Positions 1 to 64,000 of a DNA stretch of 64,000 nucleotides are shown here, one piece after another. The translations under genes and the position numbers were made by a program. The notes under the pieces were generated by a model. That model worked only from the letters and a program-made list of their open reading frames with translations. It searched no databases and had not been told where the DNA came from. Position 1 is the first letter of the stretch. The number at the start of each line of letters is the position of its first letter. Source of the stretch: Spirochaetota bacterium. GTDB lineage: Bacteria > Spirochaetota > UBA12135 > COTS27. The stretch covers positions 1,383,527 to 1,447,526 of the forward strand of contig AP019861.1 in NCBI GenBank assembly GCA_013426755.1, read 5' to 3'.

Positions 1-438
1 TTCAATCTAGTAGATCACCACTTAAAAATGCAGTATTTCTATCATAATCTTAGCGTACATTGATAATCTTAGTGCATTGATAATTTTAATATGAGTTCAA
101 TTCTTATAACTAGAAAAACTAGCCCTATTTGAAAAAAATTGCTATGCAAAAAAATGGCTATGTTTTGTAAAATTTCACCGTTAAATGGTTAAAATAACAT
201 TATAATTGTATTATTCTGTAACCAATACTTAACATAATGCTATAATATTAAAATAATGCTGCAATATCGTCGTTTTATGTAGCTAATGTTAATTTAACGT
301 GATGTTGTCATTATATCAATCATTTAATTAAAGTATATCAAATACTAAAATAATAACTATTAACCACTACCAACATCATTATTAACCCACCCAAGCAATA
401 AACGTATTTTATTATAAAGAATCATAGGAAAAGTTGTC

Positions 439-3400
439 ATGAATCTACTAAAAATAATAAATAATCCATTGAGAAACGATCCGTTAGAAAACGGTCAATT
501 GAGAAATAATCAGTTGAGGAATGATCCATTGAGGAGTAATCTATTGGGAATTTTTGTCCCGAAATATGCAGGTTACTTAAAAATTAAGAATATTGTTTCA
601 AGGCTTGCTGTCTTGAATGTAGTATTGCTTGTTTCATTAAGTGTAGTATTTTTGGGTAGCTGTACTTCATCAGAGAACAATTCTGTAGCAGCACCGGACA
701 GTAAAGTAACACAACTCGCTAATCTCATCAAAAATAGCAATCCAGATATTGGTAGTCTAAGCATTACCGCCGATGCTATAAATTCCAAAGCAATCTCACT
801 TAGTATAGAAGGACTTACAAATAAAAGTTCAGAAGCAGCAACATGGACCATTAAAATAGATCAAGATAAAGGCATCACAACCACACCCACTAATTTAGAG
901 ATCACAGCTTCAGCGCCAATCTCACCACAGCAACAATCTAATATGATAAAAGTTGCATTCGGAGCAGAACCGCCTGTCCCCTATACCATTAAAACAAGTA
1001 TAAGTGGGGCACCTGTTAGTGAGTGGTTTACAGCAGAGAATATAAATAATTATCTCACAGCGACCTTTGCATCCAAAAGGGCGACATTGATGTTAGATGG
1101 AACTGTGCTTACATTGACAGGATTGACTAATTCTTTCTCTGGAACAGGAACAATTAACTTTAATCTGCCCTCCGGCTTCACAACTGCTTCAAATACAATT
1201 AATCTTACAGATCCTGACGGTAATAACATTAATACTGCGACATTGGAACTTGATCCAGCGACTTTTAGCATCAGTGAGATTGCTAATTCTAATAACAGCG
1301 AATCTTACACGATTGCTCCAATCACACTTGAAAAGTTAAACCGATTTACGCCCGGCGAACACATTGAAATAAGCCGAGGTGCTACTATTACAGGACTTAT
1401 TTTTACCGAACCAGATGGGGCAGGCGTACCCAGTATTCGAATCGAAGGCTTAACAAATGATAGGCAATTAGCTACCACTCCTTACACGCTTACCATCAGA
1501 GAACGACCTGAGTTCTTCATGACACCCAATAATGCTCCGATAACAATTACAATAAGTCCGCCACTTAATAATAATATGATCTCACCTGGTATCGCCGTCC
1601 TCTCTGCGAATACTTTTAGGCTTACCCATCAGGGAGAAAGCAACCCTACGATTTATGCCCTTGAAGTTCGCTTAAGAGGAAGTAGCCCTGAGTTTTGGTT
1701 CACCGCAAGAAATAATCCAAGTGAGTACATAGGTCTTCAATTTGCAGGACAAGATGCCAGTCTATCTTTTCAAAACAATCCAGGAGATGGTCTTGATGTC
1801 TCAGATCCTAAACTTTACACCAGAAGCGATATTACAAACACGGTTAATGGAGAGATCAAATTAATAGAAAAGACAATGTTCCCACCAGGATTTACGCTGT
1901 CAAGCACTCCAACGCCTCTACTAGACCCAGATGGCACCGGGCTAGCTGCTTTTACAGACCATCCACTAGGTATGATGACGATTACTGAAACAGATTATCC
2001 TGCTAATACGAAATCATATCCCGTATTCCTAGACCTGAAGGAATATCGTTCTCCAATACAAATGGCAGACATCACATTTAATTATAGAGGTCTCTCTCCT
2101 GATATCCAGATTACGACTAATAGCATTGTTATTTCAGGAATCACAAATACTGATGGAACGGATCAGGGTACTTTTACGCTAACGACTACGGATTCAAGTC
2201 AATATACAATAGACCCAAACCCAACCCAATTCACATTCAATAATCCTGATGGAACAGATGCTACCAATGTAGAATTAGGTACTATAAACGTGTCAAATAA
2301 GGCTTTCACGAATGTTGTTCCTTATACGGTTACCGTCAGATTTTCTCCGCCTCTCCAATTAAAAGTGACTAGTGCTAGTATTGTAGGAGGGGAAGCAACC
2401 ATCAGTGCCGGCGGAATGATTACTGTAGAATCAAGCCGTAATTGTGAGTTTTTAGCAGCACCTACGATAGAGATCCCTGGTTTTCCTGGAGGAAGTGTCG
2501 ATGCCTCAACACCTTTTCCTAAGTATTATTCTTGGAATAGTGATGACACCACCCCAGCTGATACTAACGACAACATTGTAGCTGAGCGTAATCTAGTCCT
2601 CAAAAACGGTGGAACTAACATTAGCGATAGCTTCAATGTCAAAGTTTCATTTCCTCCTTGTAATACATTTGCAAGCACAGGGGTAGGAACTAGCGCGAAT
2701 CCCTTCGAGATAGACAACGCTCAAAGATTAGAGTTATTCTCTTATCTAGTCAATAAAATGAACACCACAGCGCTGCCAGCCCCATCGACACTTAATTTCG
2801 GTAACGCCCATTATGAAATAACTGCTGCTATAGACTTAAGCCAAAATGATTTGCCGTGGAGTAAAACAGGAGGACAACCTGCAAACCCAGGCTTCGCTCC
2901 TATCGGAATTGATTCTACGAGTAATTTTTCAGGAACAGTAGACTGTGGCAGCAACACAATCTCAGGACTGTATATCAATAGACCCAGCGCCGATAACATA
3001 GGGCTCTTTGGATATGCTACTACTACCAGTGCCAAAATAAGTAACTGCTTTGTTACGGGCGTTGATATTACAGGAAGAACTAATGTAGGTGGTTTGATTG
3101 GAAAAGCGAATGATCTTACCATCACAAGTTCTTACACGACGGGGTCTGTTTCAGGCGACACGTCGGTAGGTGGCTTGGTCGGAGATACTTATAATGCTGC
3201 TATTTCAAACTCCTATTCAGCGAGTTCTGTTTCAGTAACCACGCTGCAGGGAGGCGGTTTGGTTGGGATTATTAGTAATTCTACTGTAACCTCCTCTTAC
3301 GCAACAGGTTCTGTTACGGCAACTGGTACAGGACCTGCAGCTGCAGTTATAGGGGGCTTGGTTGGATACAATAATGGAACTTCTGCTATCACAGATTCTT

Positions 3401-3813
3401 ATGCAGCGGGTACTGTTTCAACACCTACCCTCTTTTCTGTAGGTGGTTTAGTTGGAAGTAGTGATAGTGGCGTTACGATCAGTAATTCCTATGCGATAGG
3501 TGCTGTTTCTGGTTCACTCATAGTAGGTGGACTAGTTCCACAAACTACAGGCGTTACAACTTCTTACTGGAATACTCAAACCTCAGGTCAGACGGCTGGT
3601 GGTGGTACGGGCAGAACAACCGCTCAAATGCAAGTAGCCGCTCCGGTAACCGCTGTTCCTGGTACAGGTGAAGTTGATAACAGGGTTTATGTGAACTGGG
3701 ATACGAGCACCTGGAAGTTTGCTACTGGCAGATACCCACGTCTTATAAATGTCGTCTGTGCCAATCACCAAGACGACGCAGCTGCAACTGACTGCACGAG
3801 CATGCTGCAGTAA
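439..3813 (+). CDS. Large predicted surface lipoprotein with C-terminal GLUG-type (VGGLVG) repeats; divergent paralog 1 of 5
   Basis: 1124-aa ORF. A hydrophobic stretch is followed by the lipobox FLGSC. The C-terminal ~350 aa hold about 10 copies of a ~20-aa unit (S-x-S-Y-A/S-x-G-x-V-S/T-G-x3-VGGLVG), the GLUG-motif pattern. The protein ends W-K-F-x4-YPRLINVVCANHQ...C like the other four paralogs. ATG 439 lies inside a 15-bp tandem repeat; in-frame TTG 544, preceded by GAGGAG (531-536), is the more convincing start. Confidence 0.8.
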   Translation: MNLLKIINNPLRNDPLENGQLRNNQLRNDPLRSNLLGIFVPKYAGYLKIKNIVSRLAVLNVVLLVSLSVVFLGSCTSSENNSVAAPDSKVTQLANLIKNSNPDIGSLSITADAINSKAISLSIEGLTNKSSEAATWTIKIDQDKGITTTPTNLEITASAPISPQQQSNMIKVAFGAEPPVPYTIKTSISGAPVSEWFTAENINNYLTATFASKRATLMLDGTVLTLTGLTNSFSGTGTINFNLPSGFTTASNTINLTDPDGNNINTATLELDPATFSISEIANSNNSESYTIAPITLEKLNRFTPGEHIEISRGATITGLIFTEPDGAGVPSIRIEGLTNDRQLATTPYTLTIRERPEFFMTPNNAPITITISPPLNNNMISPGIAVLSANTFRLTHQGESNPTIYALEVRLRGSSPEFWFTARNNPSEYIGLQFAGQDASLSFQNNPGDGLDVSDPKLYTRSDITNTVNGEIKLIEKTMFPPGFTLSSTPTPLLDPDGTGLAAFTDHPLGMMTITETDYPANTKSYPVFLDLKEYRSPIQMADITFNYRGLSPDIQITTNSIVISGITNTDGTDQGTFTLTTTDSSQYTIDPNPTQFTFNNPDGTDATNVELGTINVSNKAFTNVVPYTVTVRFSPPLQLKVTSASIVGGEATISAGGMITVESSRNCEFLAAPTIEIPGFPGGSVDASTPFPKYYSWNSDDTTPADTNDNIVAERNLVLKNGGTNISDSFNVKVSFPPCNTFASTGVGTSANPFEIDNAQRLELFSYLVNKMNTTALPAPSTLNFGNAHYEITAAIDLSQNDLPWSKTGGQPANPGFAPIGIDSTSNFSGTVDCGSNTISGLYINRPSADNIGLFGYATTTSAKISNCFVTGVDITGRTNVGGLIGKANDLTITSSYTTGSVSGDTSVGGLVGDTYNAAISNSYSASSVSVTTLQGGGLVGIISNSTVTSSYATGSVTATGTGPAAAVIGGLVGYNNGTSAITDSYAAGTVSTPTLFSVGGLVGSSDSGVTISNSYAIGAVSGSLIVGGLVPQTTGVTTSYWNTQTSGQTAGGGTGRTTAQMQVAAPVTAVPGTGEVDNRVYVNWDTSTWKFATGRYPRLINVVCANHQDDAAATDCTSMLQ
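463..552. repeat. 15-bp tandem repeat x6 overlapping the 5' end, SD and alternative start of the first GLUG lipoprotein gene
   Basis: Units read directly: aatccattgagaaac / gatccgttagaaaac / ggtcaattgagaaat / aatcagttgaggaat / gatccattgaggagt / aatctattgggaatt. If translated from ATG 439 they give NPLRN-DPLEN-GQLRN-NQLRN-DPLRS-NLLGI. Confidence 0.85.
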
Positions 3814-3831
3814 AAAACTAGATGTGGCACT

Positions 3832-3868
3832 TAACCTTCTCTCTGTGCAGAGCATGGGGAGAAGGTTA
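3832..3868. terminator. Perfect 10-bp inverted repeat between convergent genes (possible bidirectional terminator)
   Basis: taaccttctc (3832-3841) pairs with gagaaggtta (3859-3868) around a 17-nt loop. It lies exactly between the stop of the 439-3813 CDS and the stop of the 3869-4726 CDS. There is no clear T-run, so this is weak as an intrinsic terminator. Confidence 0.3.
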
Positions 3869-4726
3869 TCAGTGGTGGTGACGCAGGAAGGAACGAAAAT
3901 GTTTAGATTTGATGTCTTTAAAAACGACTTCGGTTCTTCCCAGTTCTTCTATTTTACCATTGTAAAAGAAAGCTATTTTATTAGCGACTTCACGTGAAAA
4001 GCGGATTTCATGTGAAACTATTAACATAGTGATCTTTTCACGTGCTAACTTTTTAATGACATTGAGAACTTCATGTACTAATTCGGGGTCTAGTGCGGAA
4101 GTCGGTTCATCAAATAAAATAAGCTCAGGATCAATAGCCAGCGCCCGCGCAATCGCAACGCGTTGTTTTTGTCCACCAGAAAGCTGCGACGGATAATGAC
4201 TAGCATGATCTGTAAGACTGACTTTTTCTAATAGGTGCATGCCTTTTTCCTTCGCTTCACGTTTGTTAAGCCCCCAGACATGAACCGGCGCCTCAATAAT
4301 ATTTTCTAACGCAGTCAGATGCGACCACAGGTTAAAACTTTGAAAGACCATTGCTATTTTTGAGCGAAATCTTATGATCTGCTTATGCGTAAGTTCATTG
4401 CGATTAAATTTGTGAAGACCGCTTATTTCTTTGCGATCAAGGTTCTCTCGTGAGGCAAACTTCGTAGGAGGTTCGTTTAAATCTAATAACATATTATTGA
4501 AATAAATTGTCCCCCCACTAGGGATTTCTAATAAATTGATACAGCGTAAAAACGTGCTTTTACCAGACCCTGATGCCCCAAGAATTCCTATAACATCGCA
4601 TTTTTCTGCTGCTAGATCAATACCCCGTAGGATACTCTTTTCACCAAAGGATTTTTTGATGCCCGTTACTTTCAATAAAGGCTTAGAAGGGTCAGAATCT
4701 ATGAGATTTCCTGAATTAGCTTCCAC
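3869..4726 (-). CDS. ABC transporter ATP-binding protein, polar amino acid (HisP/GlnQ/ArtP-like) family
   Basis: Walker A GASGSGKST, FLRCINLLE motif, signature LSGGQKQRVAIARAL, Walker B LILFDEPTSALD, H-loop VSHE. It contains a ~35-aa insertion (NEPPTKFASRENLDRKEISGLHKFNRNELTHK) relative to what I expect for this family. Confidence 0.9.
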   Translation of the reverse strand: MEANSGNLIDSDPSKPLLKVTGIKKSFGEKSILRGIDLAAEKCDVIGILGASGSGKSTFLRCINLLEIPSGGTIYFNNMLLDLNEPPTKFASRENLDRKEISGLHKFNRNELTHKQIIRFRSKIAMVFQSFNLWSHLTALENIIEAPVHVWGLNKREAKEKGMHLLEKVSLTDHASHYPSQLSGGQKQRVAIARALAIDPELILFDEPTSALDPELVHEVLNVIKKLAREKITMLIVSHEIRFSREVANKIAFFYNGKIEELGRTEVVFKDIKSKHFRSFLRHHH

Positions 4727-4969
4727 TATCAGTAACGTTCATCAAATTTCAATGGATAAGCAAAGTTTTTCAATAATAAAGATCGGGGGCAAATAGTGGT
4801 TATTAAAAATTGGGTACTCAAAACTAAGGTCATAATATTAAGATTTTAAGATTATAAGACGCTAGCCTACTATTCGTTACCCGATAGCTAAAAACTAGAC
4901 AAATAATTATACTATCAATCCTCTATTTCTACGAAAATCTTACATTGACTGGTGATTCAAAGAACTAAA

Positions 4970-6301
4970 TCAGGTCAATAACCAATTTTCAAGAGCTTCA
5001 CGCTGAGTTGGAAGGAGAGCCGTATTTTTATCTGGGGTAATGGTAGCTAGTAAATTGACGGCGCCATCGGAGGTGATAAGAATGTCATTTTCTAAGCGGA
5101 CTCCGATACCTTCTTCGCGTACATAAATGCCAGGTTCTAATGTGAGCACCATGTTTTCTTTAAAATCTCCTGTAAGATCGCCTACGTCATGAACTTCTAG
5201 TCCTAAGAAATGAGAAATACCATGCATGAAATATTTTTGATACTGTTCTGTTTGTTTTTTTTCATCACTGCTCGTGATGAGGCCTAGTTTTCCGAGTGCT
5301 TCGGTCATGGTTGCCCTCACGTATTCCTGGTATGCTTTAAAACTTAGGCCTGGTTTCATGAAGGCAAGGACGTTATCATGCACACTAGCGACAGCGTCAT
5401 AAATTTCAGCCGTACGTTTTAGAAATTGCCTCCCAATTGGAAAGACACGCGTAAGGTCTGCGTTATACTCACCGTAGCGGGCGCCAATGTCAAGGAGCAC
5501 ATGTCCTGCCTGCCCTAACCATTTATCATTGGTAAGGTAATGGAGAATACAACTACGCTCATTACCAGCAATAATAGGTTCGTAAGCAAAATCTGCCCCC
5601 CCTGCTAAAAGGAGATGCCGTTTTAACTCTGCTTGAAGTTCGTACTCTAAAAGGTTACCTTTTTTTACAAGTGGTTTAATAGCCGTTAACATCGCTACGG
5701 TAATAGCCAGTGCCGATCTAATCATTTCAAGTTCTTCAGGTTGTTTCACCGATCTAAGCTTCTTCATAAGCGGAGCAAGTCTCTTATAACGATGAAGTGG
5801 GTAACGTTCTCTTATTTTTAATAGATTTTGATAATTTAGATTTGTAGCCTCTGCTGTTGGATTCCTTCGTCTATGCTCATCTAGGAGAAAGTACAATGTT
5901 TCTACGGACGTGCTCCATTGATTGAGATGTGTTTCAAATTCGCTACGTGGTTTGATAAGACGGATTCCTGATATCTCAGCTGCTTTTTCGTGGGTGAACG
6001 TACTTCCCGTCCACAGCCGCTCATAAGTACCCGCTTCATCGACACATAATAATTCATCGTACGAATCATCGCTCTTACGCATAAGCAGTAATACCGCATT
6101 TTTCTCTAAAATACCTGTGAGGTAGTAAAATGACGTATTCTGGCGGAAGGGATAATTGGAGTCGCCATTGTGAATGTACGTATTATTTCCCCAGACGATA
6201 GCTAGCGCATCTAATGGAAGTTCTGCTGCCAGTCTCGTTCTATTGTTCTTAAAGAACGTGTTCGCTATGGGTTTTGCGCGGCGTGATTTTCTAACTTTCA
6301 C
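4970..6301 (-). CDS. pepP: Xaa-Pro aminopeptidase (aminopeptidase P)
   Basis: 443 aa, colinear with E. coli PepP as I recall it: YPFRQNTSFYYLTG, CILHY, DIGARYGEYNADLTRVFP, FMHGISHFLGLEVHDVG, LTLEPGIY, GIGVRLENDILIT (M24B metal ligands). Confidence 0.9.
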   Translation of the reverse strand: MKVRKSRRAKPIANTFFKNNRTRLAAELPLDALAIVWGNNTYIHNGDSNYPFRQNTSFYYLTGILEKNAVLLLMRKSDDSYDELLCVDEAGTYERLWTGSTFTHEKAAEISGIRLIKPRSEFETHLNQWSTSVETLYFLLDEHRRRNPTAEATNLNYQNLLKIRERYPLHRYKRLAPLMKKLRSVKQPEELEMIRSALAITVAMLTAIKPLVKKGNLLEYELQAELKRHLLLAGGADFAYEPIIAGNERSCILHYLTNDKWLGQAGHVLLDIGARYGEYNADLTRVFPIGRQFLKRTAEIYDAVASVHDNVLAFMKPGLSFKAYQEYVRATMTEALGKLGLITSSDEKKQTEQYQKYFMHGISHFLGLEVHDVGDLTGDFKENMVLTLEPGIYVREEGIGVRLENDILITSDGAVNLLATITPDKNTALLPTQREALENWLLT

Positions 6302-6426
6302 ATTAAGTCTTAGCTCTCGTTAAAGATTTTATCCACATTTAAGGGGTGTTACCCTGCCCTCCTTCCGATCACCACTACATCACTAAGTAGTGATCTAGCG
6401 GTGAAAAGGATAAGTCATGCATCTAG

Positions 6427-9400
6427 CTACGGTAACGGGCTCGTGCAGGCGGCTGCGTCTTGATTGTCCTGCCGGTTGGCACAGACGACATTTTTGAGAC
6501 GTGGGTATTGGTTTTGGGTGAAGTTCCAGACCTGGTCTGAGAGAACCATGCCCATACTATCCTTATCCCAATCCACATACACCGAAGCAGCACCAGTCGG
6601 CACAATCGCAGACACACGCAACTGATCTGTAGTCCGTCCTGTCACGTTAGCAGTCGTCACAGGAGAAGCTCCTGTGGTATCACTACCTACGCCTTTTTTA
6701 TCCGTCTGCACAGCGCCTCCTACCGTTAACGTAGCATCCGTACTGAAGTAGGAACTCGTTACACCAGTACTCGTAGCCATTATAGGATTAGCAGTAGCAT
6801 TATAACCGATAAAAAGCCCTACATTATCCCCTGTTCCTGAGACATTCCCGGTCGCATAGGTATTAGTGATCGTCCCACTATAGTTTAGCCCGACTAAACC
6901 TCCGACATTAGAACTCATTCCTGTTACATTCACACGCGCATAGGAATCTTTAATGAAAGCAGGATCAGACATTTCCCCGACTAAACCTCCAACTATATGA
7001 CCCGTCCCTGTTATAGAGCCTATCGCATAAGAACTTGTGATCGTAGACTGACTCATAGACCCGACTAAACCTCCAACAGAATCACTCATCCCTGTTACAT
7101 TCGCGATCGCATAGGAATTAGTGATCGTAGACCGATAACCATTCCCAACTAAGCCCCCGACACTAGACCCCTCTGCTGATAAGGTTACATCAGCGTAGGA
7201 ATCACTGACCGAAGAACCGAAACCAAGAAACCCAACTAAGCCTCCGGCATTAGTGTCCTGAAGGTTAGGGAGAGTTATTTCTGTTACGGAGCCTCCTGTT
7301 ACGGAGGAGTTACTGATCGTAGAACTATGCGTAAACCCGACTAATCCTCCTGTGTCAGAACCTGCCGTAATGTTAACGTCAGTTAGACCGCAGTTTTTAA
7401 TCGTAGCATTTGAAGCATTGCCTACTAATCCTACACCATTAATACGTCTATTAATATAAAGTCCTGAGATGCTGTTACTCGCACAGTCAAGCGTTCCCGA
7501 GAACGAATTACTAGAGAGAGTACCAGTTCCGATCGGGTAAAACCCCTTACCCGTAGCCCCCATCTCATGAGGATGTTTACTGCCTACTTCACTGCGCGGA
7601 AATCCCGCCAGTCCCATATCAATATTTCCCATCAGTTTATACTCTTTATTACCATAAGTACCCCTATCACTAATAACGAGGTGCGACATGAGGTCTAACC
7701 TCGGGGCATTATCTATCTCGTAGGGCGTACCACTATCACCTGTTCCACCAGCAAAAGTCGTACACTCTGGGAACTCTAATCTAATTATAAATTCACTGGT
7801 GAGAACAGTAGTATTTCCTTCTGCGTCCACGTCTTCTAAGGTAAGTTTACGAGCAACTGTACGTTTACTAGTCATCGCATCCAATGTGTCTCGATCACGG
7901 TCATAGTAGCGCGGAAAGGGTGTCGCATCCGCTATCTTACCACGCGGAAAACCAACGATAGTTATCGTAGGTGCTGCTAACAGCTCACAAGCTCCCGTCG
8001 TAATCGCAATAGTAGTTCCTGGGTCAACATTTTCTAAGGGAGAACCTGTAATCTCTGTTCCCTCGATACGCAACTGAATATCACCGTCAAACCTAACGGT
8101 AACCGGATGCGGGATTTCTCTCATCGTACGGGTATTAGTAACCGTTATCATCCCTAGTGGTACGTTAGTAACGGCTTTTCCTGATGGATCCGTAATCTCT
8201 AAGGAGAGCGGCGTTACCGTATAATCAGCCCGTACTGTATCGGCAACTGTAACCGTACCCATCTGTGGTGTACCTGTATCGTCATTTGTAAACCCTATGA
8301 TCGTAATATTAGTCGTCTCTATGATTATTGAAGTAGCAGGCATCCCACCATATGTAGCCGTGATATTCCCCGTTAGCGGTGAATTATACGCCGCTAGTGT
8401 GATCCTTACGTTGTACGTCTGGCTATTATTAGGATTATCTGTTTCAAAAATCCTGATCGTGCCGATTGACGCACTGGTCACCGCAGCAAACCCATCGCCA
8501 GTGGGACTCGTAATCGCAGTCGTACTCAGATCAAAGCCCCTAGGAAAGTTTATATCAAAAAGAGCCTTTTCCTCAGGTTCGTTCGCAAAGTTACTATCAC
8601 CGCCAATGACTATCTGCTTCATCGCCTCGTTAAGTATAATTGAGTTCGCAGCGATCCCTGCGAAACCAACTCGCATGATATATTTGCTTAAATCAGTTGC
8701 TGTAAACCAGTCGCTTACAGGAGCGCCACTAAATACGACTTCTAAGGTATAAATCGTAGCCTCACTATCGCCGCTATTGATGAGAGAAATCGTCGGGGCA
8801 GAACTGCTGTCCATCGGATCGGTAATATCTCCATCAGTACCAGGTGAAAAATCAAATTCACCCATAGTTCCATGAGGTTCAGCGATAGTCCGTGTGATCG
8901 GGGCATTGCCTGGTGTAGTGAATAACCCATCAACCTCGGCAATCGTAAGTGTGTAGTTACTGAGTCCTGCTTTATTTGTGAGCCCTTCGATACGAATAAC
9001 ATTGCTCCCGTCTTCCGTGACAATACCCCTAATAGCGAGCGTGCTCGTAATATCTGTGCCTGGTGTACTGCCGTCTCCTTCTGTGATCTTAACATGAAGT
9101 CCTGGCGTAAATCGTGTCAGGGCTGCTAACGGAACGTCTGCGATTGTGTATTCTACTGAGTTGTTAGCATTTCCTGTTTCAGCGATCGTGAAAGTATTCG
9201 GATTGGGCGTGATCGTTGCTGCTCCTGTTCCATCAGGATTGGGAAGTGTGATCGAATCAGGCGTTGCTGTAAAACCTTCGGGCAGAGTGAATGTGATCTC
9301 GCCATCTCCTGTGGGGCTATTCGTAAAACCTGCTATAGAAAGAGTCGTTCCATCAATAGAGAACGTGCCCCCTTGACTTCCGAATGTTGCTGCTACGTAG

Positions 9401-9867
9401 TTACTTAGATTATCACCAGCAAACCAATCATTCACAGGAGCGCCTCCTATCGCAGTTATTACTGTGTAGGAGACGGGGGCTTCCTCTCCAAACGTGACTA
9501 TTAGATCAGACATGACTTCATCAGGTGAGATAAACTTTGTTGCTACTACGGTGAGGCTGGCTGGGGTAGTCGTGATACCTTGCGTCTGGTCGATATCAAT
9601 AGTGATTCTAACCGGATCCCCTGAGATCTTATTAACCAAGCCTGCGGCAATCCTAAGCTTAGGGCTACTCGGGTCAGAATTATCTACCGTAACATCAATT
9701 CCGCTAAGGTCTGGATTGCTCGTTTTAATGAGATTCGCTAGCAATGTCGGATTATCAGACGGTGCTGTCCCATCGCCTGGTGATGACGATGGAGCGCAAC
9801 TACTAAGTCCAATTAACATGATACTGCAGAAAATTATTATTAAATCTTTGAAAGCTCTATATTTCAT
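6427..9867 (-). CDS. GLUG-repeat lipoprotein, tandem copy A (1146 aa)
   Basis: Signal peptide with lipobox LSSC. The N-terminal ~750 aa consist of internally repeated modules (GITTTP, GAPV-x-DWF, RIEGLTNK). The C-terminal region has about 10 VGGLVG (GLUG-type) repeats and the tail WNFTQNQYPRLKNVVCANRQDNQDAAACTSPLP. SD GAGGA lies 5 nt upstream of the ATG. Confidence 0.9.
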   Translation of the reverse strand: MKYRAFKDLIIIFCSIMLIGLSSCAPSSSPGDGTAPSDNPTLLANLIKTSNPDLSGIDVTVDNSDPSSPKLRIAAGLVNKISGDPVRITIDIDQTQGITTTPASLTVVATKFISPDEVMSDLIVTFGEEAPVSYTVITAIGGAPVNDWFAGDNLSNYVAATFGSQGGTFSIDGTTLSIAGFTNSPTGDGEITFTLPEGFTATPDSITLPNPDGTGAATITPNPNTFTIAETGNANNSVEYTIADVPLAALTRFTPGLHVKITEGDGSTPGTDITSTLAIRGIVTEDGSNVIRIEGLTNKAGLSNYTLTIAEVDGLFTTPGNAPITRTIAEPHGTMGEFDFSPGTDGDITDPMDSSSAPTISLINSGDSEATIYTLEVVFSGAPVSDWFTATDLSKYIMRVGFAGIAANSIILNEAMKQIVIGGDSNFANEPEEKALFDINFPRGFDLSTTAITSPTGDGFAAVTSASIGTIRIFETDNPNNSQTYNVRITLAAYNSPLTGNITATYGGMPATSIIIETTNITIIGFTNDDTGTPQMGTVTVADTVRADYTVTPLSLEITDPSGKAVTNVPLGMITVTNTRTMREIPHPVTVRFDGDIQLRIEGTEITGSPLENVDPGTTIAITTGACELLAAPTITIVGFPRGKIADATPFPRYYDRDRDTLDAMTSKRTVARKLTLEDVDAEGNTTVLTSEFIIRLEFPECTTFAGGTGDSGTPYEIDNAPRLDLMSHLVISDRGTYGNKEYKLMGNIDMGLAGFPRSEVGSKHPHEMGATGKGFYPIGTGTLSSNSFSGTLDCASNSISGLYINRRINGVGLVGNASNATIKNCGLTDVNITAGSDTGGLVGFTHSSTISNSSVTGGSVTEITLPNLQDTNAGGLVGFLGFGSSVSDSYADVTLSAEGSSVGGLVGNGYRSTITNSYAIANVTGMSDSVGGLVGSMSQSTITSSYAIGSITGTGHIVGGLVGEMSDPAFIKDSYARVNVTGMSSNVGGLVGLNYSGTITNTYATGNVSGTGDNVGLFIGYNATANPIMATSTGVTSSYFSTDATLTVGGAVQTDKKGVGSDTTGASPVTTANVTGRTTDQLRVSAIVPTGAASVYVDWDKDSMGMVLSDQVWNFTQNQYPRLKNVVCANRQDNQDAAACTSPLP

Positions 9868-9891
9868 CTTATCCTCTATACGCTTATAAAT

Positions 9892-9920
9892 ATAGTATAA
9901 CTTCTCGTGCTCTTTTTGAA
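9892..9920 (-). promoter_or_regulatory. Putative sigma70-like promoter of tandem copy A in the 91-bp spacer
   Basis: On the minus strand: TTCAAA (9920-9915), 17-nt spacer, TACTAT (9897-9892), about 25 nt upstream of ATG 9867. The same arrangement is found in the next spacer. Motif match only. Confidence 0.3.
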
Positions 9921-9958
9921 GTGCTATTAGTTTGGTTATGGGTTAGGTATCGTGCTAG

Positions 9959-12900
9959 CTACGGTAACGGGCTCGTGCAGGCGGCTGCGTCTTGATTGTC
10001 CTGACGATTGGCACAGACGACATTGATGAGACGTGGGTATTGGTTTTGGGTGAAGTTCCAGACCTGCTCTGAGAGAACCATGCCCATACTATCCTTATCC
10101 CAATCCACATACACCGAAGCAGCACCAGTCGGCACAATCGCAGACACACGCAACTGATCTGTAGTCCGTCCTGTCACGTTAGCAGTCGTCACAGGAGAAG
10201 CTCCTGTGGTATCACTACCTACGCCTTTTTTATCCGTCTGCACAGCGTCTCCTACCGTTAACGTAGCATCCGTACTGAAGTAGGAACTCGTTACACCAGT
10301 ACCCGTAGGTGAACTTCCATCAGAATTTAACCCGATAAAAAGCCCTACATTATCCCCTGTTCCTGAGACATTCCCGGTCGCATAGACATTAGTGATCGTA
10401 CCACTATAGTTTAACCCGACTAAACCTCCGACATTAGCACTCATCCCTGTTACATTCACACGCGCATAGGAATCTTTGATGGAGGAAGTATCCATTTCCC
10501 CGACTAAACCTCCAAAATTAGTACCCATCTCATTAGTACTCGTCCCTGTTACAGAGCCTATCGCATAAGAACTTATGATCGTAGACTCACCCATAGACCC
10601 GACTAAACCTCCAACAGTAACACTCATCCCTGTTACATTCGCGATCGCGTAGGAATTACTGATCGCAGACCGATAAACCTGCCCGACTAAGCCCCCGACA
10701 CTAGAACCCTCTCCTGATAAGGTTACATCAGCGTAGGAATCACTGACCGAAGAAGAATAGCCAAGAAACGCGACTAAGCCTCCGGCATTAGAGTTCTGAG
10801 AAGAGCCAGGGAAACTTACTTGTGTTACGGAGCCTCCTGTTACGGAGGAGTTACTGATCGTAGAATTAGTAGCCGAATACCCGGCTAAGCCTCCTGTGTC
10901 AGGACCTCCCGTAATGTTAACGTCAGTTAAAATGCAGTTTTTAATCGTAGCATTTGAAGCATTGCCTACTAATCCTACACCATTAGTAAGTCTATTAATA
11001 TAAAGTCCTGAGATCCTTTTACTCGCACAGTCAAGCGTTCCCGAGAACGAATCATTAAGGACACTACCAATTCCGATCGGGTAAAACCCCTTACCCGTAG
11101 CCCCCATCTCATGAGGATGTTTACTGCCTACTTCACTGCGCGGAAATCCCGCCAGTCCCATATCAATATTTCCCATCAGTTTATACTCTTTATCACCATA
11201 AGTACCCCTATCACTAATAACGAGGTGCGACATGAGGTCTAACCTCGGGGCATTATCTATCTCGTAGGGCGTACCACTGTCACCTGTTCCAACAGCAAAA
11301 GTCGTACACTCTGGGAACTCTAATTTAATTATAAATTCACTAGTAAGAATACTAGTATTCCCGGCTGTGTCCACGTCTTCTAAGGTGAGCTTACGAGCAA
11401 CTGTACGTTTACTAGTCATCGTATCCAATGTGTCTCGATCACGGTCATAGTAGCGCGGAAAGGGTGTCGCATCCGCTATCTTACCGCGCGGAAAACCAAC
11501 GATAGTTATCGTAGGTGCTGCTAACAGCTCACAAGCTCCCGTCGTGATCGCAATAGTAGTTCCTGGGTCAACATTCGCTAAGGGAGTACCTGTAATCTCT
11601 GTTCCCTCGATACGCAACTGAATATCACCGTCAAACCTAACGGCAACCGGATGCGGGATTTCTCTCATCGTACGGGTATTAGTAACCGTTATCGTCCCTA
11701 GTAGTACGTTAGTAACGGCTTTTCCTGATGGATCCGTAATCGCTAAGGAGAGCGGCGTTACCGTATAACCTGTTCGTATCATAGCCTCAGTAATCATTAC
11801 TGTACCGCTCTCTGGTGTAGCCGTATCGTCATTTGTAAACCCTAAGACCGTAATATTAGTCGTCTCTATCGTTATTGAAGTAGCAGCCATTCCACCATAT
11901 GTAGCCGTGATGTTCCCTGTTAGCGGTGAATTGTACGCTGCGAGCGTGATCGTGACGGAGTATTCCTCGCTATTATTAGGATTGTCTCTTTCAGAGATCG
12001 TGATCGTACCGATTGACGCATTGGTCACCGCAGCAAAGCTATCGCCAGGGGGACTCATAATCGCACTCGTATTTAGATCAAAGCCCCTAGGAAAGTTTAT
12101 ATCAAAAAGAGCCTCTTCGCCAGGTTCGTTCGCAAAGTTACTATCACCGCCAATGACTATCTGCTTCATCGCCTCGTTAAGCATAATTGAGTTCGCAGCG
12201 ATCCCTGCAAAACCAACTCGCATGATATATTTGCTTAAATCAGTAGCTGTAAACCAATCGCTTACAGGAGCGCCACTAAATACGACTTCTAACGTATAAA
12301 TCGTAGCCTCATTCTCACCGCTATTAATAAGAGCAAAGGTCGGGGCAGAACTGTCGTCCATCGGATCGGTAATAGCTCCGTCAGTACCAGGTGAAAAATC
12401 AAATTCACCACTAGTTCCATGAGGTTCAGCGATAGTTCGTGTGATCGGGGTATTGCCTGGTGTAGTGAATAACCCATCAACCTCGGCAATCGTGAGTGTG
12501 TAGTTACCGAGTCCTGCTTTATTTGTGAGCCCTTCGATACGAATAACATTGCTCCCGTCTTCCGTGCGAACAATACCGCTAATAGCGAGCGTGCTCGTAA
12601 TATCTGTGCCTGGCGGAGTACTATCTCCTTCTGTGATCTTAACATGAAGCCCCGGCGCAAATCGTGTCAGGGCTGCTAACGGAACGTCTGCAATGCTATA
12701 AGCCATGCTATTTTCCGTATTTCCTGTTTCAGTGATCGTAAAACTATTTGGGGTAGGCGTGCTCGTCGTCTCTCCTGTTCCATCAGGATTGGGAAGTGTG
12801 ATCGAATCAGGCGTTGCTGTAAAACCTTCGGGCAGAGTGAATGTGATCTCGCCATCTCCTGTGGGGCTATTCGTAAAACCTGCTATAGAGAGAGTCGTTC

Positions 12901-13417
12901 CAGTGATGGAGAAGGTGCCCCCTTGACTTCCGAATGTTGCTGCAGCGTAGTTACTTAGATTATCACCAGCAAACCAATCATTCACAGGAGCGCCTCCTAT
13001 CACAGTTATTACTGTGTAGGAGACGGGGGCTTCCTCTCCAAACGTGACCATTAGATCAGACATGACTTCATCGGGTGAGATAAACTTTGTTGCTACTACG
13101 GTGAGGCTGGCTGGGGTAGTGGTGATGCCTTGCGTCTGGTCGATATCAATAGTGATTCTAACCGGATCCCCTGAGATCTTATTAACCAAGCCTGCGGCAA
13201 TCCTAAGCTTAGGGCTATTCGGGTCAGAATTATCTACCGTAACATCAAATCCATCAATGTCTAAATTGCTCGTTTTAATGAGATTGGCTAGCAATGTCGG
13301 ATTATCAGACGGTGCTGTCCCATCACTTGTTGATGACGACGGAGCACAACCACTAAGTCCAATTAACATGATACTGCAGAAAATTATCATTAAATCTTTG
13401 AAAGCTCTATATTTCAT
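9959..13417 (-). CDS. GLUG-repeat lipoprotein, tandem copy B (1152 aa)
   Basis: Full-length paralog of copy A with lipobox LSGC, the same architecture and an identical C-terminal ~110 aa except for single substitutions. Confidence 0.9.
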   Translation of the reverse strand: MKYRAFKDLMIIFCSIMLIGLSGCAPSSSTSDGTAPSDNPTLLANLIKTSNLDIDGFDVTVDNSDPNSPKLRIAAGLVNKISGDPVRITIDIDQTQGITTTPASLTVVATKFISPDEVMSDLMVTFGEEAPVSYTVITVIGGAPVNDWFAGDNLSNYAAATFGSQGGTFSITGTTLSIAGFTNSPTGDGEITFTLPEGFTATPDSITLPNPDGTGETTSTPTPNSFTITETGNTENSMAYSIADVPLAALTRFAPGLHVKITEGDSTPPGTDITSTLAISGIVRTEDGSNVIRIEGLTNKAGLGNYTLTIAEVDGLFTTPGNTPITRTIAEPHGTSGEFDFSPGTDGAITDPMDDSSAPTFALINSGENEATIYTLEVVFSGAPVSDWFTATDLSKYIMRVGFAGIAANSIMLNEAMKQIVIGGDSNFANEPGEEALFDINFPRGFDLNTSAIMSPPGDSFAAVTNASIGTITISERDNPNNSEEYSVTITLAAYNSPLTGNITATYGGMAATSITIETTNITVLGFTNDDTATPESGTVMITEAMIRTGYTVTPLSLAITDPSGKAVTNVLLGTITVTNTRTMREIPHPVAVRFDGDIQLRIEGTEITGTPLANVDPGTTIAITTGACELLAAPTITIVGFPRGKIADATPFPRYYDRDRDTLDTMTSKRTVARKLTLEDVDTAGNTSILTSEFIIKLEFPECTTFAVGTGDSGTPYEIDNAPRLDLMSHLVISDRGTYGDKEYKLMGNIDMGLAGFPRSEVGSKHPHEMGATGKGFYPIGIGSVLNDSFSGTLDCASKRISGLYINRLTNGVGLVGNASNATIKNCILTDVNITGGPDTGGLAGYSATNSTISNSSVTGGSVTQVSFPGSSQNSNAGGLVAFLGYSSSVSDSYADVTLSGEGSSVGGLVGQVYRSAISNSYAIANVTGMSVTVGGLVGSMGESTIISSYAIGSVTGTSTNEMGTNFGGLVGEMDTSSIKDSYARVNVTGMSANVGGLVGLNYSGTITNVYATGNVSGTGDNVGLFIGLNSDGSSPTGTGVTSSYFSTDATLTVGDAVQTDKKGVGSDTTGASPVTTANVTGRTTDQLRVSAIVPTGAASVYVDWDKDSMGMVLSEQVWNFTQNQYPRLINVVCANRQDNQDAAACTSPLP

Positions 13418-13441
13418 CTTATCCTCTATACGCTTATAAAT

Positions 13442-13470
13442 AATGTATAACTTCTCGTGCTCTTTTTGAA
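13442..13470 (-). promoter_or_regulatory. Putative sigma70-like promoter of tandem copy B in the 91-bp spacer
   Basis: Minus strand: TTCAAA (13470-13465), 17-nt spacer, TACATT (13447-13442). Homologous to the spacer upstream of copy A. Confidence 0.3.
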
Positions 13471-13508
13471 GTGCTATTAGTTTGGTTATGGGTTAGGTAT
13501 CGTGCTAG

Positions 13509-16500
13509 CTACGGTAACGGGCTTGTGCAGGCGGCTGCGTCTTGATTGTCCTGCCGATTGGCACAGACGACATTGATGAGACGTGGGTATTGGTTTTGGG
13601 TAAAGTTCCAGACCTGGTCTGAGAGAACCATGCCCATACTATCCTTATCCCAATCCACATACACCGAAGCAGCACCAGTCGGCACAATCGCAGACACACG
13701 CAACTGATCTGTAGTCCGTCCTGTCACGTTAGCAGTCGTCACAGGAGAAGCTCCTGTGGCATCACTACCTACGCCTTTTTTATCCGTCTGCACAGCGCCT
13801 CCTACCGTTAACGTAGCATCCGTACTGAAGTAGGAACTCGTTACACCAGTACCCGTAGCCATTATAGGAATAGTAGCAGTAGCATTATAACCGATAAAAA
13901 GCCCTACATTACTACCTGTTCCTGATACATTCCCGGTCGCATAGGCATTAGTGATCGTACCACTATAGTTTCGCCCGACTAAACCTCCGACATCAGAACT
14001 CATCCCTGTTACATTCACACGCGCATAGGAATCTTTAATGAAAGCAGGATCATACATTTCCCCGACTAAACCTCCAACATTAATACCCGTCCCTGTTACA
14101 GAGCCTATCGCATAGGAACCAGTGATCGAAGCCCCCGCAGCATAGATAGACCCGACTAAACCTCCAACAAAATCATCCATCCCTGTTACATTCGCGATCG
14201 CATAGGAATTACTGATCCCAGACCGATCAACATTCCCAACTAAGCCCCCGACACTAGACCCCTTTCCTGATAAGGTTACATCAGCGTAGGAATCACTGAC
14301 CGAAGAAGAAGCGCTAAGAAACGCGACTAAGCCTCCGGCATTAGAGTTCACAGCGTTAGGAATACTTACTTGTGTTACGGAGCCTCCTATTACGGAGGAG
14401 TTACTGATCGTAGAATTAGTAGCCGCAATCCCGACTAAGCCTCCTGTGCTAGGACCTCCCTTAATGTTAACGTCAGTTAGAATGCAGTTTTTAATCGTAG
14501 CACCTAAAGCATTGCCTACTAATCCTACGCCATTAGTAAGTCTATTAATATAAAGTCCTGAGACCCTCTTACTCGCACAGTCAAGCATTCCCGAGAACGA
14601 AGTAGCAGCGGCACTACCAGTTCCGATCGGGTAAAACCCCTTACCCGTAGCCCCCATCTCATGAGGATGTTTACTGCCTACTTCACTGCGCGGAAATCCC
14701 GCCAGTCCCATATCAATATTTCCCGTCAGTTTATACTCTTTATTACCATAAGTACCCCTATCACTACTAACGAGGTGCGACATGAGGTCTAACCTCGGGG
14801 CATTATCTATCTCGTAGGGCGCAGCACTATCACCTGTTCCAACAGCAAAAGTCGTGCACTCTGGGAACGCTAATTTAATTATAAATTCACTAGTAAGAAT
14901 ACTAGTATTCCCGGCTGTGTCCACGTCTTCTAAGGTGAGCTTACGAGCAACCGTAAATTTACCCGAGGCTAGTGTGTCTCGATCACGGTCATAGTAGCGC
15001 GGAAAGGGTGTCGCATCCGCTATCTTACCGCGCGGAAAACCAACGATAGTTATCGTAGGTGCTGCTAACAGCTCACAAGCTCCCGTCGTAACCGCAATAG
15101 TAGTTCCTGAGTCAACATTCGCTAAGGGAGTACCTGTAATCTCTGTTCCCTCGATACGCAACTGAATATCACCGTCAAACCTAACGGTAACCGGATGCGG
15201 GATTTCTCTCATCGTACGGGTATTAGTAACCGTTATCATCCCTAGTAGTACGTTAGTAACGGCTTTTCCTGATGGATCCGTAATCGGTAAGGAGAGGGGC
15301 GTTACCGTATAACCTGTTCGTATCATAGCCTCAGCAATCGTTACTGTACCCATCTCTGGTGTACCTGTATCGTCATTCGTAAACCCTATGATCGTAATAT
15401 TAGTAGTCTCTATGATTACTGAAGTAGCGGCCATCCCACCATACATAGCCGTAATGCTCCCTGTTAGCGGTGAATTGTACGCTGCGAGCGTGATCGTGAC
15501 GGAGTATTCCTCGCTATTATTAGGATTGTCTCTTTCAGAGATCGTGATCGTGCCGATTGACTCACTGGCCACCGCAGCAAATCCATCGCCAGCGGGACTC
15601 ATAAGCGCACTCGTATTTAGATCAAAGCCCCTAGGAAAGTTTATATCAAAAAGAGCCTTTTCGCCAGGTTCGTTCGCAAAGTTACTATCACCGCCAATGA
15701 CTATCTGCTTCATCGCCTCGTTAAGTATAATTGAGTTCGCAGCGATCCCTGCGAAACCAACTCGCATGATATATTTGCTTAAATCAGTTGCTGTAAACCA
15801 ATCGCTTACAGGAGCGCCCCTAAATACGACTTCTAAGGTATAAATAACCTCACCACTACCGTCGCTATTGGTGAGAGAAACGGTCGGGGCAGAACTGCTG
15901 TCCATCGGATCAGTAATAGCTCCGTCAGTGCCAGGTGAAAAGTCTAATTCACCACTAGCTCCATGAGGTTCAGCGATAGTCCGTGTGATCGGGGTACTGT
16001 TTGGTGTCATGAATAACCCATCAACCTCGGCAATCGTAAGTGTGTAGTTACCGAGTCCTGCTTTATTTGTGAGCCCTTCGATACGAATAACATTGCTCCC
16101 GTCTTCCGTGACAATACCGCTAATAGCGAGCGTGCTCGTAATATCTCTACCTGGTGGAGTACTATCTCCTTCTGTGATCTTAACATGAAGTCCTGGCGTA
16201 AATCGTGTCAGGGCTGCTAACGGAACGTCTGCAATTGTGTATTCTACTGAGTTGTTAGCATTTCCCGTCTCAGCGATCGTGAAAGTATTCGGATTGGGCG
16301 TGCTCGTTGTCTCTCCTGTTCCATCAGGATTGGGAAGTGTGATCGAATCAGGCGTTGCTGTAAAACCTTCGGGCAGAGTGAATGTAATCTCGCCAGTTCC
16401 TGTGAGGCTATTCGTGAAACCTGCTACAGAAAGAGTCGTTCCATCAATAGAGAACGTGCCCCCTTGACTTCCGAATGTTGCTGCGACGTAGTTACTTAGA

Positions 16501-16958
16501 TTATCACCAGCAAACCAATCATTCACAGGAGCGCCTCCTATCGCAGTTATTACTGTGTAGGAGACGGGGGCTTCCTCTCCAAACGTGACTATTAGATCAG
16601 ACATGACTTCATCAGGTGAGATAAACTTTGTTGCTACTACGGTGAGGCTGGCTGGGGTAGTCGTGATACCTTGCGTCTGGTCGATATCAATAGTGATTCT
16701 AACCGGATCCCCTGAGATTTTATTAACCAAGCCTGCGGCAATCCTAAGCTTAGGGCTACTCGGGTCAGAATTATCTACCGTAACATCAAATCCATCAATG
16801 TCTAAATTGCTCATTTTAATGAGATTCGCTAGCAATGTCGGATTATCAGACGGTGCTGTCCCATCGCTTGGTGATGACGATGGAGCGCAACTACTAAGTC
16901 CAATTACCATGATACTGCAGAAAATTAATATTGAATGCATGAAGGGGCGAAATTTCAT
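13509..16958 (-). CDS. GLUG-repeat lipoprotein, tandem copy C (1149 aa)
   Basis: Full-length paralog of A and B with lipobox LSSC. Its upstream region (16959-17100) matches the other spacers but carries an extra ~85-bp insertion containing a local duplication (attgaacgc-tgt-tta x2). Confidence 0.9.
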   Translation of the reverse strand: MKFRPFMHSILIFCSIMVIGLSSCAPSSSPSDGTAPSDNPTLLANLIKMSNLDIDGFDVTVDNSDPSSPKLRIAAGLVNKISGDPVRITIDIDQTQGITTTPASLTVVATKFISPDEVMSDLIVTFGEEAPVSYTVITAIGGAPVNDWFAGDNLSNYVAATFGSQGGTFSIDGTTLSVAGFTNSLTGTGEITFTLPEGFTATPDSITLPNPDGTGETTSTPNPNTFTIAETGNANNSVEYTIADVPLAALTRFTPGLHVKITEGDSTPPGRDITSTLAISGIVTEDGSNVIRIEGLTNKAGLGNYTLTIAEVDGLFMTPNSTPITRTIAEPHGASGELDFSPGTDGAITDPMDSSSAPTVSLTNSDGSGEVIYTLEVVFRGAPVSDWFTATDLSKYIMRVGFAGIAANSIILNEAMKQIVIGGDSNFANEPGEKALFDINFPRGFDLNTSALMSPAGDGFAAVASESIGTITISERDNPNNSEEYSVTITLAAYNSPLTGSITAMYGGMAATSVIIETTNITIIGFTNDDTGTPEMGTVTIAEAMIRTGYTVTPLSLPITDPSGKAVTNVLLGMITVTNTRTMREIPHPVTVRFDGDIQLRIEGTEITGTPLANVDSGTTIAVTTGACELLAAPTITIVGFPRGKIADATPFPRYYDRDRDTLASGKFTVARKLTLEDVDTAGNTSILTSEFIIKLAFPECTTFAVGTGDSAAPYEIDNAPRLDLMSHLVSSDRGTYGNKEYKLTGNIDMGLAGFPRSEVGSKHPHEMGATGKGFYPIGTGSAAATSFSGMLDCASKRVSGLYINRLTNGVGLVGNALGATIKNCILTDVNIKGGPSTGGLVGIAATNSTISNSSVIGGSVTQVSIPNAVNSNAGGLVAFLSASSSVSDSYADVTLSGKGSSVGGLVGNVDRSGISNSYAIANVTGMDDFVGGLVGSIYAAGASITGSYAIGSVTGTGINVGGLVGEMYDPAFIKDSYARVNVTGMSSDVGGLVGRNYSGTITNAYATGNVSGTGSNVGLFIGYNATATIPIMATGTGVTSSYFSTDATLTVGGAVQTDKKGVGSDATGASPVTTANVTGRTTDQLRVSAIVPTGAASVYVDWDKDSMGMVLSDQVWNFTQNQYPRLINVVCANRQDNQDAAACTSPLP

Positions 16959-17210
16959 TTTATCCTCTATACGCTTATAAATAATATTGATTGCTAGTGT
17001 TACTATATAACAATTTATGATTTTCTCATTGAACGCCTGTATTATATTGAACGCTTGTGTTACATAGTATAACCTCTCATGCTCTTTTTGTCAAGTCAAT
17101 TTCCCGCAATTTTATAAAATAATCGCAGCAAATTCTAATAAACTCAGACAATCTGGGACAAATTGAGACTCCCCAATTGAGACCGGCTCCCCCTAGTTAT
17201 TAGGAATTGA

Positions 17211-17243
17211 CTTCGTATGACTCTCATAGAGCCATACGAAGTG
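17211..17243. other. Perfect 10-bp inverted repeat (hairpin), function uncertain
   Basis: acttcgtatg (17211-20) pairs with catacgaagt (17234-43) around a 13-nt loop. A T-run follows on the plus strand after 9 nt. On the minus strand it lies ~85 nt downstream of the 645-aa gene but has no T-run on that strand. Confidence 0.25.
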
Positions 17244-17262
17244 CGTATTACTTTTTTTATTG

Positions 17263-17312
17263 GGTTGATACCGTGCTAGCTACTGTAAACGTAGCAGACT
17301 TGTGCAGGCGGA
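17263..17312 (-). pseudogene. ~50-bp relic of the spacer plus 3' end (stop and last ~10 codons) of a tandem-array GLUG gene
   Basis: gggttgataccgtgctagctactgtaaacgtagcagacttgtgcaggcgg aligns with indels to gggttaggtatcgtgctagctacggtaacgggctcgtgcaggcgg, found at each array junction (e.g. 9941-9985). Homology stops abruptly at 17312, 16 bp before the stop of the 645-aa gene. Confidence 0.7.
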
Positions 17313-17327
17313 TTTAGGATAAAAAAC

Positions 17328-19265
17328 TTATAAATCCGTACAATCCTCAGGTATAGGGTCTGCGTATTGACGATTGGCACAGACGACATTTTTGAGACGA
17401 GGATACTTGCCTGCGGTGAAGTTCCACTCACTACTATGCCAGTTCGGGTAAGAGACGCCGGAAGTCAATTGTGAAGTCGTCTGCTCTGTCCCCTCTGTGA
17501 AGCCTCTATATCTTATGGGATTGAAATGATTGCGTTCGCTATCCCAGTAGGAGTGGCGTATGCGCGCATTAGGGGATGAGGAAGTTGTTGCGCTATTGAG
17601 TCCTCCTAATCCTACTCCAGCATATTCACTTTGCAGAGTATTTGGTTGTACCAAATGTACTAGACCAGTGGCATAAGCGGTTTCAACGCTAGAATGAGTG
17701 TGATGAAATACACCTATCAAAGACGCTGCGAGACCATTGGCATGGACATCACCTGTAGCATAGACATTACTGATCGTACTTATTGAGCCAATTACCGCTC
17801 CATCACTATAACCTCTTTTTATCCCCACTGAGCCAATTAGCCCTCCAACTCCATAATCTGCTTTCACTGTCCCCACTGCGTAAGAACTTTTAACGGTCCC
17901 ACCATACACAGCACCTATTAGTCCGCCCACTATTTGACGAAAATTTCCTGTAGCAACTACATTGGCATTAGCGTAAGAGTTAGCAACATTTCCGTCATGC
18001 ATATAACCAACTAGTCCACCTACTAAGTAAGTGCCGCTAACAGTCCCTGTAAAATAAGAGTCGCTGATGCTACTACTATGATACATGACACCAGCTATTC
18101 CTCCCACATTGACACCTGGGCTTTCCCTTAGTATAACTCCACTTATTCCTACTAACGAAGATACAGAACCGCTGAAAGAAGAATTAACAATAGTAGCATT
18201 GCCTTCCAGAGAGCCGGCGAATCCACCGACTGAACTGAATCCAATAACCTTTGCATTAGTGATTCTACAATTTTGAATCGTGCCATCAATTACTTTAGCA
18301 AAAAGTCCTAAATAAGAACCATTGTTTAATTGTCCGCTCCCTTCGGTGTTACTTATGAAAAGATTAGAGATTGTCCGTCCATTGCAATCAAATACTCCTT
18401 TAAACACGTTGGTATGCAGGTCTGCGGTACTGAAATCGTCTTTTGTTGTAGCAATAGGCGTAAACCCTTTGGAAGCGATCTGATAATTGGCAGCTTCACT
18501 CCACGGGGCGTTCGTTTTTCCTAAGTCAATGTCGTTTACGAACCTGAAATGATCATCTCTGTATTTTTCATTAGATGCGTGCATGATTGTGCTGACAATG
18601 TGCAGGTGGATATCTTTTTCAATGAGCCACGGATTTTCGGGAGTGCCATCACCAGACAAATCATCGGCGCTACACTGCTGCACAACCGCATCAAATTGGA
18701 AGATATGGTTTTTGCCGTCTGTATCGGTGAGTACAATACGCTGGGCGTTTGTATTGTTAGCAGGATACTGATCGTCATAATAAAAGTTAAGGGTATCTGT
18801 GCCACCAGCTGAATCAATGTAATAATTACGATCATTTGTTTCTGATGAGTCGTAAACGTGTCTGCGTTTGCCGTATGGCGATCCTCGTTGCGAAGCGAAT
18901 GAGAGTTTAAAGCCTTCGCTGTCAATGGCTTGATTTTCTTTCATGACGGTAACATGATCGATGCTGAGTTCTCCGCAGGGTCTGATGATGACTGAATTGC
19001 GATTTCTTCCTACATCGAGGATGGTGATATCGGAAATATTGATATTGTTATCGCCTATACTCAGTTGAAGCTGCGTGGTGTTATTGTTTGAGGGGTCAAT
19101 CTCTGACGTACTTGTTACCACACCAGAACAACTTATCATGAGCAGTCCCAAAGAAATATATAGAAATGTGGAAAAAGCACGACGGCGTCCTACTCCACTT
19201 CCACCTAGAAATTTACGAAACACTGCTAGCAAATCTAGCAAATATGAATTACGTGACATACACAT
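17328..19265 (-). CDS. Shorter GLUG-repeat lipoprotein (645 aa), paralog 5
   Basis: Signal peptide RRRAFSTFLYISLGLLMISC (lipobox-like). The GLUG-type repeats include VGGFAG, VGGIAG, VGGLVG, VGGLIG x2. The tail is WNFTAGKYPRLKNVVCANRQYADPIPEDCTDL. My hand count placed the stop 1 nt away from the track coordinate; I kept the track value. Confidence 0.85.
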   Translation of the reverse strand: MCMSRNSYLLDLLAVFRKFLGGSGVGRRRAFSTFLYISLGLLMISCSGVVTSTSEIDPSNNNTTQLQLSIGDNNINISDITILDVGRNRNSVIIRPCGELSIDHVTVMKENQAIDSEGFKLSFASQRGSPYGKRRHVYDSSETNDRNYYIDSAGGTDTLNFYYDDQYPANNTNAQRIVLTDTDGKNHIFQFDAVVQQCSADDLSGDGTPENPWLIEKDIHLHIVSTIMHASNEKYRDDHFRFVNDIDLGKTNAPWSEAANYQIASKGFTPIATTKDDFSTADLHTNVFKGVFDCNGRTISNLFISNTEGSGQLNNGSYLGLFAKVIDGTIQNCRITNAKVIGFSSVGGFAGSLEGNATIVNSSFSGSVSSLVGISGVILRESPGVNVGGIAGVMYHSSSISDSYFTGTVSGTYLVGGLVGYMHDGNVANSYANANVVATGNFRQIVGGLIGAVYGGTVKSSYAVGTVKADYGVGGLIGSVGIKRGYSDGAVIGSISTISNVYATGDVHANGLAASLIGVFHHTHSSVETAYATGLVHLVQPNTLQSEYAGVGLGGLNSATTSSSPNARIRHSYWDSERNHFNPIRYRGFTEGTEQTTSQLTSGVSYPNWHSSEWNFTAGKYPRLKNVVCANRQYADPIPEDCTDL

Positions 19266-20117
19266 CTATCAATCTCCATAAAACGCATTACAATTAAATA
19301 AATTAAAATCGATAAATTACAATCAATAAATTACCGTAAACAAATAAATTACTATAAACTAATTAGAACAAATAAACCGAAACAAACAAATTGAAGCAAA
19401 TTGAGTAACAACAGACAAACTAAAACAAGCGAACTACCACAAACAAACTACAATAGGCAAATCTAAATAAACAAATGACAACATATATCTACACCGTAAC
19501 ATAATATATATACCGTAATACAATATATCATACCACTATTGTACCATATCATAATATATCTATATCATACCATAATTTCCACCAGTTTATACAATTATTC
19601 CGCTTATTTAAGACACATTGTATTAATTATATCATACCACTAAATATTCATATCATATTACTAAATATTAACCATATCCTATTGCTAAATAGGTTACTTT
19701 TGTTAAATATACTACCTTTAACAGCGTTATTTTAGGCGTATTGTGTCAAGCGTATTATGCTAAAATATCACTTCTACCGCCATTAACTCAATTATGTTAT
19801 ATTTATATCAATACATTTCTCTTTATAGGCGTATACTAAAACTAAACTTATCACATTAACCTACAGTATAACCTCATATCTAGACTATAACCTACAGTAC
19901 AACCTTATGTCTAGACTACAAGACGTATCTCATGTCTAAATTATAAGATGTAATAACATTAATGTGTAAAAAAAATAGCATTATTTGTAAAAACAAGCCT
20001 TATTATTTAAAATATTTTCATAGAGTTTAAATAAATTTTCATAATATTCAAGATGCTCTCATAAAATTTAAAGTATTTTCATAAAATTTAAAGTATTTTC
20101 GTAAAATTTCTAAAAAA

Positions 20118-20238
20118 CAATCTAAAATTGGGATTACAATCTAAAATTGGGATTAAAACAATCTAAAATTGGGATTTTTCGTAAAATTTCTAAAAAACAA
20201 TCCAAAATTGGGATTAAAAATAATCTAAAATTGGTATT
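20118..20238. repeat. Five copies of an 18-bp iteron-like repeat, caatctaaaattgggatt, nested in an 80-bp duplication
   Basis: Copies start at about 20118, 20137, 20159, 20198 and 20221 (spacings 19, 22, 39, 23 bp). The flanking ttttcgtaaaatttctaaaaaacaatc occurs at ~20096 and ~20176. Confidence 0.85.
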
Positions 20239-20410
20239 AATGGGCTTTATCTCTTCAATTTAGCACCTATGCTGTGATATTTATGATATATGAAGTAGGG
20301 ATTGCGGCTAGAAAATGGGAGCTCATGGCTAAAAAATTTTGAATTTTATAAAAAATTCACTGCAATTTGTCTAATTCTACCATGTTTTCTTGAAAACAAT
20401 AAAACAACTT

Positions 20411-20661
20411 AGTTACAGATTGAAATAATGATTGGATTAGTTACTATCACTGCCATAATACCAATGAATTACAGATTGAAATAATGATCGGTTTATTTAC
20501 TATCACTGCCATAACACCAATGAATTACAGATTGAAATAATGATCGGCTTATTTACTATCACTGCCATAACACGAATGATGAATGGATTATAGGTTGAAA
20601 TAATGATCCGTTTGATTGTTATATCTTGTCGTGGTATAAGCGAATTGAATTATAGGGTAAA
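20411..20661 (+). repeat. Four tandem ~56-63-bp units, each a degenerate copy of the SD-start-first ~12 codons of the downstream hydrolase gene; each unit holds a 17-20-codon mini-ORF
   Basis: ATGs at 20428, 20484, 20540 and 20603, with the real gene at 20662. The mini-ORFs read MIGLVTITAIIPMNYRLK, MIGLFTITAITPMNYRLK, MIGLFTITAITRMMNGL and MIRLIVISCRGISELNYRVK. Stops overlap the next ATG as TAATG, and as ATGA at the real start. The real N-terminus is MMTVLTIIAAIV. Confidence 0.85.
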
Positions 20662-21594
20662 ATGATGACTGTTTTGACTATTATCGCTGCTATAGTACTT
20701 CTGATACTTGTGATTATGGCAGCAGTGGTGATATTTGTTGTTCGTTACTTAGCATATCACCCAAAATCTAAGCGAAAACCCCTTCATCACGAAGCAATGG
20801 CGCATTGTTCTTTAAAATTGACAGAATTCGTCCGCACTAACAATGATAATCAAAAGATTTACGCGTGGTTTACAAAGAATGTAGATAGCTCTATCGGGGA
20901 TCACGTGCTACTTTTACAACACGGACACCGACAAAATCGTCATGAAATGCTAAAACAAGCGGAAATTCTTTACAAAGCAGGATTTTCAATTCTCATAACA
21001 ACGATTCGTGCCCACGACCAATCGGATGGGAAATTCATTACATTCGGTCTTAAAGAAGCTGAGGACATTCGTTGTTGGCATACATTTCTTACAGCAGAGC
21101 AGCGATTTTTACCCAAAAAAATAGGTTTTATTGGAAATTCAATGGGAGGAGTAACTCTGCTCAGAACACACTATTTGTATAAAATAGGAGCTGTCCTTGT
21201 TTTACAAAGTGTGCTTGCCGATTTAGATGAAACTATAAAAAAGCGAGCATCCTATGTAACACGGCTGCCGGGGCTTTTATTTCAAATTCCTATTTCTACC
21301 CTCATTAAAATCTGGACACGCTTCAATACACGCGACGTCAAACCACATTTATGGGCTACAGCGATCACAATTCCTGCCTTCATCATGCAAGGAGGCTCAG
21401 ACACATTGGTCCCTACAACAAGCGGAGAAACGCTTTACAATGCTCTAAAAACCGATGCCAAGTTTAAAAAATTGTGGTTCGAAGTCAAGCAGAAACATGT
21501 TTGCTTCGAGCACGATCACACGCAAGCTTTTCACGACAACCTCACTACATTTCTCTACAAGCATTTTGTCAATGCTAAATCTACGCAATCATAA
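20662..21594 (+). CDS. Membrane-anchored alpha/beta-fold hydrolase
   Basis: 310 aa with an N-terminal TM helix (VLTIIAAIVLLILVIMAAVVIFVV). It has an HGH motif, the nucleophile elbow GNSMGG, and late acidic and His residues (GGSD...; HDH) consistent with a Ser-Asp-His triad. Confidence 0.75.
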   Translation: MMTVLTIIAAIVLLILVIMAAVVIFVVRYLAYHPKSKRKPLHHEAMAHCSLKLTEFVRTNNDNQKIYAWFTKNVDSSIGDHVLLLQHGHRQNRHEMLKQAEILYKAGFSILITTIRAHDQSDGKFITFGLKEAEDIRCWHTFLTAEQRFLPKKIGFIGNSMGGVTLLRTHYLYKIGAVLVLQSVLADLDETIKKRASYVTRLPGLLFQIPISTLIKIWTRFNTRDVKPHLWATAITIPAFIMQGGSDTLVPTTSGETLYNALKTDAKFKKLWFEVKQKHVCFEHDHTQAFHDNLTTFLYKHFVNAKSTQS

Positions 21595-21712
21595 TCACCA
21601 TCTTACAACAAGCTTTCTGCCCATACTAAACCTATGCAATCGTAATCATCGTCTTACAACAAGCATTTTGTCAATGCTAAATCTACGCAATCGTAATCAT
21701 CGTTTTACAATA
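21556..21712. repeat. Three ~51-bp tandem units; the first is the last ~13 codons plus stop of the hydrolase gene
   Basis: tacaagcattttgtcaatgctaaatctacgcaatcataatcaccatct (21556), tacaacaagctttctgcccatactaaacctatgcaatcgtaatcatcgtct (21604), tacaacaagcattttgtcaatgctaaatctacgcaatcgtaatcatcgttt (21655). Confidence 0.85.
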
Positions 21713-21865
21713 AAGATCATAACTTGCTATCGAATATCATAATCATTGGTTAGGCAGAAGCATTAGGTTGTCTGTTCTATAAACGAGCATCTCGACCGCC
21801 TGCCATAACGATTCATGAATAGGACACACACGACTTAGCCTGCAGGTAATAATGATATAATTTAC

Positions 21866-22810
21866 TTGAAACGACAAGCTTTAAACATTGTATTTTCCAT
21901 GAAAACAATCAATCCTAGCACACATATTTCTAATACCCTTTTTGATACGGATGAGGTTATTCATCGTACATTTAAACCCGGTCACAGATGCACGCTCTTT
22001 TACGGTGATTGTATAAAATTATTGAAGACTCTCCCTGCAGGCAGTGTTGATCTTATTGTAACCTCACCACCTTATAATATGAGTAAAGAATATGAAAAGA
22101 CACTCGATCGCAATGACTATTATTTGACACAGAAAAAAATCATCACAGAATGCACTAGAGTACTCAAGCATACTGGAAGCATCTGCTGGCAAGTTGGAAA
22201 CTACGTCAAAAAGGGCGAAATCATTCCAATCGATATAATGCTTTACCCTATTTTCAATGCATTAAAGCTGCAGATGCGAAATAGAATTGTCTGGCATTTT
22301 GGGCATGGTCTTCACGCTTCTAAGAGATTCTCTGGTCGTTACGAAACTATTATGTGGTTTACGAAAAGCAATGATTATTATTTCAATCTTGATCCTGTTC
22401 GCATTCCACAGAAGTATCCACACAAAAAACACTTTAAGGGGACTAAAAAAGGACAATTCTCATGCAACCCTAAGGGAAAAAATCCTTCCGACGTCTGGGA
22501 TATTCCCAATGTTAAAAGCAATCACGTAGAAAAAACTGATCATCCCTGTCAATTCCCAGTCGCTCTCGTCGAGCGACTCGTTTTAGCAATGACACAGGAC
22601 AATGACCTTGTTTTAGACCCTTTCATGGGCACAGGGAGTACCGCTATTGCCAGCCTTAAAAACAATCGTCGTTCGGTCGGAGCAGAAATCAATAAAAATT
22701 ACTGTGCTATTGCTAAAAAACGTATTCATATGACCTTCAATAAGTCTATTCGCATTAGAAAACTGGAACAACCCATTTATCAACCTACTTTCTTGTCTGT
22801 AACACCATGA
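21866..22810 (+). CDS. Beta-class DNA methyltransferase, probably N4-cytosine (SPPY motif), of a type II R-M pair
   Basis: Motif IV DLIVTSPPY lies N-terminal to motif I LDPFMGTGSTAIA, which is the beta-class order. HPCQFPVALVERLV is also present. The track start is TTG 21866; ATG 21899 (MKTINPS) is more likely. The stop overlaps the start of the next ORF. Confidence 0.85.
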   Translation: MKRQALNIVFSMKTINPSTHISNTLFDTDEVIHRTFKPGHRCTLFYGDCIKLLKTLPAGSVDLIVTSPPYNMSKEYEKTLDRNDYYLTQKKIITECTRVLKHTGSICWQVGNYVKKGEIIPIDIMLYPIFNALKLQMRNRIVWHFGHGLHASKRFSGRYETIMWFTKSNDYYFNLDPVRIPQKYPHKKHFKGTKKGQFSCNPKGKNPSDVWDIPNVKSNHVEKTDHPCQFPVALVERLVLAMTQDNDLVLDPFMGTGSTAIASLKNNRRSVGAEINKNYCAIAKKRIHMTFNKSIRIRKLEQPIYQPTFLSVTP

Positions 22811-23346
22811 ACATAGTCTATGAATATTCTCATCTCGGAGGATTGGAAATACTCAAAGTACGTTATTCCTCTATCTTAGAAGAGATTCTGACAACCGTTA
22901 AGAGTATAAAAGTACCTAAAACTAAAATCAGTCAAGAAAAAACAAGACGCGGAAAATTGCTATATTCTCCTAAAAAAATTAACGCCGCGTTCTCTAACGA
23001 ATTGAGAAAGCTTGGATTTCAAGAAATTAAAGATCATTACAACATTGAGATACCTGAATATCGTACTACCATTAAGTCATATAAACAAATTGACTTTCAT
23101 AAAGAAAAAGTCCTTATCGAAGTTCAATTTGGAAAATATGCCTTCATGTTCTATGACATGGCTAAGTTTCAATATTTTTATAATGAAGCCAAAGCTAACG
23201 TTGGTATTGAAATTGTACCATGCAGCAGGTTAAAAAAATGTATGTCCACAGGTGTATCGTATGGAGAACAGCTTATTTACGATATAGAACGACCCAGACG
23301 GCATTTTCCAGCCGTACCTGTTTACATTATTTTAGTTGACATGTAA
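22807..23346 (+). CDS. Putative type II restriction endonuclease, BglII/BstYI-like
   Basis: 179 aa, start overlapping the MTase stop (ATGA). The segment QIDFHKEKVLIEVQFGKYAF has D-x8-E-x-Q, the spacing of the BglII catalytic residues (Asp84, Glu93, Gln95). It closely resembles the BglII segment DIDFGKRDTLVEVQFSNYPF as I remember it. Confidence 0.6.
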   Translation: MNIVYEYSHLGGLEILKVRYSSILEEILTTVKSIKVPKTKISQEKTRRGKLLYSPKKINAAFSNELRKLGFQEIKDHYNIEIPEYRTTIKSYKQIDFHKEKVLIEVQFGKYAFMFYDMAKFQYFYNEAKANVGIEIVPCSRLKKCMSTGVSYGEQLIYDIERPRRHFPAVPVYIILVDM

Positions 23347-23549
23347 TTTTGTACGTTGCTCGAAATACCTGCATAGTTGACACAGGTTACTTTTGGGTGC
23401 TATGTTTTTATAGAAGCATTTTTTATTCTAGCCTAGCAACTACACTCAACGCCATAGTATTAGTCCTAATAAGATTCTGTTTTATAAACTCTGGTATAAA
23501 CAAATCTAGACAGCGAACGATTTTATTTTAAGTGCTATGAGATTCTTAT

Positions 23550-24245
23550 TTATGACAGACCTCGTGTCTGCAGATGCCGTAACATGCGCTGTTCTAGTTT
23601 TCTAAACACGAATGTAATCACCAATGTCAACGATAAATATAGGATTCCTGCCACGATAAAAGCTTCAAAAGGGGTATAAAACCTCGCATAAACAACTCGC
23701 GCTACTCCTGTTATATCTAACAATGTAATCAAACTCACCATTGCTGTTGCATGCAGCATAAATATGACCTCGTTACTGTAAGCTTGCACGGATAATCGCA
23801 TCACTGTAGGGACAATAAATCGCATGACGACAGTCCTACGTTTCATGCCAAACGCGTAACAAGCTTCGAGCTCTTCGCGTGGCAATCTTATTAAAGCATT
23901 GTAAAAGATCTCTGCTGTATAAGCAGCATTGTTTAAGGTCAATGCGAGCAAAGCACAAAAATAGGGTTTTTCAAAAAAAAACCACAAATAAGACTCACGC
24001 ACCCATAAAAATTGCCCCATTCCATAGTAAATCAAGTACATCTGCACCAGTAAAGGTGTTCCACGAAATGTATAAGTGAAACTCCATGCGGTTACATTGA
24101 GTATTTTTGAAGCGGATACGCGCATCACGGCCACCACACTCGCCAATATAAGTCCCAATAAAAGCGCTCCTCCTAAGAGCTCAATTGTCAGTACTAACCC
24201 TTTCATGTAATCAGGAAAGGTTTCTATAATAACGTCTAGATCCAA
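23550..24245 (-). CDS. Polar amino acid ABC transporter permease (HisM-like)
   Basis: 231 aa with multiple TM helices and an EAA-type loop (EELEACYAFGMKRRTVVMRFIVPTVMR). Confidence 0.85.
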   Translation of the reverse strand: MDLDVIIETFPDYMKGLVLTIELLGGALLLGLILASVVAVMRVSASKILNVTAWSFTYTFRGTPLLVQMYLIYYGMGQFLWVRESYLWFFFEKPYFCALLALTLNNAAYTAEIFYNALIRLPREELEACYAFGMKRRTVVMRFIVPTVMRLSVQAYSNEVIFMLHATAMVSLITLLDITGVARVVYARFYTPFEAFIVAGILYLSLTLVITFVFRKLEQRMLRHLQTRGLS

Positions 24246-24478
24246 TGCAATTTTTCCTTAGTATTTCTATCTAATTATGTATTGACAGAATACTTTTATT
24301 TATATTGTAGATGTTATTGTTCTATTATTAGCTTAGTATTTTTAGATAGGTTTAGTTTCTACCTTTATTGTTTGTGTGCGCCTGGTTTATCTGGTCTTTA
24401 GATTGATTGAGTTGTTGTCTTTAATTTTTATGTGCCTTTGGTTTTCAGCTAGTTTTTAAGAAAAGTTCAATTGTAGTG

Positions 24479-24610
24479 TGTTTTAGCATTAGTATGTTTT
24501 AGCATTAGTATGTTTTAGCATTAGTATGTTTTAGCATTGGTCTGTTTTAGTATTCATTGGTGTGTTTTAGTATTCATTGGTGTGTTTTAGTATTCATTGG
24601 TGTATTTTAG
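24479..24610. repeat. Compound tandem repeat (16-bp x4, then 20-bp x3) filling the gap between the two permease genes
   Basis: gttttagcattagtat x3, then gttttagcattggtct, then gttttagtattcattggtgt x3. It ends 8 bp from the stop of the upstream permease gene. Confidence 0.9.
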
Positions 24611-24617
24611 CGGAAAT

Positions 24618-25283
24618 TCAACTGAAATGATAGCGTTTTTTGAGGACATTCAACCCCCACAGTGAAACAGAGGTGTAGATCAAAAATATCACCAGTACCA
24701 CACTGTAAAAGATAAAGGGTTGTTTAGTACTGCTTGCCGCTACATTCGCCATCCGCACCATATCATTGAGACCTATTACGGATACTAAGGATGTTGTCTT
24801 CAGTAAAACCAGCCAATTATTCGTAAAACTTGATAACCCATAGCGAATAAGCTGTGGAAAGATTATCCGCCAGAATAATACTTTTCCTGATAAACCGTAA
24901 GCATGCGCCGCCTCAATCTCATTTCTACTGATTGCCAGTATTGCTCCACGGAATGTTTCTGCCATATAGGCACCAAAAATAAACCCTATTGCCAAAACTC
25001 CAGCCAAAAATGGATTGAGCAGAATATAAATATCTAACTCCAATACTTCAATGATGTTATTAATAATGATCTGTACTCCATAAAAAAACAATAACATCAT
25101 GACCAGATCAGGAACACCGCGTACAACCGTTGTATAAAAGCGTGCTGCCCACTGCAGACTCCTCAGCGATGAAAGCTTCATCAAGGCTATCACAATTCCT
25201 AAGACTGTCGCAATAACCAACGATACCACTCCCACAGCCAACGTATAAACAGCCCCCTCTAAAAAAAGATAACCGTATTCCAC
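24618..25283 (-). CDS. Polar amino acid ABC transporter permease (HisQ-like)
   Basis: 221 aa with the EAA loop EIEAAHAYGLSGKVLFWRIIFPQLIRYGLSSFTNNWLVLLKTTSLVSVIGL. Confidence 0.85.
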   Translation of the reverse strand: MEYGYLFLEGAVYTLAVGVVSLVIATVLGIVIALMKLSSLRSLQWAARFYTTVVRGVPDLVMMLLFFYGVQIIINNIIEVLELDIYILLNPFLAGVLAIGFIFGAYMAETFRGAILAISRNEIEAAHAYGLSGKVLFWRIIFPQLIRYGLSSFTNNWLVLLKTTSLVSVIGLNDMVRMANVAASSTKQPFIFYSVVLVIFLIYTSVSLWGLNVLKKRYHFS

Positions 25284-25310
25284 TCGAAATCAATCTCCCA
25301 AGTTATATTC

Positions 25311-25418
25311 ATATTCCATTCAAAACCAATCCCCAAAACTCTATTGATATTCCATTCAAAACCAATCCCCAAAGCTCTATTGATATTCCATTCAAAACTA
25401 ATCCCCAAAACTCTATTT
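25311..25418. repeat. 36-bp tandem repeat x3 immediately upstream of the HisQ-like gene
   Basis: atattccattcaaaaccaatccccaaaactctattg starts at 25311, 25347 and 25383. Confidence 0.9.
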
Positions 25419-25770
25419 ATTATACTTTTCTATTATACTTTTCACAACTGCAGGCTATTCTCTAAACATTGAATCAATCTTAACCCATTTTATACCATTC
25501 ATCCCGTATTCGTACCATAAATGATAGCACAATATATCAATTACTGGTAAAATTTTACTGCATTTTCAAACTTTCTCAAGTCTTATCACTTTCTGCTTAT
25601 CATTTTCTGATTAGGACTTCCTAATGATAGCTTTCTGCTTATAATTTTCTGCTTATGACTTCCTGTTAATGATTTTCTACCGAATTCACCTGCAGCTTAC
25701 CATTAAATAAAAAACATTGTTTTATAAAATATTGTTTTATAAAAAACTCGTGTTACATAAAAAAGCTTTG

Positions 25771-28700
25771 TCACATATAAGGAACAGTGATTTTACGTAC
25801 CTTTTTTACTTCTAACTCTAACCGTTTAACAAAATTTTCATGACGTTTGATCGCTTTAAAGAGACTGAGCCGTCTCGTCAAGTAGTGAAAAGTAACGCTC
25901 TTAGGATCAGGAATCTCAAGGTCTTCTGCATTGCCGCGGACAATGCGAAGACTATTTATCAAAATACGATAAAAATGATACGCCTTTCTCAAAGTCTTAA
26001 AGACATCCTGCTTTAAATACCCCTGATTATAAAGAAGTTCCATAGCACGTAAGGTATGAGGATTGCGAACTTTAGAATCTTTCGTTCCCAGTGTAATGAG
26101 TAATCTCTGAATAAAATACTCTATATCCACCAATCCGCCTAGTGAAAATTTGACATTAGTCACACCAGGAGAAGTGAATTGGGCGAGCTGCATTTTCCGT
26201 AATTTAATAAATTCTGCTTCATCAAAAGGAACAGCAGCATAAACAAAATCATTGGTGAGTTGGACTAATTTTTCCTCCAGCTCCAATGCAAACGCACCGC
26301 CACCCACAGGCAAACTACGCAATCTAGTAAGAGCCATACGTTCAAAATTACGAACAGAATCATTTTGAAATGTGTAATATTCTCTAAATTTACCCAATGA
26401 TACCGCAATAGGAGCGGTCTCGCCATCTGGACGCAATCTAAAATCCAATTCAAAAATGCCATTCTTTTTACTTTTTATAGCAAGCGGCAATTGTCTGCCG
26501 AGGTCTTCAAAAAAGCGGCGTGCTTTGTCCGCTCCGTCGCTTTTAGAAGCTTGTTTGAACTCATCGGCAATCTGATAAACAAACATCAATTCTATATCAG
26601 AAGCATATCCCATTTCACATGCCCCCCATTTGCCCAGCCCTAAAATAACCACTGCACCAGGGATCTTCTCCATAGCGTATTTTTCAAGTACTTGCTGTTC
26701 GACTATTTTATATGCATTTCTGATGACAACATCCGCTAAGGTTGTGATTTCTTGACAAAATACTTGAAAATCTTGTACCGCTCCACTTAAAAATCTTAAA
26801 TCAATAGCAAACATGCTATCGTCCTTAAATTGATTGAGTAAGGTTAACGGGTCTGAACGCTCTACTCTATTTGAAGTAAATTGTCCGTTACTTTCACTGC
26901 TTTGCTGCTTATAACCTTTATCGTCATTGGTATCGTGTTTGTTGAGACTACTTGGAGCATGTTCCTTATCGGTATTGTTGGAAACTTGATTAGATATTCT
27001 GCTGTATGCTTCATTCGAGGCTTCATTGGGGGCTTCATTAGGTGCTTTACTGGGGGCTTTATTGAGTATTTTATTGAATGTTTTGCTGGATATTTTATTG
27101 GGCGGTAGTGGGGATCGCTTATTGAGAAGCTTATCGGGGCGTAATTGTGGGACTAAGCTTGGAATATACTTTTTATTGATTAAGACCTTGCTCAGTGCTG
27201 CTTCTAGATAAGCCTCTGTATGCGGGATTTTAAGGATTTCTTCTGAGGAGAGATAATTCATAATGTCTTCGGCTTCAGATCGAAAGAAATCTTCAAAAAT
27301 AGCCTCACTTGTGCCCAGGATTCGCGCAATTTTTTTAAATAACGCCCCACCTGTTAGAAGTTGTGTGAAAGCTGTTTCATAATCATCGACAATATGATGT
27401 GTCAATTTTGAAAATTGACTGAATGCTAGGTAAGGATTCGGGGCGAAAACAATGTAATTCGAGAAATAATTAAGCAATAACAACGTCACACGAATTTCTT
27501 GAAGTCTATCCTTAGCAAGGACTTTTTTTCTATTTCGTTCTGTGACATAGATAACATTGTCAATAGTAGACCCTTCGGTTGCAAATTCTGCCTTAGCAAT
27601 TCTAAATCTTCGCTCAGACAGCGATACCGTAAATTGATATAAAAATAAAAATATGTCCTCACTTTTAATTCTAAGAACGGTATAAAAAAGATGAGAATCA
27701 TTATCAATATCTATGAAAACGGGATTGATTTTAATCGAGTGTTTATGCTGTTCTAGGAAAGGTAATGCCCGTAAATAAATGTCTTCACGAACTTTCTCGA
27801 TCTCTCCTTTGAAACTTAATTTGAAATACTCACGTAATTCTTCCATAAACTTATCCGCGGCAAAACTCTCAGCATAAGCTTCGTTTGTAAATTCACCGTG
27901 GATGACAATAATTGTTTTTTTACGGGCGCTTTTTATCAAACCGCCCATACTGAGACTGGACTGACGGTTCATGCGAAGGGTAGAACCATTTTTGGGCTGC
28001 GTAAAATCACCTGGAGACGGCGCTGCATAATCTTTCCAGGCTGCAAAGGACCTTCGATAAAAATGATCTGCCGATGCTCTCCCGCCTATCTGTTCGTCGA
28101 CTTGTGGAAAAATAAATCCACTGAGGATATTGATTCCTTTGGTAGAAATTGCTCCTGCTACCATTGAAAAAGCACCTATCATTGAGTAGGCTGCGATTTC
28201 AAGCACTATTTGATAGGTCGTTCCTGCTTGTGATGTGGTCGGCTGCCGGCTGGTATCTATAGAAATATTTTGATTCTCTGCAGTGTTTTTTGAGGGAATA
28301 CTCTTGGAGCTTGCTTTTCTTTTATCAGCCATTATTTTAGCTGGGGCAAGCGGCTGTTCTAAATCAGCCTCAGAATGACGCGTCGGAGTGTATGCGAGGA
28401 CAATTTCTTTAGCTTTTCCGTCATTGTGATTAGTCGTTATTGTGATCATTGCGTCTGCTGGGTATGCTTCAGAGAGCCCTACTAACATTTTAAAGTGCCG
28501 TAAAATATGCTCAGAATTGAAATTAATGAAATAATCACTTTCAAACTTCTGTAATTCCCTACGCCATGGTTCAATAGTCTCTACTGATGTATCTGCTGGC
28601 AGCTTTGTTAAAGACTCTCTATGATAAGACGTGCTTATCGGTGACGTACTTATCGGTGACGTACTTATTGGTGACGTACTTATTAGTGACGTACTTAGCG

Positions 28701-30531
28701 GTTTCTGTGATGATTTTAGAGTGAGATGTGATTTTTGTTGTTTGGATTGTTTGACAGCTAGATCTCTCAGCGTGGTTTCTAATTTCTGCATTTTCGTAAG
28801 AAATAACGCAGTATGCTTAATAATCTTATCAAAAAGGTCACGTGTATTTCGTAGTGCCAATTGGTAATCTTTAATAAAGGCTTTAACTTTATGACGTTTA
28901 TCGTAACCACAGAGACCTGCTAGATAATCGAGCGCCTTAATATCGCCTGGAAGTTCGCGAATAGGCAGTAAATTGAGAAATTGCAGCCGATGCTCGATTT
29001 TTCTAAGCAGTCTGTAATTGTCTGTTAAGGTTACCGCTTCGTAAGAAGAGAGGATTTTATAATTAAATAATTTTTTAAGAGCGTTCAGTGTATTGATTTC
29101 ATTGAGAGCTGGCGTCAATTTACCGTGGTGCAATTGGAGGAATTGGACTAGAAATTCAATATCACGAATACCGCCCAATCCCAATTTAAAATTACTTTTT
29201 AATTGTAAAAATTCCTTACTAGGACTCCTGGTATGTCCATGTTCTGTAAGTTCATGCTCTATTTTTTGTTTCATATGGAACATGTCGATGAGCATTTGTT
29301 CCGATGAAATATCTTGTTCGAAGAGAATTGAATTGCGTAACACTGTGAAAGCGTAATTGAGTGACTCTGTTCCGACAACAAAACGTGCTTTGATAAGCGC
29401 CTGGCGTTCCCAATTCCCTGCTCGTGTTGTGTAGTAATCCATGTAGGCTTTAGGTGGGAGATAAAGCTCACCAGCATTGCCTTCGGGTCGGATCTGCATA
29501 TCGACTTTAAATACGTTGCCCTCAGCGGTGAGATCGCTTAAAAGAGCCGTAAATTTACGAATCCGCCGTTCAATCGCCACATTGCGAAGGCGAACCGTTT
29601 CTTCACATATGAACATAATATCAATATCAGAACTGTAATTCAATTCATAGCCGCCTAATTTTCCCATTGCAATCACACCCACTTTCTCGTCGGCTAGCCC
29701 TGTCATGCTAAAAGCCGTATGAATGACCCTATCAGCAAACGCAGAGACCTTGCCGGCTGTTGTCTCGAGGCTGTCTTCATCGAGATAGTCCGCTATGGCA
29801 ATACGAATAAACTCACGCAATTTAAACAACCGAAGTTCTTGTGCTAAGTGCTGATACACTTCGGCGGTCAATTCATTCTCTACCGCTTCGTTATCTTGCG
29901 ACTTTGTTTCTTCATTAAATGTATGACTGTGAGTGGGGGTTGAGTTTGGGTCGGAGTTTGAGTTTAGGTTGGAATTGAAGTTAGCTGAGGAACTGGTTAA
30001 ATGAGAGCGTTTCTGTACCGACAGATCAGGTGCTATCTTTTTAGCAGCCAATGTATCGGTCAGCGCCTTTTTATTAGCGATTTTTAACCTGGCGACAAGA
30101 TCGTCTGCTTCGGCGTTAATTCGCGACCTATAATCACTCAATCCTTCACTTTGGATTGGAAAAACCTTATCGATGAGGTGATTATTTTTTATAAGCGACC
30201 AGCTGAGACTGATACTGCAGGCAAATAATACAAGGCACTGTTCAAATGCCTCATCGTTTTTAATGAATTTCCCCCACTCTTCTACCTCCGCTTCTAATGA
30301 AAGCAGCCGATGGCTCACTTCTCTGTGATATGCCGTGAAGTGCGCTGGATTAAAAAATCCTTTGCTTTCTAATAAAGCCAAGTACTTTTTATTTTTGAAC
30401 TGGTGTTTGAAAATTGTGATAAATGCTTCGGGGTGTTTTTCCGTCTCACCAGCGTGGTATTCATCGTAATCTTCACGACCTAAGCTGTTCGTAAATAATG
30501 ACTTTAAAAACTCATATTTCATTAGAAACAA
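25771..30531 (-). CDS. glnE: Glutamine synthetase adenylyltransferase/adenylyl-removing enzyme, greatly enlarged (1586 aa), with a central GlnD-like ACT-pair-like region
   Basis: Two GlnE-type nucleotidyltransferase motifs are present: VIAMGKLGGYELNYSSDIDIMFI (about aa 285-308) and ILGLGKWGACEMGYASDIELMFVY (about aa 1296-1319). Residues ~660-1005 resemble the GlnD C-terminus (DYFINFNSEHILRHF; IVLEIAAYSMIGAFSMVAGAISTKGINILSGFIF; YTVLRIKSEDIFLFLYQFTVSLSERRFRIAKAEFATEGSTIDNVIYV). Three low-complexity tracts are encoded by DNA tandem repeats. Confidence 0.85.
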   Translation of the reverse strand: MFLMKYEFLKSLFTNSLGREDYDEYHAGETEKHPEAFITIFKHQFKNKKYLALLESKGFFNPAHFTAYHREVSHRLLSLEAEVEEWGKFIKNDEAFEQCLVLFACSISLSWSLIKNNHLIDKVFPIQSEGLSDYRSRINAEADDLVARLKIANKKALTDTLAAKKIAPDLSVQKRSHLTSSSANFNSNLNSNSDPNSTPTHSHTFNEETKSQDNEAVENELTAEVYQHLAQELRLFKLREFIRIAIADYLDEDSLETTAGKVSAFADRVIHTAFSMTGLADEKVGVIAMGKLGGYELNYSSDIDIMFICEETVRLRNVAIERRIRKFTALLSDLTAEGNVFKVDMQIRPEGNAGELYLPPKAYMDYYTTRAGNWERQALIKARFVVGTESLNYAFTVLRNSILFEQDISSEQMLIDMFHMKQKIEHELTEHGHTRSPSKEFLQLKSNFKLGLGGIRDIEFLVQFLQLHHGKLTPALNEINTLNALKKLFNYKILSSYEAVTLTDNYRLLRKIEHRLQFLNLLPIRELPGDIKALDYLAGLCGYDKRHKVKAFIKDYQLALRNTRDLFDKIIKHTALFLTKMQKLETTLRDLAVKQSKQQKSHLTLKSSQKPLSTSLISTSPISTSPISTSPISTSYHRESLTKLPADTSVETIEPWRRELQKFESDYFINFNSEHILRHFKMLVGLSEAYPADAMITITTNHNDGKAKEIVLAYTPTRHSEADLEQPLAPAKIMADKRKASSKSIPSKNTAENQNISIDTSRQPTTSQAGTTYQIVLEIAAYSMIGAFSMVAGAISTKGINILSGFIFPQVDEQIGGRASADHFYRRSFAAWKDYAAPSPGDFTQPKNGSTLRMNRQSSLSMGGLIKSARKKTIIVIHGEFTNEAYAESFAADKFMEELREYFKLSFKGEIEKVREDIYLRALPFLEQHKHSIKINPVFIDIDNDSHLFYTVLRIKSEDIFLFLYQFTVSLSERRFRIAKAEFATEGSTIDNVIYVTERNRKKVLAKDRLQEIRVTLLLLNYFSNYIVFAPNPYLAFSQFSKLTHHIVDDYETAFTQLLTGGALFKKIARILGTSEAIFEDFFRSEAEDIMNYLSSEEILKIPHTEAYLEAALSKVLINKKYIPSLVPQLRPDKLLNKRSPLPPNKISSKTFNKILNKAPSKAPNEAPNEASNEAYSRISNQVSNNTDKEHAPSSLNKHDTNDDKGYKQQSSESNGQFTSNRVERSDPLTLLNQFKDDSMFAIDLRFLSGAVQDFQVFCQEITTLADVVIRNAYKIVEQQVLEKYAMEKIPGAVVILGLGKWGACEMGYASDIELMFVYQIADEFKQASKSDGADKARRFFEDLGRQLPLAIKSKKNGIFELDFRLRPDGETAPIAVSLGKFREYYTFQNDSVRNFERMALTRLRSLPVGGGAFALELEEKLVQLTNDFVYAAVPFDEAEFIKLRKMQLAQFTSPGVTNVKFSLGGLVDIEYFIQRLLITLGTKDSKVRNPHTLRAMELLYNQGYLKQDVFKTLRKAYHFYRILINSLRIVRGNAEDLEIPDPKSVTFHYLTRRLSLFKAIKRHENFVKRLELEVKKVRKITVPYM

Positions 30532-30761
30532 TTTGTCATAAGTTTTATTAGCCTCAGAGCAGACCTTTAAAAGCAGCCATCAAAAAGCAGTCATTAACAA
30601 AAACAGTCATTAACGTTAATGCCTAGGAGAACATGCTACGTACCCTTATTATTATTACTGCACTCACTTTTAAGGAGGAACTCTACTAGAATAGGTTGCT
30701 GCAGGTTGTGATAGACTCTAATAGGTTGTGATATATTGAAATCTTATATTTAAAGGTTTAT

Positions 30762-31781
30762 TTAAAAATCTATTGATCTTATCATGGCTTGTGAAAGAAT
30801 TGCTTTAAAGCGGTGTACAGGCAATCCCGTTAACCGTGCTAGAAACTCTTCATTGTCATTAAGGACTAGGGTTTGTGGATCAGGTTCTGATGGAGATTGC
30901 ATTGAAGATTGGGGTTCGCTCCCATGGTGCAGAAAATAGTCATTTAAAAAGATAGCTTTGATGGGAATTTGTCGCTTCGCCAATGCTTCACAACTTAAAA
31001 GGGTATGATTGAGCGTACCCAGAGCAGTTTTTCCAACCAAAACAACATCCAATTCATTTTTACAAACAACACGTAATCGTTTATTCAATTGCCTCACAAA
31101 ATCTGCTAGCATTATAGGGTTTATAACAGGATTTTTACGTGAAGTCGTGTTCATTATATTAGTTTCATTATTAGCCTTAGGCGCATCAATATTTTTGTCA
31201 TTAATATTGGATTCATTGGTTTTAGGTTCATCAATATTCGTTTTATCAGTACGAATTGGATCAGAATGATAAGAAGTATATCCTGTAAGCGGAACTAAGA
31301 CACCACCACTGCCTTCAATAATCACCCGCGCCTCAGTAGGGTTGTTTTTATGAAAATCTGCTATTTTCTTACAAAGTTTCTCAATAAGCGTCTCGATGAA
31401 TAGGTTATTTAAAGGTTTGTGATCATACGCTGCTGCAAGATGCGGCGCTGCTGGCAACCGATAAGACGTCAAGGTGAGTAGTCGTGAATTAAGCGATTGC
31501 AGAGACCGCTTAGTCGAGGACGTAGCATTTTTAGCTATCAATTTATCAATTGTAGAACTATCCGCTGTAGAAGTTTTGTTACGCTTGGTTGCTCGTAGAC
31601 TCATGTAGTCGTGTACTGTTTCTGCGTCACTTGGTAGCGGTGTTCCTTTGACACCAGTCTGAAATGGTTTGACGTAAAGCGTCGTTCCAGGATGGCTTGC
31701 TTCATGGTAGGCAAACAATAAACTTGCTAGAAACGTTTTTCCTACGCCTGTATCCGTACCTAAAATAAAAAGGGGGTTCAT
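30762..31781 (-). CDS. bioD: Dethiobiotin synthase with two large insertions
   Basis: N-terminal ILGTDTGVGKT P-loop, then VIIEGSGGVLVPL and LVGKTALGTLNHTLL. It is 339 aa against ~225 aa in E. coli BioD. The extra segments are at about aa 60-100 and aa 167-222 (N/K/T/D-rich). Confidence 0.8.
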   Translation of the reverse strand: MNPLFILGTDTGVGKTFLASLLFAYHEASHPGTTLYVKPFQTGVKGTPLPSDAETVHDYMSLRATKRNKTSTADSSTIDKLIAKNATSSTKRSLQSLNSRLLTLTSYRLPAAPHLAAAYDHKPLNNLFIETLIEKLCKKIADFHKNNPTEARVIIEGSGGVLVPLTGYTSYHSDPIRTDKTNIDEPKTNESNINDKNIDAPKANNETNIMNTTSRKNPVINPIMLADFVRQLNKRLRVVCKNELDVVLVGKTALGTLNHTLLSCEALAKRQIPIKAIFLNDYFLHHGSEPQSSMQSPSEPDPQTLVLNDNEEFLARLTGLPVHRFKAILSQAMIRSIDF

Positions 31782-31795
31782 AAATTGACGACTTA

Positions 31796-31859
31796 TAAAT
31801 TACTGATTGATAAATTACTGATTGATAAGTTACTGATTGATAAGTTACTGATTGATAAA
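31796..31859. repeat. 15-bp tandem repeat x4 directly upstream of bioD
   Basis: taaattactgattga x2, then taagttactgattga x2. Confidence 0.9.
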
Positions 31860-31956
31860 TGGCTTTATGTGACCTATTGTTTAAATATTTTACTGCATAG
31901 ATGATAACAATTGATATAAAAATTAGATTTAGCAATTGAGTATTTTATAACAACGG

Positions 31957-32994
31957 CTAAACCTGATGTCCTGCAATGAAGAACCCAACGTTCATGGTCA
32001 ATTGAAACTGCTTGAATGGGTCGCTACTCGAATTTTCTAGTGTTTTGATAAACGTCAGCAAATCGGTTTTAGTACGAAAGACCTTTCTTAACTGGTCATT
32101 GCGAGTGCCTGTGTAATGCTGGTAACGGTGAAAGGCACGGAAATTATCAAATTTAAGCGCATCGGTTAGCCGTTGTTCGTAAAATATCTTGAATCCTGCT
32201 TGAATCAGTGTATTTTTGACCTCATCACTGCGGGGCAATTTTATAATAAGCCGATCATCATTTAAATCACTCTCATTGTCTAAGGAGGGGCTACGAACAA
32301 TCCTCTGTGCCCGGTCTAACTCTTGATACGTCCCATCCAGATACAATGCCAACGCTAGCACACCTGTTTTGCTTAAAATTTGCTTCAATTTTTTAATAAC
32401 GTTAGGAAGATCATTGACCCAGTGAAGGGCGGCATTAGAAAATATAAGGTCGTAGCCACCACTAGTCTTAGCGGCAAGTGATTGCCACCAGGCAGGCAAT
32501 TTCAAGGGATAATCGCCCAAGTCTTCGATATCCCCAACCCTATATTCGATTGTCCCATCATCATTGCGGTGGTATTTTCTAGCGTAATCAATCATTGAAG
32601 TGGCTATATCTATGCCTAGCAGCTCGTTAATCAGTCCGCGCTGCGTCAATGCCTCAGATAACCTCTTTGTCAAATAACCTGTTCCACAGCCAATATCTAA
32701 TCCATACGAAGTTTTCATGCTGGGGCTAGCGTTATTCTCTTCATAATTCGAGATAGTTTTGATTGTTGGCTCAGTTTTAGCCGTAACGTGGCTAGCAGAA
32801 GTCATGTTTAATGCAGACGTTTTAAGTAGCGGAATTATCTTTAACAGAGCTTCGATTAAAAACGTTCCATGGCGAGTTTGCTGTGTACTGTACATATCGT
32901 ACGTTGTCGCTGCTAATGAAAAATTGCGAGCAATCAATGTTTTTCTGGCATTGGACTGCTTGTTAAGGTCGTGGACGCCGTTTTTACGCTGCAT
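31957..32994 (-). CDS. bioC: SAM-dependent methyltransferase, malonyl-ACP O-methyltransferase-like
   Basis: ARNFSLAATTYDMYSTQQ (BioC-type N-terminus), SAM motif I GLDIGCGTGYLTKRL, YDLIFSNAALHW. It lies immediately upstream of bioD on the same strand. It is 345 aa against ~250 aa typical, with an insertion before motif I. Confidence 0.7.
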   Translation of the reverse strand: MQRKNGVHDLNKQSNARKTLIARNFSLAATTYDMYSTQQTRHGTFLIEALLKIIPLLKTSALNMTSASHVTAKTEPTIKTISNYEENNASPSMKTSYGLDIGCGTGYLTKRLSEALTQRGLINELLGIDIATSMIDYARKYHRNDDGTIEYRVGDIEDLGDYPLKLPAWWQSLAAKTSGGYDLIFSNAALHWVNDLPNVIKKLKQILSKTGVLALALYLDGTYQELDRAQRIVRSPSLDNESDLNDDRLIIKLPRSDEVKNTLIQAGFKIFYEQRLTDALKFDNFRAFHRYQHYTGTRNDQLRKVFRTKTDLLTFIKTLENSSSDPFKQFQLTMNVGFFIAGHQV

Positions 32995-33230
32995 TTTTTA
33001 GTTTCCTAGGTTAATATTTAAGGTATTGATATTTAAGGTAAAGTATACTTAATGATTGGAATTGTTGGATTTTGAATTCTAAGGCTATTAATTGAACTGA
33101 GGACTCTAATCTAATTGCTGGTCATCCTAACGACAACTCTTACGATTAAAAAAGCACCTAAAAATTGATCTGCAGTTAAATAAGTACCTAAAAATTGAAA
33201 ATAGGTTAATTGAAAATAGGTTAGAAGTCA

Positions 33231-33863
33231 ATGCAGCCCCGTCTCCCTATAATTCTTGCATCAAAATCTGTGCGGCGGACAGAAATTCTTACGGCAATTG
33301 GGTTAGTCCACTCACAAATTGCTAGCGCGATTGAAGAGAAACGGGCTACTGAGATTTCTGATCCAGAAACACTTGTCACAACCAATGCCAGATTGAAAGC
33401 ATCCGCTCCTGCGTTACTTACCAAAATAACCAGCCAATATCCACACGGAGCATTAATTATTGGGGCAGATACCATTGTTTCCTGCCATCATACGATCTTT
33501 GAAAAACCAACCGACTTATCTCACGCCAAAGAAATGTTTGCTGCCTACGCAAAATACCCTGCCACTATTCATACAGCCCTAGCCCTCTATGAAACCAAGT
33601 CACGAACCTTGACAAGTCTAACCGACAGCGCAACGCTCACCCTAAACAAACGACTCTTGACCGATAAAAAAGCCTTTACAAATCTTTTCAATCACATTGT
33701 AGCCCTTGATAAGTCAGGAGGTTTTTCAATTGAAGGGCTGGGCTCGGTTTTATTTGAACAGGTGACGGGTTCTTTTTATACGGTTATTGGAATGCCGCTC
33801 CATCTTTTATTTAATCTCTTGAGTAACCGTAATATTGAATTGACCTCCTATTTAGCAAAATAG
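33231..33863 (+). CDS. maf: Maf-like nucleoside triphosphate pyrophosphatase
   Basis: PIILASKSVRRTEIL N-terminal signature, IIGADTIV, and KSGGFSIEG ... GSFYTVIGMPL near the C-terminus. Confidence 0.8.
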   Translation: MQPRLPIILASKSVRRTEILTAIGLVHSQIASAIEEKRATEISDPETLVTTNARLKASAPALLTKITSQYPHGALIIGADTIVSCHHTIFEKPTDLSHAKEMFAAYAKYPATIHTALALYETKSRTLTSLTDSATLTLNKRLLTDKKAFTNLFNHIVALDKSGGFSIEGLGSVLFEQVTGSFYTVIGMPLHLLFNLLSNRNIELTSYLAK

Positions 33864-33959
33864 GGATATTTGAATCAGAAAGAAGTCTGGTTTTCTTGCT
33901 CCGTGTAACATATTAGTAGTAACGAACATTATATCCACTATTTATCTACTATTTATCCA

Positions 33960-34865
33960 CTACTCGAGTGCTAATTCGGCTACGGTCTTAGCGATAGGCA
34001 CCCGTTCTGCCAGAAGTTGTTTAATAAATGGGGGTTCTATCTGGAGTGAATGGTACGTTGCTCCCGTTAAAAGAAGCAGGAGCGAATGAAGTTTTCGTTC
34101 TGCTATCCGCTTTGAAATGGTAGAAGTGTCCAGTGTTTTTAACATTGTTCCCGTTCCAGCAACACTCACACTCCAGAGTGTTCCATACATTTGAATATAA
34201 TTGTAAAAAGTCATGACCTCTGGAAAAGTGGCTCTGAGTGTGTTAATAATGACTGCAAAAAGCTTTGTGACAACGATCGGAGAAGTCGTATGTAAAGACA
34301 CATAACTAGTATCATCACGTAATTTAGCCTTCAATCTAGTTAGAAAACCCTGTGTGTAGAGTTCTGCGGCAGCGCCGATTGGGTCTGTGAGGTCCATAAT
34401 AATCACGTCATAACGATCGGTCGTCTCAGAGACAAATTCCTTCCCATCAGCAAAAATAAGCTGTAATTTACTGTCCGATAAAGCGCCCTTACTGACAAGA
34501 GGCATAAATTTGAGGGCACATTGGGTTACTCGTTCGTCTAGTTCGACTTGTGTGACGTGTTTTACAGAGGGATGACGTAAAACGTGGTGTGTAACACCAC
34601 CGTCGCCGCCGCCAATAATCAATACTTTCTCAGGACACGGGTGCGCTAGTAACGGTGCATCTGCGATCAATTCATGGTACTGAAAGTGCTTCCGCTCACC
34701 GACTTGGGTAAACCCATCGAGGAGCATAACGTTACCGAATTCTTCCGTTGCCACCAATTCTAAATTTTGATATGCTGTTCGTTCGTGGTGAAGTCGTTCT
34801 TTAAACGTGTAGAAGAACCCATAGCTCGGTGAAAGCTGTTCGGAGACAATGTTTTTCATTCGCAT
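33960..34865 (-). CDS. speE: Spermidine synthase
   Basis: LLDGFTQ, YHELIA, VLIIGGGDGGVTHHVLRHPSVKHVTQVELDERV, DVIIMDLTDPIG. Confidence 0.9.
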   Translation of the reverse strand: MRMKNIVSEQLSPSYGFFYTFKERLHHERTAYQNLELVATEEFGNVMLLDGFTQVGERKHFQYHELIADAPLLAHPCPEKVLIIGGGDGGVTHHVLRHPSVKHVTQVELDERVTQCALKFMPLVSKGALSDSKLQLIFADGKEFVSETTDRYDVIIMDLTDPIGAAAELYTQGFLTRLKAKLRDDTSYVSLHTTSPIVVTKLFAVIINTLRATFPEVMTFYNYIQMYGTLWSVSVAGTGTMLKTLDTSTISKRIAERKLHSLLLLLTGATYHSLQIEPPFIKQLLAERVPIAKTVAELALE

Positions 34866-34880
34866 CTTTTACCTTGTAAT

Positions 34881-35765
34881 TTACTGGAGTACAAATATCT
34901 TATGGGCTGCTTGTGAAACAACCGTCCATGCGCGTGATCCCGTTGCAAGTGGCTTCTTTAACGAGGGTATTTCCATGTTTTTTCGCGCCTTTAACTGGTA
35001 CTCTGGTGCTGTGAAATCTGCTCGAATGCCTTTAAACATAAACACGCGATGTTTTCCAAGGCACGTCTCTTTGACTTGATAAAGTTTTTGATGCGCTGCA
35101 TTTATAAATGGTAAAAAGCGAACCAGAGACTGGTCATTGAAACAGTAATTCCCCGCCTGATCCAATGTAAACCCTCTAAATCTAAGGTCTAATGTAAATA
35201 CATCAGGTGTCAATTCACCGAGAAGTGTATCTAGTGCATGCAGTGGATTGACTTCTCCACACGTGCTCAGATCAATATCAATCCTAAACCACGCATGCGC
35301 ACGCTGCAGGTGACTGTCTGGATAAGTATGTGCTGCCAGATGACTCTTATCTAGATGAAGAAGTTCACTCTGACGAGATACACGAGACACATCTACTTGA
35401 TCTGGGAGTTCGGACGGGGTAAAATCGGCTTGATCTGAAGATTTTCTGGGCAGGGTAGAATTAGGCGTTGCTTCTGCAATTAACAGTGACGCACTAGCAC
35501 CCAACGGATCATAATTGTTCTTTGACGCATGCAGCACCGTCGCCCCAATCAAGTCGCTAACTTTGTAAAGCAGTGTCGTTAAAAAGTCTCCAGAAAAATA
35601 GCGATTGCAATGCAGTAAAAAACTATCCCGCGGCTCTTTAGCAGGTGTGTAGACAACGTGATAAAAACTCGCTGTAAGCGATTTAGAAATATTGTTAAAA
35701 CCCGTTAAAACTACCGCAGATTCGCCAGCATCACGAAGATTTTTAGTCGTTAAATTAAGTTTCAT
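34881..35765 (-). CDS. speD: S-adenosylmethionine decarboxylase proenzyme (E. coli SpeD type)
   Basis: Colinear with E. coli SpeD as recalled: GFNNISKSL, YDPLGASASLLIAEA, HLDKSHLAAHTYPDSH (self-cleavage K-S site), FRIDIDLSTCG. It lies 15 bp upstream of speE. Confidence 0.85.
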   Translation of the reverse strand: MKLNLTTKNLRDAGESAVVLTGFNNISKSLTASFYHVVYTPAKEPRDSFLLHCNRYFSGDFLTTLLYKVSDLIGATVLHASKNNYDPLGASASLLIAEATPNSTLPRKSSDQADFTPSELPDQVDVSRVSRQSELLHLDKSHLAAHTYPDSHLQRAHAWFRIDIDLSTCGEVNPLHALDTLLGELTPDVFTLDLRFRGFTLDQAGNYCFNDQSLVRFLPFINAAHQKLYQVKETCLGKHRVFMFKGIRADFTAPEYQLKARKNMEIPSLKKPLATGSRAWTVVSQAAHKIFVLQ

Positions 35766-36084
35766 TTATCAAAATCAGCTTCTTCTACTCGCCCTAATCG
35801 ATCAGTCCCAATTGACGCATAAAGAAATCATAAGGAAATTATAAGGAAATCATAAGGAAATCGCTATGAGTAGTATTATAACATGATTGATTGTTGTGAC
35901 GGGATTTTATGGCATTCGGCTGACCATTCTTTGAAATATAGAACAGCAACAAAATAACAGTACTCACAACGCCTTATTGAGATTTATTAAGACTATTGAA
36001 ACTATTGAGATTATTGAAACTATTAAGACTATTATCAATAGTTTCAATAGCAGCCAGTGAGTACTAGATGATGCGAATGCTCCT

Positions 36085-36759
36085 TTAAGGGGTAATGTTA
36101 TAACGTGCTAGAAATTGCTGAAATGTCTGTGGAAGTGGGATTTCAAACTTACGTCCGCTAAGGTCTGAATGAATAGCTGTTCCAGTCGTCCAATGCAATT
36201 TATACGCCACCAAGTACAAACTTTCCGCCCCAGTAACGTTACGTCTCAGGATTTTATTAAGAGTAAAATCACCGTACTTGTCGTCGCCTAAGATCGGATG
36301 TCCTAATTCTGCCATGTCACGACGAATCTGATGCTCGCGTCCTGTACCCAATTTCGCTTCAATATAACTGAATCTGGAAAAACTCCTCATCACACGATAA
36401 AAAGTCGCCGCTTGTTCTTCCTTACCCTTCCTGTTACGCCGGTCACTCAAATGCCAGAATTGTTTTTTTAGAAACCGCCCCTTAACAAGCAATTTATAAA
36501 ATTTACTTCCAGCCTGAAATCCCTTGTAATAAGCAGCCAGTTTATTACGAGGAGTGCTGCCCTTGACGACAACGATAAGTCCGCTAGTCTCCCTGTCTAA
36601 CCGATGGAGCAAATGAGGACGCACACCGTACTTTTCTGTTAACAATGATAACAAATGCGTACGAATACCCGCCCCCCCTTGACATGGAAGCCCTGCCACT
36701 TTATTGACAACAACAATATTGTCGCCTTCATAAACGAGGTCTAAATGGTATTTCTTCAA
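36085..36759 (-). CDS. RluA-family pseudouridine synthase (no S4 domain)
   Basis: HRLDRETSGLIVV catalytic Asp motif; GREHQIRRDMAELGHPILGDDKYG. Confidence 0.85.
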   Translation of the reverse strand: MKKYHLDLVYEGDNIVVVNKVAGLPCQGGAGIRTHLLSLLTEKYGVRPHLLHRLDRETSGLIVVVKGSTPRNKLAAYYKGFQAGSKFYKLLVKGRFLKKQFWHLSDRRNRKGKEEQAATFYRVMRSFSRFSYIEAKLGTGREHQIRRDMAELGHPILGDDKYGDFTLNKILRRNVTGAESLYLVAYKLHWTTGTAIHSDLSGRKFEIPLPQTFQQFLARYNITP

Positions 36760-36849
36760 AGGCGCTTCTTGTGTTCATATATTCAATATTTACGTGATGA
36801 CAAACGGCGACTGACTTAAATACTTGATGAGCTATTTATGAGCAGATGT

Positions 36850-37812
36850 TTATGTGCCAGAGGGTTGCGTAATGACAAACGGCAATTCTGTGATATAAAG
36901 ACTACTTTTTTTGAGTAAAAATAAATATTGACGAATATTATTAGAGGGCTCATTAGAGGGGTCATCGCTAGCACTGATCCCCTCAGTATCGTCATTCAAT
37001 CTTTTATAACAAGACAGCAGATAGCTACCAGGTTCGCTTAACATGAGCGTAAAGGTTGAATCCACTGCAGTAGACTGTTCTTCACGTTCCTTAGAAAAAC
37101 CACTGAGTCCAGTTCTTCTAAGTAGAACGTATTTTTCTATAGCTGTACTTATCATAAGCTGCAGCCTATAACCACAAATATGAACGGCATTGCCATTTTT
37201 ACTGAACTTAAAAACTTCATCGATAGCCGCTGTTGAAGCAGGATCACTTACATTGCGTGGCTGCAGAGCAGAAGGTTTTTCATCACCCGCAGCATTCACT
37301 GCAACCGAAGTTACTTTGAAGTCAAAGATGCCTTCAGAAAAAACGCCTGCTAGAATTTTGCCATTGAGATTATCCGGTGCTGCCTCGACTTCATCGTTTT
37401 TATTAGTGTTGTAAAAGGCATTTCCTTTACGTGCCAGTATAGGCACTTTCACTTTCTCTCTAGCATGCTCTAATAAACTATTCCTAAGAATCATTGCCTC
37501 GTTATACTGCAGTTCTACATAGGACTGTTTAACCGTCAAACACAAACAAAGCTTTAACTTTATAATCTGTTCCCAGAATTTATCGACAGATATCGTTTTT
37601 GCTGTGGTACTTTTATCGGTTTCATCGGTTTCTTTAGCTAGAAATAACTTCGAGATCTCAGCATCATAGTGCAAGACCTCTTCCATACGCGAGATTTGTT
37701 TATCTATATCATACGGGATAATACTATTCATATCCTCTCCCCCATCTTCGTCATTTATATCATCATAATCATTTTTATTATGATTATGAAAATTTTGCTT
37801 ATTTTGACTCAT
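36850..37812 (-). CDS. Hypothetical protein (320 aa), no recognisable domain
   Basis: Long ORF with an acidic, low-complexity N-terminus. An internal ATG (Met28, MNSIIPY) is preceded by GGAGAGGA and may be the true start. Confidence 0.5.
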   Translation of the reverse strand: MSQNKQNFHNHNKNDYDDINDEDGGEDMNSIIPYDIDKQISRMEEVLHYDAEISKLFLAKETDETDKSTTAKTISVDKFWEQIIKLKLCLCLTVKQSYVELQYNEAMILRNSLLEHAREKVKVPILARKGNAFYNTNKNDEVEAAPDNLNGKILAGVFSEGIFDFKVTSVAVNAAGDEKPSALQPRNVSDPASTAAIDEVFKFSKNGNAVHICGYRLQLMISTAIEKYVLLRRTGLSGFSKEREEQSTAVDSTFTLMLSEPGSYLLSCYKRLNDDTEGISASDDPSNEPSNNIRQYLFLLKKSSLYITELPFVITQPSGT

Positions 37813-38375
37813 TCACCTTAGCCACCCAAAGCTATATTTTTATTTAATAGTTTATAAGTATCTTTGTTTGTTATGTTATTTCATTGCCATTCATACTCAT
37901 TCCCCACACATGATAACAACCTATACTTATATAATTTTAATAGTTTATCTATATGTTTAATAATTTATTTGCCATTGGTTAATATTGTTTAAAATAGGGT
38001 ACAAGCTTTTTATGTTTATGCTCACTTTATTTTGGTTAACGGGACAATTGCTTTTAAAGGTGCATGAAGGTACGTGAGTTGTAATTTTTTTTATAATACA
38101 GACAGGGATTCTTTCATATTTACACAGAAAAAAGAATTTTATAGAAAATTAATTTTAATTTTTAACACTAGCCATCACAATAGTCTAAAAAAATTAATTT
38201 ATTTTAGTGTTTTTTAGTAATTTTAAACAGCGGCTACGTCCAGTGGCTACGTTATAACATAAAATTTTATGAATTTTTTTATTTCTAACCAGCCTGCAGT
38301 TCAACGCGAACACGTTTCCCTATACAACTAAAAAGCACAAGATTAAAACCCACAAAAAATTCAATTTATTTCAAT

Positions 38376-39371
38376 TCATTCTTTAATATCTTTTTTACTG
38401 AGGTATTGTTTATAATAATTGATAATATTAGAGACTTTGGTTGCTTCTGTTCTAAGCACTTTAGCAATAGCTTTCATACTTGGGAAGATATTGATTGTAT
38501 AGTATTTCTGTAATAGCACACCGCGTCGATCGTTTATGCGTTTTTGTTTAGCCATGATTTCACTAAGCGTATCTTTGTGTTTGTCTACGGTAACAATGTC
38601 GCGGATTTCTTCCTCGCGTACCATGTTTTGATAATATGTTTTGTTAAGACAATTTTCATAATAAATTTTAACAAGTTTTTTCCTATGGACTTCTTCACTC
38701 AATTCGGATATATCCTTATGCACACTCGGATAATCGGCTTGAGCGACTCCTAAGTAATTGACTAGCATGATGAAGTCATTTTTGGTAAAGAGTTCAAAGA
38801 AATATAATTTTATACACAAGTAACGAAAAGGGTCTTTTTTAAGATTGATTAGTAGACTCGTTTCCTTTTTCTTCTCACCGATGTATTCTTCGCGTTCGGC
38901 GACATTCAATTCAAGATTATATCTATCTTTAAAAATATTCTCCGTAGAAGGCGTGATTTCATAATTGATGAGTTTAATTTTATTCATCATTTTGACGCGC
39001 CGAACATAATTGAGAAAGTAATTTTTAAGTTTTATTGAAAGATAGGTTGAGAATTTTCCTAAATTATGGTCATACTTATCTAAAATATTTTCAAACCGTT
39101 CATAAATGTAGACAAAAAAGTCAGATTTGAGGTCTTCGTTGGTTTTGCGGAAGGCTATTTGAGGGTAGTTCCTAATGTAAGGTTCTACTTTAGTGATAAT
39201 CAGTTTGAGGAGGCTGGCTCGATCAAACTGTTTAGAGATTTCTAGATGAGCAGGCGAAATTTTATCAGGATCGTCTTCATTCCTAACTATATCTTGATAG
39301 GCTGTGATATAAGATACAATCTCTTCTAGTCTCTCATAGGGGTTTAGTTTGTGGGAATGCTTTTCTTTCAC
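38376..39371 (-). CDS. Hypothetical protein with weak sigma-70 region 2 / region 4-like features
   Basis: 331 aa with a GTG start. DFFVYIYERFENILDKYDHNLGKFSTYLSIKLKNYFLNYVRR resembles sigma region 2.1-2.3. The C-terminal SMKAIAKVLRTEATKVSNIINYYKQYL resembles an HTH. Family assignment is tentative. Confidence 0.4.
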   Translation of the reverse strand: MKEKHSHKLNPYERLEEIVSYITAYQDIVRNEDDPDKISPAHLEISKQFDRASLLKLIITKVEPYIRNYPQIAFRKTNEDLKSDFFVYIYERFENILDKYDHNLGKFSTYLSIKLKNYFLNYVRRVKMMNKIKLINYEITPSTENIFKDRYNLELNVAEREEYIGEKKKETSLLINLKKDPFRYLCIKLYFFELFTKNDFIMLVNYLGVAQADYPSVHKDISELSEEVHRKKLVKIYYENCLNKTYYQNMVREEEIRDIVTVDKHKDTLSEIMAKQKRINDRRGVLLQKYYTINIFPSMKAIAKVLRTEATKVSNIINYYKQYLSKKDIKE

Positions 39372-39392
39372 GGGTAATATATAATAAATGGA

Positions 39393-40217
39393 TCACTCAA
39401 CTAAGAGGCTTAATATAAATAAACATATTCCCAATGAAATACCCACGTCTGCTACATTAAATAGGGGCCATGGATTAAGAATTGCTATCGGGGAACCCTC
39501 CCAGTACCACTTCACAAAATCTACAACATAGCCGCGATAACTTCTATCTAGCACATTAGCGATGCCTCCACCAATAATCAATACAAATGGCACATAACGT
39601 CCCATTCGTGTCAATACGAAATAACCTATTAGCAGACAAACTGCCATTCCTTGAAGAAATATAAATGCATAGCTTATTTTTTCACGCGCAAAATAGCGCT
39701 CTAGAAAACTAAGTAATGAAAACCCTATATTGTAATTACGCGTGTAAGTAAACGACCAGAAATGATCTATAACAGCAACCTCCTTAATAGCGTATATACG
39801 CTCATCATTTACAAATGACACCAAGTATTCTCCTGCGGCTAACGGCGTCTTATAAGCGTCCGTAACCTCACGCACAAAATTTTTCTCAGCCCAAGCCTTT
39901 GTCATGAGGTCTAAGCTCACTATCAAAAAAACACCTATGACAAATATTATTAATTTGTTTTTAAAGGAAACGTTTTCTAGATAAATATACTTGTGCACCC
40001 AAATTTGCTTAGCACTACGTGGCGTATTATTAGAATGCGGTTGATCTTTAAAGATGGCACCATTAGACGAGACGAATGCAGCTAAAAGATGATTCAATGA
40101 CAAAAATAACCGCGCTCTCCCTTTAGAAAAAATTTGAAAAAACCTTACTGCAGCCAACCGCCCCCTCCACAAAAAAGAGCGTCTCATTGCTTCTTTAATA
40201 GTCATCTCAACAAACAC
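39393..40217 (-). CDS. lspA: Lipoprotein signal peptidase (signal peptidase II)
   Basis: LDLMTKAW, GGGIANVLDRSYRGYVVDFV, FNVADVGISLGICLFIL. The ORF is 274 aa against ~165 aa typical, so the first ~90 aa are probably not translated. In-frame GTG near 40000 (VHKYIYL) is a candidate start. Confidence 0.85.
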   Translation of the reverse strand: MFVEMTIKEAMRRSFLWRGRLAAVRFFQIFSKGRARLFLSLNHLLAAFVSSNGAIFKDQPHSNNTPRSAKQIWVHKYIYLENVSFKNKLIIFVIGVFLIVSLDLMTKAWAEKNFVREVTDAYKTPLAAGEYLVSFVNDERIYAIKEVAVIDHFWSFTYTRNYNIGFSLLSFLERYFAREKISYAFIFLQGMAVCLLIGYFVLTRMGRYVPFVLIIGGGIANVLDRSYRGYVVDFVKWYWEGSPIAILNPWPLFNVADVGISLGICLFILSLLVE

Positions 40218-40613
40218 ACACTACCCCAGCGACTTATTTGCTTATGCCCGTTACTTACTTATGCTCGTTAAATAATTTATTTACAAATACGTTCTAAATG
40301 CGTTATGCTACGTGAGTGCTTATCAAAAGTTAGTGCTTATCAAAATTTACAATGTATTATAACAACTTAACATTATTTATCATCATGAAACTTGGTAATT
40401 ACATATTAAAAAATATTTAATAAAATTTGGACAATTTACCTTTAAGAATAGAAAAAAAATATTTATCTTAATCTAAAAAAAAATTTAAGAGATTAATCAC
40501 ATTGCTGTGTAGTAAATACGTATATCGTTTTTATCCGTTATGAAATTTAATTAGTGCCACGCAATTTTGTTAATGCTACGCAATTTTGTAATAGACAGCT
40601 GCATGGGCGCTGG

Positions 40614-40832
40614 CTATTTAGGTTTATAATATAAACATGACATTCCTGATTGACGGCGAACGTGGTAAGAGGGAAGGCATGTTGTTTTTACGTGAAGTCG
40701 TCTGCATCCGTACGGGTGGTTCTTTTCCCATGTCACATAAAAATATTTGCACTTGATACAATTTACAGTACTCGTAGCGATTACGGTAGAATTATTGCTT
40801 TGGGCCTCTTTAAAACGATCACTTCGTGCCAT
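40614..40832 (-). CDS. Possible small Cys-rich (zinc-ribbon-like) protein
   Basis: 72 aa with CxxC ... C ... C spacing (NCIKCKYFYVTW ... PYGCRRL ... GMSCLYY). No clear SD. Confidence 0.3.
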   Translation of the reverse strand: MARSDRFKEAQSNNSTVIATSTVNCIKCKYFYVTWEKNHPYGCRRLHVKTTCLPSYHVRRQSGMSCLYYKPK

Positions 40833-40935
40833 TTGCTAGCGAAAATCACATCATTACCTGCAGGCTAATATCAAATTGTATGAAAATAGTCAATGTATTA
40901 AATTATCGTCACAAGCCGATTTAAACCGTACCAAA

Positions 40936-42234
40936 TTATTGTTCTCGTTTAGCATCGGATACATGACTGTAAAGTTTTTGCATATCTAAGCCAGAGGGGT
41001 CTTGAAATATGGCTAACCCAAGCAGTTCTGCGGTAGCAATGAGATGTTCAAATATACTGCTCTGAATGGACTCGTATTCTAGAAAATTTGCTGTATCCGT
41101 AAAACAATACAATTGCAGTCCCATTCCCTTAGCAGTTGGCGGCATCATCCTAGCTAGCACCGTGAGATTATTTCTGATCTTAGGATGTGAGAGCAAATAC
41201 TCTATAGCGTAGCTACGGAATAATCCCGCTGTCGTATACGTACTAGAATAGAGTGCTGATGATGCTGTGTCTTGAAGTTTAGCAGCGAATTCGGTATCTT
41301 TGGGGGGAACGGTTAGTTTTGTTACTGACGTGTGATGTTTAGGTTGTGATGCGTTTTCTGTGGAAAAAAATTTTTTCAATTGGGGAATAGCTTTATATTT
41401 ATCTATGTCTAGCGGGCTGAGGAAGCGAATTGAATTTATATTGATATAGAGGTCACGTTTGATGCGGCGTACTCCCAGGTCTTGCATCCTCCGCCAATTT
41501 TTAAAAGACTTTGAAATAAGCACATGCGCAGGTAGAAACGTGATGCTCTTATCCCAATTTTCAATCTTAACCGTAGTCAGCAAAATATCAATCACACTAC
41601 CATCGACGCCATGTTCAGGAATTTCAATCCAATCTCCAATCTTAACCATGTTATTAGCAGAAAGTTGAATGCCAGCAACAAGACCAAGGATAACATCTCT
41701 AAACACCAGTAAAACCACCGCCGTAAGAGCACCTAGCCCTCCTAACAAGGCCCAGGGCGTCTGATCGATGAGAATAGAAATGATAAATATGCCGCCTAAA
41801 AGATAAATAATTAATTTGACAGCCTGAGAAATGCCGCGCAAATGAAGTTTTTCAGAAACATTGACTTTCTTAGTGATCTCTACAATATCATCTATAATAC
41901 GCGTCAATATCACTACAATGACAAATACAAGGACAGTTTTCCCTGTTTTAATAAAAAAGCCAGCTGGAATAAATTTGAAGAATTGAGAGATATAGATGAC
42001 GATAAGCGCTGATGGAGCAAATTTGAGTGCAGGAATGAAATACGTATAGATCAATTTATCATCTGCTTTACTTTCTGATAAATTGATAAGTTTCTCTAAC
42101 AATGGAATAATCACCCATTGCGTGACTTTGATAACCAGACCTATAACGAGGACAAGAATCCCCAAAAGCAGCAAATCGTAATTCAAGTCACTTAGTCTTC
42201 CCGACAAATAAAAAAATTGCTCCAGAAACTTCAT
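40936..42234 (-). CDS. MscS-family mechanosensitive channel
   Basis: 432 aa with several N-terminal TM helices, then the MscS beta-domain signature VKIGDWIEIPEHGVDGSVIDILLTTVKIENWDKSITFLPAHVLISKSFKNW. Confidence 0.85.
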   Translation of the reverse strand: MKFLEQFFYLSGRLSDLNYDLLLLGILVLVIGLVIKVTQWVIIPLLEKLINLSESKADDKLIYTYFIPALKFAPSALIVIYISQFFKFIPAGFFIKTGKTVLVFVIVVILTRIIDDIVEITKKVNVSEKLHLRGISQAVKLIIYLLGGIFIISILIDQTPWALLGGLGALTAVVLLVFRDVILGLVAGIQLSANNMVKIGDWIEIPEHGVDGSVIDILLTTVKIENWDKSITFLPAHVLISKSFKNWRRMQDLGVRRIKRDLYININSIRFLSPLDIDKYKAIPQLKKFFSTENASQPKHHTSVTKLTVPPKDTEFAAKLQDTASSALYSSTYTTAGLFRSYAIEYLLSHPKIRNNLTVLARMMPPTAKGMGLQLYCFTDTANFLEYESIQSSIFEHLIATAELLGLAIFQDPSGLDMQKLYSHVSDAKREQ

Positions 42235-42792
42235 AACCCTTATCTTCTTATTCTATTAAATACAATAACTTATAAACCCCAAAAAACCCCAAAAAAGCCT
42301 CAAAAACTCAATTGACTGTTTTTCAGAAATTATATTAACCCATCCCATACCTATTCCATTCTATGCCTATTATGTGTCTTATTTAAATATAGGAGTTAGT
42401 GAATTTTACTTGGATTTTATCATTAAACTGTTCATCATCAGATTACTTATCATCAGGTCATATCAGATCATATATGGCATGTGCTTTTACGGTATTTTTA
42501 CTCGTAAAGACTTATGCTTTAAGAATTTATGCTTTATACGGCAGTACAATCCTTATACGCCACGGTATATATTATCATAAAACAACGTTCAGACAGTGTT
42601 TGTATATGTAGAATAACATTCTTTTAAAGAACCTGTGCTTTTTCACAGCCGTAATTAAATACGGCTACAATAGGTACTGTAGTCACAAAAAACACAGCCC
42701 AAAACACATTAAAAGCACATTAAAAACACACTATTATATACTCAGACGTCATATGAACTGCTAAGGCACTAAGACGGCTAGGTTTTTCATTA

Positions 42793-42854
42793 AATTTCAA
42801 TTAATTGAAATTTAATTGACAATTAATTGAAATTTTATTGAGAATTAATTGAAA
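42793..42854. promoter_or_regulatory. 20-bp perfect palindrome plus three phased copies of (c/g)aattaattgaaa (22-bp spacing) in the divergent mscS-aceE region
   Basis: aatttcaattaattgaaatt (42793-42812) is its own reverse complement. The caattaattgaaa-type copies start at about 42798, 42820 and 42842. Confidence 0.4.
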
Positions 42855-42957
42855 ATTGAATGTGTTGGTGCAGTTAAAAATCTAAGAAAATCGCTAAATT
42901 GAGTACCTTATGACACTAATTTTGTACGTCTGCTATCACAAAAAGTAATACTACGAT

Positions 42958-43255
42958 GAATGAAATGCTTATTGATAATAATTTCAAAACATATCAATTT
43001 TTAAAAAAACATACCAATCTTTAAAGAACATACCCATTTTTAAAAAACACACCCATTTTTAAAAATTTAGCCAAATGAACTCGTTTTTAAAACTCTAATA
43101 TGGAGGAAATAGGTTAAGATTAACATAGAATGAAATTATGATTGATAACAAATTCAAAATATACTATTTTTTTAAAAATCTAGCTAAAATAGTTCTTTTT
43201 AAAACTTTAATATGAGCAAAATAGGTTAAGATTAATATAATGACTTATACTTGAT
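42958..43255. repeat. Large imperfect direct duplication (~175 bp and ~115 bp units) upstream of aceE
   Basis: The segment gaatgaaatgcttattgataataatttcaaaacata...ttaaaaatttagccaaatgaactcgtttttaaaactctaatatggaggaaataggttaagattaacata is followed by gaatgaaattatgattgataacaaattcaaaatata...ttaaaaatctagctaaaatagttctttttaaaactttaatatgagcaaaataggttaagattaatata. Confidence 0.75.
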
Positions 43256-43348
43256 AAGCAGTACAGAACAAAATACTCACAAAACACCTAATCTCAAGTA
43301 AAAATTCAAAAATAGCTTTCATCAAATAGATTTTATGAGGATGTCAAA

Positions 43349-46162
43349 ATGAAGCGAAGACTAGTCAATTATCCTACTAATAACGTTATTCACACCCAAA
43401 ATACAACTGCCACCACCCCATCAAATCCTACCCATACAACCTCTACTAAAAAAAATGACGATGAACCCAATGCAGCTGAAAATACCGAAGCAGACATTGA
43501 TATTGATCCCGTTGAAACCCAGGAATGGACGCATTCACTCCATGATGTTATTAAACGTGATGGCATTGATCGTGCTAATTTTTTATTGTCTTCGCTTATC
43601 AAAGAAATTCCCAATTCTACTATAGCAGTCACCATTCCTAAGCAGAGTTCTGCCTACGTTAATACCATTCCAACGGAAGAAGAAGTCCCCTATCCCGGTG
43701 ATCTGACCATTGAACGCTCGATAAGTAACGCCATTCGATGGAATGCTATGGCAATGGTATTACGCGCCAATAAACGCTCAGCAGGTATTGGCGGACACAT
43801 TGCAACCTATGCCTCCTGTGCAACTATTTATGATGTCGCATACAATCATTTCTTTAAAGGCAGCCAAAACGGTAATGTAGGCGATTCTGTATTTTTCCAG
43901 GGACATGCTTCACCTGGTATTTATGCTCGGGCTTACATTGAAGGGGTATTATCTGAGCAGAAAATTGAAAACTTTCGTAGAGAATTACTACCTGGCGGCG
44001 GTCTTTCTTCCTATCCACATCCACGGCTTGTACCCGATTTCTGGCAATTTGCTACCGTCTCGATGGGACTGGGTCCTCTCATGGCTATTTATCACGCCCG
44101 TTTCAATAAATGGCTTAAAAATCGTAACCTCAAAGACACCTCACCTACAAAAGTCATTGCTTATGTAGGAGATGGTGAAACAGATGAAGTAGAAACACTA
44201 GGCGCCCTTTCTATCGCCGCTCGGGAAAATCTGGACAATTTACTCTTTGTCGTCAATTGCAATCTGCAACGTCTCGACGGACCTGTTCGTGGAAACAGTA
44301 AAATCATTCAAGAACTAGAAGGCATCTTTAGAGGTGCTGGCTGGAATGTCATCAAAACTATCTGGAGTCACCATTGGGACCCCTTATTTGAAAAAGACTC
44401 CAAAAACGCCCTCCTCAATCTACTAGAAACAGCCGTCGACGGCGATTTTCAAGTTTTTTCTACACTCTCAGGCGCTGAAAGACGTAGGTTTTTATTTGCT
44501 CGTGATAAGGAAGTAGAAAAATTGGTTGCACATTTTTCTGACCATCATCTAGACGATCTTACTTTTGGCGGGCACGACGAACAAAAACTCTACAACGCTT
44601 ACGAGCGCGCTCTCAATGTAAGCAATGGCAAACCTACCGTTATGCTCATTAAAAGCATTAAGGGATATGGAATGGGAAAAAGTGGTGAAGGACGTAATAT
44701 TGCCCACCAGCAGAAAGAAATGAGCAGCGAATCACTTCAAAACTTCAAACAACGATTTAATATTCCCATTGAAGACGCCGTGCTAGAACAAACACCGTTT
44801 TACAATTTCAAAAAAAATAGCCCAGAACATGCTTATATTAACGATCTTCGTAAGAAATTAGGTGATTTTATACCACACAGACGCCAAACCATACCAGCAA
44901 TCACACTCCCAGCCTCTGCCACTTATGAAAGAACTCTAGCTGGAACAGGAAAACGGGCTGTTTCTAGTACAATGGCATTCGTCCAGGTCTTAACAGCACT
45001 TTTGCGTGATAAAAACTTATCAGAGCGTATTGTTCCCATTGTTCCAGACGAAAGCCGTACCTTTGGAATGGAAGGACTCTTTCGCCAGTATGGAATTTAT
45101 TCCCCCAGCGGACAACTTTATACGCCCATTGACAAAAAAACCCTAGCTCCATACAATGAAAGTGTAGACGGACAGATCTTTCAAGAAGGTATTAATGAAG
45201 CCGGTGCTATATCGACATTCATTGCTGCGGGAACCAGTTATAGCCACCAGGGTATTTTAACCATTCCATTTTACGTGTTTTATTCAATGTTTGGTTTCCA
45301 GCGAACAGGTGATCTCGCTTGGGCTGCCGCTGATATGCAAGCACGCGGGTTTTTAGTCGGCGGTACGGCAGGCAGAACAACCCTCAATGGCGAAGGACTC
45401 CAACACGAAGACGGACATTCACACATTCTTGCCGCTACAATTCCTAATCTCCGTGCCTATGATGCAACCTTCGGTTACGAATTAGCCACCATCATTAAAA
45501 ACGGACTTAAAGCCATGTATCAAGACAAACAGGATTGCTTTTACTACCTTACCATTTACAATGAAAATTACCCCCACCCTGCATTGCCAACTGATATTCC
45601 AGATATTGAAACAAAAATCATGAAGGGGCTTTATTGCTACAAAAAAAGTGCATTGAAATCAAAAAAACAGGTCAATATTCTCGCTTCAGGTATTTCACTA
45701 CTCACCGCTGAGCGAGCAAGTGAAATTCTTGAAAAAGAGTACCGTATTGCCACAACGCTTTATGCCGTTACTTCCTTCAAAGCCCTCCGTGAAGACGCGC
45801 TTGCCTGCGAACGTGAAAATATGCTTCATCCTAATAAAACACCCAAAACCTCGTTTCTAGCTAAAAGTCTTAGTGACGCTGAAGGGGGATTTGTTGCCGT
45901 GACCGATTATATGAAAGCCTTACCCGATCTTATTGCTCCATTTATGCCCAGTGCTATGGTGAGTATCGGTACAGATGGATTTGGCCGTTCGGCTACACGT
46001 GAAGAGTTGCGTGAATATTTTGAGATCAATGAATCTTTTATTATTCTCGCTTCCCTACATGCGCTCACCAAACAAAATATCCTTACCCAAGCAGAACTCA
46101 CCCAAGCAATCAAAAAACTTAACATTGACCCTAAAAAACCCTATCCACTTAATCGTTTTTAA
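43349..46162 (+). CDS. aceE: Pyruvate dehydrogenase E1 component (homodimeric type)
   Basis: 937 aa. DPVETQEWTHSL matches the AceE N-terminus after a ~50-aa T/N-rich extension. GGHIATYAS, the ThDP motif GDGETDEVE ... VVNCNLQRLDGPVRGN, and HEDGHSH are present. SD GAGGA lies 7 nt upstream. Confidence 0.95.
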   Translation: MKRRLVNYPTNNVIHTQNTTATTPSNPTHTTSTKKNDDEPNAAENTEADIDIDPVETQEWTHSLHDVIKRDGIDRANFLLSSLIKEIPNSTIAVTIPKQSSAYVNTIPTEEEVPYPGDLTIERSISNAIRWNAMAMVLRANKRSAGIGGHIATYASCATIYDVAYNHFFKGSQNGNVGDSVFFQGHASPGIYARAYIEGVLSEQKIENFRRELLPGGGLSSYPHPRLVPDFWQFATVSMGLGPLMAIYHARFNKWLKNRNLKDTSPTKVIAYVGDGETDEVETLGALSIAARENLDNLLFVVNCNLQRLDGPVRGNSKIIQELEGIFRGAGWNVIKTIWSHHWDPLFEKDSKNALLNLLETAVDGDFQVFSTLSGAERRRFLFARDKEVEKLVAHFSDHHLDDLTFGGHDEQKLYNAYERALNVSNGKPTVMLIKSIKGYGMGKSGEGRNIAHQQKEMSSESLQNFKQRFNIPIEDAVLEQTPFYNFKKNSPEHAYINDLRKKLGDFIPHRRQTIPAITLPASATYERTLAGTGKRAVSSTMAFVQVLTALLRDKNLSERIVPIVPDESRTFGMEGLFRQYGIYSPSGQLYTPIDKKTLAPYNESVDGQIFQEGINEAGAISTFIAAGTSYSHQGILTIPFYVFYSMFGFQRTGDLAWAAADMQARGFLVGGTAGRTTLNGEGLQHEDGHSHILAATIPNLRAYDATFGYELATIIKNGLKAMYQDKQDCFYYLTIYNENYPHPALPTDIPDIETKIMKGLYCYKKSALKSKKQVNILASGISLLTAERASEILEKEYRIATTLYAVTSFKALREDALACERENMLHPNKTPKTSFLAKSLSDAEGGFVAVTDYMKALPDLIAPFMPSAMVSIGTDGFGRSATREELREYFEINESFIILASLHALTKQNILTQAELTQAIKKLNIDPKKPYPLNRF

Positions 46163-46301
46163 TCAATTATCGGCTACACTCAATCACGTTTATTTTTTCG
46201 TGTTATCTCATTGAATTTCACAGCATTTCTTTATTCAATTTTATTCAATATAATATATTTCTTAATAAAAACTAATTATATTCTAAGCATATTTTGAAGT
46301 A

Positions 46302-47717
46302 TTGATTATGGATTTTACAGTAGAACTTACAGATATAGGCGACGGCATCAGTAGCGGACTTGTCACAGCGATCTTACCTAAAACAGGAGACTCCGTTAGT
46401 GAAGGGGATACTCTCATAGAGATAGAAACTGATAAAGCAGTTATTCCATTTCCCTCGCCAAAAGAAGGCACATTGGGGCAAGTTTTTATCAAAGAAGGCA
46501 CAGAGATTAAAGTTGGTGATAAAATCGCTACGCTAAAAACGCAAGCTACAGCCACACCTTCAGCCACCGAACCGCCATCTGTCACAACTAAAGAACACAA
46601 ACTAGAACCTCCACCCTCTCCACCACCAGCGCAGGAACCACCCACAACCCTAGCAGAGCCGCCCACCGCAATTCATAGCAAATCCACACCCGACCAGCAA
46701 CCTGTGGTTAATAATGCAGTAGCTAAGCACAATCAAGAAAACCTTGTCAACACAGAACACGCCACAGAACAAGCTATCATAGCCGCGTCGCCTGGCACAA
46801 GAAAGCTAGCACGCGAACTGGATATCACACTCAGTGTGGTTGGCGGTAGCGGACGTAATGGACGAATTACTATGGATGACCTCAAATCTTACGTCAAACA
46901 ATCCCTACATTCTCAGTCCACTACCGCACTGCTCCCTACTGGAACGACTTCACCTATGCAAGCAGCGGCGCCGCTACCTGATTTTAGCGAATTTGGAGCT
47001 GTTGAGATTAAGCCGGTCTCGAGCCTCAGACAAACAATTGCTAGAAATATGCAGACCTCATGGAGTACAATTCCGCACGTTCATCACAATAGCAAATTTG
47101 ACATTTCCGTAATCACTGCCTGGCAAAAGTCTTATCACGAAGATTTTAAGGCACTAGGTAGCACGTTATCGGTCACACCCATTCTCATTAAAGCCCTAGC
47201 GCACATCCTTAAAGAATTTCCAGAGTTCAATGCTTCCTTTGATACTATAAAAAATGAAATTCATTACAAAAAGTATTACCATATTGGCGTTGCAGTAGAT
47301 ACTCCTTCGGGACTTATTGTCCCCGTTATAAAAGATGTTGATACGCTCTCGGTTTTTGCAATTGGTAAAACCTTGCGTGATATTGCTAAAAAGACACGTG
47401 ACCGTAAAATTGGCTTAGCTGACCTTAAAGGGGCGTGTTTGACATTGTCTAATCTGGGTGGAATTGGTGGTGAGCATTTCACGCCTATTATCAATCCACC
47501 AGAAGTGGCTATTGTAGGTGTTGCCCGTACGATAAATGAGGTCGTCCTCTCCCCAACTACGAAGCAACCCCTAACAATTCCCATGCTACCCGTTACGCTA
47601 GGGTACGATCATCGAGTGATCGATGGGGCAGTAGCGGCACGATTTCTTGTTCGGCTCAAATCGCTCATTGAAGCGCCACAGACACTTCTTATGGGACTCG
47701 AACTTCCTAGCAAGTAA
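46302..47717 (+). CDS. aceF: Dihydrolipoamide acetyltransferase E2 (single lipoyl domain)
   Basis: Lipoyl-lysine motif IEIETDKAVIPFPSP, Pro/Ala/Thr linker, subunit-binding domain ASPGTRKLARELDITLSVVGGSGRNGRITMDDL, catalytic GYDHRVIDGA. The likely start is ATG 46308 (MDFTVEL) rather than TTG 46302. Confidence 0.95.
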   Translation: MIMDFTVELTDIGDGISSGLVTAILPKTGDSVSEGDTLIEIETDKAVIPFPSPKEGTLGQVFIKEGTEIKVGDKIATLKTQATATPSATEPPSVTTKEHKLEPPPSPPPAQEPPTTLAEPPTAIHSKSTPDQQPVVNNAVAKHNQENLVNTEHATEQAIIAASPGTRKLARELDITLSVVGGSGRNGRITMDDLKSYVKQSLHSQSTTALLPTGTTSPMQAAAPLPDFSEFGAVEIKPVSSLRQTIARNMQTSWSTIPHVHHNSKFDISVITAWQKSYHEDFKALGSTLSVTPILIKALAHILKEFPEFNASFDTIKNEIHYKKYYHIGVAVDTPSGLIVPVIKDVDTLSVFAIGKTLRDIAKKTRDRKIGLADLKGACLTLSNLGGIGGEHFTPIINPPEVAIVGVARTINEVVLSPTTKQPLTIPMLPVTLGYDHRVIDGAVAARFLVRLKSLIEAPQTLLMGLELPSK

Positions 47718-47805
47718 TGTCCATAGAAGATAGAGGGAAGGGACATAAGAATTTTCCTTCGGTACGGAGGAACACTGTATTATCTTTTGTTTAGAAAGCT
47801 ATTAT

Positions 47806-47833
47806 ACGGCGTCATCTTTAAAGAATTAATATG
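47806..47833. repeat. Left copy of the 28-bp direct repeat flanking the MTase-HNH gene (includes its ATG)
   Basis: acggcgtcatctttaaagaattaatatg; 24 of 28 positions match the right copy. Confidence 0.75.
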
Positions 47834-49108
47834 CTGCAGAAAACTATCAAAAACAGAACTGTATTTTGTAGAGACAATCTAGAAATACTACGAAATATTG
47901 ATGATAAGACGATTGACCTCATTTATCTAGACCCCCCTTTCAATAAGAAAAGAGAGTTTCACGCTCCATTAGGTACTAAGGCTGAGGGAGCAAGCTTTAA
48001 AGATACGTGGGATGATGAAGACATCAAAAAAGGCTATCTGACACTCATTGCCGACTTATACCCTAACCTTTATAAATATTTACTAGGAGTAGATATCGTA
48101 GGAAGTCGTAGTCATAGAAATTATCTCGTTTACATGGCACAACGGGTCATTGAAATGAAGAGAATCTTAAAAAACACAGGTAGCATCTATCTTCATTGTG
48201 ACTATACAATGAGTCATTATCTAAAATTACTGATGGACTGCATCTTTGGTCATAAAAATCTTAGAAATGAGATCATCTGGTGTTATCACGGTCCCGGCAG
48301 CCCAGATATGCGGCAATTTAATAGGAAAAGTGATAATATATTTTGGTATTCTATCGGAGAAACGTGGACATTTAACAAAGAAGCTATAAGAGTTCCATTT
48401 AAAGACCCTAAGCAAAGCTTAAGAAAAAGAATGGCTCCCAGCCATAGTTTCACCTCAGCAGAAATTAAAGAGTACCGTGAAAAAGGAAAAATTCCAGAGA
48501 ATTGGTGGGAAATTCGCATTGCTGCCCGCAGTCCAAAGGAATATGTCGGATATCCTACCCAAAAACCACTGGCATTAATGGAAAGAATTATTAAAGCAAG
48601 TAGTCGTAAAGGGGATGTTGTCTTAGACCCATTTTGTGGGTGTGCGACAACATGTGTTGCTGCTGAGAACCTGGGAAGACAATGGGTCGGTATTGATGTT
48701 TCAAAAAGAGCTTACGATCTCGTTAAAACAAGATTGGAGTCTGCTATAAAAGGAACCGATGAACATGGCAATCAAGATTTAATCAATTATCAAAAAGCAA
48801 TTGTCTACAGAGAAGATATTCCCGACCGTACAGATATTAAAGACCGTCGTTTGTCCTATAGAACAGCTAAAATTGAAATTAAACACATCCTTTATGAAGA
48901 ACAAAATGCCAGCTGCAATGGCTGCCGCACGCAATTTGAATACAGACACTTTGAAATAGATCACATTGTCCCAACAACAAAAGGAGGTGGTGATACCATT
49001 GAAAACCTACAATTGCTCTGTCATCACTGCAATAGAATCAAAGGAAATAAAGATATGGAGCATCTCAACATGAGACTGCAGGAATTGAATATCATAAAAA
49101 ACAATTGA
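47831..49108 (+). CDS. Beta-class (DPPF, probably N6-adenine) DNA methyltransferase fused to a C-terminal HNH endonuclease domain
   Basis: Motif IV DLIYLDPPF is N-terminal. GYPTQKPLALMERII and motif I LDPFCGCATTCVAA are also present. The C-terminal ~70 aa read CNGCRTQFEYRHFEIDHIVPTTKGGGDTIENLQLLCHHCNRIKGNKD (HNH). Confidence 0.85.
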   Translation: MLQKTIKNRTVFCRDNLEILRNIDDKTIDLIYLDPPFNKKREFHAPLGTKAEGASFKDTWDDEDIKKGYLTLIADLYPNLYKYLLGVDIVGSRSHRNYLVYMAQRVIEMKRILKNTGSIYLHCDYTMSHYLKLLMDCIFGHKNLRNEIIWCYHGPGSPDMRQFNRKSDNIFWYSIGETWTFNKEAIRVPFKDPKQSLRKRMAPSHSFTSAEIKEYREKGKIPENWWEIRIAARSPKEYVGYPTQKPLALMERIIKASSRKGDVVLDPFCGCATTCVAAENLGRQWVGIDVSKRAYDLVKTRLESAIKGTDEHGNQDLINYQKAIVYREDIPDRTDIKDRRLSYRTAKIEIKHILYEEQNASCNGCRTQFEYRHFEIDHIVPTTKGGGDTIENLQLLCHHCNRIKGNKDMEHLNMRLQELNIIKNN

Positions 49109-49267
49109 CCTTTTTACAAAAAACGACTAACCTTCAATCACAAAATATTCATAAAAACAGTCGTACCTTGTTAAGAGCATATATTACCATCCGTTAATAA
49201 GGACAATGCTTTACGATCTGTTAAAGCACTATTGTAGCATTTCTGTTTAGGTGGTTTTAGGTGGTTG

Positions 49268-49295
49268 ACGGTGTCATCTTTAAAAGATTGATATG
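49268..49295. repeat. Right copy of the 28-bp direct repeat, 160 bp downstream of the MTase-HNH stop
   Basis: acggtgtcatctttaaaagattgatatg, 1462 bp from the left copy. Confidence 0.75.
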
Positions 49296-49319
49296 CGATT
49301 AAAATAAGTCAAGTCTTAT

Positions 49320-49389
49320 TAATGCATTATTAACAGAGCACAAAACACTTGACTTTTTGCCAAATTTTAGTTATACTAATAATGCATTG
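49320..49389 (+). promoter_or_regulatory. Near-consensus sigma70 promoter bracketed by two copies of a 10-bp palindrome (putative operators)
   Basis: TTGACT (49349-54), 17-nt spacer, TATACT (49372-77). The palindrome TAATGCATTA sits at 49320-29 and TAATGCATTG at 49380-89, 60 bp apart. Confidence 0.55.
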
Positions 49390-49430
49390 TTAAAAATACA
49401 TCATTAAAATCATTTCATGCATACCGATTG

Positions 49431-49510
49431 GCTAATTTAGACCTCGACTCACATTTTATCAGTCAATTCAGCTAATTTAGACCTCAATTTACACTTTATC
49501 AGTCAATTTT
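49431..49510. repeat. 40-bp tandem repeat (~2.3 copies) in the leader of the Panacea-like gene
   Basis: gctaatttagacctcgactcacattttatcagtcaattca, then gctaatttagacctcaatttacactttatcagtcaatttt, then a partial copy actttatcag. Confidence 0.85.
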
Positions 49511-49686
49511 ACTTTATCAGCCCATTCACACTTCATCAATTAATTAACACATTCAATTAATTAACGCATCTCAGTTTAATAAAATCATTCTCGAATTATA
49601 TTCAGTTTTATCGCATCAAAGTGATTTGAATTGGGTACTGAGGGAATAACTAAAGAAAACGCTAATTTTAGTTGATATAATTTTCA

Positions 49687-50262
49687 TTGGAGGAAGAAAT
49701 GACGATGGAAACAAAGCAAAATACAGAAAAGACTATTGACAGGTCTAATACTAAAACGATCGATGACGATAAACCTGCCCTCTACACACCCTCGCACATT
49801 GCTAACTACTTTTTAGCAAAGAAAAACCATGATATTGATAATTTGAAGCTAAACAAGCTTGTGTACATTTCTTACGGATGGGGGACCGCGATTGGAATAG
49901 AACTATTCGATGAACCTATACAAGCATGGAAATTAGGGCCTGTTATTCCTTCGCTTTATCATGAGTTTAAACATTTTGGAAGCAAAATTATAACTGAAAT
50001 GTCTAAAATATATAACCTTAAAGAAAATGAGGTTATCATTCCCGAAGTAGAAAAAGGTACTGACAGTTTTACATTATTAAAAAAAATTGCAGATAATTAC
50101 GGTAAGATAAGTTCTCTCGATCTTGTAGATATCACTCATCGCGAGGATACTCCGTGGAATAAAACATACTACGATGAAAAGGTTTATAAACATACTAATA
50201 AATTTCATTTAGAAATACCCAAGGACGTCATAAAAGAATATTATTCGAGTTATAGGAAATAA
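49687..50262 (+). CDS. Panacea/DUF4065 (GepA/SocA-like) domain protein, candidate antitoxin
   Basis: IANYFLAKK ... LKLNKLVYISYGWGTAIGIELFDEPIQAWKLGPVIPSLYHEFKHFG is the pattern I associate with DUF4065. The track start is TTG 49687. ATG 49699 or ATG 49705, after GGAGGA (49689-94), is more likely. Confidence 0.7.
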   Translation: MEEEMTMETKQNTEKTIDRSNTKTIDDDKPALYTPSHIANYFLAKKNHDIDNLKLNKLVYISYGWGTAIGIELFDEPIQAWKLGPVIPSLYHEFKHFGSKIITEMSKIYNLKENEVIIPEVEKGTDSFTLLKKIADNYGKISSLDLVDITHREDTPWNKTYYDEKVYKHTNKFHLEIPKDVIKEYYSSYRK

Positions 50263-50299
50263 CTAGTCATTAACGAATAAGATACCAAGAAAAATAGAA

Positions 50300-50746
50300 A
50301 TGGGAAATCCAAAATTAGACCTAGAAGAACTCATGAGAAGGGAAATTAGTGCACAGAGAGACCAGCGTGCTTCCCAATCAGATAATTTCAGAGAAGAATA
50401 CAAACGTAAACGTGCTGAAGGCGTTGCTTCCGCAAGAGCAAATTACGGTCATGCTTCCCAACAAGAAATAAAAGAATTAAGGGAGTCTAAAAAACAAGAA
50501 GAAAAGGACAAAAGAGACTATAGGAGAATAGAAATATTACGAGACGTAATAATGTGGAGTCTTATACTTCTAGGTATTGCCCTTTCTTTAGGTTTACTAT
50601 TATTTTTTCTGTCTAGATGTACCGATATTGGAGCTGCCTTAACCGACACAAGAACTGAATTTCATTTCTTAAGTCTGCTCACTGCTGGACTGCTCGCCAT
50701 TATCACTACCTGTATAGGTCTGATAGGAGGTTCTTCTATAAAATAG
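50300..50746 (+). CDS. Unknown 148-aa protein: charged helical N-terminal half plus two C-terminal TM helices (candidate membrane toxin)
   Basis: The gene starts 37 bp downstream of the Panacea-like gene on the same strand. The N-terminal ~85 aa are E/K/R/Q-rich. The predicted TM helices are IMWSLILLGIALSLGLLLFFL and FLSLLTAGLLAIITTCIGLIGG. Confidence 0.55.
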   Translation: MGNPKLDLEELMRREISAQRDQRASQSDNFREEYKRKRAEGVASARANYGHASQQEIKELRESKKQEEKDKRDYRRIEILRDVIMWSLILLGIALSLGLLLFFLSRCTDIGAALTDTRTEFHFLSLLTAGLLAIITTCIGLIGGSSIK

Positions 50747-50931
50747 ACTGTCACGCTACCTTATATAAGTCGCTCAGTCAATACATAAGTCGTTCAATAA
50801 TACGTCGTTCAATAATACAATTTTATCTATCTTTATCCATATCTTAATTTATCCTAACCATATTACTTACTATTTCTTTAATTTTACTGGTTTTCTAATA
50901 ATTTACAATTGCTGGAGCAGATGATCTATCC

Positions 50932-52380
50932 ATGAAAATACTAGAAACAGAATGTCTCGTCATAGGCGGTGGTCCTGGTGGCTACACAGCGGCATTTTAT
51001 GCTGCTGATCACAATATTAAAACAACCCTCATCGAACGCTACCCCAGACTAGGCGGCGTTTGTCTCAATGTCGGGTGTATTCCTTCTAAAGCCCTACTCC
51101 ATTTAGCAGCCCTTAAAGAAGAGACTAAAGAATTGGAAACTATAGGTATTGGTAGCAAGGATTTTAAAATCAATCTAGCCAAAACACGTACGCATAAAGG
51201 TAACATTGTTCAAAAACTCACAGGCGGTCTCAATCAACTCGCCAAAGCACGCAAAGTAAATGTTATAAACGGTGTTGCTACATTCATTGACGCTAACAAT
51301 GTGCTCGTGAAAGAGAATAACGAGGAAACTCGCATTGTCTTCAACCAAGCTATCATTGCCGCAGGATCACGACCCATTATTCCTAAAAGCTTAGCACTAA
51401 ATACCGATCGCGTTATGACCAGTACAGGCGCACTAGACTTAAAAGATATTCCAGAAAAATTGCTTGTCATAGGTGGCGGTATCATAGGTATGGAAATGGG
51501 CTACGTCTACGCTAGCTTTGGCTCTGCTGTCACAATGGTCGAAGCATTACCACACATTGGCACAGGAATTGACCGCGACGTCTTTACGCCGCTAGAAAGA
51601 AAATTGAAACGGTTGTTTAAAAGCATTCAACCCAATACAACCGTCAGCAAAATAACCCAAAAAGGCAATAAAATCATTGCCACATTCACTCCCAACGAAC
51701 CTAAAAGTGCTGCTGACAATAGTTCTCATAGTTCCCAAAATACTACAGCAGAATTTGATCGCGTCCTGGTCTCAGTTGGCAGAAGAGCCAATAGCGATCT
51801 CTTAGACCTTGAAAAAGCCATGGTTCATACAGACGATCACGGTTTTATCAAAGTTGATAACCAATTGCGTACCAATGTCTCAAATATTTATGCAATTGGC
51901 GATATTGTAGGAAACCCAATGCTCGCTCATAAAGCGAGTAGAGAAGCGCACATTGCTGTCGAGGCGCTTATGGGAAAGAAGACCACTTTTGATAACATTG
52001 TCATTCCCAATGTCATTTATACCGACCCTGAAGTCGCTTGGGCTGGCATGACTGAAGCTGAAGTTAAAGAACAAAACATCCCTTATAAAACAGGTGTTTT
52101 TCCATGGGCTGCCTCAGGCCGGGCACTGGCTATCGGAAAAACAGCGGGAACGACCAAAATTATTTTTCATAGCGAGACAGAACGCTTGCTAGGAGTGGCC
52201 ATGTGCGGCACAGGTGCTGGTGAATTGATTGCTGAAGCTGTGCTAGCTATCGAAATGGGGGCTGTTGTCTCAGACATTACAGAAACCATTCATGCGCATC
52301 CTACCCTTTCTGAAACCTTTTTAGAAGCCGCTGAAGCAGGACATGGGCTCTCTACCCATTATTTCAGTAGAAAGAGATAA
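50932..52380 (+). CDS. lpdA: Dihydrolipoyl dehydrogenase (E3)
   Basis: GGGPGGYTAAFYAA FAD motif, redox disulfide GGVCLNVGCIPSKALL, NAD motif GGGIIGMEMG, C-terminal HAHPTLSE. Confidence 0.95.
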   Translation: MKILETECLVIGGGPGGYTAAFYAADHNIKTTLIERYPRLGGVCLNVGCIPSKALLHLAALKEETKELETIGIGSKDFKINLAKTRTHKGNIVQKLTGGLNQLAKARKVNVINGVATFIDANNVLVKENNEETRIVFNQAIIAAGSRPIIPKSLALNTDRVMTSTGALDLKDIPEKLLVIGGGIIGMEMGYVYASFGSAVTMVEALPHIGTGIDRDVFTPLERKLKRLFKSIQPNTTVSKITQKGNKIIATFTPNEPKSAADNSSHSSQNTTAEFDRVLVSVGRRANSDLLDLEKAMVHTDDHGFIKVDNQLRTNVSNIYAIGDIVGNPMLAHKASREAHIAVEALMGKKTTFDNIVIPNVIYTDPEVAWAGMTEAEVKEQNIPYKTGVFPWAASGRALAIGKTAGTTKIIFHSETERLLGVAMCGTGAGELIAEAVLAIEMGAVVSDITETIHAHPTLSETFLEAAEAGHGLSTHYFSRKR

Positions 52381-52527
52381 TTGCATATGTAAAAATTGAC
52401 ATGTAAATAAAGATTACTCCTTACCCAAGTGGTTTTTATTGAAAACTCGCTTAGAAAACTCGCTTAGAATATTTAAAGATTGTTGTTCTTAGCTTGTTTC
52501 CTTAGGCTATTTCCTTAGATTCTTAAA

Positions 52528-53943
52528 TTAAGAAGCCAATAAATAAGCTCTTATACGTGAATAAAGCGAACTCAAACCTATTGTATTAAGATCACTTGCT
52601 GTTAACCAGCGCCTGAGTTTCGTCTCTGTCACAGACGATGAGGTTTGATTGAGAACTGTTTGCTTGGCATTTAGAATTTTTGAATCATCATCAAATTTAG
52701 CTTGAAAAACAACTACGGTAGCACGGTATCGTGTGTACGAAGACTTGAATGTCTGTAGGGCACGGTCAATCTTCAACTTCAAGCCTAATTGGGTGCGTAC
52801 GAACCGCTCAAAATCCTGATGAGTAAGATTATCATGTGGCATGTGGTGCTCTAAGGTAGGAAATTCCCACATTCCGCTAAGTCGTTCTTTCTTAGAACGT
52901 TTAAGTAAAAGATATCTGCCGCGATGCTTAATAATAAATACAGATGAATACACATGCTCCGTTTTGGGTTGCTTTTTCAATTTAGGTAAAGCAAGCACTT
53001 CTCCCCTCTGATAAGCCACACATGATTTCATCAAGGGACAGACCCACTCTTTCTTATTCAATTGCTTGACAACACGAGTGTGTTCACGAGCGTGTTTATT
53101 AGGATTTACAGAGCCTTTAGCATGATCTTGAGTGCAGTATTTATGATCATGCTCTGCTAGAAGATGGTTTGTTGTTTGAAAAAGTCCATTATTTTTACTT
53201 GATAGTGTTAAACAACGCGGCTCTCGTGCTTTGCAGACAATAGAACCGAACTCCATCATTGCTTCATTAAAGACTGCACATTTACTACCGCGCCTAGGAA
53301 GTAACATTTCCATTTTCTTCCAAACAGCCGAACCATACTGTGCCAATACGCTTTTATCCGCATTTAATCCGTAATAACGACTGAGTACTCGTACGATATT
53401 CCCATCTACAACAGCCGCACGCTTATGATAAGAAAATGAAAGAATTGCTCCTGCTGTATAAGGACCAATCCCAGCTATATCAAGAAGTTTAGCACGGTCT
53501 ATAGGAAAAATGCCTGTGTGATCATTGACGAGTGATTTTGCTCCCTCCAATAACGATCTAAGACGCCTGTAATAACCAAGTCCCTGGAAATAAACTAACG
53601 CCTCTTCGTAACTAGCCTGAGAGAGGCTTTTTACACTGGGAAACCGCTTCATCCATCTTTGATAATACGGCAGAACCGTAGCGATTTGCGTCTGCTGGAG
53701 CATCGTTTCTAATATCCACACCGCATAAGGATCGCGTTTCTTATGGACATTCCTTCCCCCAGTCAATGACCGCCATGGCAATTTGCGTTTCTCATCTGAA
53801 AACCATTGCAGAAATTCCGTCATTGGAAATACGGATACTTCTTCATTGTTCTCATTGTTTTTATTGTTAGCAGTTGTAGGATTGGGCTTTTTCTTAGGCA
53901 TGACCCAGCGATCTGAACGCATTGATTTATTTTTTAGACTCAT
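52528..53943 (-). CDS. mutY: A/G-specific adenine DNA glycosylase with an insertion in the Fe-S cluster loop
   Basis: LPWR, ILETMLQQTQIATVLPYYQRWMKRFPSV, GLGYYRRLR, IAGIGPYTAGAILSFSY, VDGNIVRVLSR, and a NUDIX-like C-terminal domain (GMWEFP). The Cys ligands are C237-x6-C244, then 57 aa, then C302-x5-C308, where E. coli has C-x6-C-x2-C-x5-C. The N-terminal ~40 aa are low complexity, so the true start may be Met41. Confidence 0.85.
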   Translation of the reverse strand: MSLKNKSMRSDRWVMPKKKPNPTTANNKNNENNEEVSVFPMTEFLQWFSDEKRKLPWRSLTGGRNVHKKRDPYAVWILETMLQQTQIATVLPYYQRWMKRFPSVKSLSQASYEEALVYFQGLGYYRRLRSLLEGAKSLVNDHTGIFPIDRAKLLDIAGIGPYTAGAILSFSYHKRAAVVDGNIVRVLSRYYGLNADKSVLAQYGSAVWKKMEMLLPRRGSKCAVFNEAMMEFGSIVCKAREPRCLTLSSKNNGLFQTTNHLLAEHDHKYCTQDHAKGSVNPNKHAREHTRVVKQLNKKEWVCPLMKSCVAYQRGEVLALPKLKKQPKTEHVYSSVFIIKHRGRYLLLKRSKKERLSGMWEFPTLEHHMPHDNLTHQDFERFVRTQLGLKLKIDRALQTFKSSYTRYRATVVVFQAKFDDDSKILNAKQTVLNQTSSSVTETKLRRWLTASDLNTIGLSSLYSRIRAYLLAS

Positions 53944-54033
53944 AGTACTTCAAAATTGCCAGAACTCCCAGAACTCCAATTTCCAGAGCTAAAAACGTCC
54001 CAGAACTAAGAGCGTATTACCTAACATTCTCAT

Positions 54034-55266
54034 TTACCTAACATTCTCATTTTTGAAAAAATCAGCAATGCTAGCAACAACATCTTTAAGGTCTGATTCT
54101 AGTAGTAAATCATTCAAACTAAGACGAATACGCGCACAATTTCTACGAACAGTCGGCGGACGAATAGCCGGAGCCCAGATTCCATTACGGCGCAGATGAT
54201 TTGAAAGAGCTAACGCCACTTCACTGCTGCCTACAGTAACTGGAATAATCGGAGACGTAGCCGCTAACATCTCCGTATGAATTATTGACGGATTAGCCGT
54301 ATGATGCTTAAGTTCATCCTTAAGTGCTTTTCTAAGAAAAATTGATTTTCTAATAAGCGATTTCCCTAATTCAGGATGGCTACGAATAATCTTAATGCTC
54401 TCAAAAATAGTCCCCAACACCACGGGTGCTAAAGCTGTCGAATAGATAAAACTGCGCATTGTATTAATAAAATGTTCAGTCATAACAGATGTCGCAGCAA
54501 TATAAGCTCCCCCCACACCAACAGATTTACCAAACGTTCCCACACTTATAACATTAGGATAATCTTTAAATCTAAACTCCCTAGAAAAACCCGATCCCTC
54601 AACCCCATATACGCCTAAAGCATGCGCTTCATCTATATAACAAAGAACATCATACTTCTTAGCTAACATTAAAATATCTAAAATAGGCGCCAGATCACCG
54701 TCCATTGAAAAAACAGCCTCCGTTAAAACCACAATGTGCCAAACTTCCTTATCGTTATGATATTTAATAAGTAACCGCTCTAGGTCTATTAAATCATTGT
54801 GTTTAAAGCTTTCCCACTTCTTGCCCGTAGCTCTAACACCATCGATCATTGAGGCATGCACTAACCTGTCAAATAAAAAAATTGTACGTCTCTGGCTCAC
54901 TGCAAGTGACTGCATAACCGCTACATTGATAGCATAGCCACTAGAAAGAACTAACGCTCGGTCCATATCTTTCCACTCAGCAATCAAATCTTCCACTTGC
55001 CTGTAAAGAGTAGAATTGCCGAGAATAAGTCGCGATGAACAATTTCCCGTCCCTTTATCAAGATAAGACCGCACACGCGCTATCAATGCCGCATTCACCG
55101 ACAATCCTAAGTAATCATTAGAACCTACATTGAGGTAACGAATGCCTTCTATCCAGACATAACGTCCCGTATAAGCTGTAACAGAATTGAGAGTTCGAAA
55201 CTCAGACCTAGCTTTCAACTCCTTAGCTCTTATCTTAAGGTCTGCTATAAAAGCTGTCGCACTCAT
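54034..55266 (-). CDS. bioF: 8-amino-7-oxononanoate synthase-like PLP enzyme (alpha-oxoamine synthase family)
   Basis: NVGSNDYLGLS, HASMIDG, DEAHALGVYGVEGSG, PLP-lysine motif GTFGKSVG. I assign BioF because bioC and bioD are in the window; Kbl or another alpha-oxoamine synthase is not excluded. Confidence 0.65.
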   Translation of the reverse strand: MSATAFIADLKIRAKELKARSEFRTLNSVTAYTGRYVWIEGIRYLNVGSNDYLGLSVNAALIARVRSYLDKGTGNCSSRLILGNSTLYRQVEDLIAEWKDMDRALVLSSGYAINVAVMQSLAVSQRRTIFLFDRLVHASMIDGVRATGKKWESFKHNDLIDLERLLIKYHNDKEVWHIVVLTEAVFSMDGDLAPILDILMLAKKYDVLCYIDEAHALGVYGVEGSGFSREFRFKDYPNVISVGTFGKSVGVGGAYIAATSVMTEHFINTMRSFIYSTALAPVVLGTIFESIKIIRSHPELGKSLIRKSIFLRKALKDELKHHTANPSIIHTEMLAATSPIIPVTVGSSEVALALSNHLRRNGIWAPAIRPPTVRRNCARIRLSLNDLLLESDLKDVVASIADFFKNENVR

Positions 55267-55484
55267 TGAAATGGATTACAATTGATTACAATTGATTATG
55301 TTTGGGTTAGATTAATTATTTTGATTGGATAGTGTTATGCATTTCACGTGTTTATACGCTGCGCGGCAATTTGAATATCAAGGGCTTTAGAATAAATAAA
55401 CCACACGTCAAATTGAGTACCAAGTGCTTTAAGAATAATAATCGTATGAATCAAACATAATACAAATTTAAAGCTTTTATGGAA

Positions 55485-55897
55485 ATTATACCCTCAATTA
55501 TACCCCAATTGTACCCCAATTGTACCCCAACTGCCCCCCATTTATACGCCAATTATACCCCAATTGTACCTCAACTGTCCCCCATTTGTACACCAATTAT
55601 ACCCCCAATTGTATTCTAATTGTATTCTCTAATTGTATTCTAACTGCATGTTAATGGGTAGCGTTCCACTTTGCTTGTTTACCATAAAGAACCATTATCA
55701 AAAAGCTATTGTCAGAGAAATCATAACTGTTAAGGAATTTGTACCCCAATTGCACCCCAATTGTAACCTAATTGCCCTAATTGTAGCTTAATTGCATCCC
55801 AATTATAGCCCCATTATAACCTACCGCACCCCAATTATAGCCCAATTGCACCTTAATTATAGCCCAATTATAACCTAATTGCCTCCCAATTGTAGTC
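55485..55897. repeat. Two ~257-bp higher-order units built of ccccaattgta-type 10-12-bp repeats; the first unit ends with a degenerate copy of the EamA gene's 3' end
   Basis: taactgcatgttaatgggtagcgttccactttgcttgtttaccataaag (55641-) compares with taactgcatattaatgggtagtgatccgttttttttgtttgccataaaa (55898-), which is the stop plus the last codons of the 55908-56867 CDS. Confidence 0.8.
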
Positions 55898-55907
55898 TAA
55901 CTGCATA

Positions 55908-56867
55908 TTAATGGGTAGTGATCCGTTTTTTTTGTTTGCCATAAAAAGCGATTGCTAACGAAATCACAATAGCCATTCCTCCCCATAAATGATAAAACTC
56001 AAATCTCTCACCCAGAAAGATAATTCCTCCTAAAGACGCAAACAATGGAAGCAAATTAAGTGATAAACCGCTCAAATTAGCCCCCGCAACCTCAACACAC
56101 CGATTCCAAATCCGATATGCCACCACAGATGCCAGTATTGCAACATAAAGAATAAACCCTACGCCACTTAGTTTAATTGGCTGAATGACAGAAGTTGCCG
56201 CTGTAAAATCACCTAAGGTTAACCCTATTCTATACAAAAAGTAAGGTAATAGCAAAAACCATCCTACCATTACGATAGAACAAAGCAACACCTGTGGAGG
56301 TACTTTTCTAAGTAATAACGGCACCCAAACAGAATAAATCGCCCATACTAAAGCAGAACTAACCGCAAACAGATCCCCCACATTAAACTCAAAGCCTTTA
56401 AAGATTTCAATGTCTCCCCTAGCCAGAATAATAGCCACTCCGCAAAAAGATATCACCAAAGCAAGCCATTCAATACTAAGCGGAGTCACCCGAAAAAATA
56501 CCCACGTCATAAGTATAATCATTAACGGAATAATAGAATTGATAAATGCCGCATTAAGGGCAGTCGTCTGTTCTAGACCGTAGTAAAGTAGCGTGTTAAA
56601 ACCTGTCACACCCGTTATAGCAAGTAAACATACCAATCCTTTATGATTCCACAGAATACGAACATAACTCAGAGTTTGTCTTCCATATAAACTCCACACA
56701 ACAACCAATACCAAACTCCACCTAAAAAACGCCAAGTCATACGGATAAAAATCCTCCCTAAAATAACGTGCTAAAATAAAATTGCCTGCCCATAACAACG
56801 ACGGGACGCATAACAACGTCCATTTATACAGACCCGATCTCAATTTTACTGCCATTATCTTTTTCAT
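55908..56867 (-). CDS. EamA/DMT-superfamily transporter
   Basis: 319 aa with ~10 predicted TM helices in two repeated halves, typical of EamA-domain proteins. Confidence 0.75.
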   Translation of the reverse strand: MKKIMAVKLRSGLYKWTLLCVPSLLWAGNFILARYFREDFYPYDLAFFRWSLVLVVVWSLYGRQTLSYVRILWNHKGLVCLLAITGVTGFNTLLYYGLEQTTALNAAFINSIIPLMIILMTWVFFRVTPLSIEWLALVISFCGVAIILARGDIEIFKGFEFNVGDLFAVSSALVWAIYSVWVPLLLRKVPPQVLLCSIVMVGWFLLLPYFLYRIGLTLGDFTAATSVIQPIKLSGVGFILYVAILASVVAYRIWNRCVEVAGANLSGLSLNLLPLFASLGGIIFLGERFEFYHLWGGMAIVISLAIAFYGKQKKRITTH

Positions 56868-56899
56868 TCCCCTCAGCGAAATAACCGCACACAGCCCAA

Positions 56900-57262
56900 T
56901 ATTGCTATACTTATTACCTCATATTCGTTTCTTCCTAGTATTGCTCTATCTATTACCGCATGTTCATCTTTTCCTGGTATTTCTTCATCCACTATCTCGT
57001 GTTCATTTTTTATTGGTATTGCTCTATTTACTACCTCATATTCGTTTCTTCCTAGTATTGCTCTATCTATTACCGCGTGTTTATCTTTTTTGGTATTTCT
57101 CCATCCACTATCTCGTGTTCATTTTTTATTGGTATTGCTCTACTTATTACCTCATGTTTGTTTTTTCCCAATATTGCTCTATCTATTACCGCATGTTCAT
57201 CTTTTCCTGGTATTTCTCCATCCACTATCTCGTGTTTATTTATCTCGTGTTCATTTTTTAAT
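56900..57262. repeat. 39-bp sub-repeat x9, organised as three 117-bp higher-order units, directly upstream of the EamA gene
   Basis: Sub-units start at 56900, 56939, 56978, 57017, 57056, 57094, 57133, 57172 and 57211. They come in three types: tattgct-t-ttattacctcat..., tattgctctatctattaccgc..., and tatttct-catccactatctcgtg... Confidence 0.9.
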
Positions 57263-58064
57263 TATTTTTAACCGGCTTAAAGTAAATTTCTAAACACAAA
57301 ACTCTTTTTAAATGAATCTAGATATATGCACGTATTCCTGCTTTTTATACCAGTATTAACTTCCTTTATCATCCTATTAATCCTGTCTTATTACCCTATT
57401 AATCTGCTTTATCATCCTAATATACCCTTTTTGTTTTATACGTCTTTTGTTCTTAAAAAAACTCCTAATAAACAATGCTTCTAACATTCCTGCTCCAATA
57501 TTTTTTTCATTCGCTAAGAATTCTTTGATATTACCATTTCGTGTAGAAATAATTTCATATAATTATTATTTCATATAAATATCATTCTCTCTCATATTAA
57601 ATCATTCTCTTATATTAGAATATTTTATTACATAGGGCACCCTATTTATGTAGGGTATTTTATTATACAAGGCATTTTATCACCTATTTATGTAAGGTAT
57701 TTTTATTACATAATTTTTTTATCACTTATAATTGACACTATACAATTATTAATAATATACGGCTATTGATAATATACGGTTATTGATAATATGCAGTTAT
57801 TAAGTGCCCTATTTCACTTTTAATGTTATAATTGTATCGAACATTAATTAAAGATAGACATTACCACTCGTGAACACCCATATTTCAATAGTATATCTTA
57901 CATTTAAAGCCATAAAAAATACTAAACTAACCCTAAAACTAAACACTAAATTAAACAAATACCATAAATGACTACTTTCTTACCATAAAAATTAGTACAT
58001 TCTTATTATAAAGATTTTTGCTTTCCTACCATAAAGATTTTTAATGGCAGACAATCATTTTAAT

Positions 58065-58178
58065 ATAGTGTTTTAGAGTAGTATTTTAGTAGCATTTTAA
58101 TAGTGTTTTAGTGGTATTTTAACAGTGTTTTGATAGTATTTTAGTAATGTTTTAGTAGTGTCTTAATAGCCATTTTAA
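58065..58178. repeat. 11-12-bp tandem repeat x~10 (tagtgttttag type) upstream of hisI
   Basis: atagtgttttag agtagtattttag tagcattttaa tagtgttttag tggtattttaa cagtgttttga tagtattttag taatgttttag tagtgtcttaa. Confidence 0.85.
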
Positions 58179-58224
58179 AGTTTTATCGCCGTAAGAAACA
58201 TCGTAAAATCATTGCAAGACTCAA

Positions 58225-58743
58225 TTGCTGCAAGCTCCTAGTGATATGAAGCAAAACCTAGAAGAAACTACCCTCCAATTCAAAGACCGGACGGATATTC
58301 AAGAAATAGAGGAAGGACACACTCTATCCCCCAAATTTGGAGCCGATGGACTCATTCCAGTCGTCACAACAGATTATACCACAGGTGAGGTCCTCATGCT
58401 TGGATATATGAACAGAGCAGCTCTCAAAAAGACCCTCCTCTTAAAAGAAGCCGTTTATTACAGCAGAAGTAGAAAAACACTCTGGCATAAAGGCAAAGAA
58501 AGCGGATTCATTCAAAAAGTTAAGGAAATTCGTATCGATGACGACCAAGATAGCCTCTGGCTCCGTGTAGCTTTAACAGGAGCTAGCTGTCACGTTGGAT
58601 ATCGGTCTTGCTTCTTCAGAAGTATTCCCATTGATCCACTTAACCTCACACCCAATAATCAAATCACCCTCAAATTTGAAGAAACTGAAAAAGTATTCGA
58701 CCCCACCACCGTTTACAAAACACCCAATCCCACACAAATTTAA
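58225..58743 (+). CDS. hisI: Phosphoribosyl-AMP cyclohydrolase (stand-alone HisI domain)
   Basis: GLIPVVTTDYTTGEVLMLGYMNRAALKKTL, YYSRSRKTLWHKGKESG, DDDQDSLWLRV, GASCHVGYRSCFF. The likely start is ATG 58246 rather than TTG 58225. Confidence 0.85.
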   Translation: MLQAPSDMKQNLEETTLQFKDRTDIQEIEEGHTLSPKFGADGLIPVVTTDYTTGEVLMLGYMNRAALKKTLLLKEAVYYSRSRKTLWHKGKESGFIQKVKEIRIDDDQDSLWLRVALTGASCHVGYRSCFFRSIPIDPLNLTPNNQITLKFEETEKVFDPTTVYKTPNPTQI

Positions 58744-58814
58744 TCACTTGATTTCTTTAATCAGTTTATCCTGCCTCACTTCCTCAAATACGTCTTATTC
58801 TCTTTTATATAAAA

Positions 58815-59225
58815 CCTCAATACCAACATCTTTGAAACAATCATTAAATTCAATCATCATTCTTATTATTCATTGTTATTTATTCACCACTTATTGTAAC
58901 TAAGTACACTGCAACTACGTGTATTCCAATATCTTTGAAGTAATCATTAAACTCAATCAGCATTCTTACCATTCATTGTTATTTATTCACCACTTATTGT
59001 AACTAAGTACACTGCAACTACGTGTATTCCAATATCTTTGAAGTAATCATTAAACTCAATCAACATTCTTATCATTCATTGTTATTTATTCACCACTTAT
59101 TGTAACTACGTATATTGCAACTACGTGTATTCCAATATCTTTGAAGTAATCATTAAACTCAATCAGCATTCTTACCATTCATTGTTATTTAATCGCTATC
59201 TATTACAACTGCATATCATTACTCT
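58815..59225. repeat. 103-bp tandem repeat x4 between hisI and folE2
   Basis: gtattccaatatctttgaagtaatcattaaactcaatca... recurs at 58921, 59024 and 59127, with a more divergent first copy at ~58818. Confidence 0.9.
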
Positions 59226-59263
59226 ACTGTCATAGTATCACTTTTCTGTCATAGCATCACTTT

Positions 59264-60244
59264 ATGAATAATTCTTTTACGCAAAAAATCGATCCCTCCC
59301 ATCCCGCACAAACAACACGTCCTGATAATATTACTCCCCGTTCAAAACCACTCCCTGATATTACCACGAACTCGCAAGCGAACCTCAATTATACCATTGA
59401 CCAAGTCGGCATGAGCGCCATGCAGATGATCGCACGAGTCAATACAAAAGATAATCAAACCCTAAACCTCCCAGCTAAAGTGGATGTCTACGTCAATTTA
59501 AACGACACCCACAGTAAAGGTATTCACATGTCACGCCTCTACGCTGTCATGTACCAATTTCTCAAAAATGAAACCCTTAACCCAGCCCTCCTAGAAAACG
59601 TTACAGACCAATTGATCCAATCGCAAAAAGGCATCAGCTCCTCCGCTTACGTCACCATAAAGTTTGATTATCCTATCGAACACCAATCCCTCCTCAGCCA
59701 GACACCAGGCTTACGCCATTATCCTATCACCATTTACCTTGAAAAACACCAGAACAAATCCTTCTTATTCAAACTTGGATGGACTTTAACCTATTCCAGC
59801 GCCTGTCCATGCTCAACTGCACTATCAGAGCAATTCATAAAAGACAATCTAAACCAAACCCTAGTAACCAATCCACAACAACCCCTCACTCTTGACTTCT
59901 TAACAAAACAAAACATCATTTCCGCTATTCCTCATTCGCAACGTAGTTATGCAGATATTCTGCTAAGTTTCGATACCATTCCCAAAGATTTTTCACTCGA
60001 AGAATTTATTCTTTCCAGTGAAGCTATCATCAAAACAGGCGTTCAAACTTCCGTCAAACGAAGTGACGAACAAGAATTCGCTCGCATTAATGCTGAAAAT
60101 CTCATGTTTTGTGAAGACGCTGTGCGGATTCTTAAAGATTTCTACCTCAAACAAACCATGATAAAACATTTCTCCATCAAAGTTTCCCATCATGAAAGTC
60201 TTCACCCTCATAATGCTGTTGCCATTGTATCCCAGCAAACCTAA
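59264..60244 (+). CDS. folE2: GTP cyclohydrolase FolE2 (GCYH-IB)
   Basis: KGIHMSRLY, SSACPCS, PHSQRS, HHESLHPHNAVA: the signature set I associate with the FolE2/MptA family. Confidence 0.8.
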   Translation: MNNSFTQKIDPSHPAQTTRPDNITPRSKPLPDITTNSQANLNYTIDQVGMSAMQMIARVNTKDNQTLNLPAKVDVYVNLNDTHSKGIHMSRLYAVMYQFLKNETLNPALLENVTDQLIQSQKGISSSAYVTIKFDYPIEHQSLLSQTPGLRHYPITIYLEKHQNKSFLFKLGWTLTYSSACPCSTALSEQFIKDNLNQTLVTNPQQPLTLDFLTKQNIISAIPHSQRSYADILLSFDTIPKDFSLEEFILSSEAIIKTGVQTSVKRSDEQEFARINAENLMFCEDAVRILKDFYLKQTMIKHFSIKVSHHESLHPHNAVAIVSQQT

Positions 60245-60313
60245 TTTCTCCATCAAAAATTCCCGTCACAAAAGCATTCACCCTCATAATCTTATTGCTA
60301 TCGTCTCATATTG
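60167..60313. repeat. Tandem duplication (~76-bp period) of the last ~25 codons of folE2, starting at its stop codon
   Basis: atttctccatcaaagtttcccatcatgaaagtcttcaccctcataatgctgttgcca (coding) is followed by atttctccatcaaaaattcccgtcacaaaagcattcaccctcataatcttattgcta (non-coding). Confidence 0.85.
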
Positions 60314-60716
60314 CTATCGGTCTCATAAGCAACTCTAAGCAGGCAATCAATGACCATCATTGAATAATTTATCCCTCATTTCAATATTCTGCTCATTTCA
60401 GTATCCTTATTCAATATCCTTATTCAATATCTTTATTTATTAACACTGCATCTTTCCTAACAACTATATCTTTCTTAACAACTTATCTTTCTCAACAACT
60501 CATAAGTCTTTCCTGTTTTTATAATATTCTTGCTAATTCATTGTACAATTATACATACGACTTCCGATCGTAGGCTCCGCCAGTAGTCCTAACTCGTTTC
60601 ATGTATTTAATAACTAGCATTTATCGCACATTTACACCCTAATTTCTCATTTACAACCTAATTAATTGTCTGGCTAAAATCACGTCCTTTGTTTGTGCTA
60701 ACTAACTATTATTTGA

Positions 60717-60850
60717 CTATTTCAATTTCACCATTTTAATTCGACCATCTCAATTTAACTATTTCAATCTGACTGTTTCAATTTCACTATTTCAATTTAA
60801 CTGTTTCAATTTCACCATTTCAATTTGATTATTTCAATTTGATTATTTTA
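60717..60850. repeat. 15-16-bp tandem repeat x~9 (ctatttcaatttcac type) upstream of the DedA-oxidoreductase gene
   Basis: Read directly: ctatttcaatttcacc, attttaattcgacc, atctcaatttaa, ctatttcaatctga, ctgtttcaatttca, ctatttcaatttaa, ctgtttcaatttcacc, atttcaatttgatt, atttcaatttgatt. Confidence 0.85.
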
Positions 60851-60875
60851 TTGATGATTTTCAAAGATTCTAATT

Positions 60876-63050
60876 ATGAGCAAAACTAGTAGAACTAAAA
60901 AAACGGTCAAAAATACACTTCGTTTAATTACATTCCTCCTAGGAATCGTTATTGCTATTATTTCCTACCGTTATAATATAGGCGATTATTTCACGATTGA
61001 AAACGCAAAACTCCAACAACAGAATCTCAAAGCTTTTTACCAACTTTACCCCGGACAGACCATTCTAATCTACGCTGGTATTTATATCCTCATCACCACC
61101 ATTTCCATTCCAGGGGCAACCGTTTTAACCTTACTAGGCGGAGCATTGTTTAATTTCTGGGTAGGTCTCATCGTCGTTTCATTTTGTAGCATTATCGGTG
61201 CCAGTCTAGCCTTCATCATTTCTCGTTTCATTGCCAAAGAAACCATTGAGCAGCGCTTCCCGACAATTATCAATAAAATCAATGACGGAATAAAAAAACA
61301 AGGCGCTTTTTATATTTTAACACTGCGTCTCGTCCCAATATTCCCCTTCTTCATTGTCAATATGGTCACCTCAGTCACCCAACTAAAGCTCTCTACATTC
61401 TTCTGGGCAAGCCAACTCGGTATGCTACCAGGCACCGCCGTCTACGTAAACGCAGGAAAACAACTCGCTTCCATTCAATCCGCCGCAGATATCTTATCAG
61501 CACCTATCATCGTTTCCTTTATTCTCATAGCCGCGTTTCCATTCGTTGTCAAAGGAGGACTCAGCTGGTTCAAAAACGCTAACCTTTACAGACGTTATAA
61601 AAAACCTGCCACATTTGATTACAACGTCGTCGTCATCGGCGCAGGATCAGGCGGATTGGTTGCCTCTTACATCGCAGCAGCCGCCAAAGCTAAAGTTGCC
61701 CTCATAGAAAAAGACAAAATGGGCGGTGATTGTCTTAATACAGGATGCGTTCCCTCCAAAGCCCTCATCAAAACCGCTTCACTAGTACATAACCTAGAAA
61801 AAGCAAAAAAAATTGGTCTCCTCTCCGTAAAACCCTACACCACCCATTTTTCTAACGCCATGAAACACGTCAAAGCCTCCATCAAAGCCATCGAACCCCA
61901 CGACTCCGTCAAACGCTACTCCTCATTAGGTGTAGAATGTTTTAAAGGCACCGCAAAAATCCGCTCCCCATGGGAAATCGCCATTGGTAACAAAATCATC
62001 ACCACTAAAAATATCATCATCAGTACAGGCGCCGCCCCATTCGTTCCACCGCTTAAAAACATTGAAAAAGTCAACTACCTCACCTCAGATACCGTCTGGA
62101 ACCTAAAAACTCTCCCCAAACGCCTCGTTGTGCTCGGCGGAGGACCCATCGGCTGCGAACTCGCTATGGCATTCAATCGCCTAGGTAGTGCCGTCACCCA
62201 AGTAGAAGTCAATTCACGTATCATGCGCGTCGAAGACCCAGAAGTATCCGATTTTCTAACCCAAAAATTTAAAAATGAAGGTATCAACATTCTCACAGGT
62301 CATCGCGCCATTGAATTTCAGGTCTCAGGCAAAACAAAATACCTCATCGCCCAATCCACTTCAGGTAAAAAAACTAAAATTCCTTTCGATGAAATCCTTA
62401 TTTCAATCGGACGCCGCCCCAATGCTAAAGGCTTCGGAGCCGAAGACTTAGGCATTGAACTCAGACCCAACGGTACTATTGCCGCTAACGAATTCATGCA
62501 GACCAACTACCCCAATATCTACGTCTGCGGCGATATCACAGGACCCTTCCAATTCACCCACACAGCAGGACATCAAGCCTATTACGCCGCTTTCAATGCT
62601 CTCTACGGAAAATTTAAAAAATTCAAAGTCGATTACAACGTTATTCCCTGGTGTACTTACACAGACCCAGAAATCGCTAGCGTCGGTCTAAACGAACAAC
62701 GCGCCCAAAGTCAAGGCACCGAGTACGATCTCACCACGTACGATCTAAAAGGACTTGACCGCGCCGTAACCGACCTCGCCAATGAAGGCTTCGTTCGTAT
62801 CTTAACACGTAAAGGCTCCGATAAAATCTTAGGCGTAACTATCGTTGCTGCTAACGCAAGCACACTCATTTTAGAATTTATTGCCGCCATGAAGAATAAC
62901 TTCGGTCTCAAGTCAATTCTTGCTACCATTCACATTTACCCGTCAATGGGTGAAGCCAATAAAGCCGCCGCTGGCATCTGGCGGAAGAAATCTATATCTC
63001 CATTCTGGCTCAATGTTTCTAAACGACTTCATGACTTTGCACGCCGCTAA
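60876..63050 (+). CDS. Fusion of a DedA/TVP38-TMEM64 membrane domain with an FAD-dependent pyridine nucleotide-disulfide oxidoreductase
   Basis: The N-terminal ~230 aa are polytopic membrane sequence (LRLVPIFPFFIVN). They are followed by GAGSGGLVASYIAA, the redox disulfide GGDCLNTGCVPSKALI, GGGPIGCELA, and a C-terminal dimerisation domain with HIYPSMGE. Confidence 0.85.
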   Translation: MSKTSRTKKTVKNTLRLITFLLGIVIAIISYRYNIGDYFTIENAKLQQQNLKAFYQLYPGQTILIYAGIYILITTISIPGATVLTLLGGALFNFWVGLIVVSFCSIIGASLAFIISRFIAKETIEQRFPTIINKINDGIKKQGAFYILTLRLVPIFPFFIVNMVTSVTQLKLSTFFWASQLGMLPGTAVYVNAGKQLASIQSAADILSAPIIVSFILIAAFPFVVKGGLSWFKNANLYRRYKKPATFDYNVVVIGAGSGGLVASYIAAAAKAKVALIEKDKMGGDCLNTGCVPSKALIKTASLVHNLEKAKKIGLLSVKPYTTHFSNAMKHVKASIKAIEPHDSVKRYSSLGVECFKGTAKIRSPWEIAIGNKIITTKNIIISTGAAPFVPPLKNIEKVNYLTSDTVWNLKTLPKRLVVLGGGPIGCELAMAFNRLGSAVTQVEVNSRIMRVEDPEVSDFLTQKFKNEGINILTGHRAIEFQVSGKTKYLIAQSTSGKKTKIPFDEILISIGRRPNAKGFGAEDLGIELRPNGTIAANEFMQTNYPNIYVCGDITGPFQFTHTAGHQAYYAAFNALYGKFKKFKVDYNVIPWCTYTDPEIASVGLNEQRAQSQGTEYDLTTYDLKGLDRAVTDLANEGFVRILTRKGSDKILGVTIVAANASTLILEFIAAMKNNFGLKSILATIHIYPSMGEANKAAAGIWRKKSISPFWLNVSKRLHDFARR

Positions 63051-63207
63051 ATAACTGCAGATTGGATAAACCGTAGCGCCCAAAATAGCATAAGACTAGA
63101 TAAGTAGGTGAGTAGATGAAACTCCTTTTTTATAACTGTAGAGACTTAGAACTAGATAAAGGTGCAGTAAATCTCAATTAGTAATGCTCTGACCTTGCAT
63201 TATCATA

Positions 63208-63603
63208 TTATAAATCCGCTTGGAAACGTCTTACCTGACTAAGTACCACTTCAAGTAACGCTCCTTTACTTCCTAAGTACGGCAATAACTTCACCGTGAG
63301 ATCAGGATAATTCGTACGCTCACGTTCAATAATCTCTGGAATATCCTTACTTACGTGACTCCCGCTTGCTAGAAAATAAGGATACACCCATAAAACACGC
63401 GCCCCCTTAAGACGCATGACCTTAGCTGCCTCCGATAAAGCCTCTGGAATAAGCGGTTCTGCCAATTCCAAAAAACCTACCCCAATATGGACAAACTCAC
63501 TCCCCATCTCTTTGCTAATAAGCTTAACAAACTCTGCAATCTCATCATTAGAAGCCTTAATACGACTTCCATGCGCCACTAATACTAAACTTGCTTTTTT
63601 CAT
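63208..63603 (-). CDS. cbiX: CbiX/SirB-type (small) sirohydrochlorin chelatase
   Basis: 131 aa with LVLVAHGSR, EPLIPEAL and YPYFLASGSHVSKDIPE. Confidence 0.7.
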   Translation of the reverse strand: MKKASLVLVAHGSRIKASNDEIAEFVKLISKEMGSEFVHIGVGFLELAEPLIPEALSEAAKVMRLKGARVLWVYPYFLASGSHVSKDIPEIIERERTNYPDLTVKLLPYLGSKGALLEVVLSQVRRFQADL

Positions 63604-63691
63604 AAAATCATACTTCTTATAAAATACATGCTCTACTCAAATATTCTCATAACACAACTACACTATTACTTCGTAGTAGTATAACGACATC

Positions 63692-64000
63692 TCAAGAATC
63701 ATACTTCTCATAAAAGATATGTTCTGCCGCAATGCCCTCATTACGCAAATACGTAGCAACTCCATTCACCATTGCTTGAAGGCCGCAGATATAGAACATT
63801 CGAGTACGGTAATGTTCAATATTGGACTCGAGAATCACATTGACACGGCCATGGACACCTAAGTATGCAGGACTCTTTGCAGCAGAAACCGCCGTTAAGA
63901 CTTGAAAATTGCTAAACCGTTCTTCATATTCTTTCCATAACTCCATATATAATAATTCTGTTTCAAACCGGACTCCCATAATAAGCGTTACTTTTCGCTT
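63692..64000 (-). CDS. Ferredoxin-NADP reductase-family oxidoreductase, C-terminal NAD(P)-binding part (5' end outside the window)
   Basis: The reading frame stays open to the window edge (KRKVTLIMGVRFETELLY...). MFYICGLQAMVNGVATYLRNEGIAAEHIFYEKY is a typical FNR-family C-terminus. Confidence 0.65.
   Translation of the reverse strand, partial: KRKVTLIMGVRFETELLYMELWKEYEERFSNFQVLTAVSAAKSPAYLGVHGRVNVILESNIEHYRTRMFYICGLQAMVNGVATYLRNEGIAAEHIFYEKYDS

Follow-up and report, generated by a model that had tools for sequence, protein, structure and literature searches.

Two co-oriented genes in the window, by which we mean the whole 64,000-nt stretch of DNA analysed, probably constitute a PanA-PanT type II toxin-antitoxin module with a membrane toxin. 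The first (49699-50262) encodes a standalone Panacea protein, and the second (50300-50746), which follows the PanA stop on the same (+) strand at a distance of 37 nt, encodes a small protein with two predicted transmembrane (TM) helices. We place the module in the published PanAT class because it fits the description by Kurata et al. 2022 PNAS (PMC8832971) feature by feature; its toxicity, neutralisation, membrane action, topology and regulation we infer. An earlier note on this DNA had put the pair forward as a new toxin-antitoxin module. Its reading of a Panacea two-gene module with a credible membrane-acting toxin is favoured by architecture and synteny, but the module is not new, the same arrangement having already been described for the T3 and T12 toxins in the portion of PMC8832971 drawn on here. 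The sole original element, going by sequence comparison, appears to be that the toxin of the window comes from a rare, unannotated subfamily. The features of the two genes, with the evidence for each, are as follows.

49689-49693, + strand: Shine-Dalgarno sequence GGAGG, with ATG 49699 lying 5 nt further on (direct reading of the sequence)
49699-50262, + strand: panA, standalone Panacea (DUF4065) antitoxin, 187 aa (PF13274, PHROG 1281, homologues and AlphaFold2 model)
50300-50746, + strand: candidate panT (ORF2), 148 aa, N-terminal half charged and helical, then two TM helices (ORF, architecture and subfamily relatives 3' of the closest PanA homologues)
50528-50623, + strand: hydrophobic segment 1 of PanT, aa 77-108 (Kyte-Doolittle 19-residue windows; inside AlphaFold2 helix 4-111)
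50660-50734, + strand: hydrophobic segment 2 of PanT, aa 121-145 (Kyte-Doolittle, AlphaFold2 and alignment)

The Panacea signature that the earlier note had recognised in the ORF at 49687-50262 was confirmed by profile search: the ORF matches Pfam PF13274 (SocA_Panacea) with an E-value of 3.7e-12 and 47.6 bits (cut-off 25.7), its residues 55-157 covering positions 1-112 of the 113 in the profile. The ORF itself is present as described, but the TTG at 49687 with which it mechanically begins is most likely not the true panA start, which we assign to ATG 49699; the 187-aa product read from this ATG is the one deposited in the protein collection. PanA also matches PHROG 1281 (E 1.7e-36), and PF13274 was found in all 98 of the PanA homologues collected. 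The GPV motif is conserved in PanA, since an alignment of 28 homologues has G80 and P81 throughout and V82 almost throughout (the window reads AWKLGPVIPSLYHEFK), and this motif of Panacea is reported to matter for neutralisation (PMC8832971). An AlphaFold2 model built from the 28 homologues has a pLDDT of 90.8 and a pTM of 0.82, with residues 1-30 non-helical, without secondary structure and of low confidence. Neither the Pfam scan nor the AlphaFold2 model contains a helix-turn-helix (HTH) or other DNA-binding domain, and Panacea is the only domain present. Comparison with solved structures gave 0 sequence matches and 0 Foldseek matches at E<=0.001, and the matches in BFVD were unnamed phage proteins only. 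The COTS27 genome, apparently that of an uncultured starfish symbiont in which gene decay is possible, carries a second PanA copy, the paralogue COTS27_01656.

The founding Panacea antitoxin is SocA of the Caulobacter type VI system SocAB. There, SocA serves as the ClpXP adaptor of SocB, a soluble toxin that acts by blocking the DNA polymerase sliding clamp. The PanA of the window aligns with the NCBIfam SocA model NF047745 over its full length, but it is a Panacea protein and no SocA equivalog because its 79.7 bits fall under the equivalog cut-off of 190, and its partner, unlike SocB, is predicted to be a membrane protein.

The gene that follows panA bears out the description given in the earlier note of a 148-aa ORF 37 nt downstream, with a charged N-terminal half and two TM segments. 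Its hydrophobic segments (aa 77-108 and 121-145) lie within the two helices (residues 4-111 and 117-145; mean pLDDT 81.5) that AlphaFold2 predicts from the single sequence, and the basic stretch KDKRDYRRIEILRD (KDKRDYRR) precedes the first of them. A charged N-terminus followed by two TM segments is the architecture of the membrane-type (T3/T12-like) PanTs. Searches of Pfam, PADLOC, NCBIfam and PHROG gave no family above any cut-off; PADLOC PDC-M18B (15.2 bits) and Pfam DUF2207_C and DUF2951, which came up as candidate matches in scans of the module, all stayed below cut-off and were set aside. Used as a single query, ORF2 retrieved itself only, both from a word-indexed collection of 5.8 billion proteins and in a full phmmer search of 1.84 billion representatives.

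The earlier note had been unable to match this protein to anything, a verdict that no longer holds once the search is confined to the genes next to PanA. When ORF2 was compared by phmmer with 73 partners of PanA homologues, it matched those of locus L033, from a Leptonemataceae metagenome-assembled genome (MAG), with 27.2 bits (E 1.4e-8), and of locus L004 with 25.1 bits (E 6.4e-8), and reversed-sequence controls gave no match at E<10. The protein looked like an orphan because 25-27 bits are significant among 73 sequences and not among billions. The closest PanA homologues (50-56% identity, on ENA metagenome contigs) have an overlapping or adjacent 3' ORF of 96-104 aa whose product has two TM segments behind a charged N-terminus, and the C-terminal ends of these proteins resemble that of ORF2: the relatives end ...IG-x-V/I-x-GSSI(E/D)-stop and ORF2 ends ...IGLIGGSSIK-stop. 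A four-way alignment of the subfamily has 13 invariant positions, mostly in TM2 and the tail; TM2 is the most conserved part (L124, L131, I134, T136, I139, G140, G144, S145, S146 and I147). By these sequence criteria ORF2 is no orphan but one of a small group of related PanA partners. The lineage ending ...IGxxxGSSI(K/E/D)-stop was seen only in this genome, in one Leptonemataceae MAG and on three ENA metagenome contigs, and a metagenome scan seeded with the GSSI motif returned nothing confirmable. The N-terminal arm of ORF2 is ~35-40 aa longer than in its closest relatives, which overlap panA, whereas the ORF2 of the window is set off by 37 nt.

Co-occurrence of the pair in other genomes, like the match of the first ORF to a DUF4065 profile, had been named beforehand as a test of the proposal, and the pair passed both. 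Counting as a partner any small hydrophobic ORF that starts between -70 and +130 nt from the PanA stop, such an ORF was found directly 3' of PanA in 73/85 loci from genomes and ENA, in 56 of 77 viral loci from IMG/VR and in 62 of 67 metagenome loci from JGI. The pairing of PanA with a two-TM partner is common in bacteria and phages, and the arrangement was encountered in hundreds of loci. Most of the partners fall into one clear family, in which a charged N-terminus is followed by a basic E-R-K-x-Y-A motif and TM1, then by an 'LSD' loop, a TM2 of the pattern L-I-A-L-L-x-T-T-T-x-N-V-x-G and finally the tail K-x-L-F-P. Neither Pfam nor PADLOC has a model for this large 'LSD..TTT..YLFP' family: 28 partners gave scattered, sub-threshold matches to unrelated TM families, and when the partner alignment was used as a search profile, the only proteins retrieved were 25 that have neither a name nor a Pfam domain. 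Whether the small GSSI subfamily belongs to it was assessed with a leave-out HMM of the large family, E. coli prophage proteins included, which gave 4.7 bits for ORF2 of the window (shuffled sequences reached 6.2), 10.3 bits for locus L001 and 24.1 bits for locus L003, the one clear match within the GSSI subfamily. An hhalign comparison of the two groups gave a probability of 20%. Homology between them, beyond their common architecture and position, is therefore only suggestive.

That ORF2 is no toxin at all, but either a remnant in decay or a harmless membrane protein, accompanying a PanA that is itself an orphan or of phage origin and has some other role, seems to us improbable. Such a reading would suit the lack of any single-sequence relative in the two large collections, the weak ribosome-binding region and 37-nt gap at ORF2, the close locus L002, where the downstream partner is truncated to 58 aa, and the 12/85 genome and ENA loci that have no downstream hydrophobic ORF under the criteria used, some of them at contig ends. 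Against it, ORF2 has an intact reading frame, four PanA-linked relatives of 21-33% overall identity share its conserved TM2 and C-terminal motif, and the architecture of ORF2 is that of validated toxins in the passages cited from PMC8832971.

The PanA-PanT assignment draws on two published studies. Of the nine PanA-PanT pairs validated by Kurata et al., who also gave the Panacea domain its name, three (E. coli STEC O31, Helicobacter and Bartonella apis) have toxins that target the membrane; these membrane PanTs are toxic and are neutralised by their cognate PanA, and many further predicted PanTs are described there as small TM peptides (PMC8832971). The T3 and T12 toxins (T3 in E. coli STEC O31, toxin WP_000019185.1 with PanA WP_000287252.1; T12 in Bartonella apis) are described as membrane-disrupting proteins whose N-terminal region is charged and whose TM helices are C-terminal, paired with a PanA that has no N-terminal domain; validated toxin accessions include WP_000019185.1 (T3) and WP_077993242.1 (T12), and in the T3/T12 entries of the supplementary table the antitoxin precedes the toxin, the PanAs are labelled 'noNTD' and the distance between the genes runs from -29 to +22 nt (PMC8832971). 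The module of the window resembles these entries in its PanA without an N-terminal domain, its antitoxin-toxin order, its small gap and its position in accessory DNA. It differs in that the predicted toxin ends GSSIK right after TM2 and not in a K-x-LFP tail, has a longer arm (~80 aa) and lies 37 nt from panA, so that the likeness is one of architecture and gene order, with sequence homology to this family unproven at 4.7 bits and an hhalign probability of 20%.

The same two-gene layout is found in lambdoid prophages of Enterobacteriaceae, including E. coli, with a 126-128-aa two-TM partner and with accessory or restriction-modification neighbours (for example WP_060710353.1/WP_060710354.1 and WP_000331648.1/WP_001292087.1). 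In some of these prophages the pair lies between a cI-like repressor and kil/gam/bet, and in one it directly follows an Eco57I-like methylase and a BsuBI/PstI endonuclease. The prophage partner belongs to a 'FSD..V..A.T....LNV....LGVIRGLFP' family (PHROG 33656), in contrast to ORF2 of the window, which has no match to PHROG 33656.

If the two genes are a PanA-PanT module, they are presumably co-transcribed, being co-oriented, antitoxin first, and 37 nt apart. PanT would then be a small inner-membrane protein with its N- and C-termini in the cytoplasm, running from a charged helical cytoplasmic arm of ~80 aa through TM1, a short outside loop and TM2 to a 4-residue cytoplasmic tail; a cytoplasmic N-terminus is consistent with the positive-inside rule because KDKRDYRR precedes TM1. 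Free PanT would oligomerise in the membrane, as is assumed by likeness to the validated membrane PanTs, and the membrane potential would be lost or the membrane permeabilised. PanA would neutralise PanT by binding directly to its cytoplasmic N-terminal region and to the helix before TM1. This neutralisation model is adopted from Ernits et al. 2023 PNAS (PMC10440598), who report that a standalone Panacea directly neutralises a TM toxin via the N-terminal region and pre-TM helix, with the PanT(D11):PanA interface of Blautia choladocola predicted and supported by mutation. By its description the Blautia choladocola pair, a standalone Panacea and a membrane-depolarising TM toxin, is like the pair in the window (PMC10440598).

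The region 5' of panA contains the following candidate elements.

49317-49333, no strand assigned: 17-nt repeat unit with the palindromic core TAATGCATTA (49320-49329), 5' of the -35 (repeat and motif search)
49349-49377, + strand: sigma-70-like TTGACT-17-TATACT, candidate promoter ~320 nt 5' of the panA ATG (10/12 match)
49377-49393, no strand assigned: second 17-nt unit with the core TAATGCATTG (49380-49389), over the end of the -10 and the predicted +1 (repeat and motif search)
49431-49569, + strand: tandem direct repeats in the leader, 40 nt x2, 19 nt x ~3.6 and 17 nt x2 (repeat search)
49673-49681, + strand: TGATATAAT, a perfect extended -10 (TGnTATAAT), alternative proximal promoter candidate, 8 nt before the Shine-Dalgarno sequence (read from the sequence)

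The two TAATGCATT(A/G) palindromes around the promoter are where the earlier note had seen them, at 49320-49329 and 49380-49389. The 17-nt units that contain them are 15/17 identical and exactly 60 bp apart, the core has just one further site in 64 kb, and its 4 strand matches, in which the perfect palindrome at 49320 is counted on both strands, compare with 0.63 on average in shuffles; the pair exceeds chance expectation. This layout, two palindromic units flanking a 10/12 promoter, had led to the proposal of an autoregulated operator, in which PanA or the PanA-PanT complex binds the TAATGCATT(A/G) pair around TTGACT/TATACT and regulates its own operon as in classical type II systems, and it is the evidence in favour of that proposal. 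We consider autoregulation very improbable. The PanA of the window consists of a Panacea domain only, with a non-helical stretch at residues 1-30 and no HTH, and in the passages of PMC10440598 drawn on here Panacea is probably no autoregulator, the autoregulating PanAs being those that carry an HTH. The promoter is present at 49349-49377 as stated but is not, as had been claimed, the best in the window: three sites do better at 11/12 and 27 match at 10/12 (30 in total with at least 10/12). Going by shuffled sequences, 8.9 promoter-like sites are to be expected in the 2-kb region, which has 9, and the match stands at chance level. Moreover, the promoter and the start codon are ~320 nt apart, separated by a leader full of repeats and devoid of structure, and a comparable layout of palindromes and promoter was not found 5' of 9 homologous loci.

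This leader is a non-coding stretch of ~300 nt (49390-49686), full of tandem direct repeats; no + strand ORF of at least 20 aa was found within 49198-49686. As a structured RNA or riboswitch it was rejected, with no Rfam match at E<=1 and a fold z-score of +0.88, shuffled sequences folding as well. Transcription could start at the distal TTGACT/TATACT or at the proximal TGATATAAT, the latter having been missed by the promoter scan because it has no -35. The ATGCAT core was also considered as a target of the neighbouring methyltransferase-HNH protein and dismissed, its 11 occurrences against ~20 expected being unremarkable among comparable palindromes. A joint reading, in which a distinct, unannotated PanT lineage is combined with control of the module by a host- or phage-encoded DNA-binding factor acting at the TAATGCATT(A/G) palindromes and/or at the iteron-like leader repeats (49431-49569), and not by the antitoxin, has in our judgement a low probability.

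The setting of the module agrees with the accessory insertion beside a methyltransferase-HNH gene that the earlier note had described. The neighbouring gene at 47831-49108 is an N6_N4_Mtase and HNH fusion by Pfam, and together with the module it lies in a 3.2-kb island (47718-50931) that splits aceE-aceF from lpdA and has a G+C content of ~30-38%, compared with ~40-47% in the flanks. An imperfect direct repeat of ~65 nt lies on both sides of the fusion gene, which suggests that this gene arrived or was duplicated separately from the PanAT module. Purely by analogy, the role of the pair on this small island, which would have been acquired horizontally, may be addiction or an anti-phage function akin to abortive infection.

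That the pair is chiefly a phage-defence sensor-effector working by abortive infection is possible, though we think it unlikely. Viral and prophage contigs carry its relatives in abundance, the E. coli lambdoid prophage pairs sit between repressor and kil/gam/bet or beside a restriction-modification system, the module of the window adjoins the MTase-HNH gene, and a sensor role of Panacea has been hypothesised by Ernits et al. (PMC10440598). On the other hand, neither protein has a PADLOC model, and the passages of PMC8832971 and PMC10440598 drawn on here report no phage defence for PanAT pairs with a membrane PanT. A defence function would differ in biological role and not in molecular mechanism, and so overlaps with the PanA-PanT explanation.

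The PanA-PanT module of the window opens no new mechanistic question, and the gains from it are modest. An apparent orphan in searches of billions of sequences could be placed in a family via its conserved synteny with an antitoxin, and the survey indicates that this PanA clade is almost always accompanied by a two-TM partner, whether in cells or in phages. The GSSI subfamily and the larger 'LSD..TTT..YLFP' family, for which Pfam, NCBIfam and PADLOC have no model, could each receive one.

The aceE and aceF genes for pyruvate dehydrogenase are split from lpdA by a low-G+C island of 3.2 kb (the whole arrangement spanning window positions 43349-52380), which carries an MTase-HNH gene followed by the panA-panT pair of Panacea antitoxin and candidate two-TM toxin. 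Because this island lies between aceF and lpdA, lpdA requires either read-through or a promoter of its own. The features of this region are as follows.

43349-46162, aceE, pyruvate dehydrogenase gene
46302-47717, aceF, pyruvate dehydrogenase gene
47773-47834 and 49229-49296, imperfect direct repeat of ~65 nt, one copy on each side of the MTase-HNH gene
49246-49266, TTTAGGTGGT twice, a perfect 10-nt tandem duplication within the downstream copy of that direct repeat
50778-50818, 2.7 tandem copies of the 15-nt unit TCAATAATACGTCGT, after the panT stop and ahead of lpdA
50932-52380, lpdA

The MTase-HNH gene (47831-49108) encodes a single 425-aa polypeptide in which an N6/N4 DNA methyltransferase (PF01555) is fused to a C-terminal HNH nuclease, and no separate restriction gene was seen in the aceF-lpdA interval. 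The protein may be a restriction-modification fusion or belong to a homing-type element. The two copies of the flanking repeat share a 29-nt core, which is 86% identical between them. The repeat ends in ATATGC and the methyltransferase start codon lies inside it; the ATG in the downstream copy opens an ORF of only 4 codons. This arrangement looks as if a cassette had been inserted or a 5' region duplicated. A scan of positions 49000-51000 found no terminator-like sites.

Elsewhere in the window, three ORFs of 1146-1152 aa each follow one another on the minus strand (6427-16958). Their near-equal sizes suggest that they may be tandem paralogues, and two of the three contain matching embedded antisense ORFs of 151 aa (8297-8752 and 15388-15843).

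A second PanA paralogue, P0008 (COTS27_01656), is encoded outside the window on the same 2.68-Mb contig, having 51% identity to the window PanA in the protein search and 49% by tblastn. One close PanA homologue, at 50% identity, is found in the collected locus L002, where the sole ORF downstream of PanA (3500-3676 of that locus) is truncated and encodes a charged 58-aa product without TM segments, possibly a decayed toxin that has left an orphan antitoxin.

PanA is also paired with a two-TM "hypothetical protein" of 126-128 aa, belonging to PHROG 33656, in lambdoid prophages of E. coli (loci L085, 1834-2687; L086; L087, 2501-3351; L088; and L090). These pairs occur in two placements, one having a cI-like repressor on one side and kil/gam/bet on the other, and the second immediately 3' of an Eco57I-like methylase and a BsuBI/PstI endonuclease. 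Both are accessory positions.
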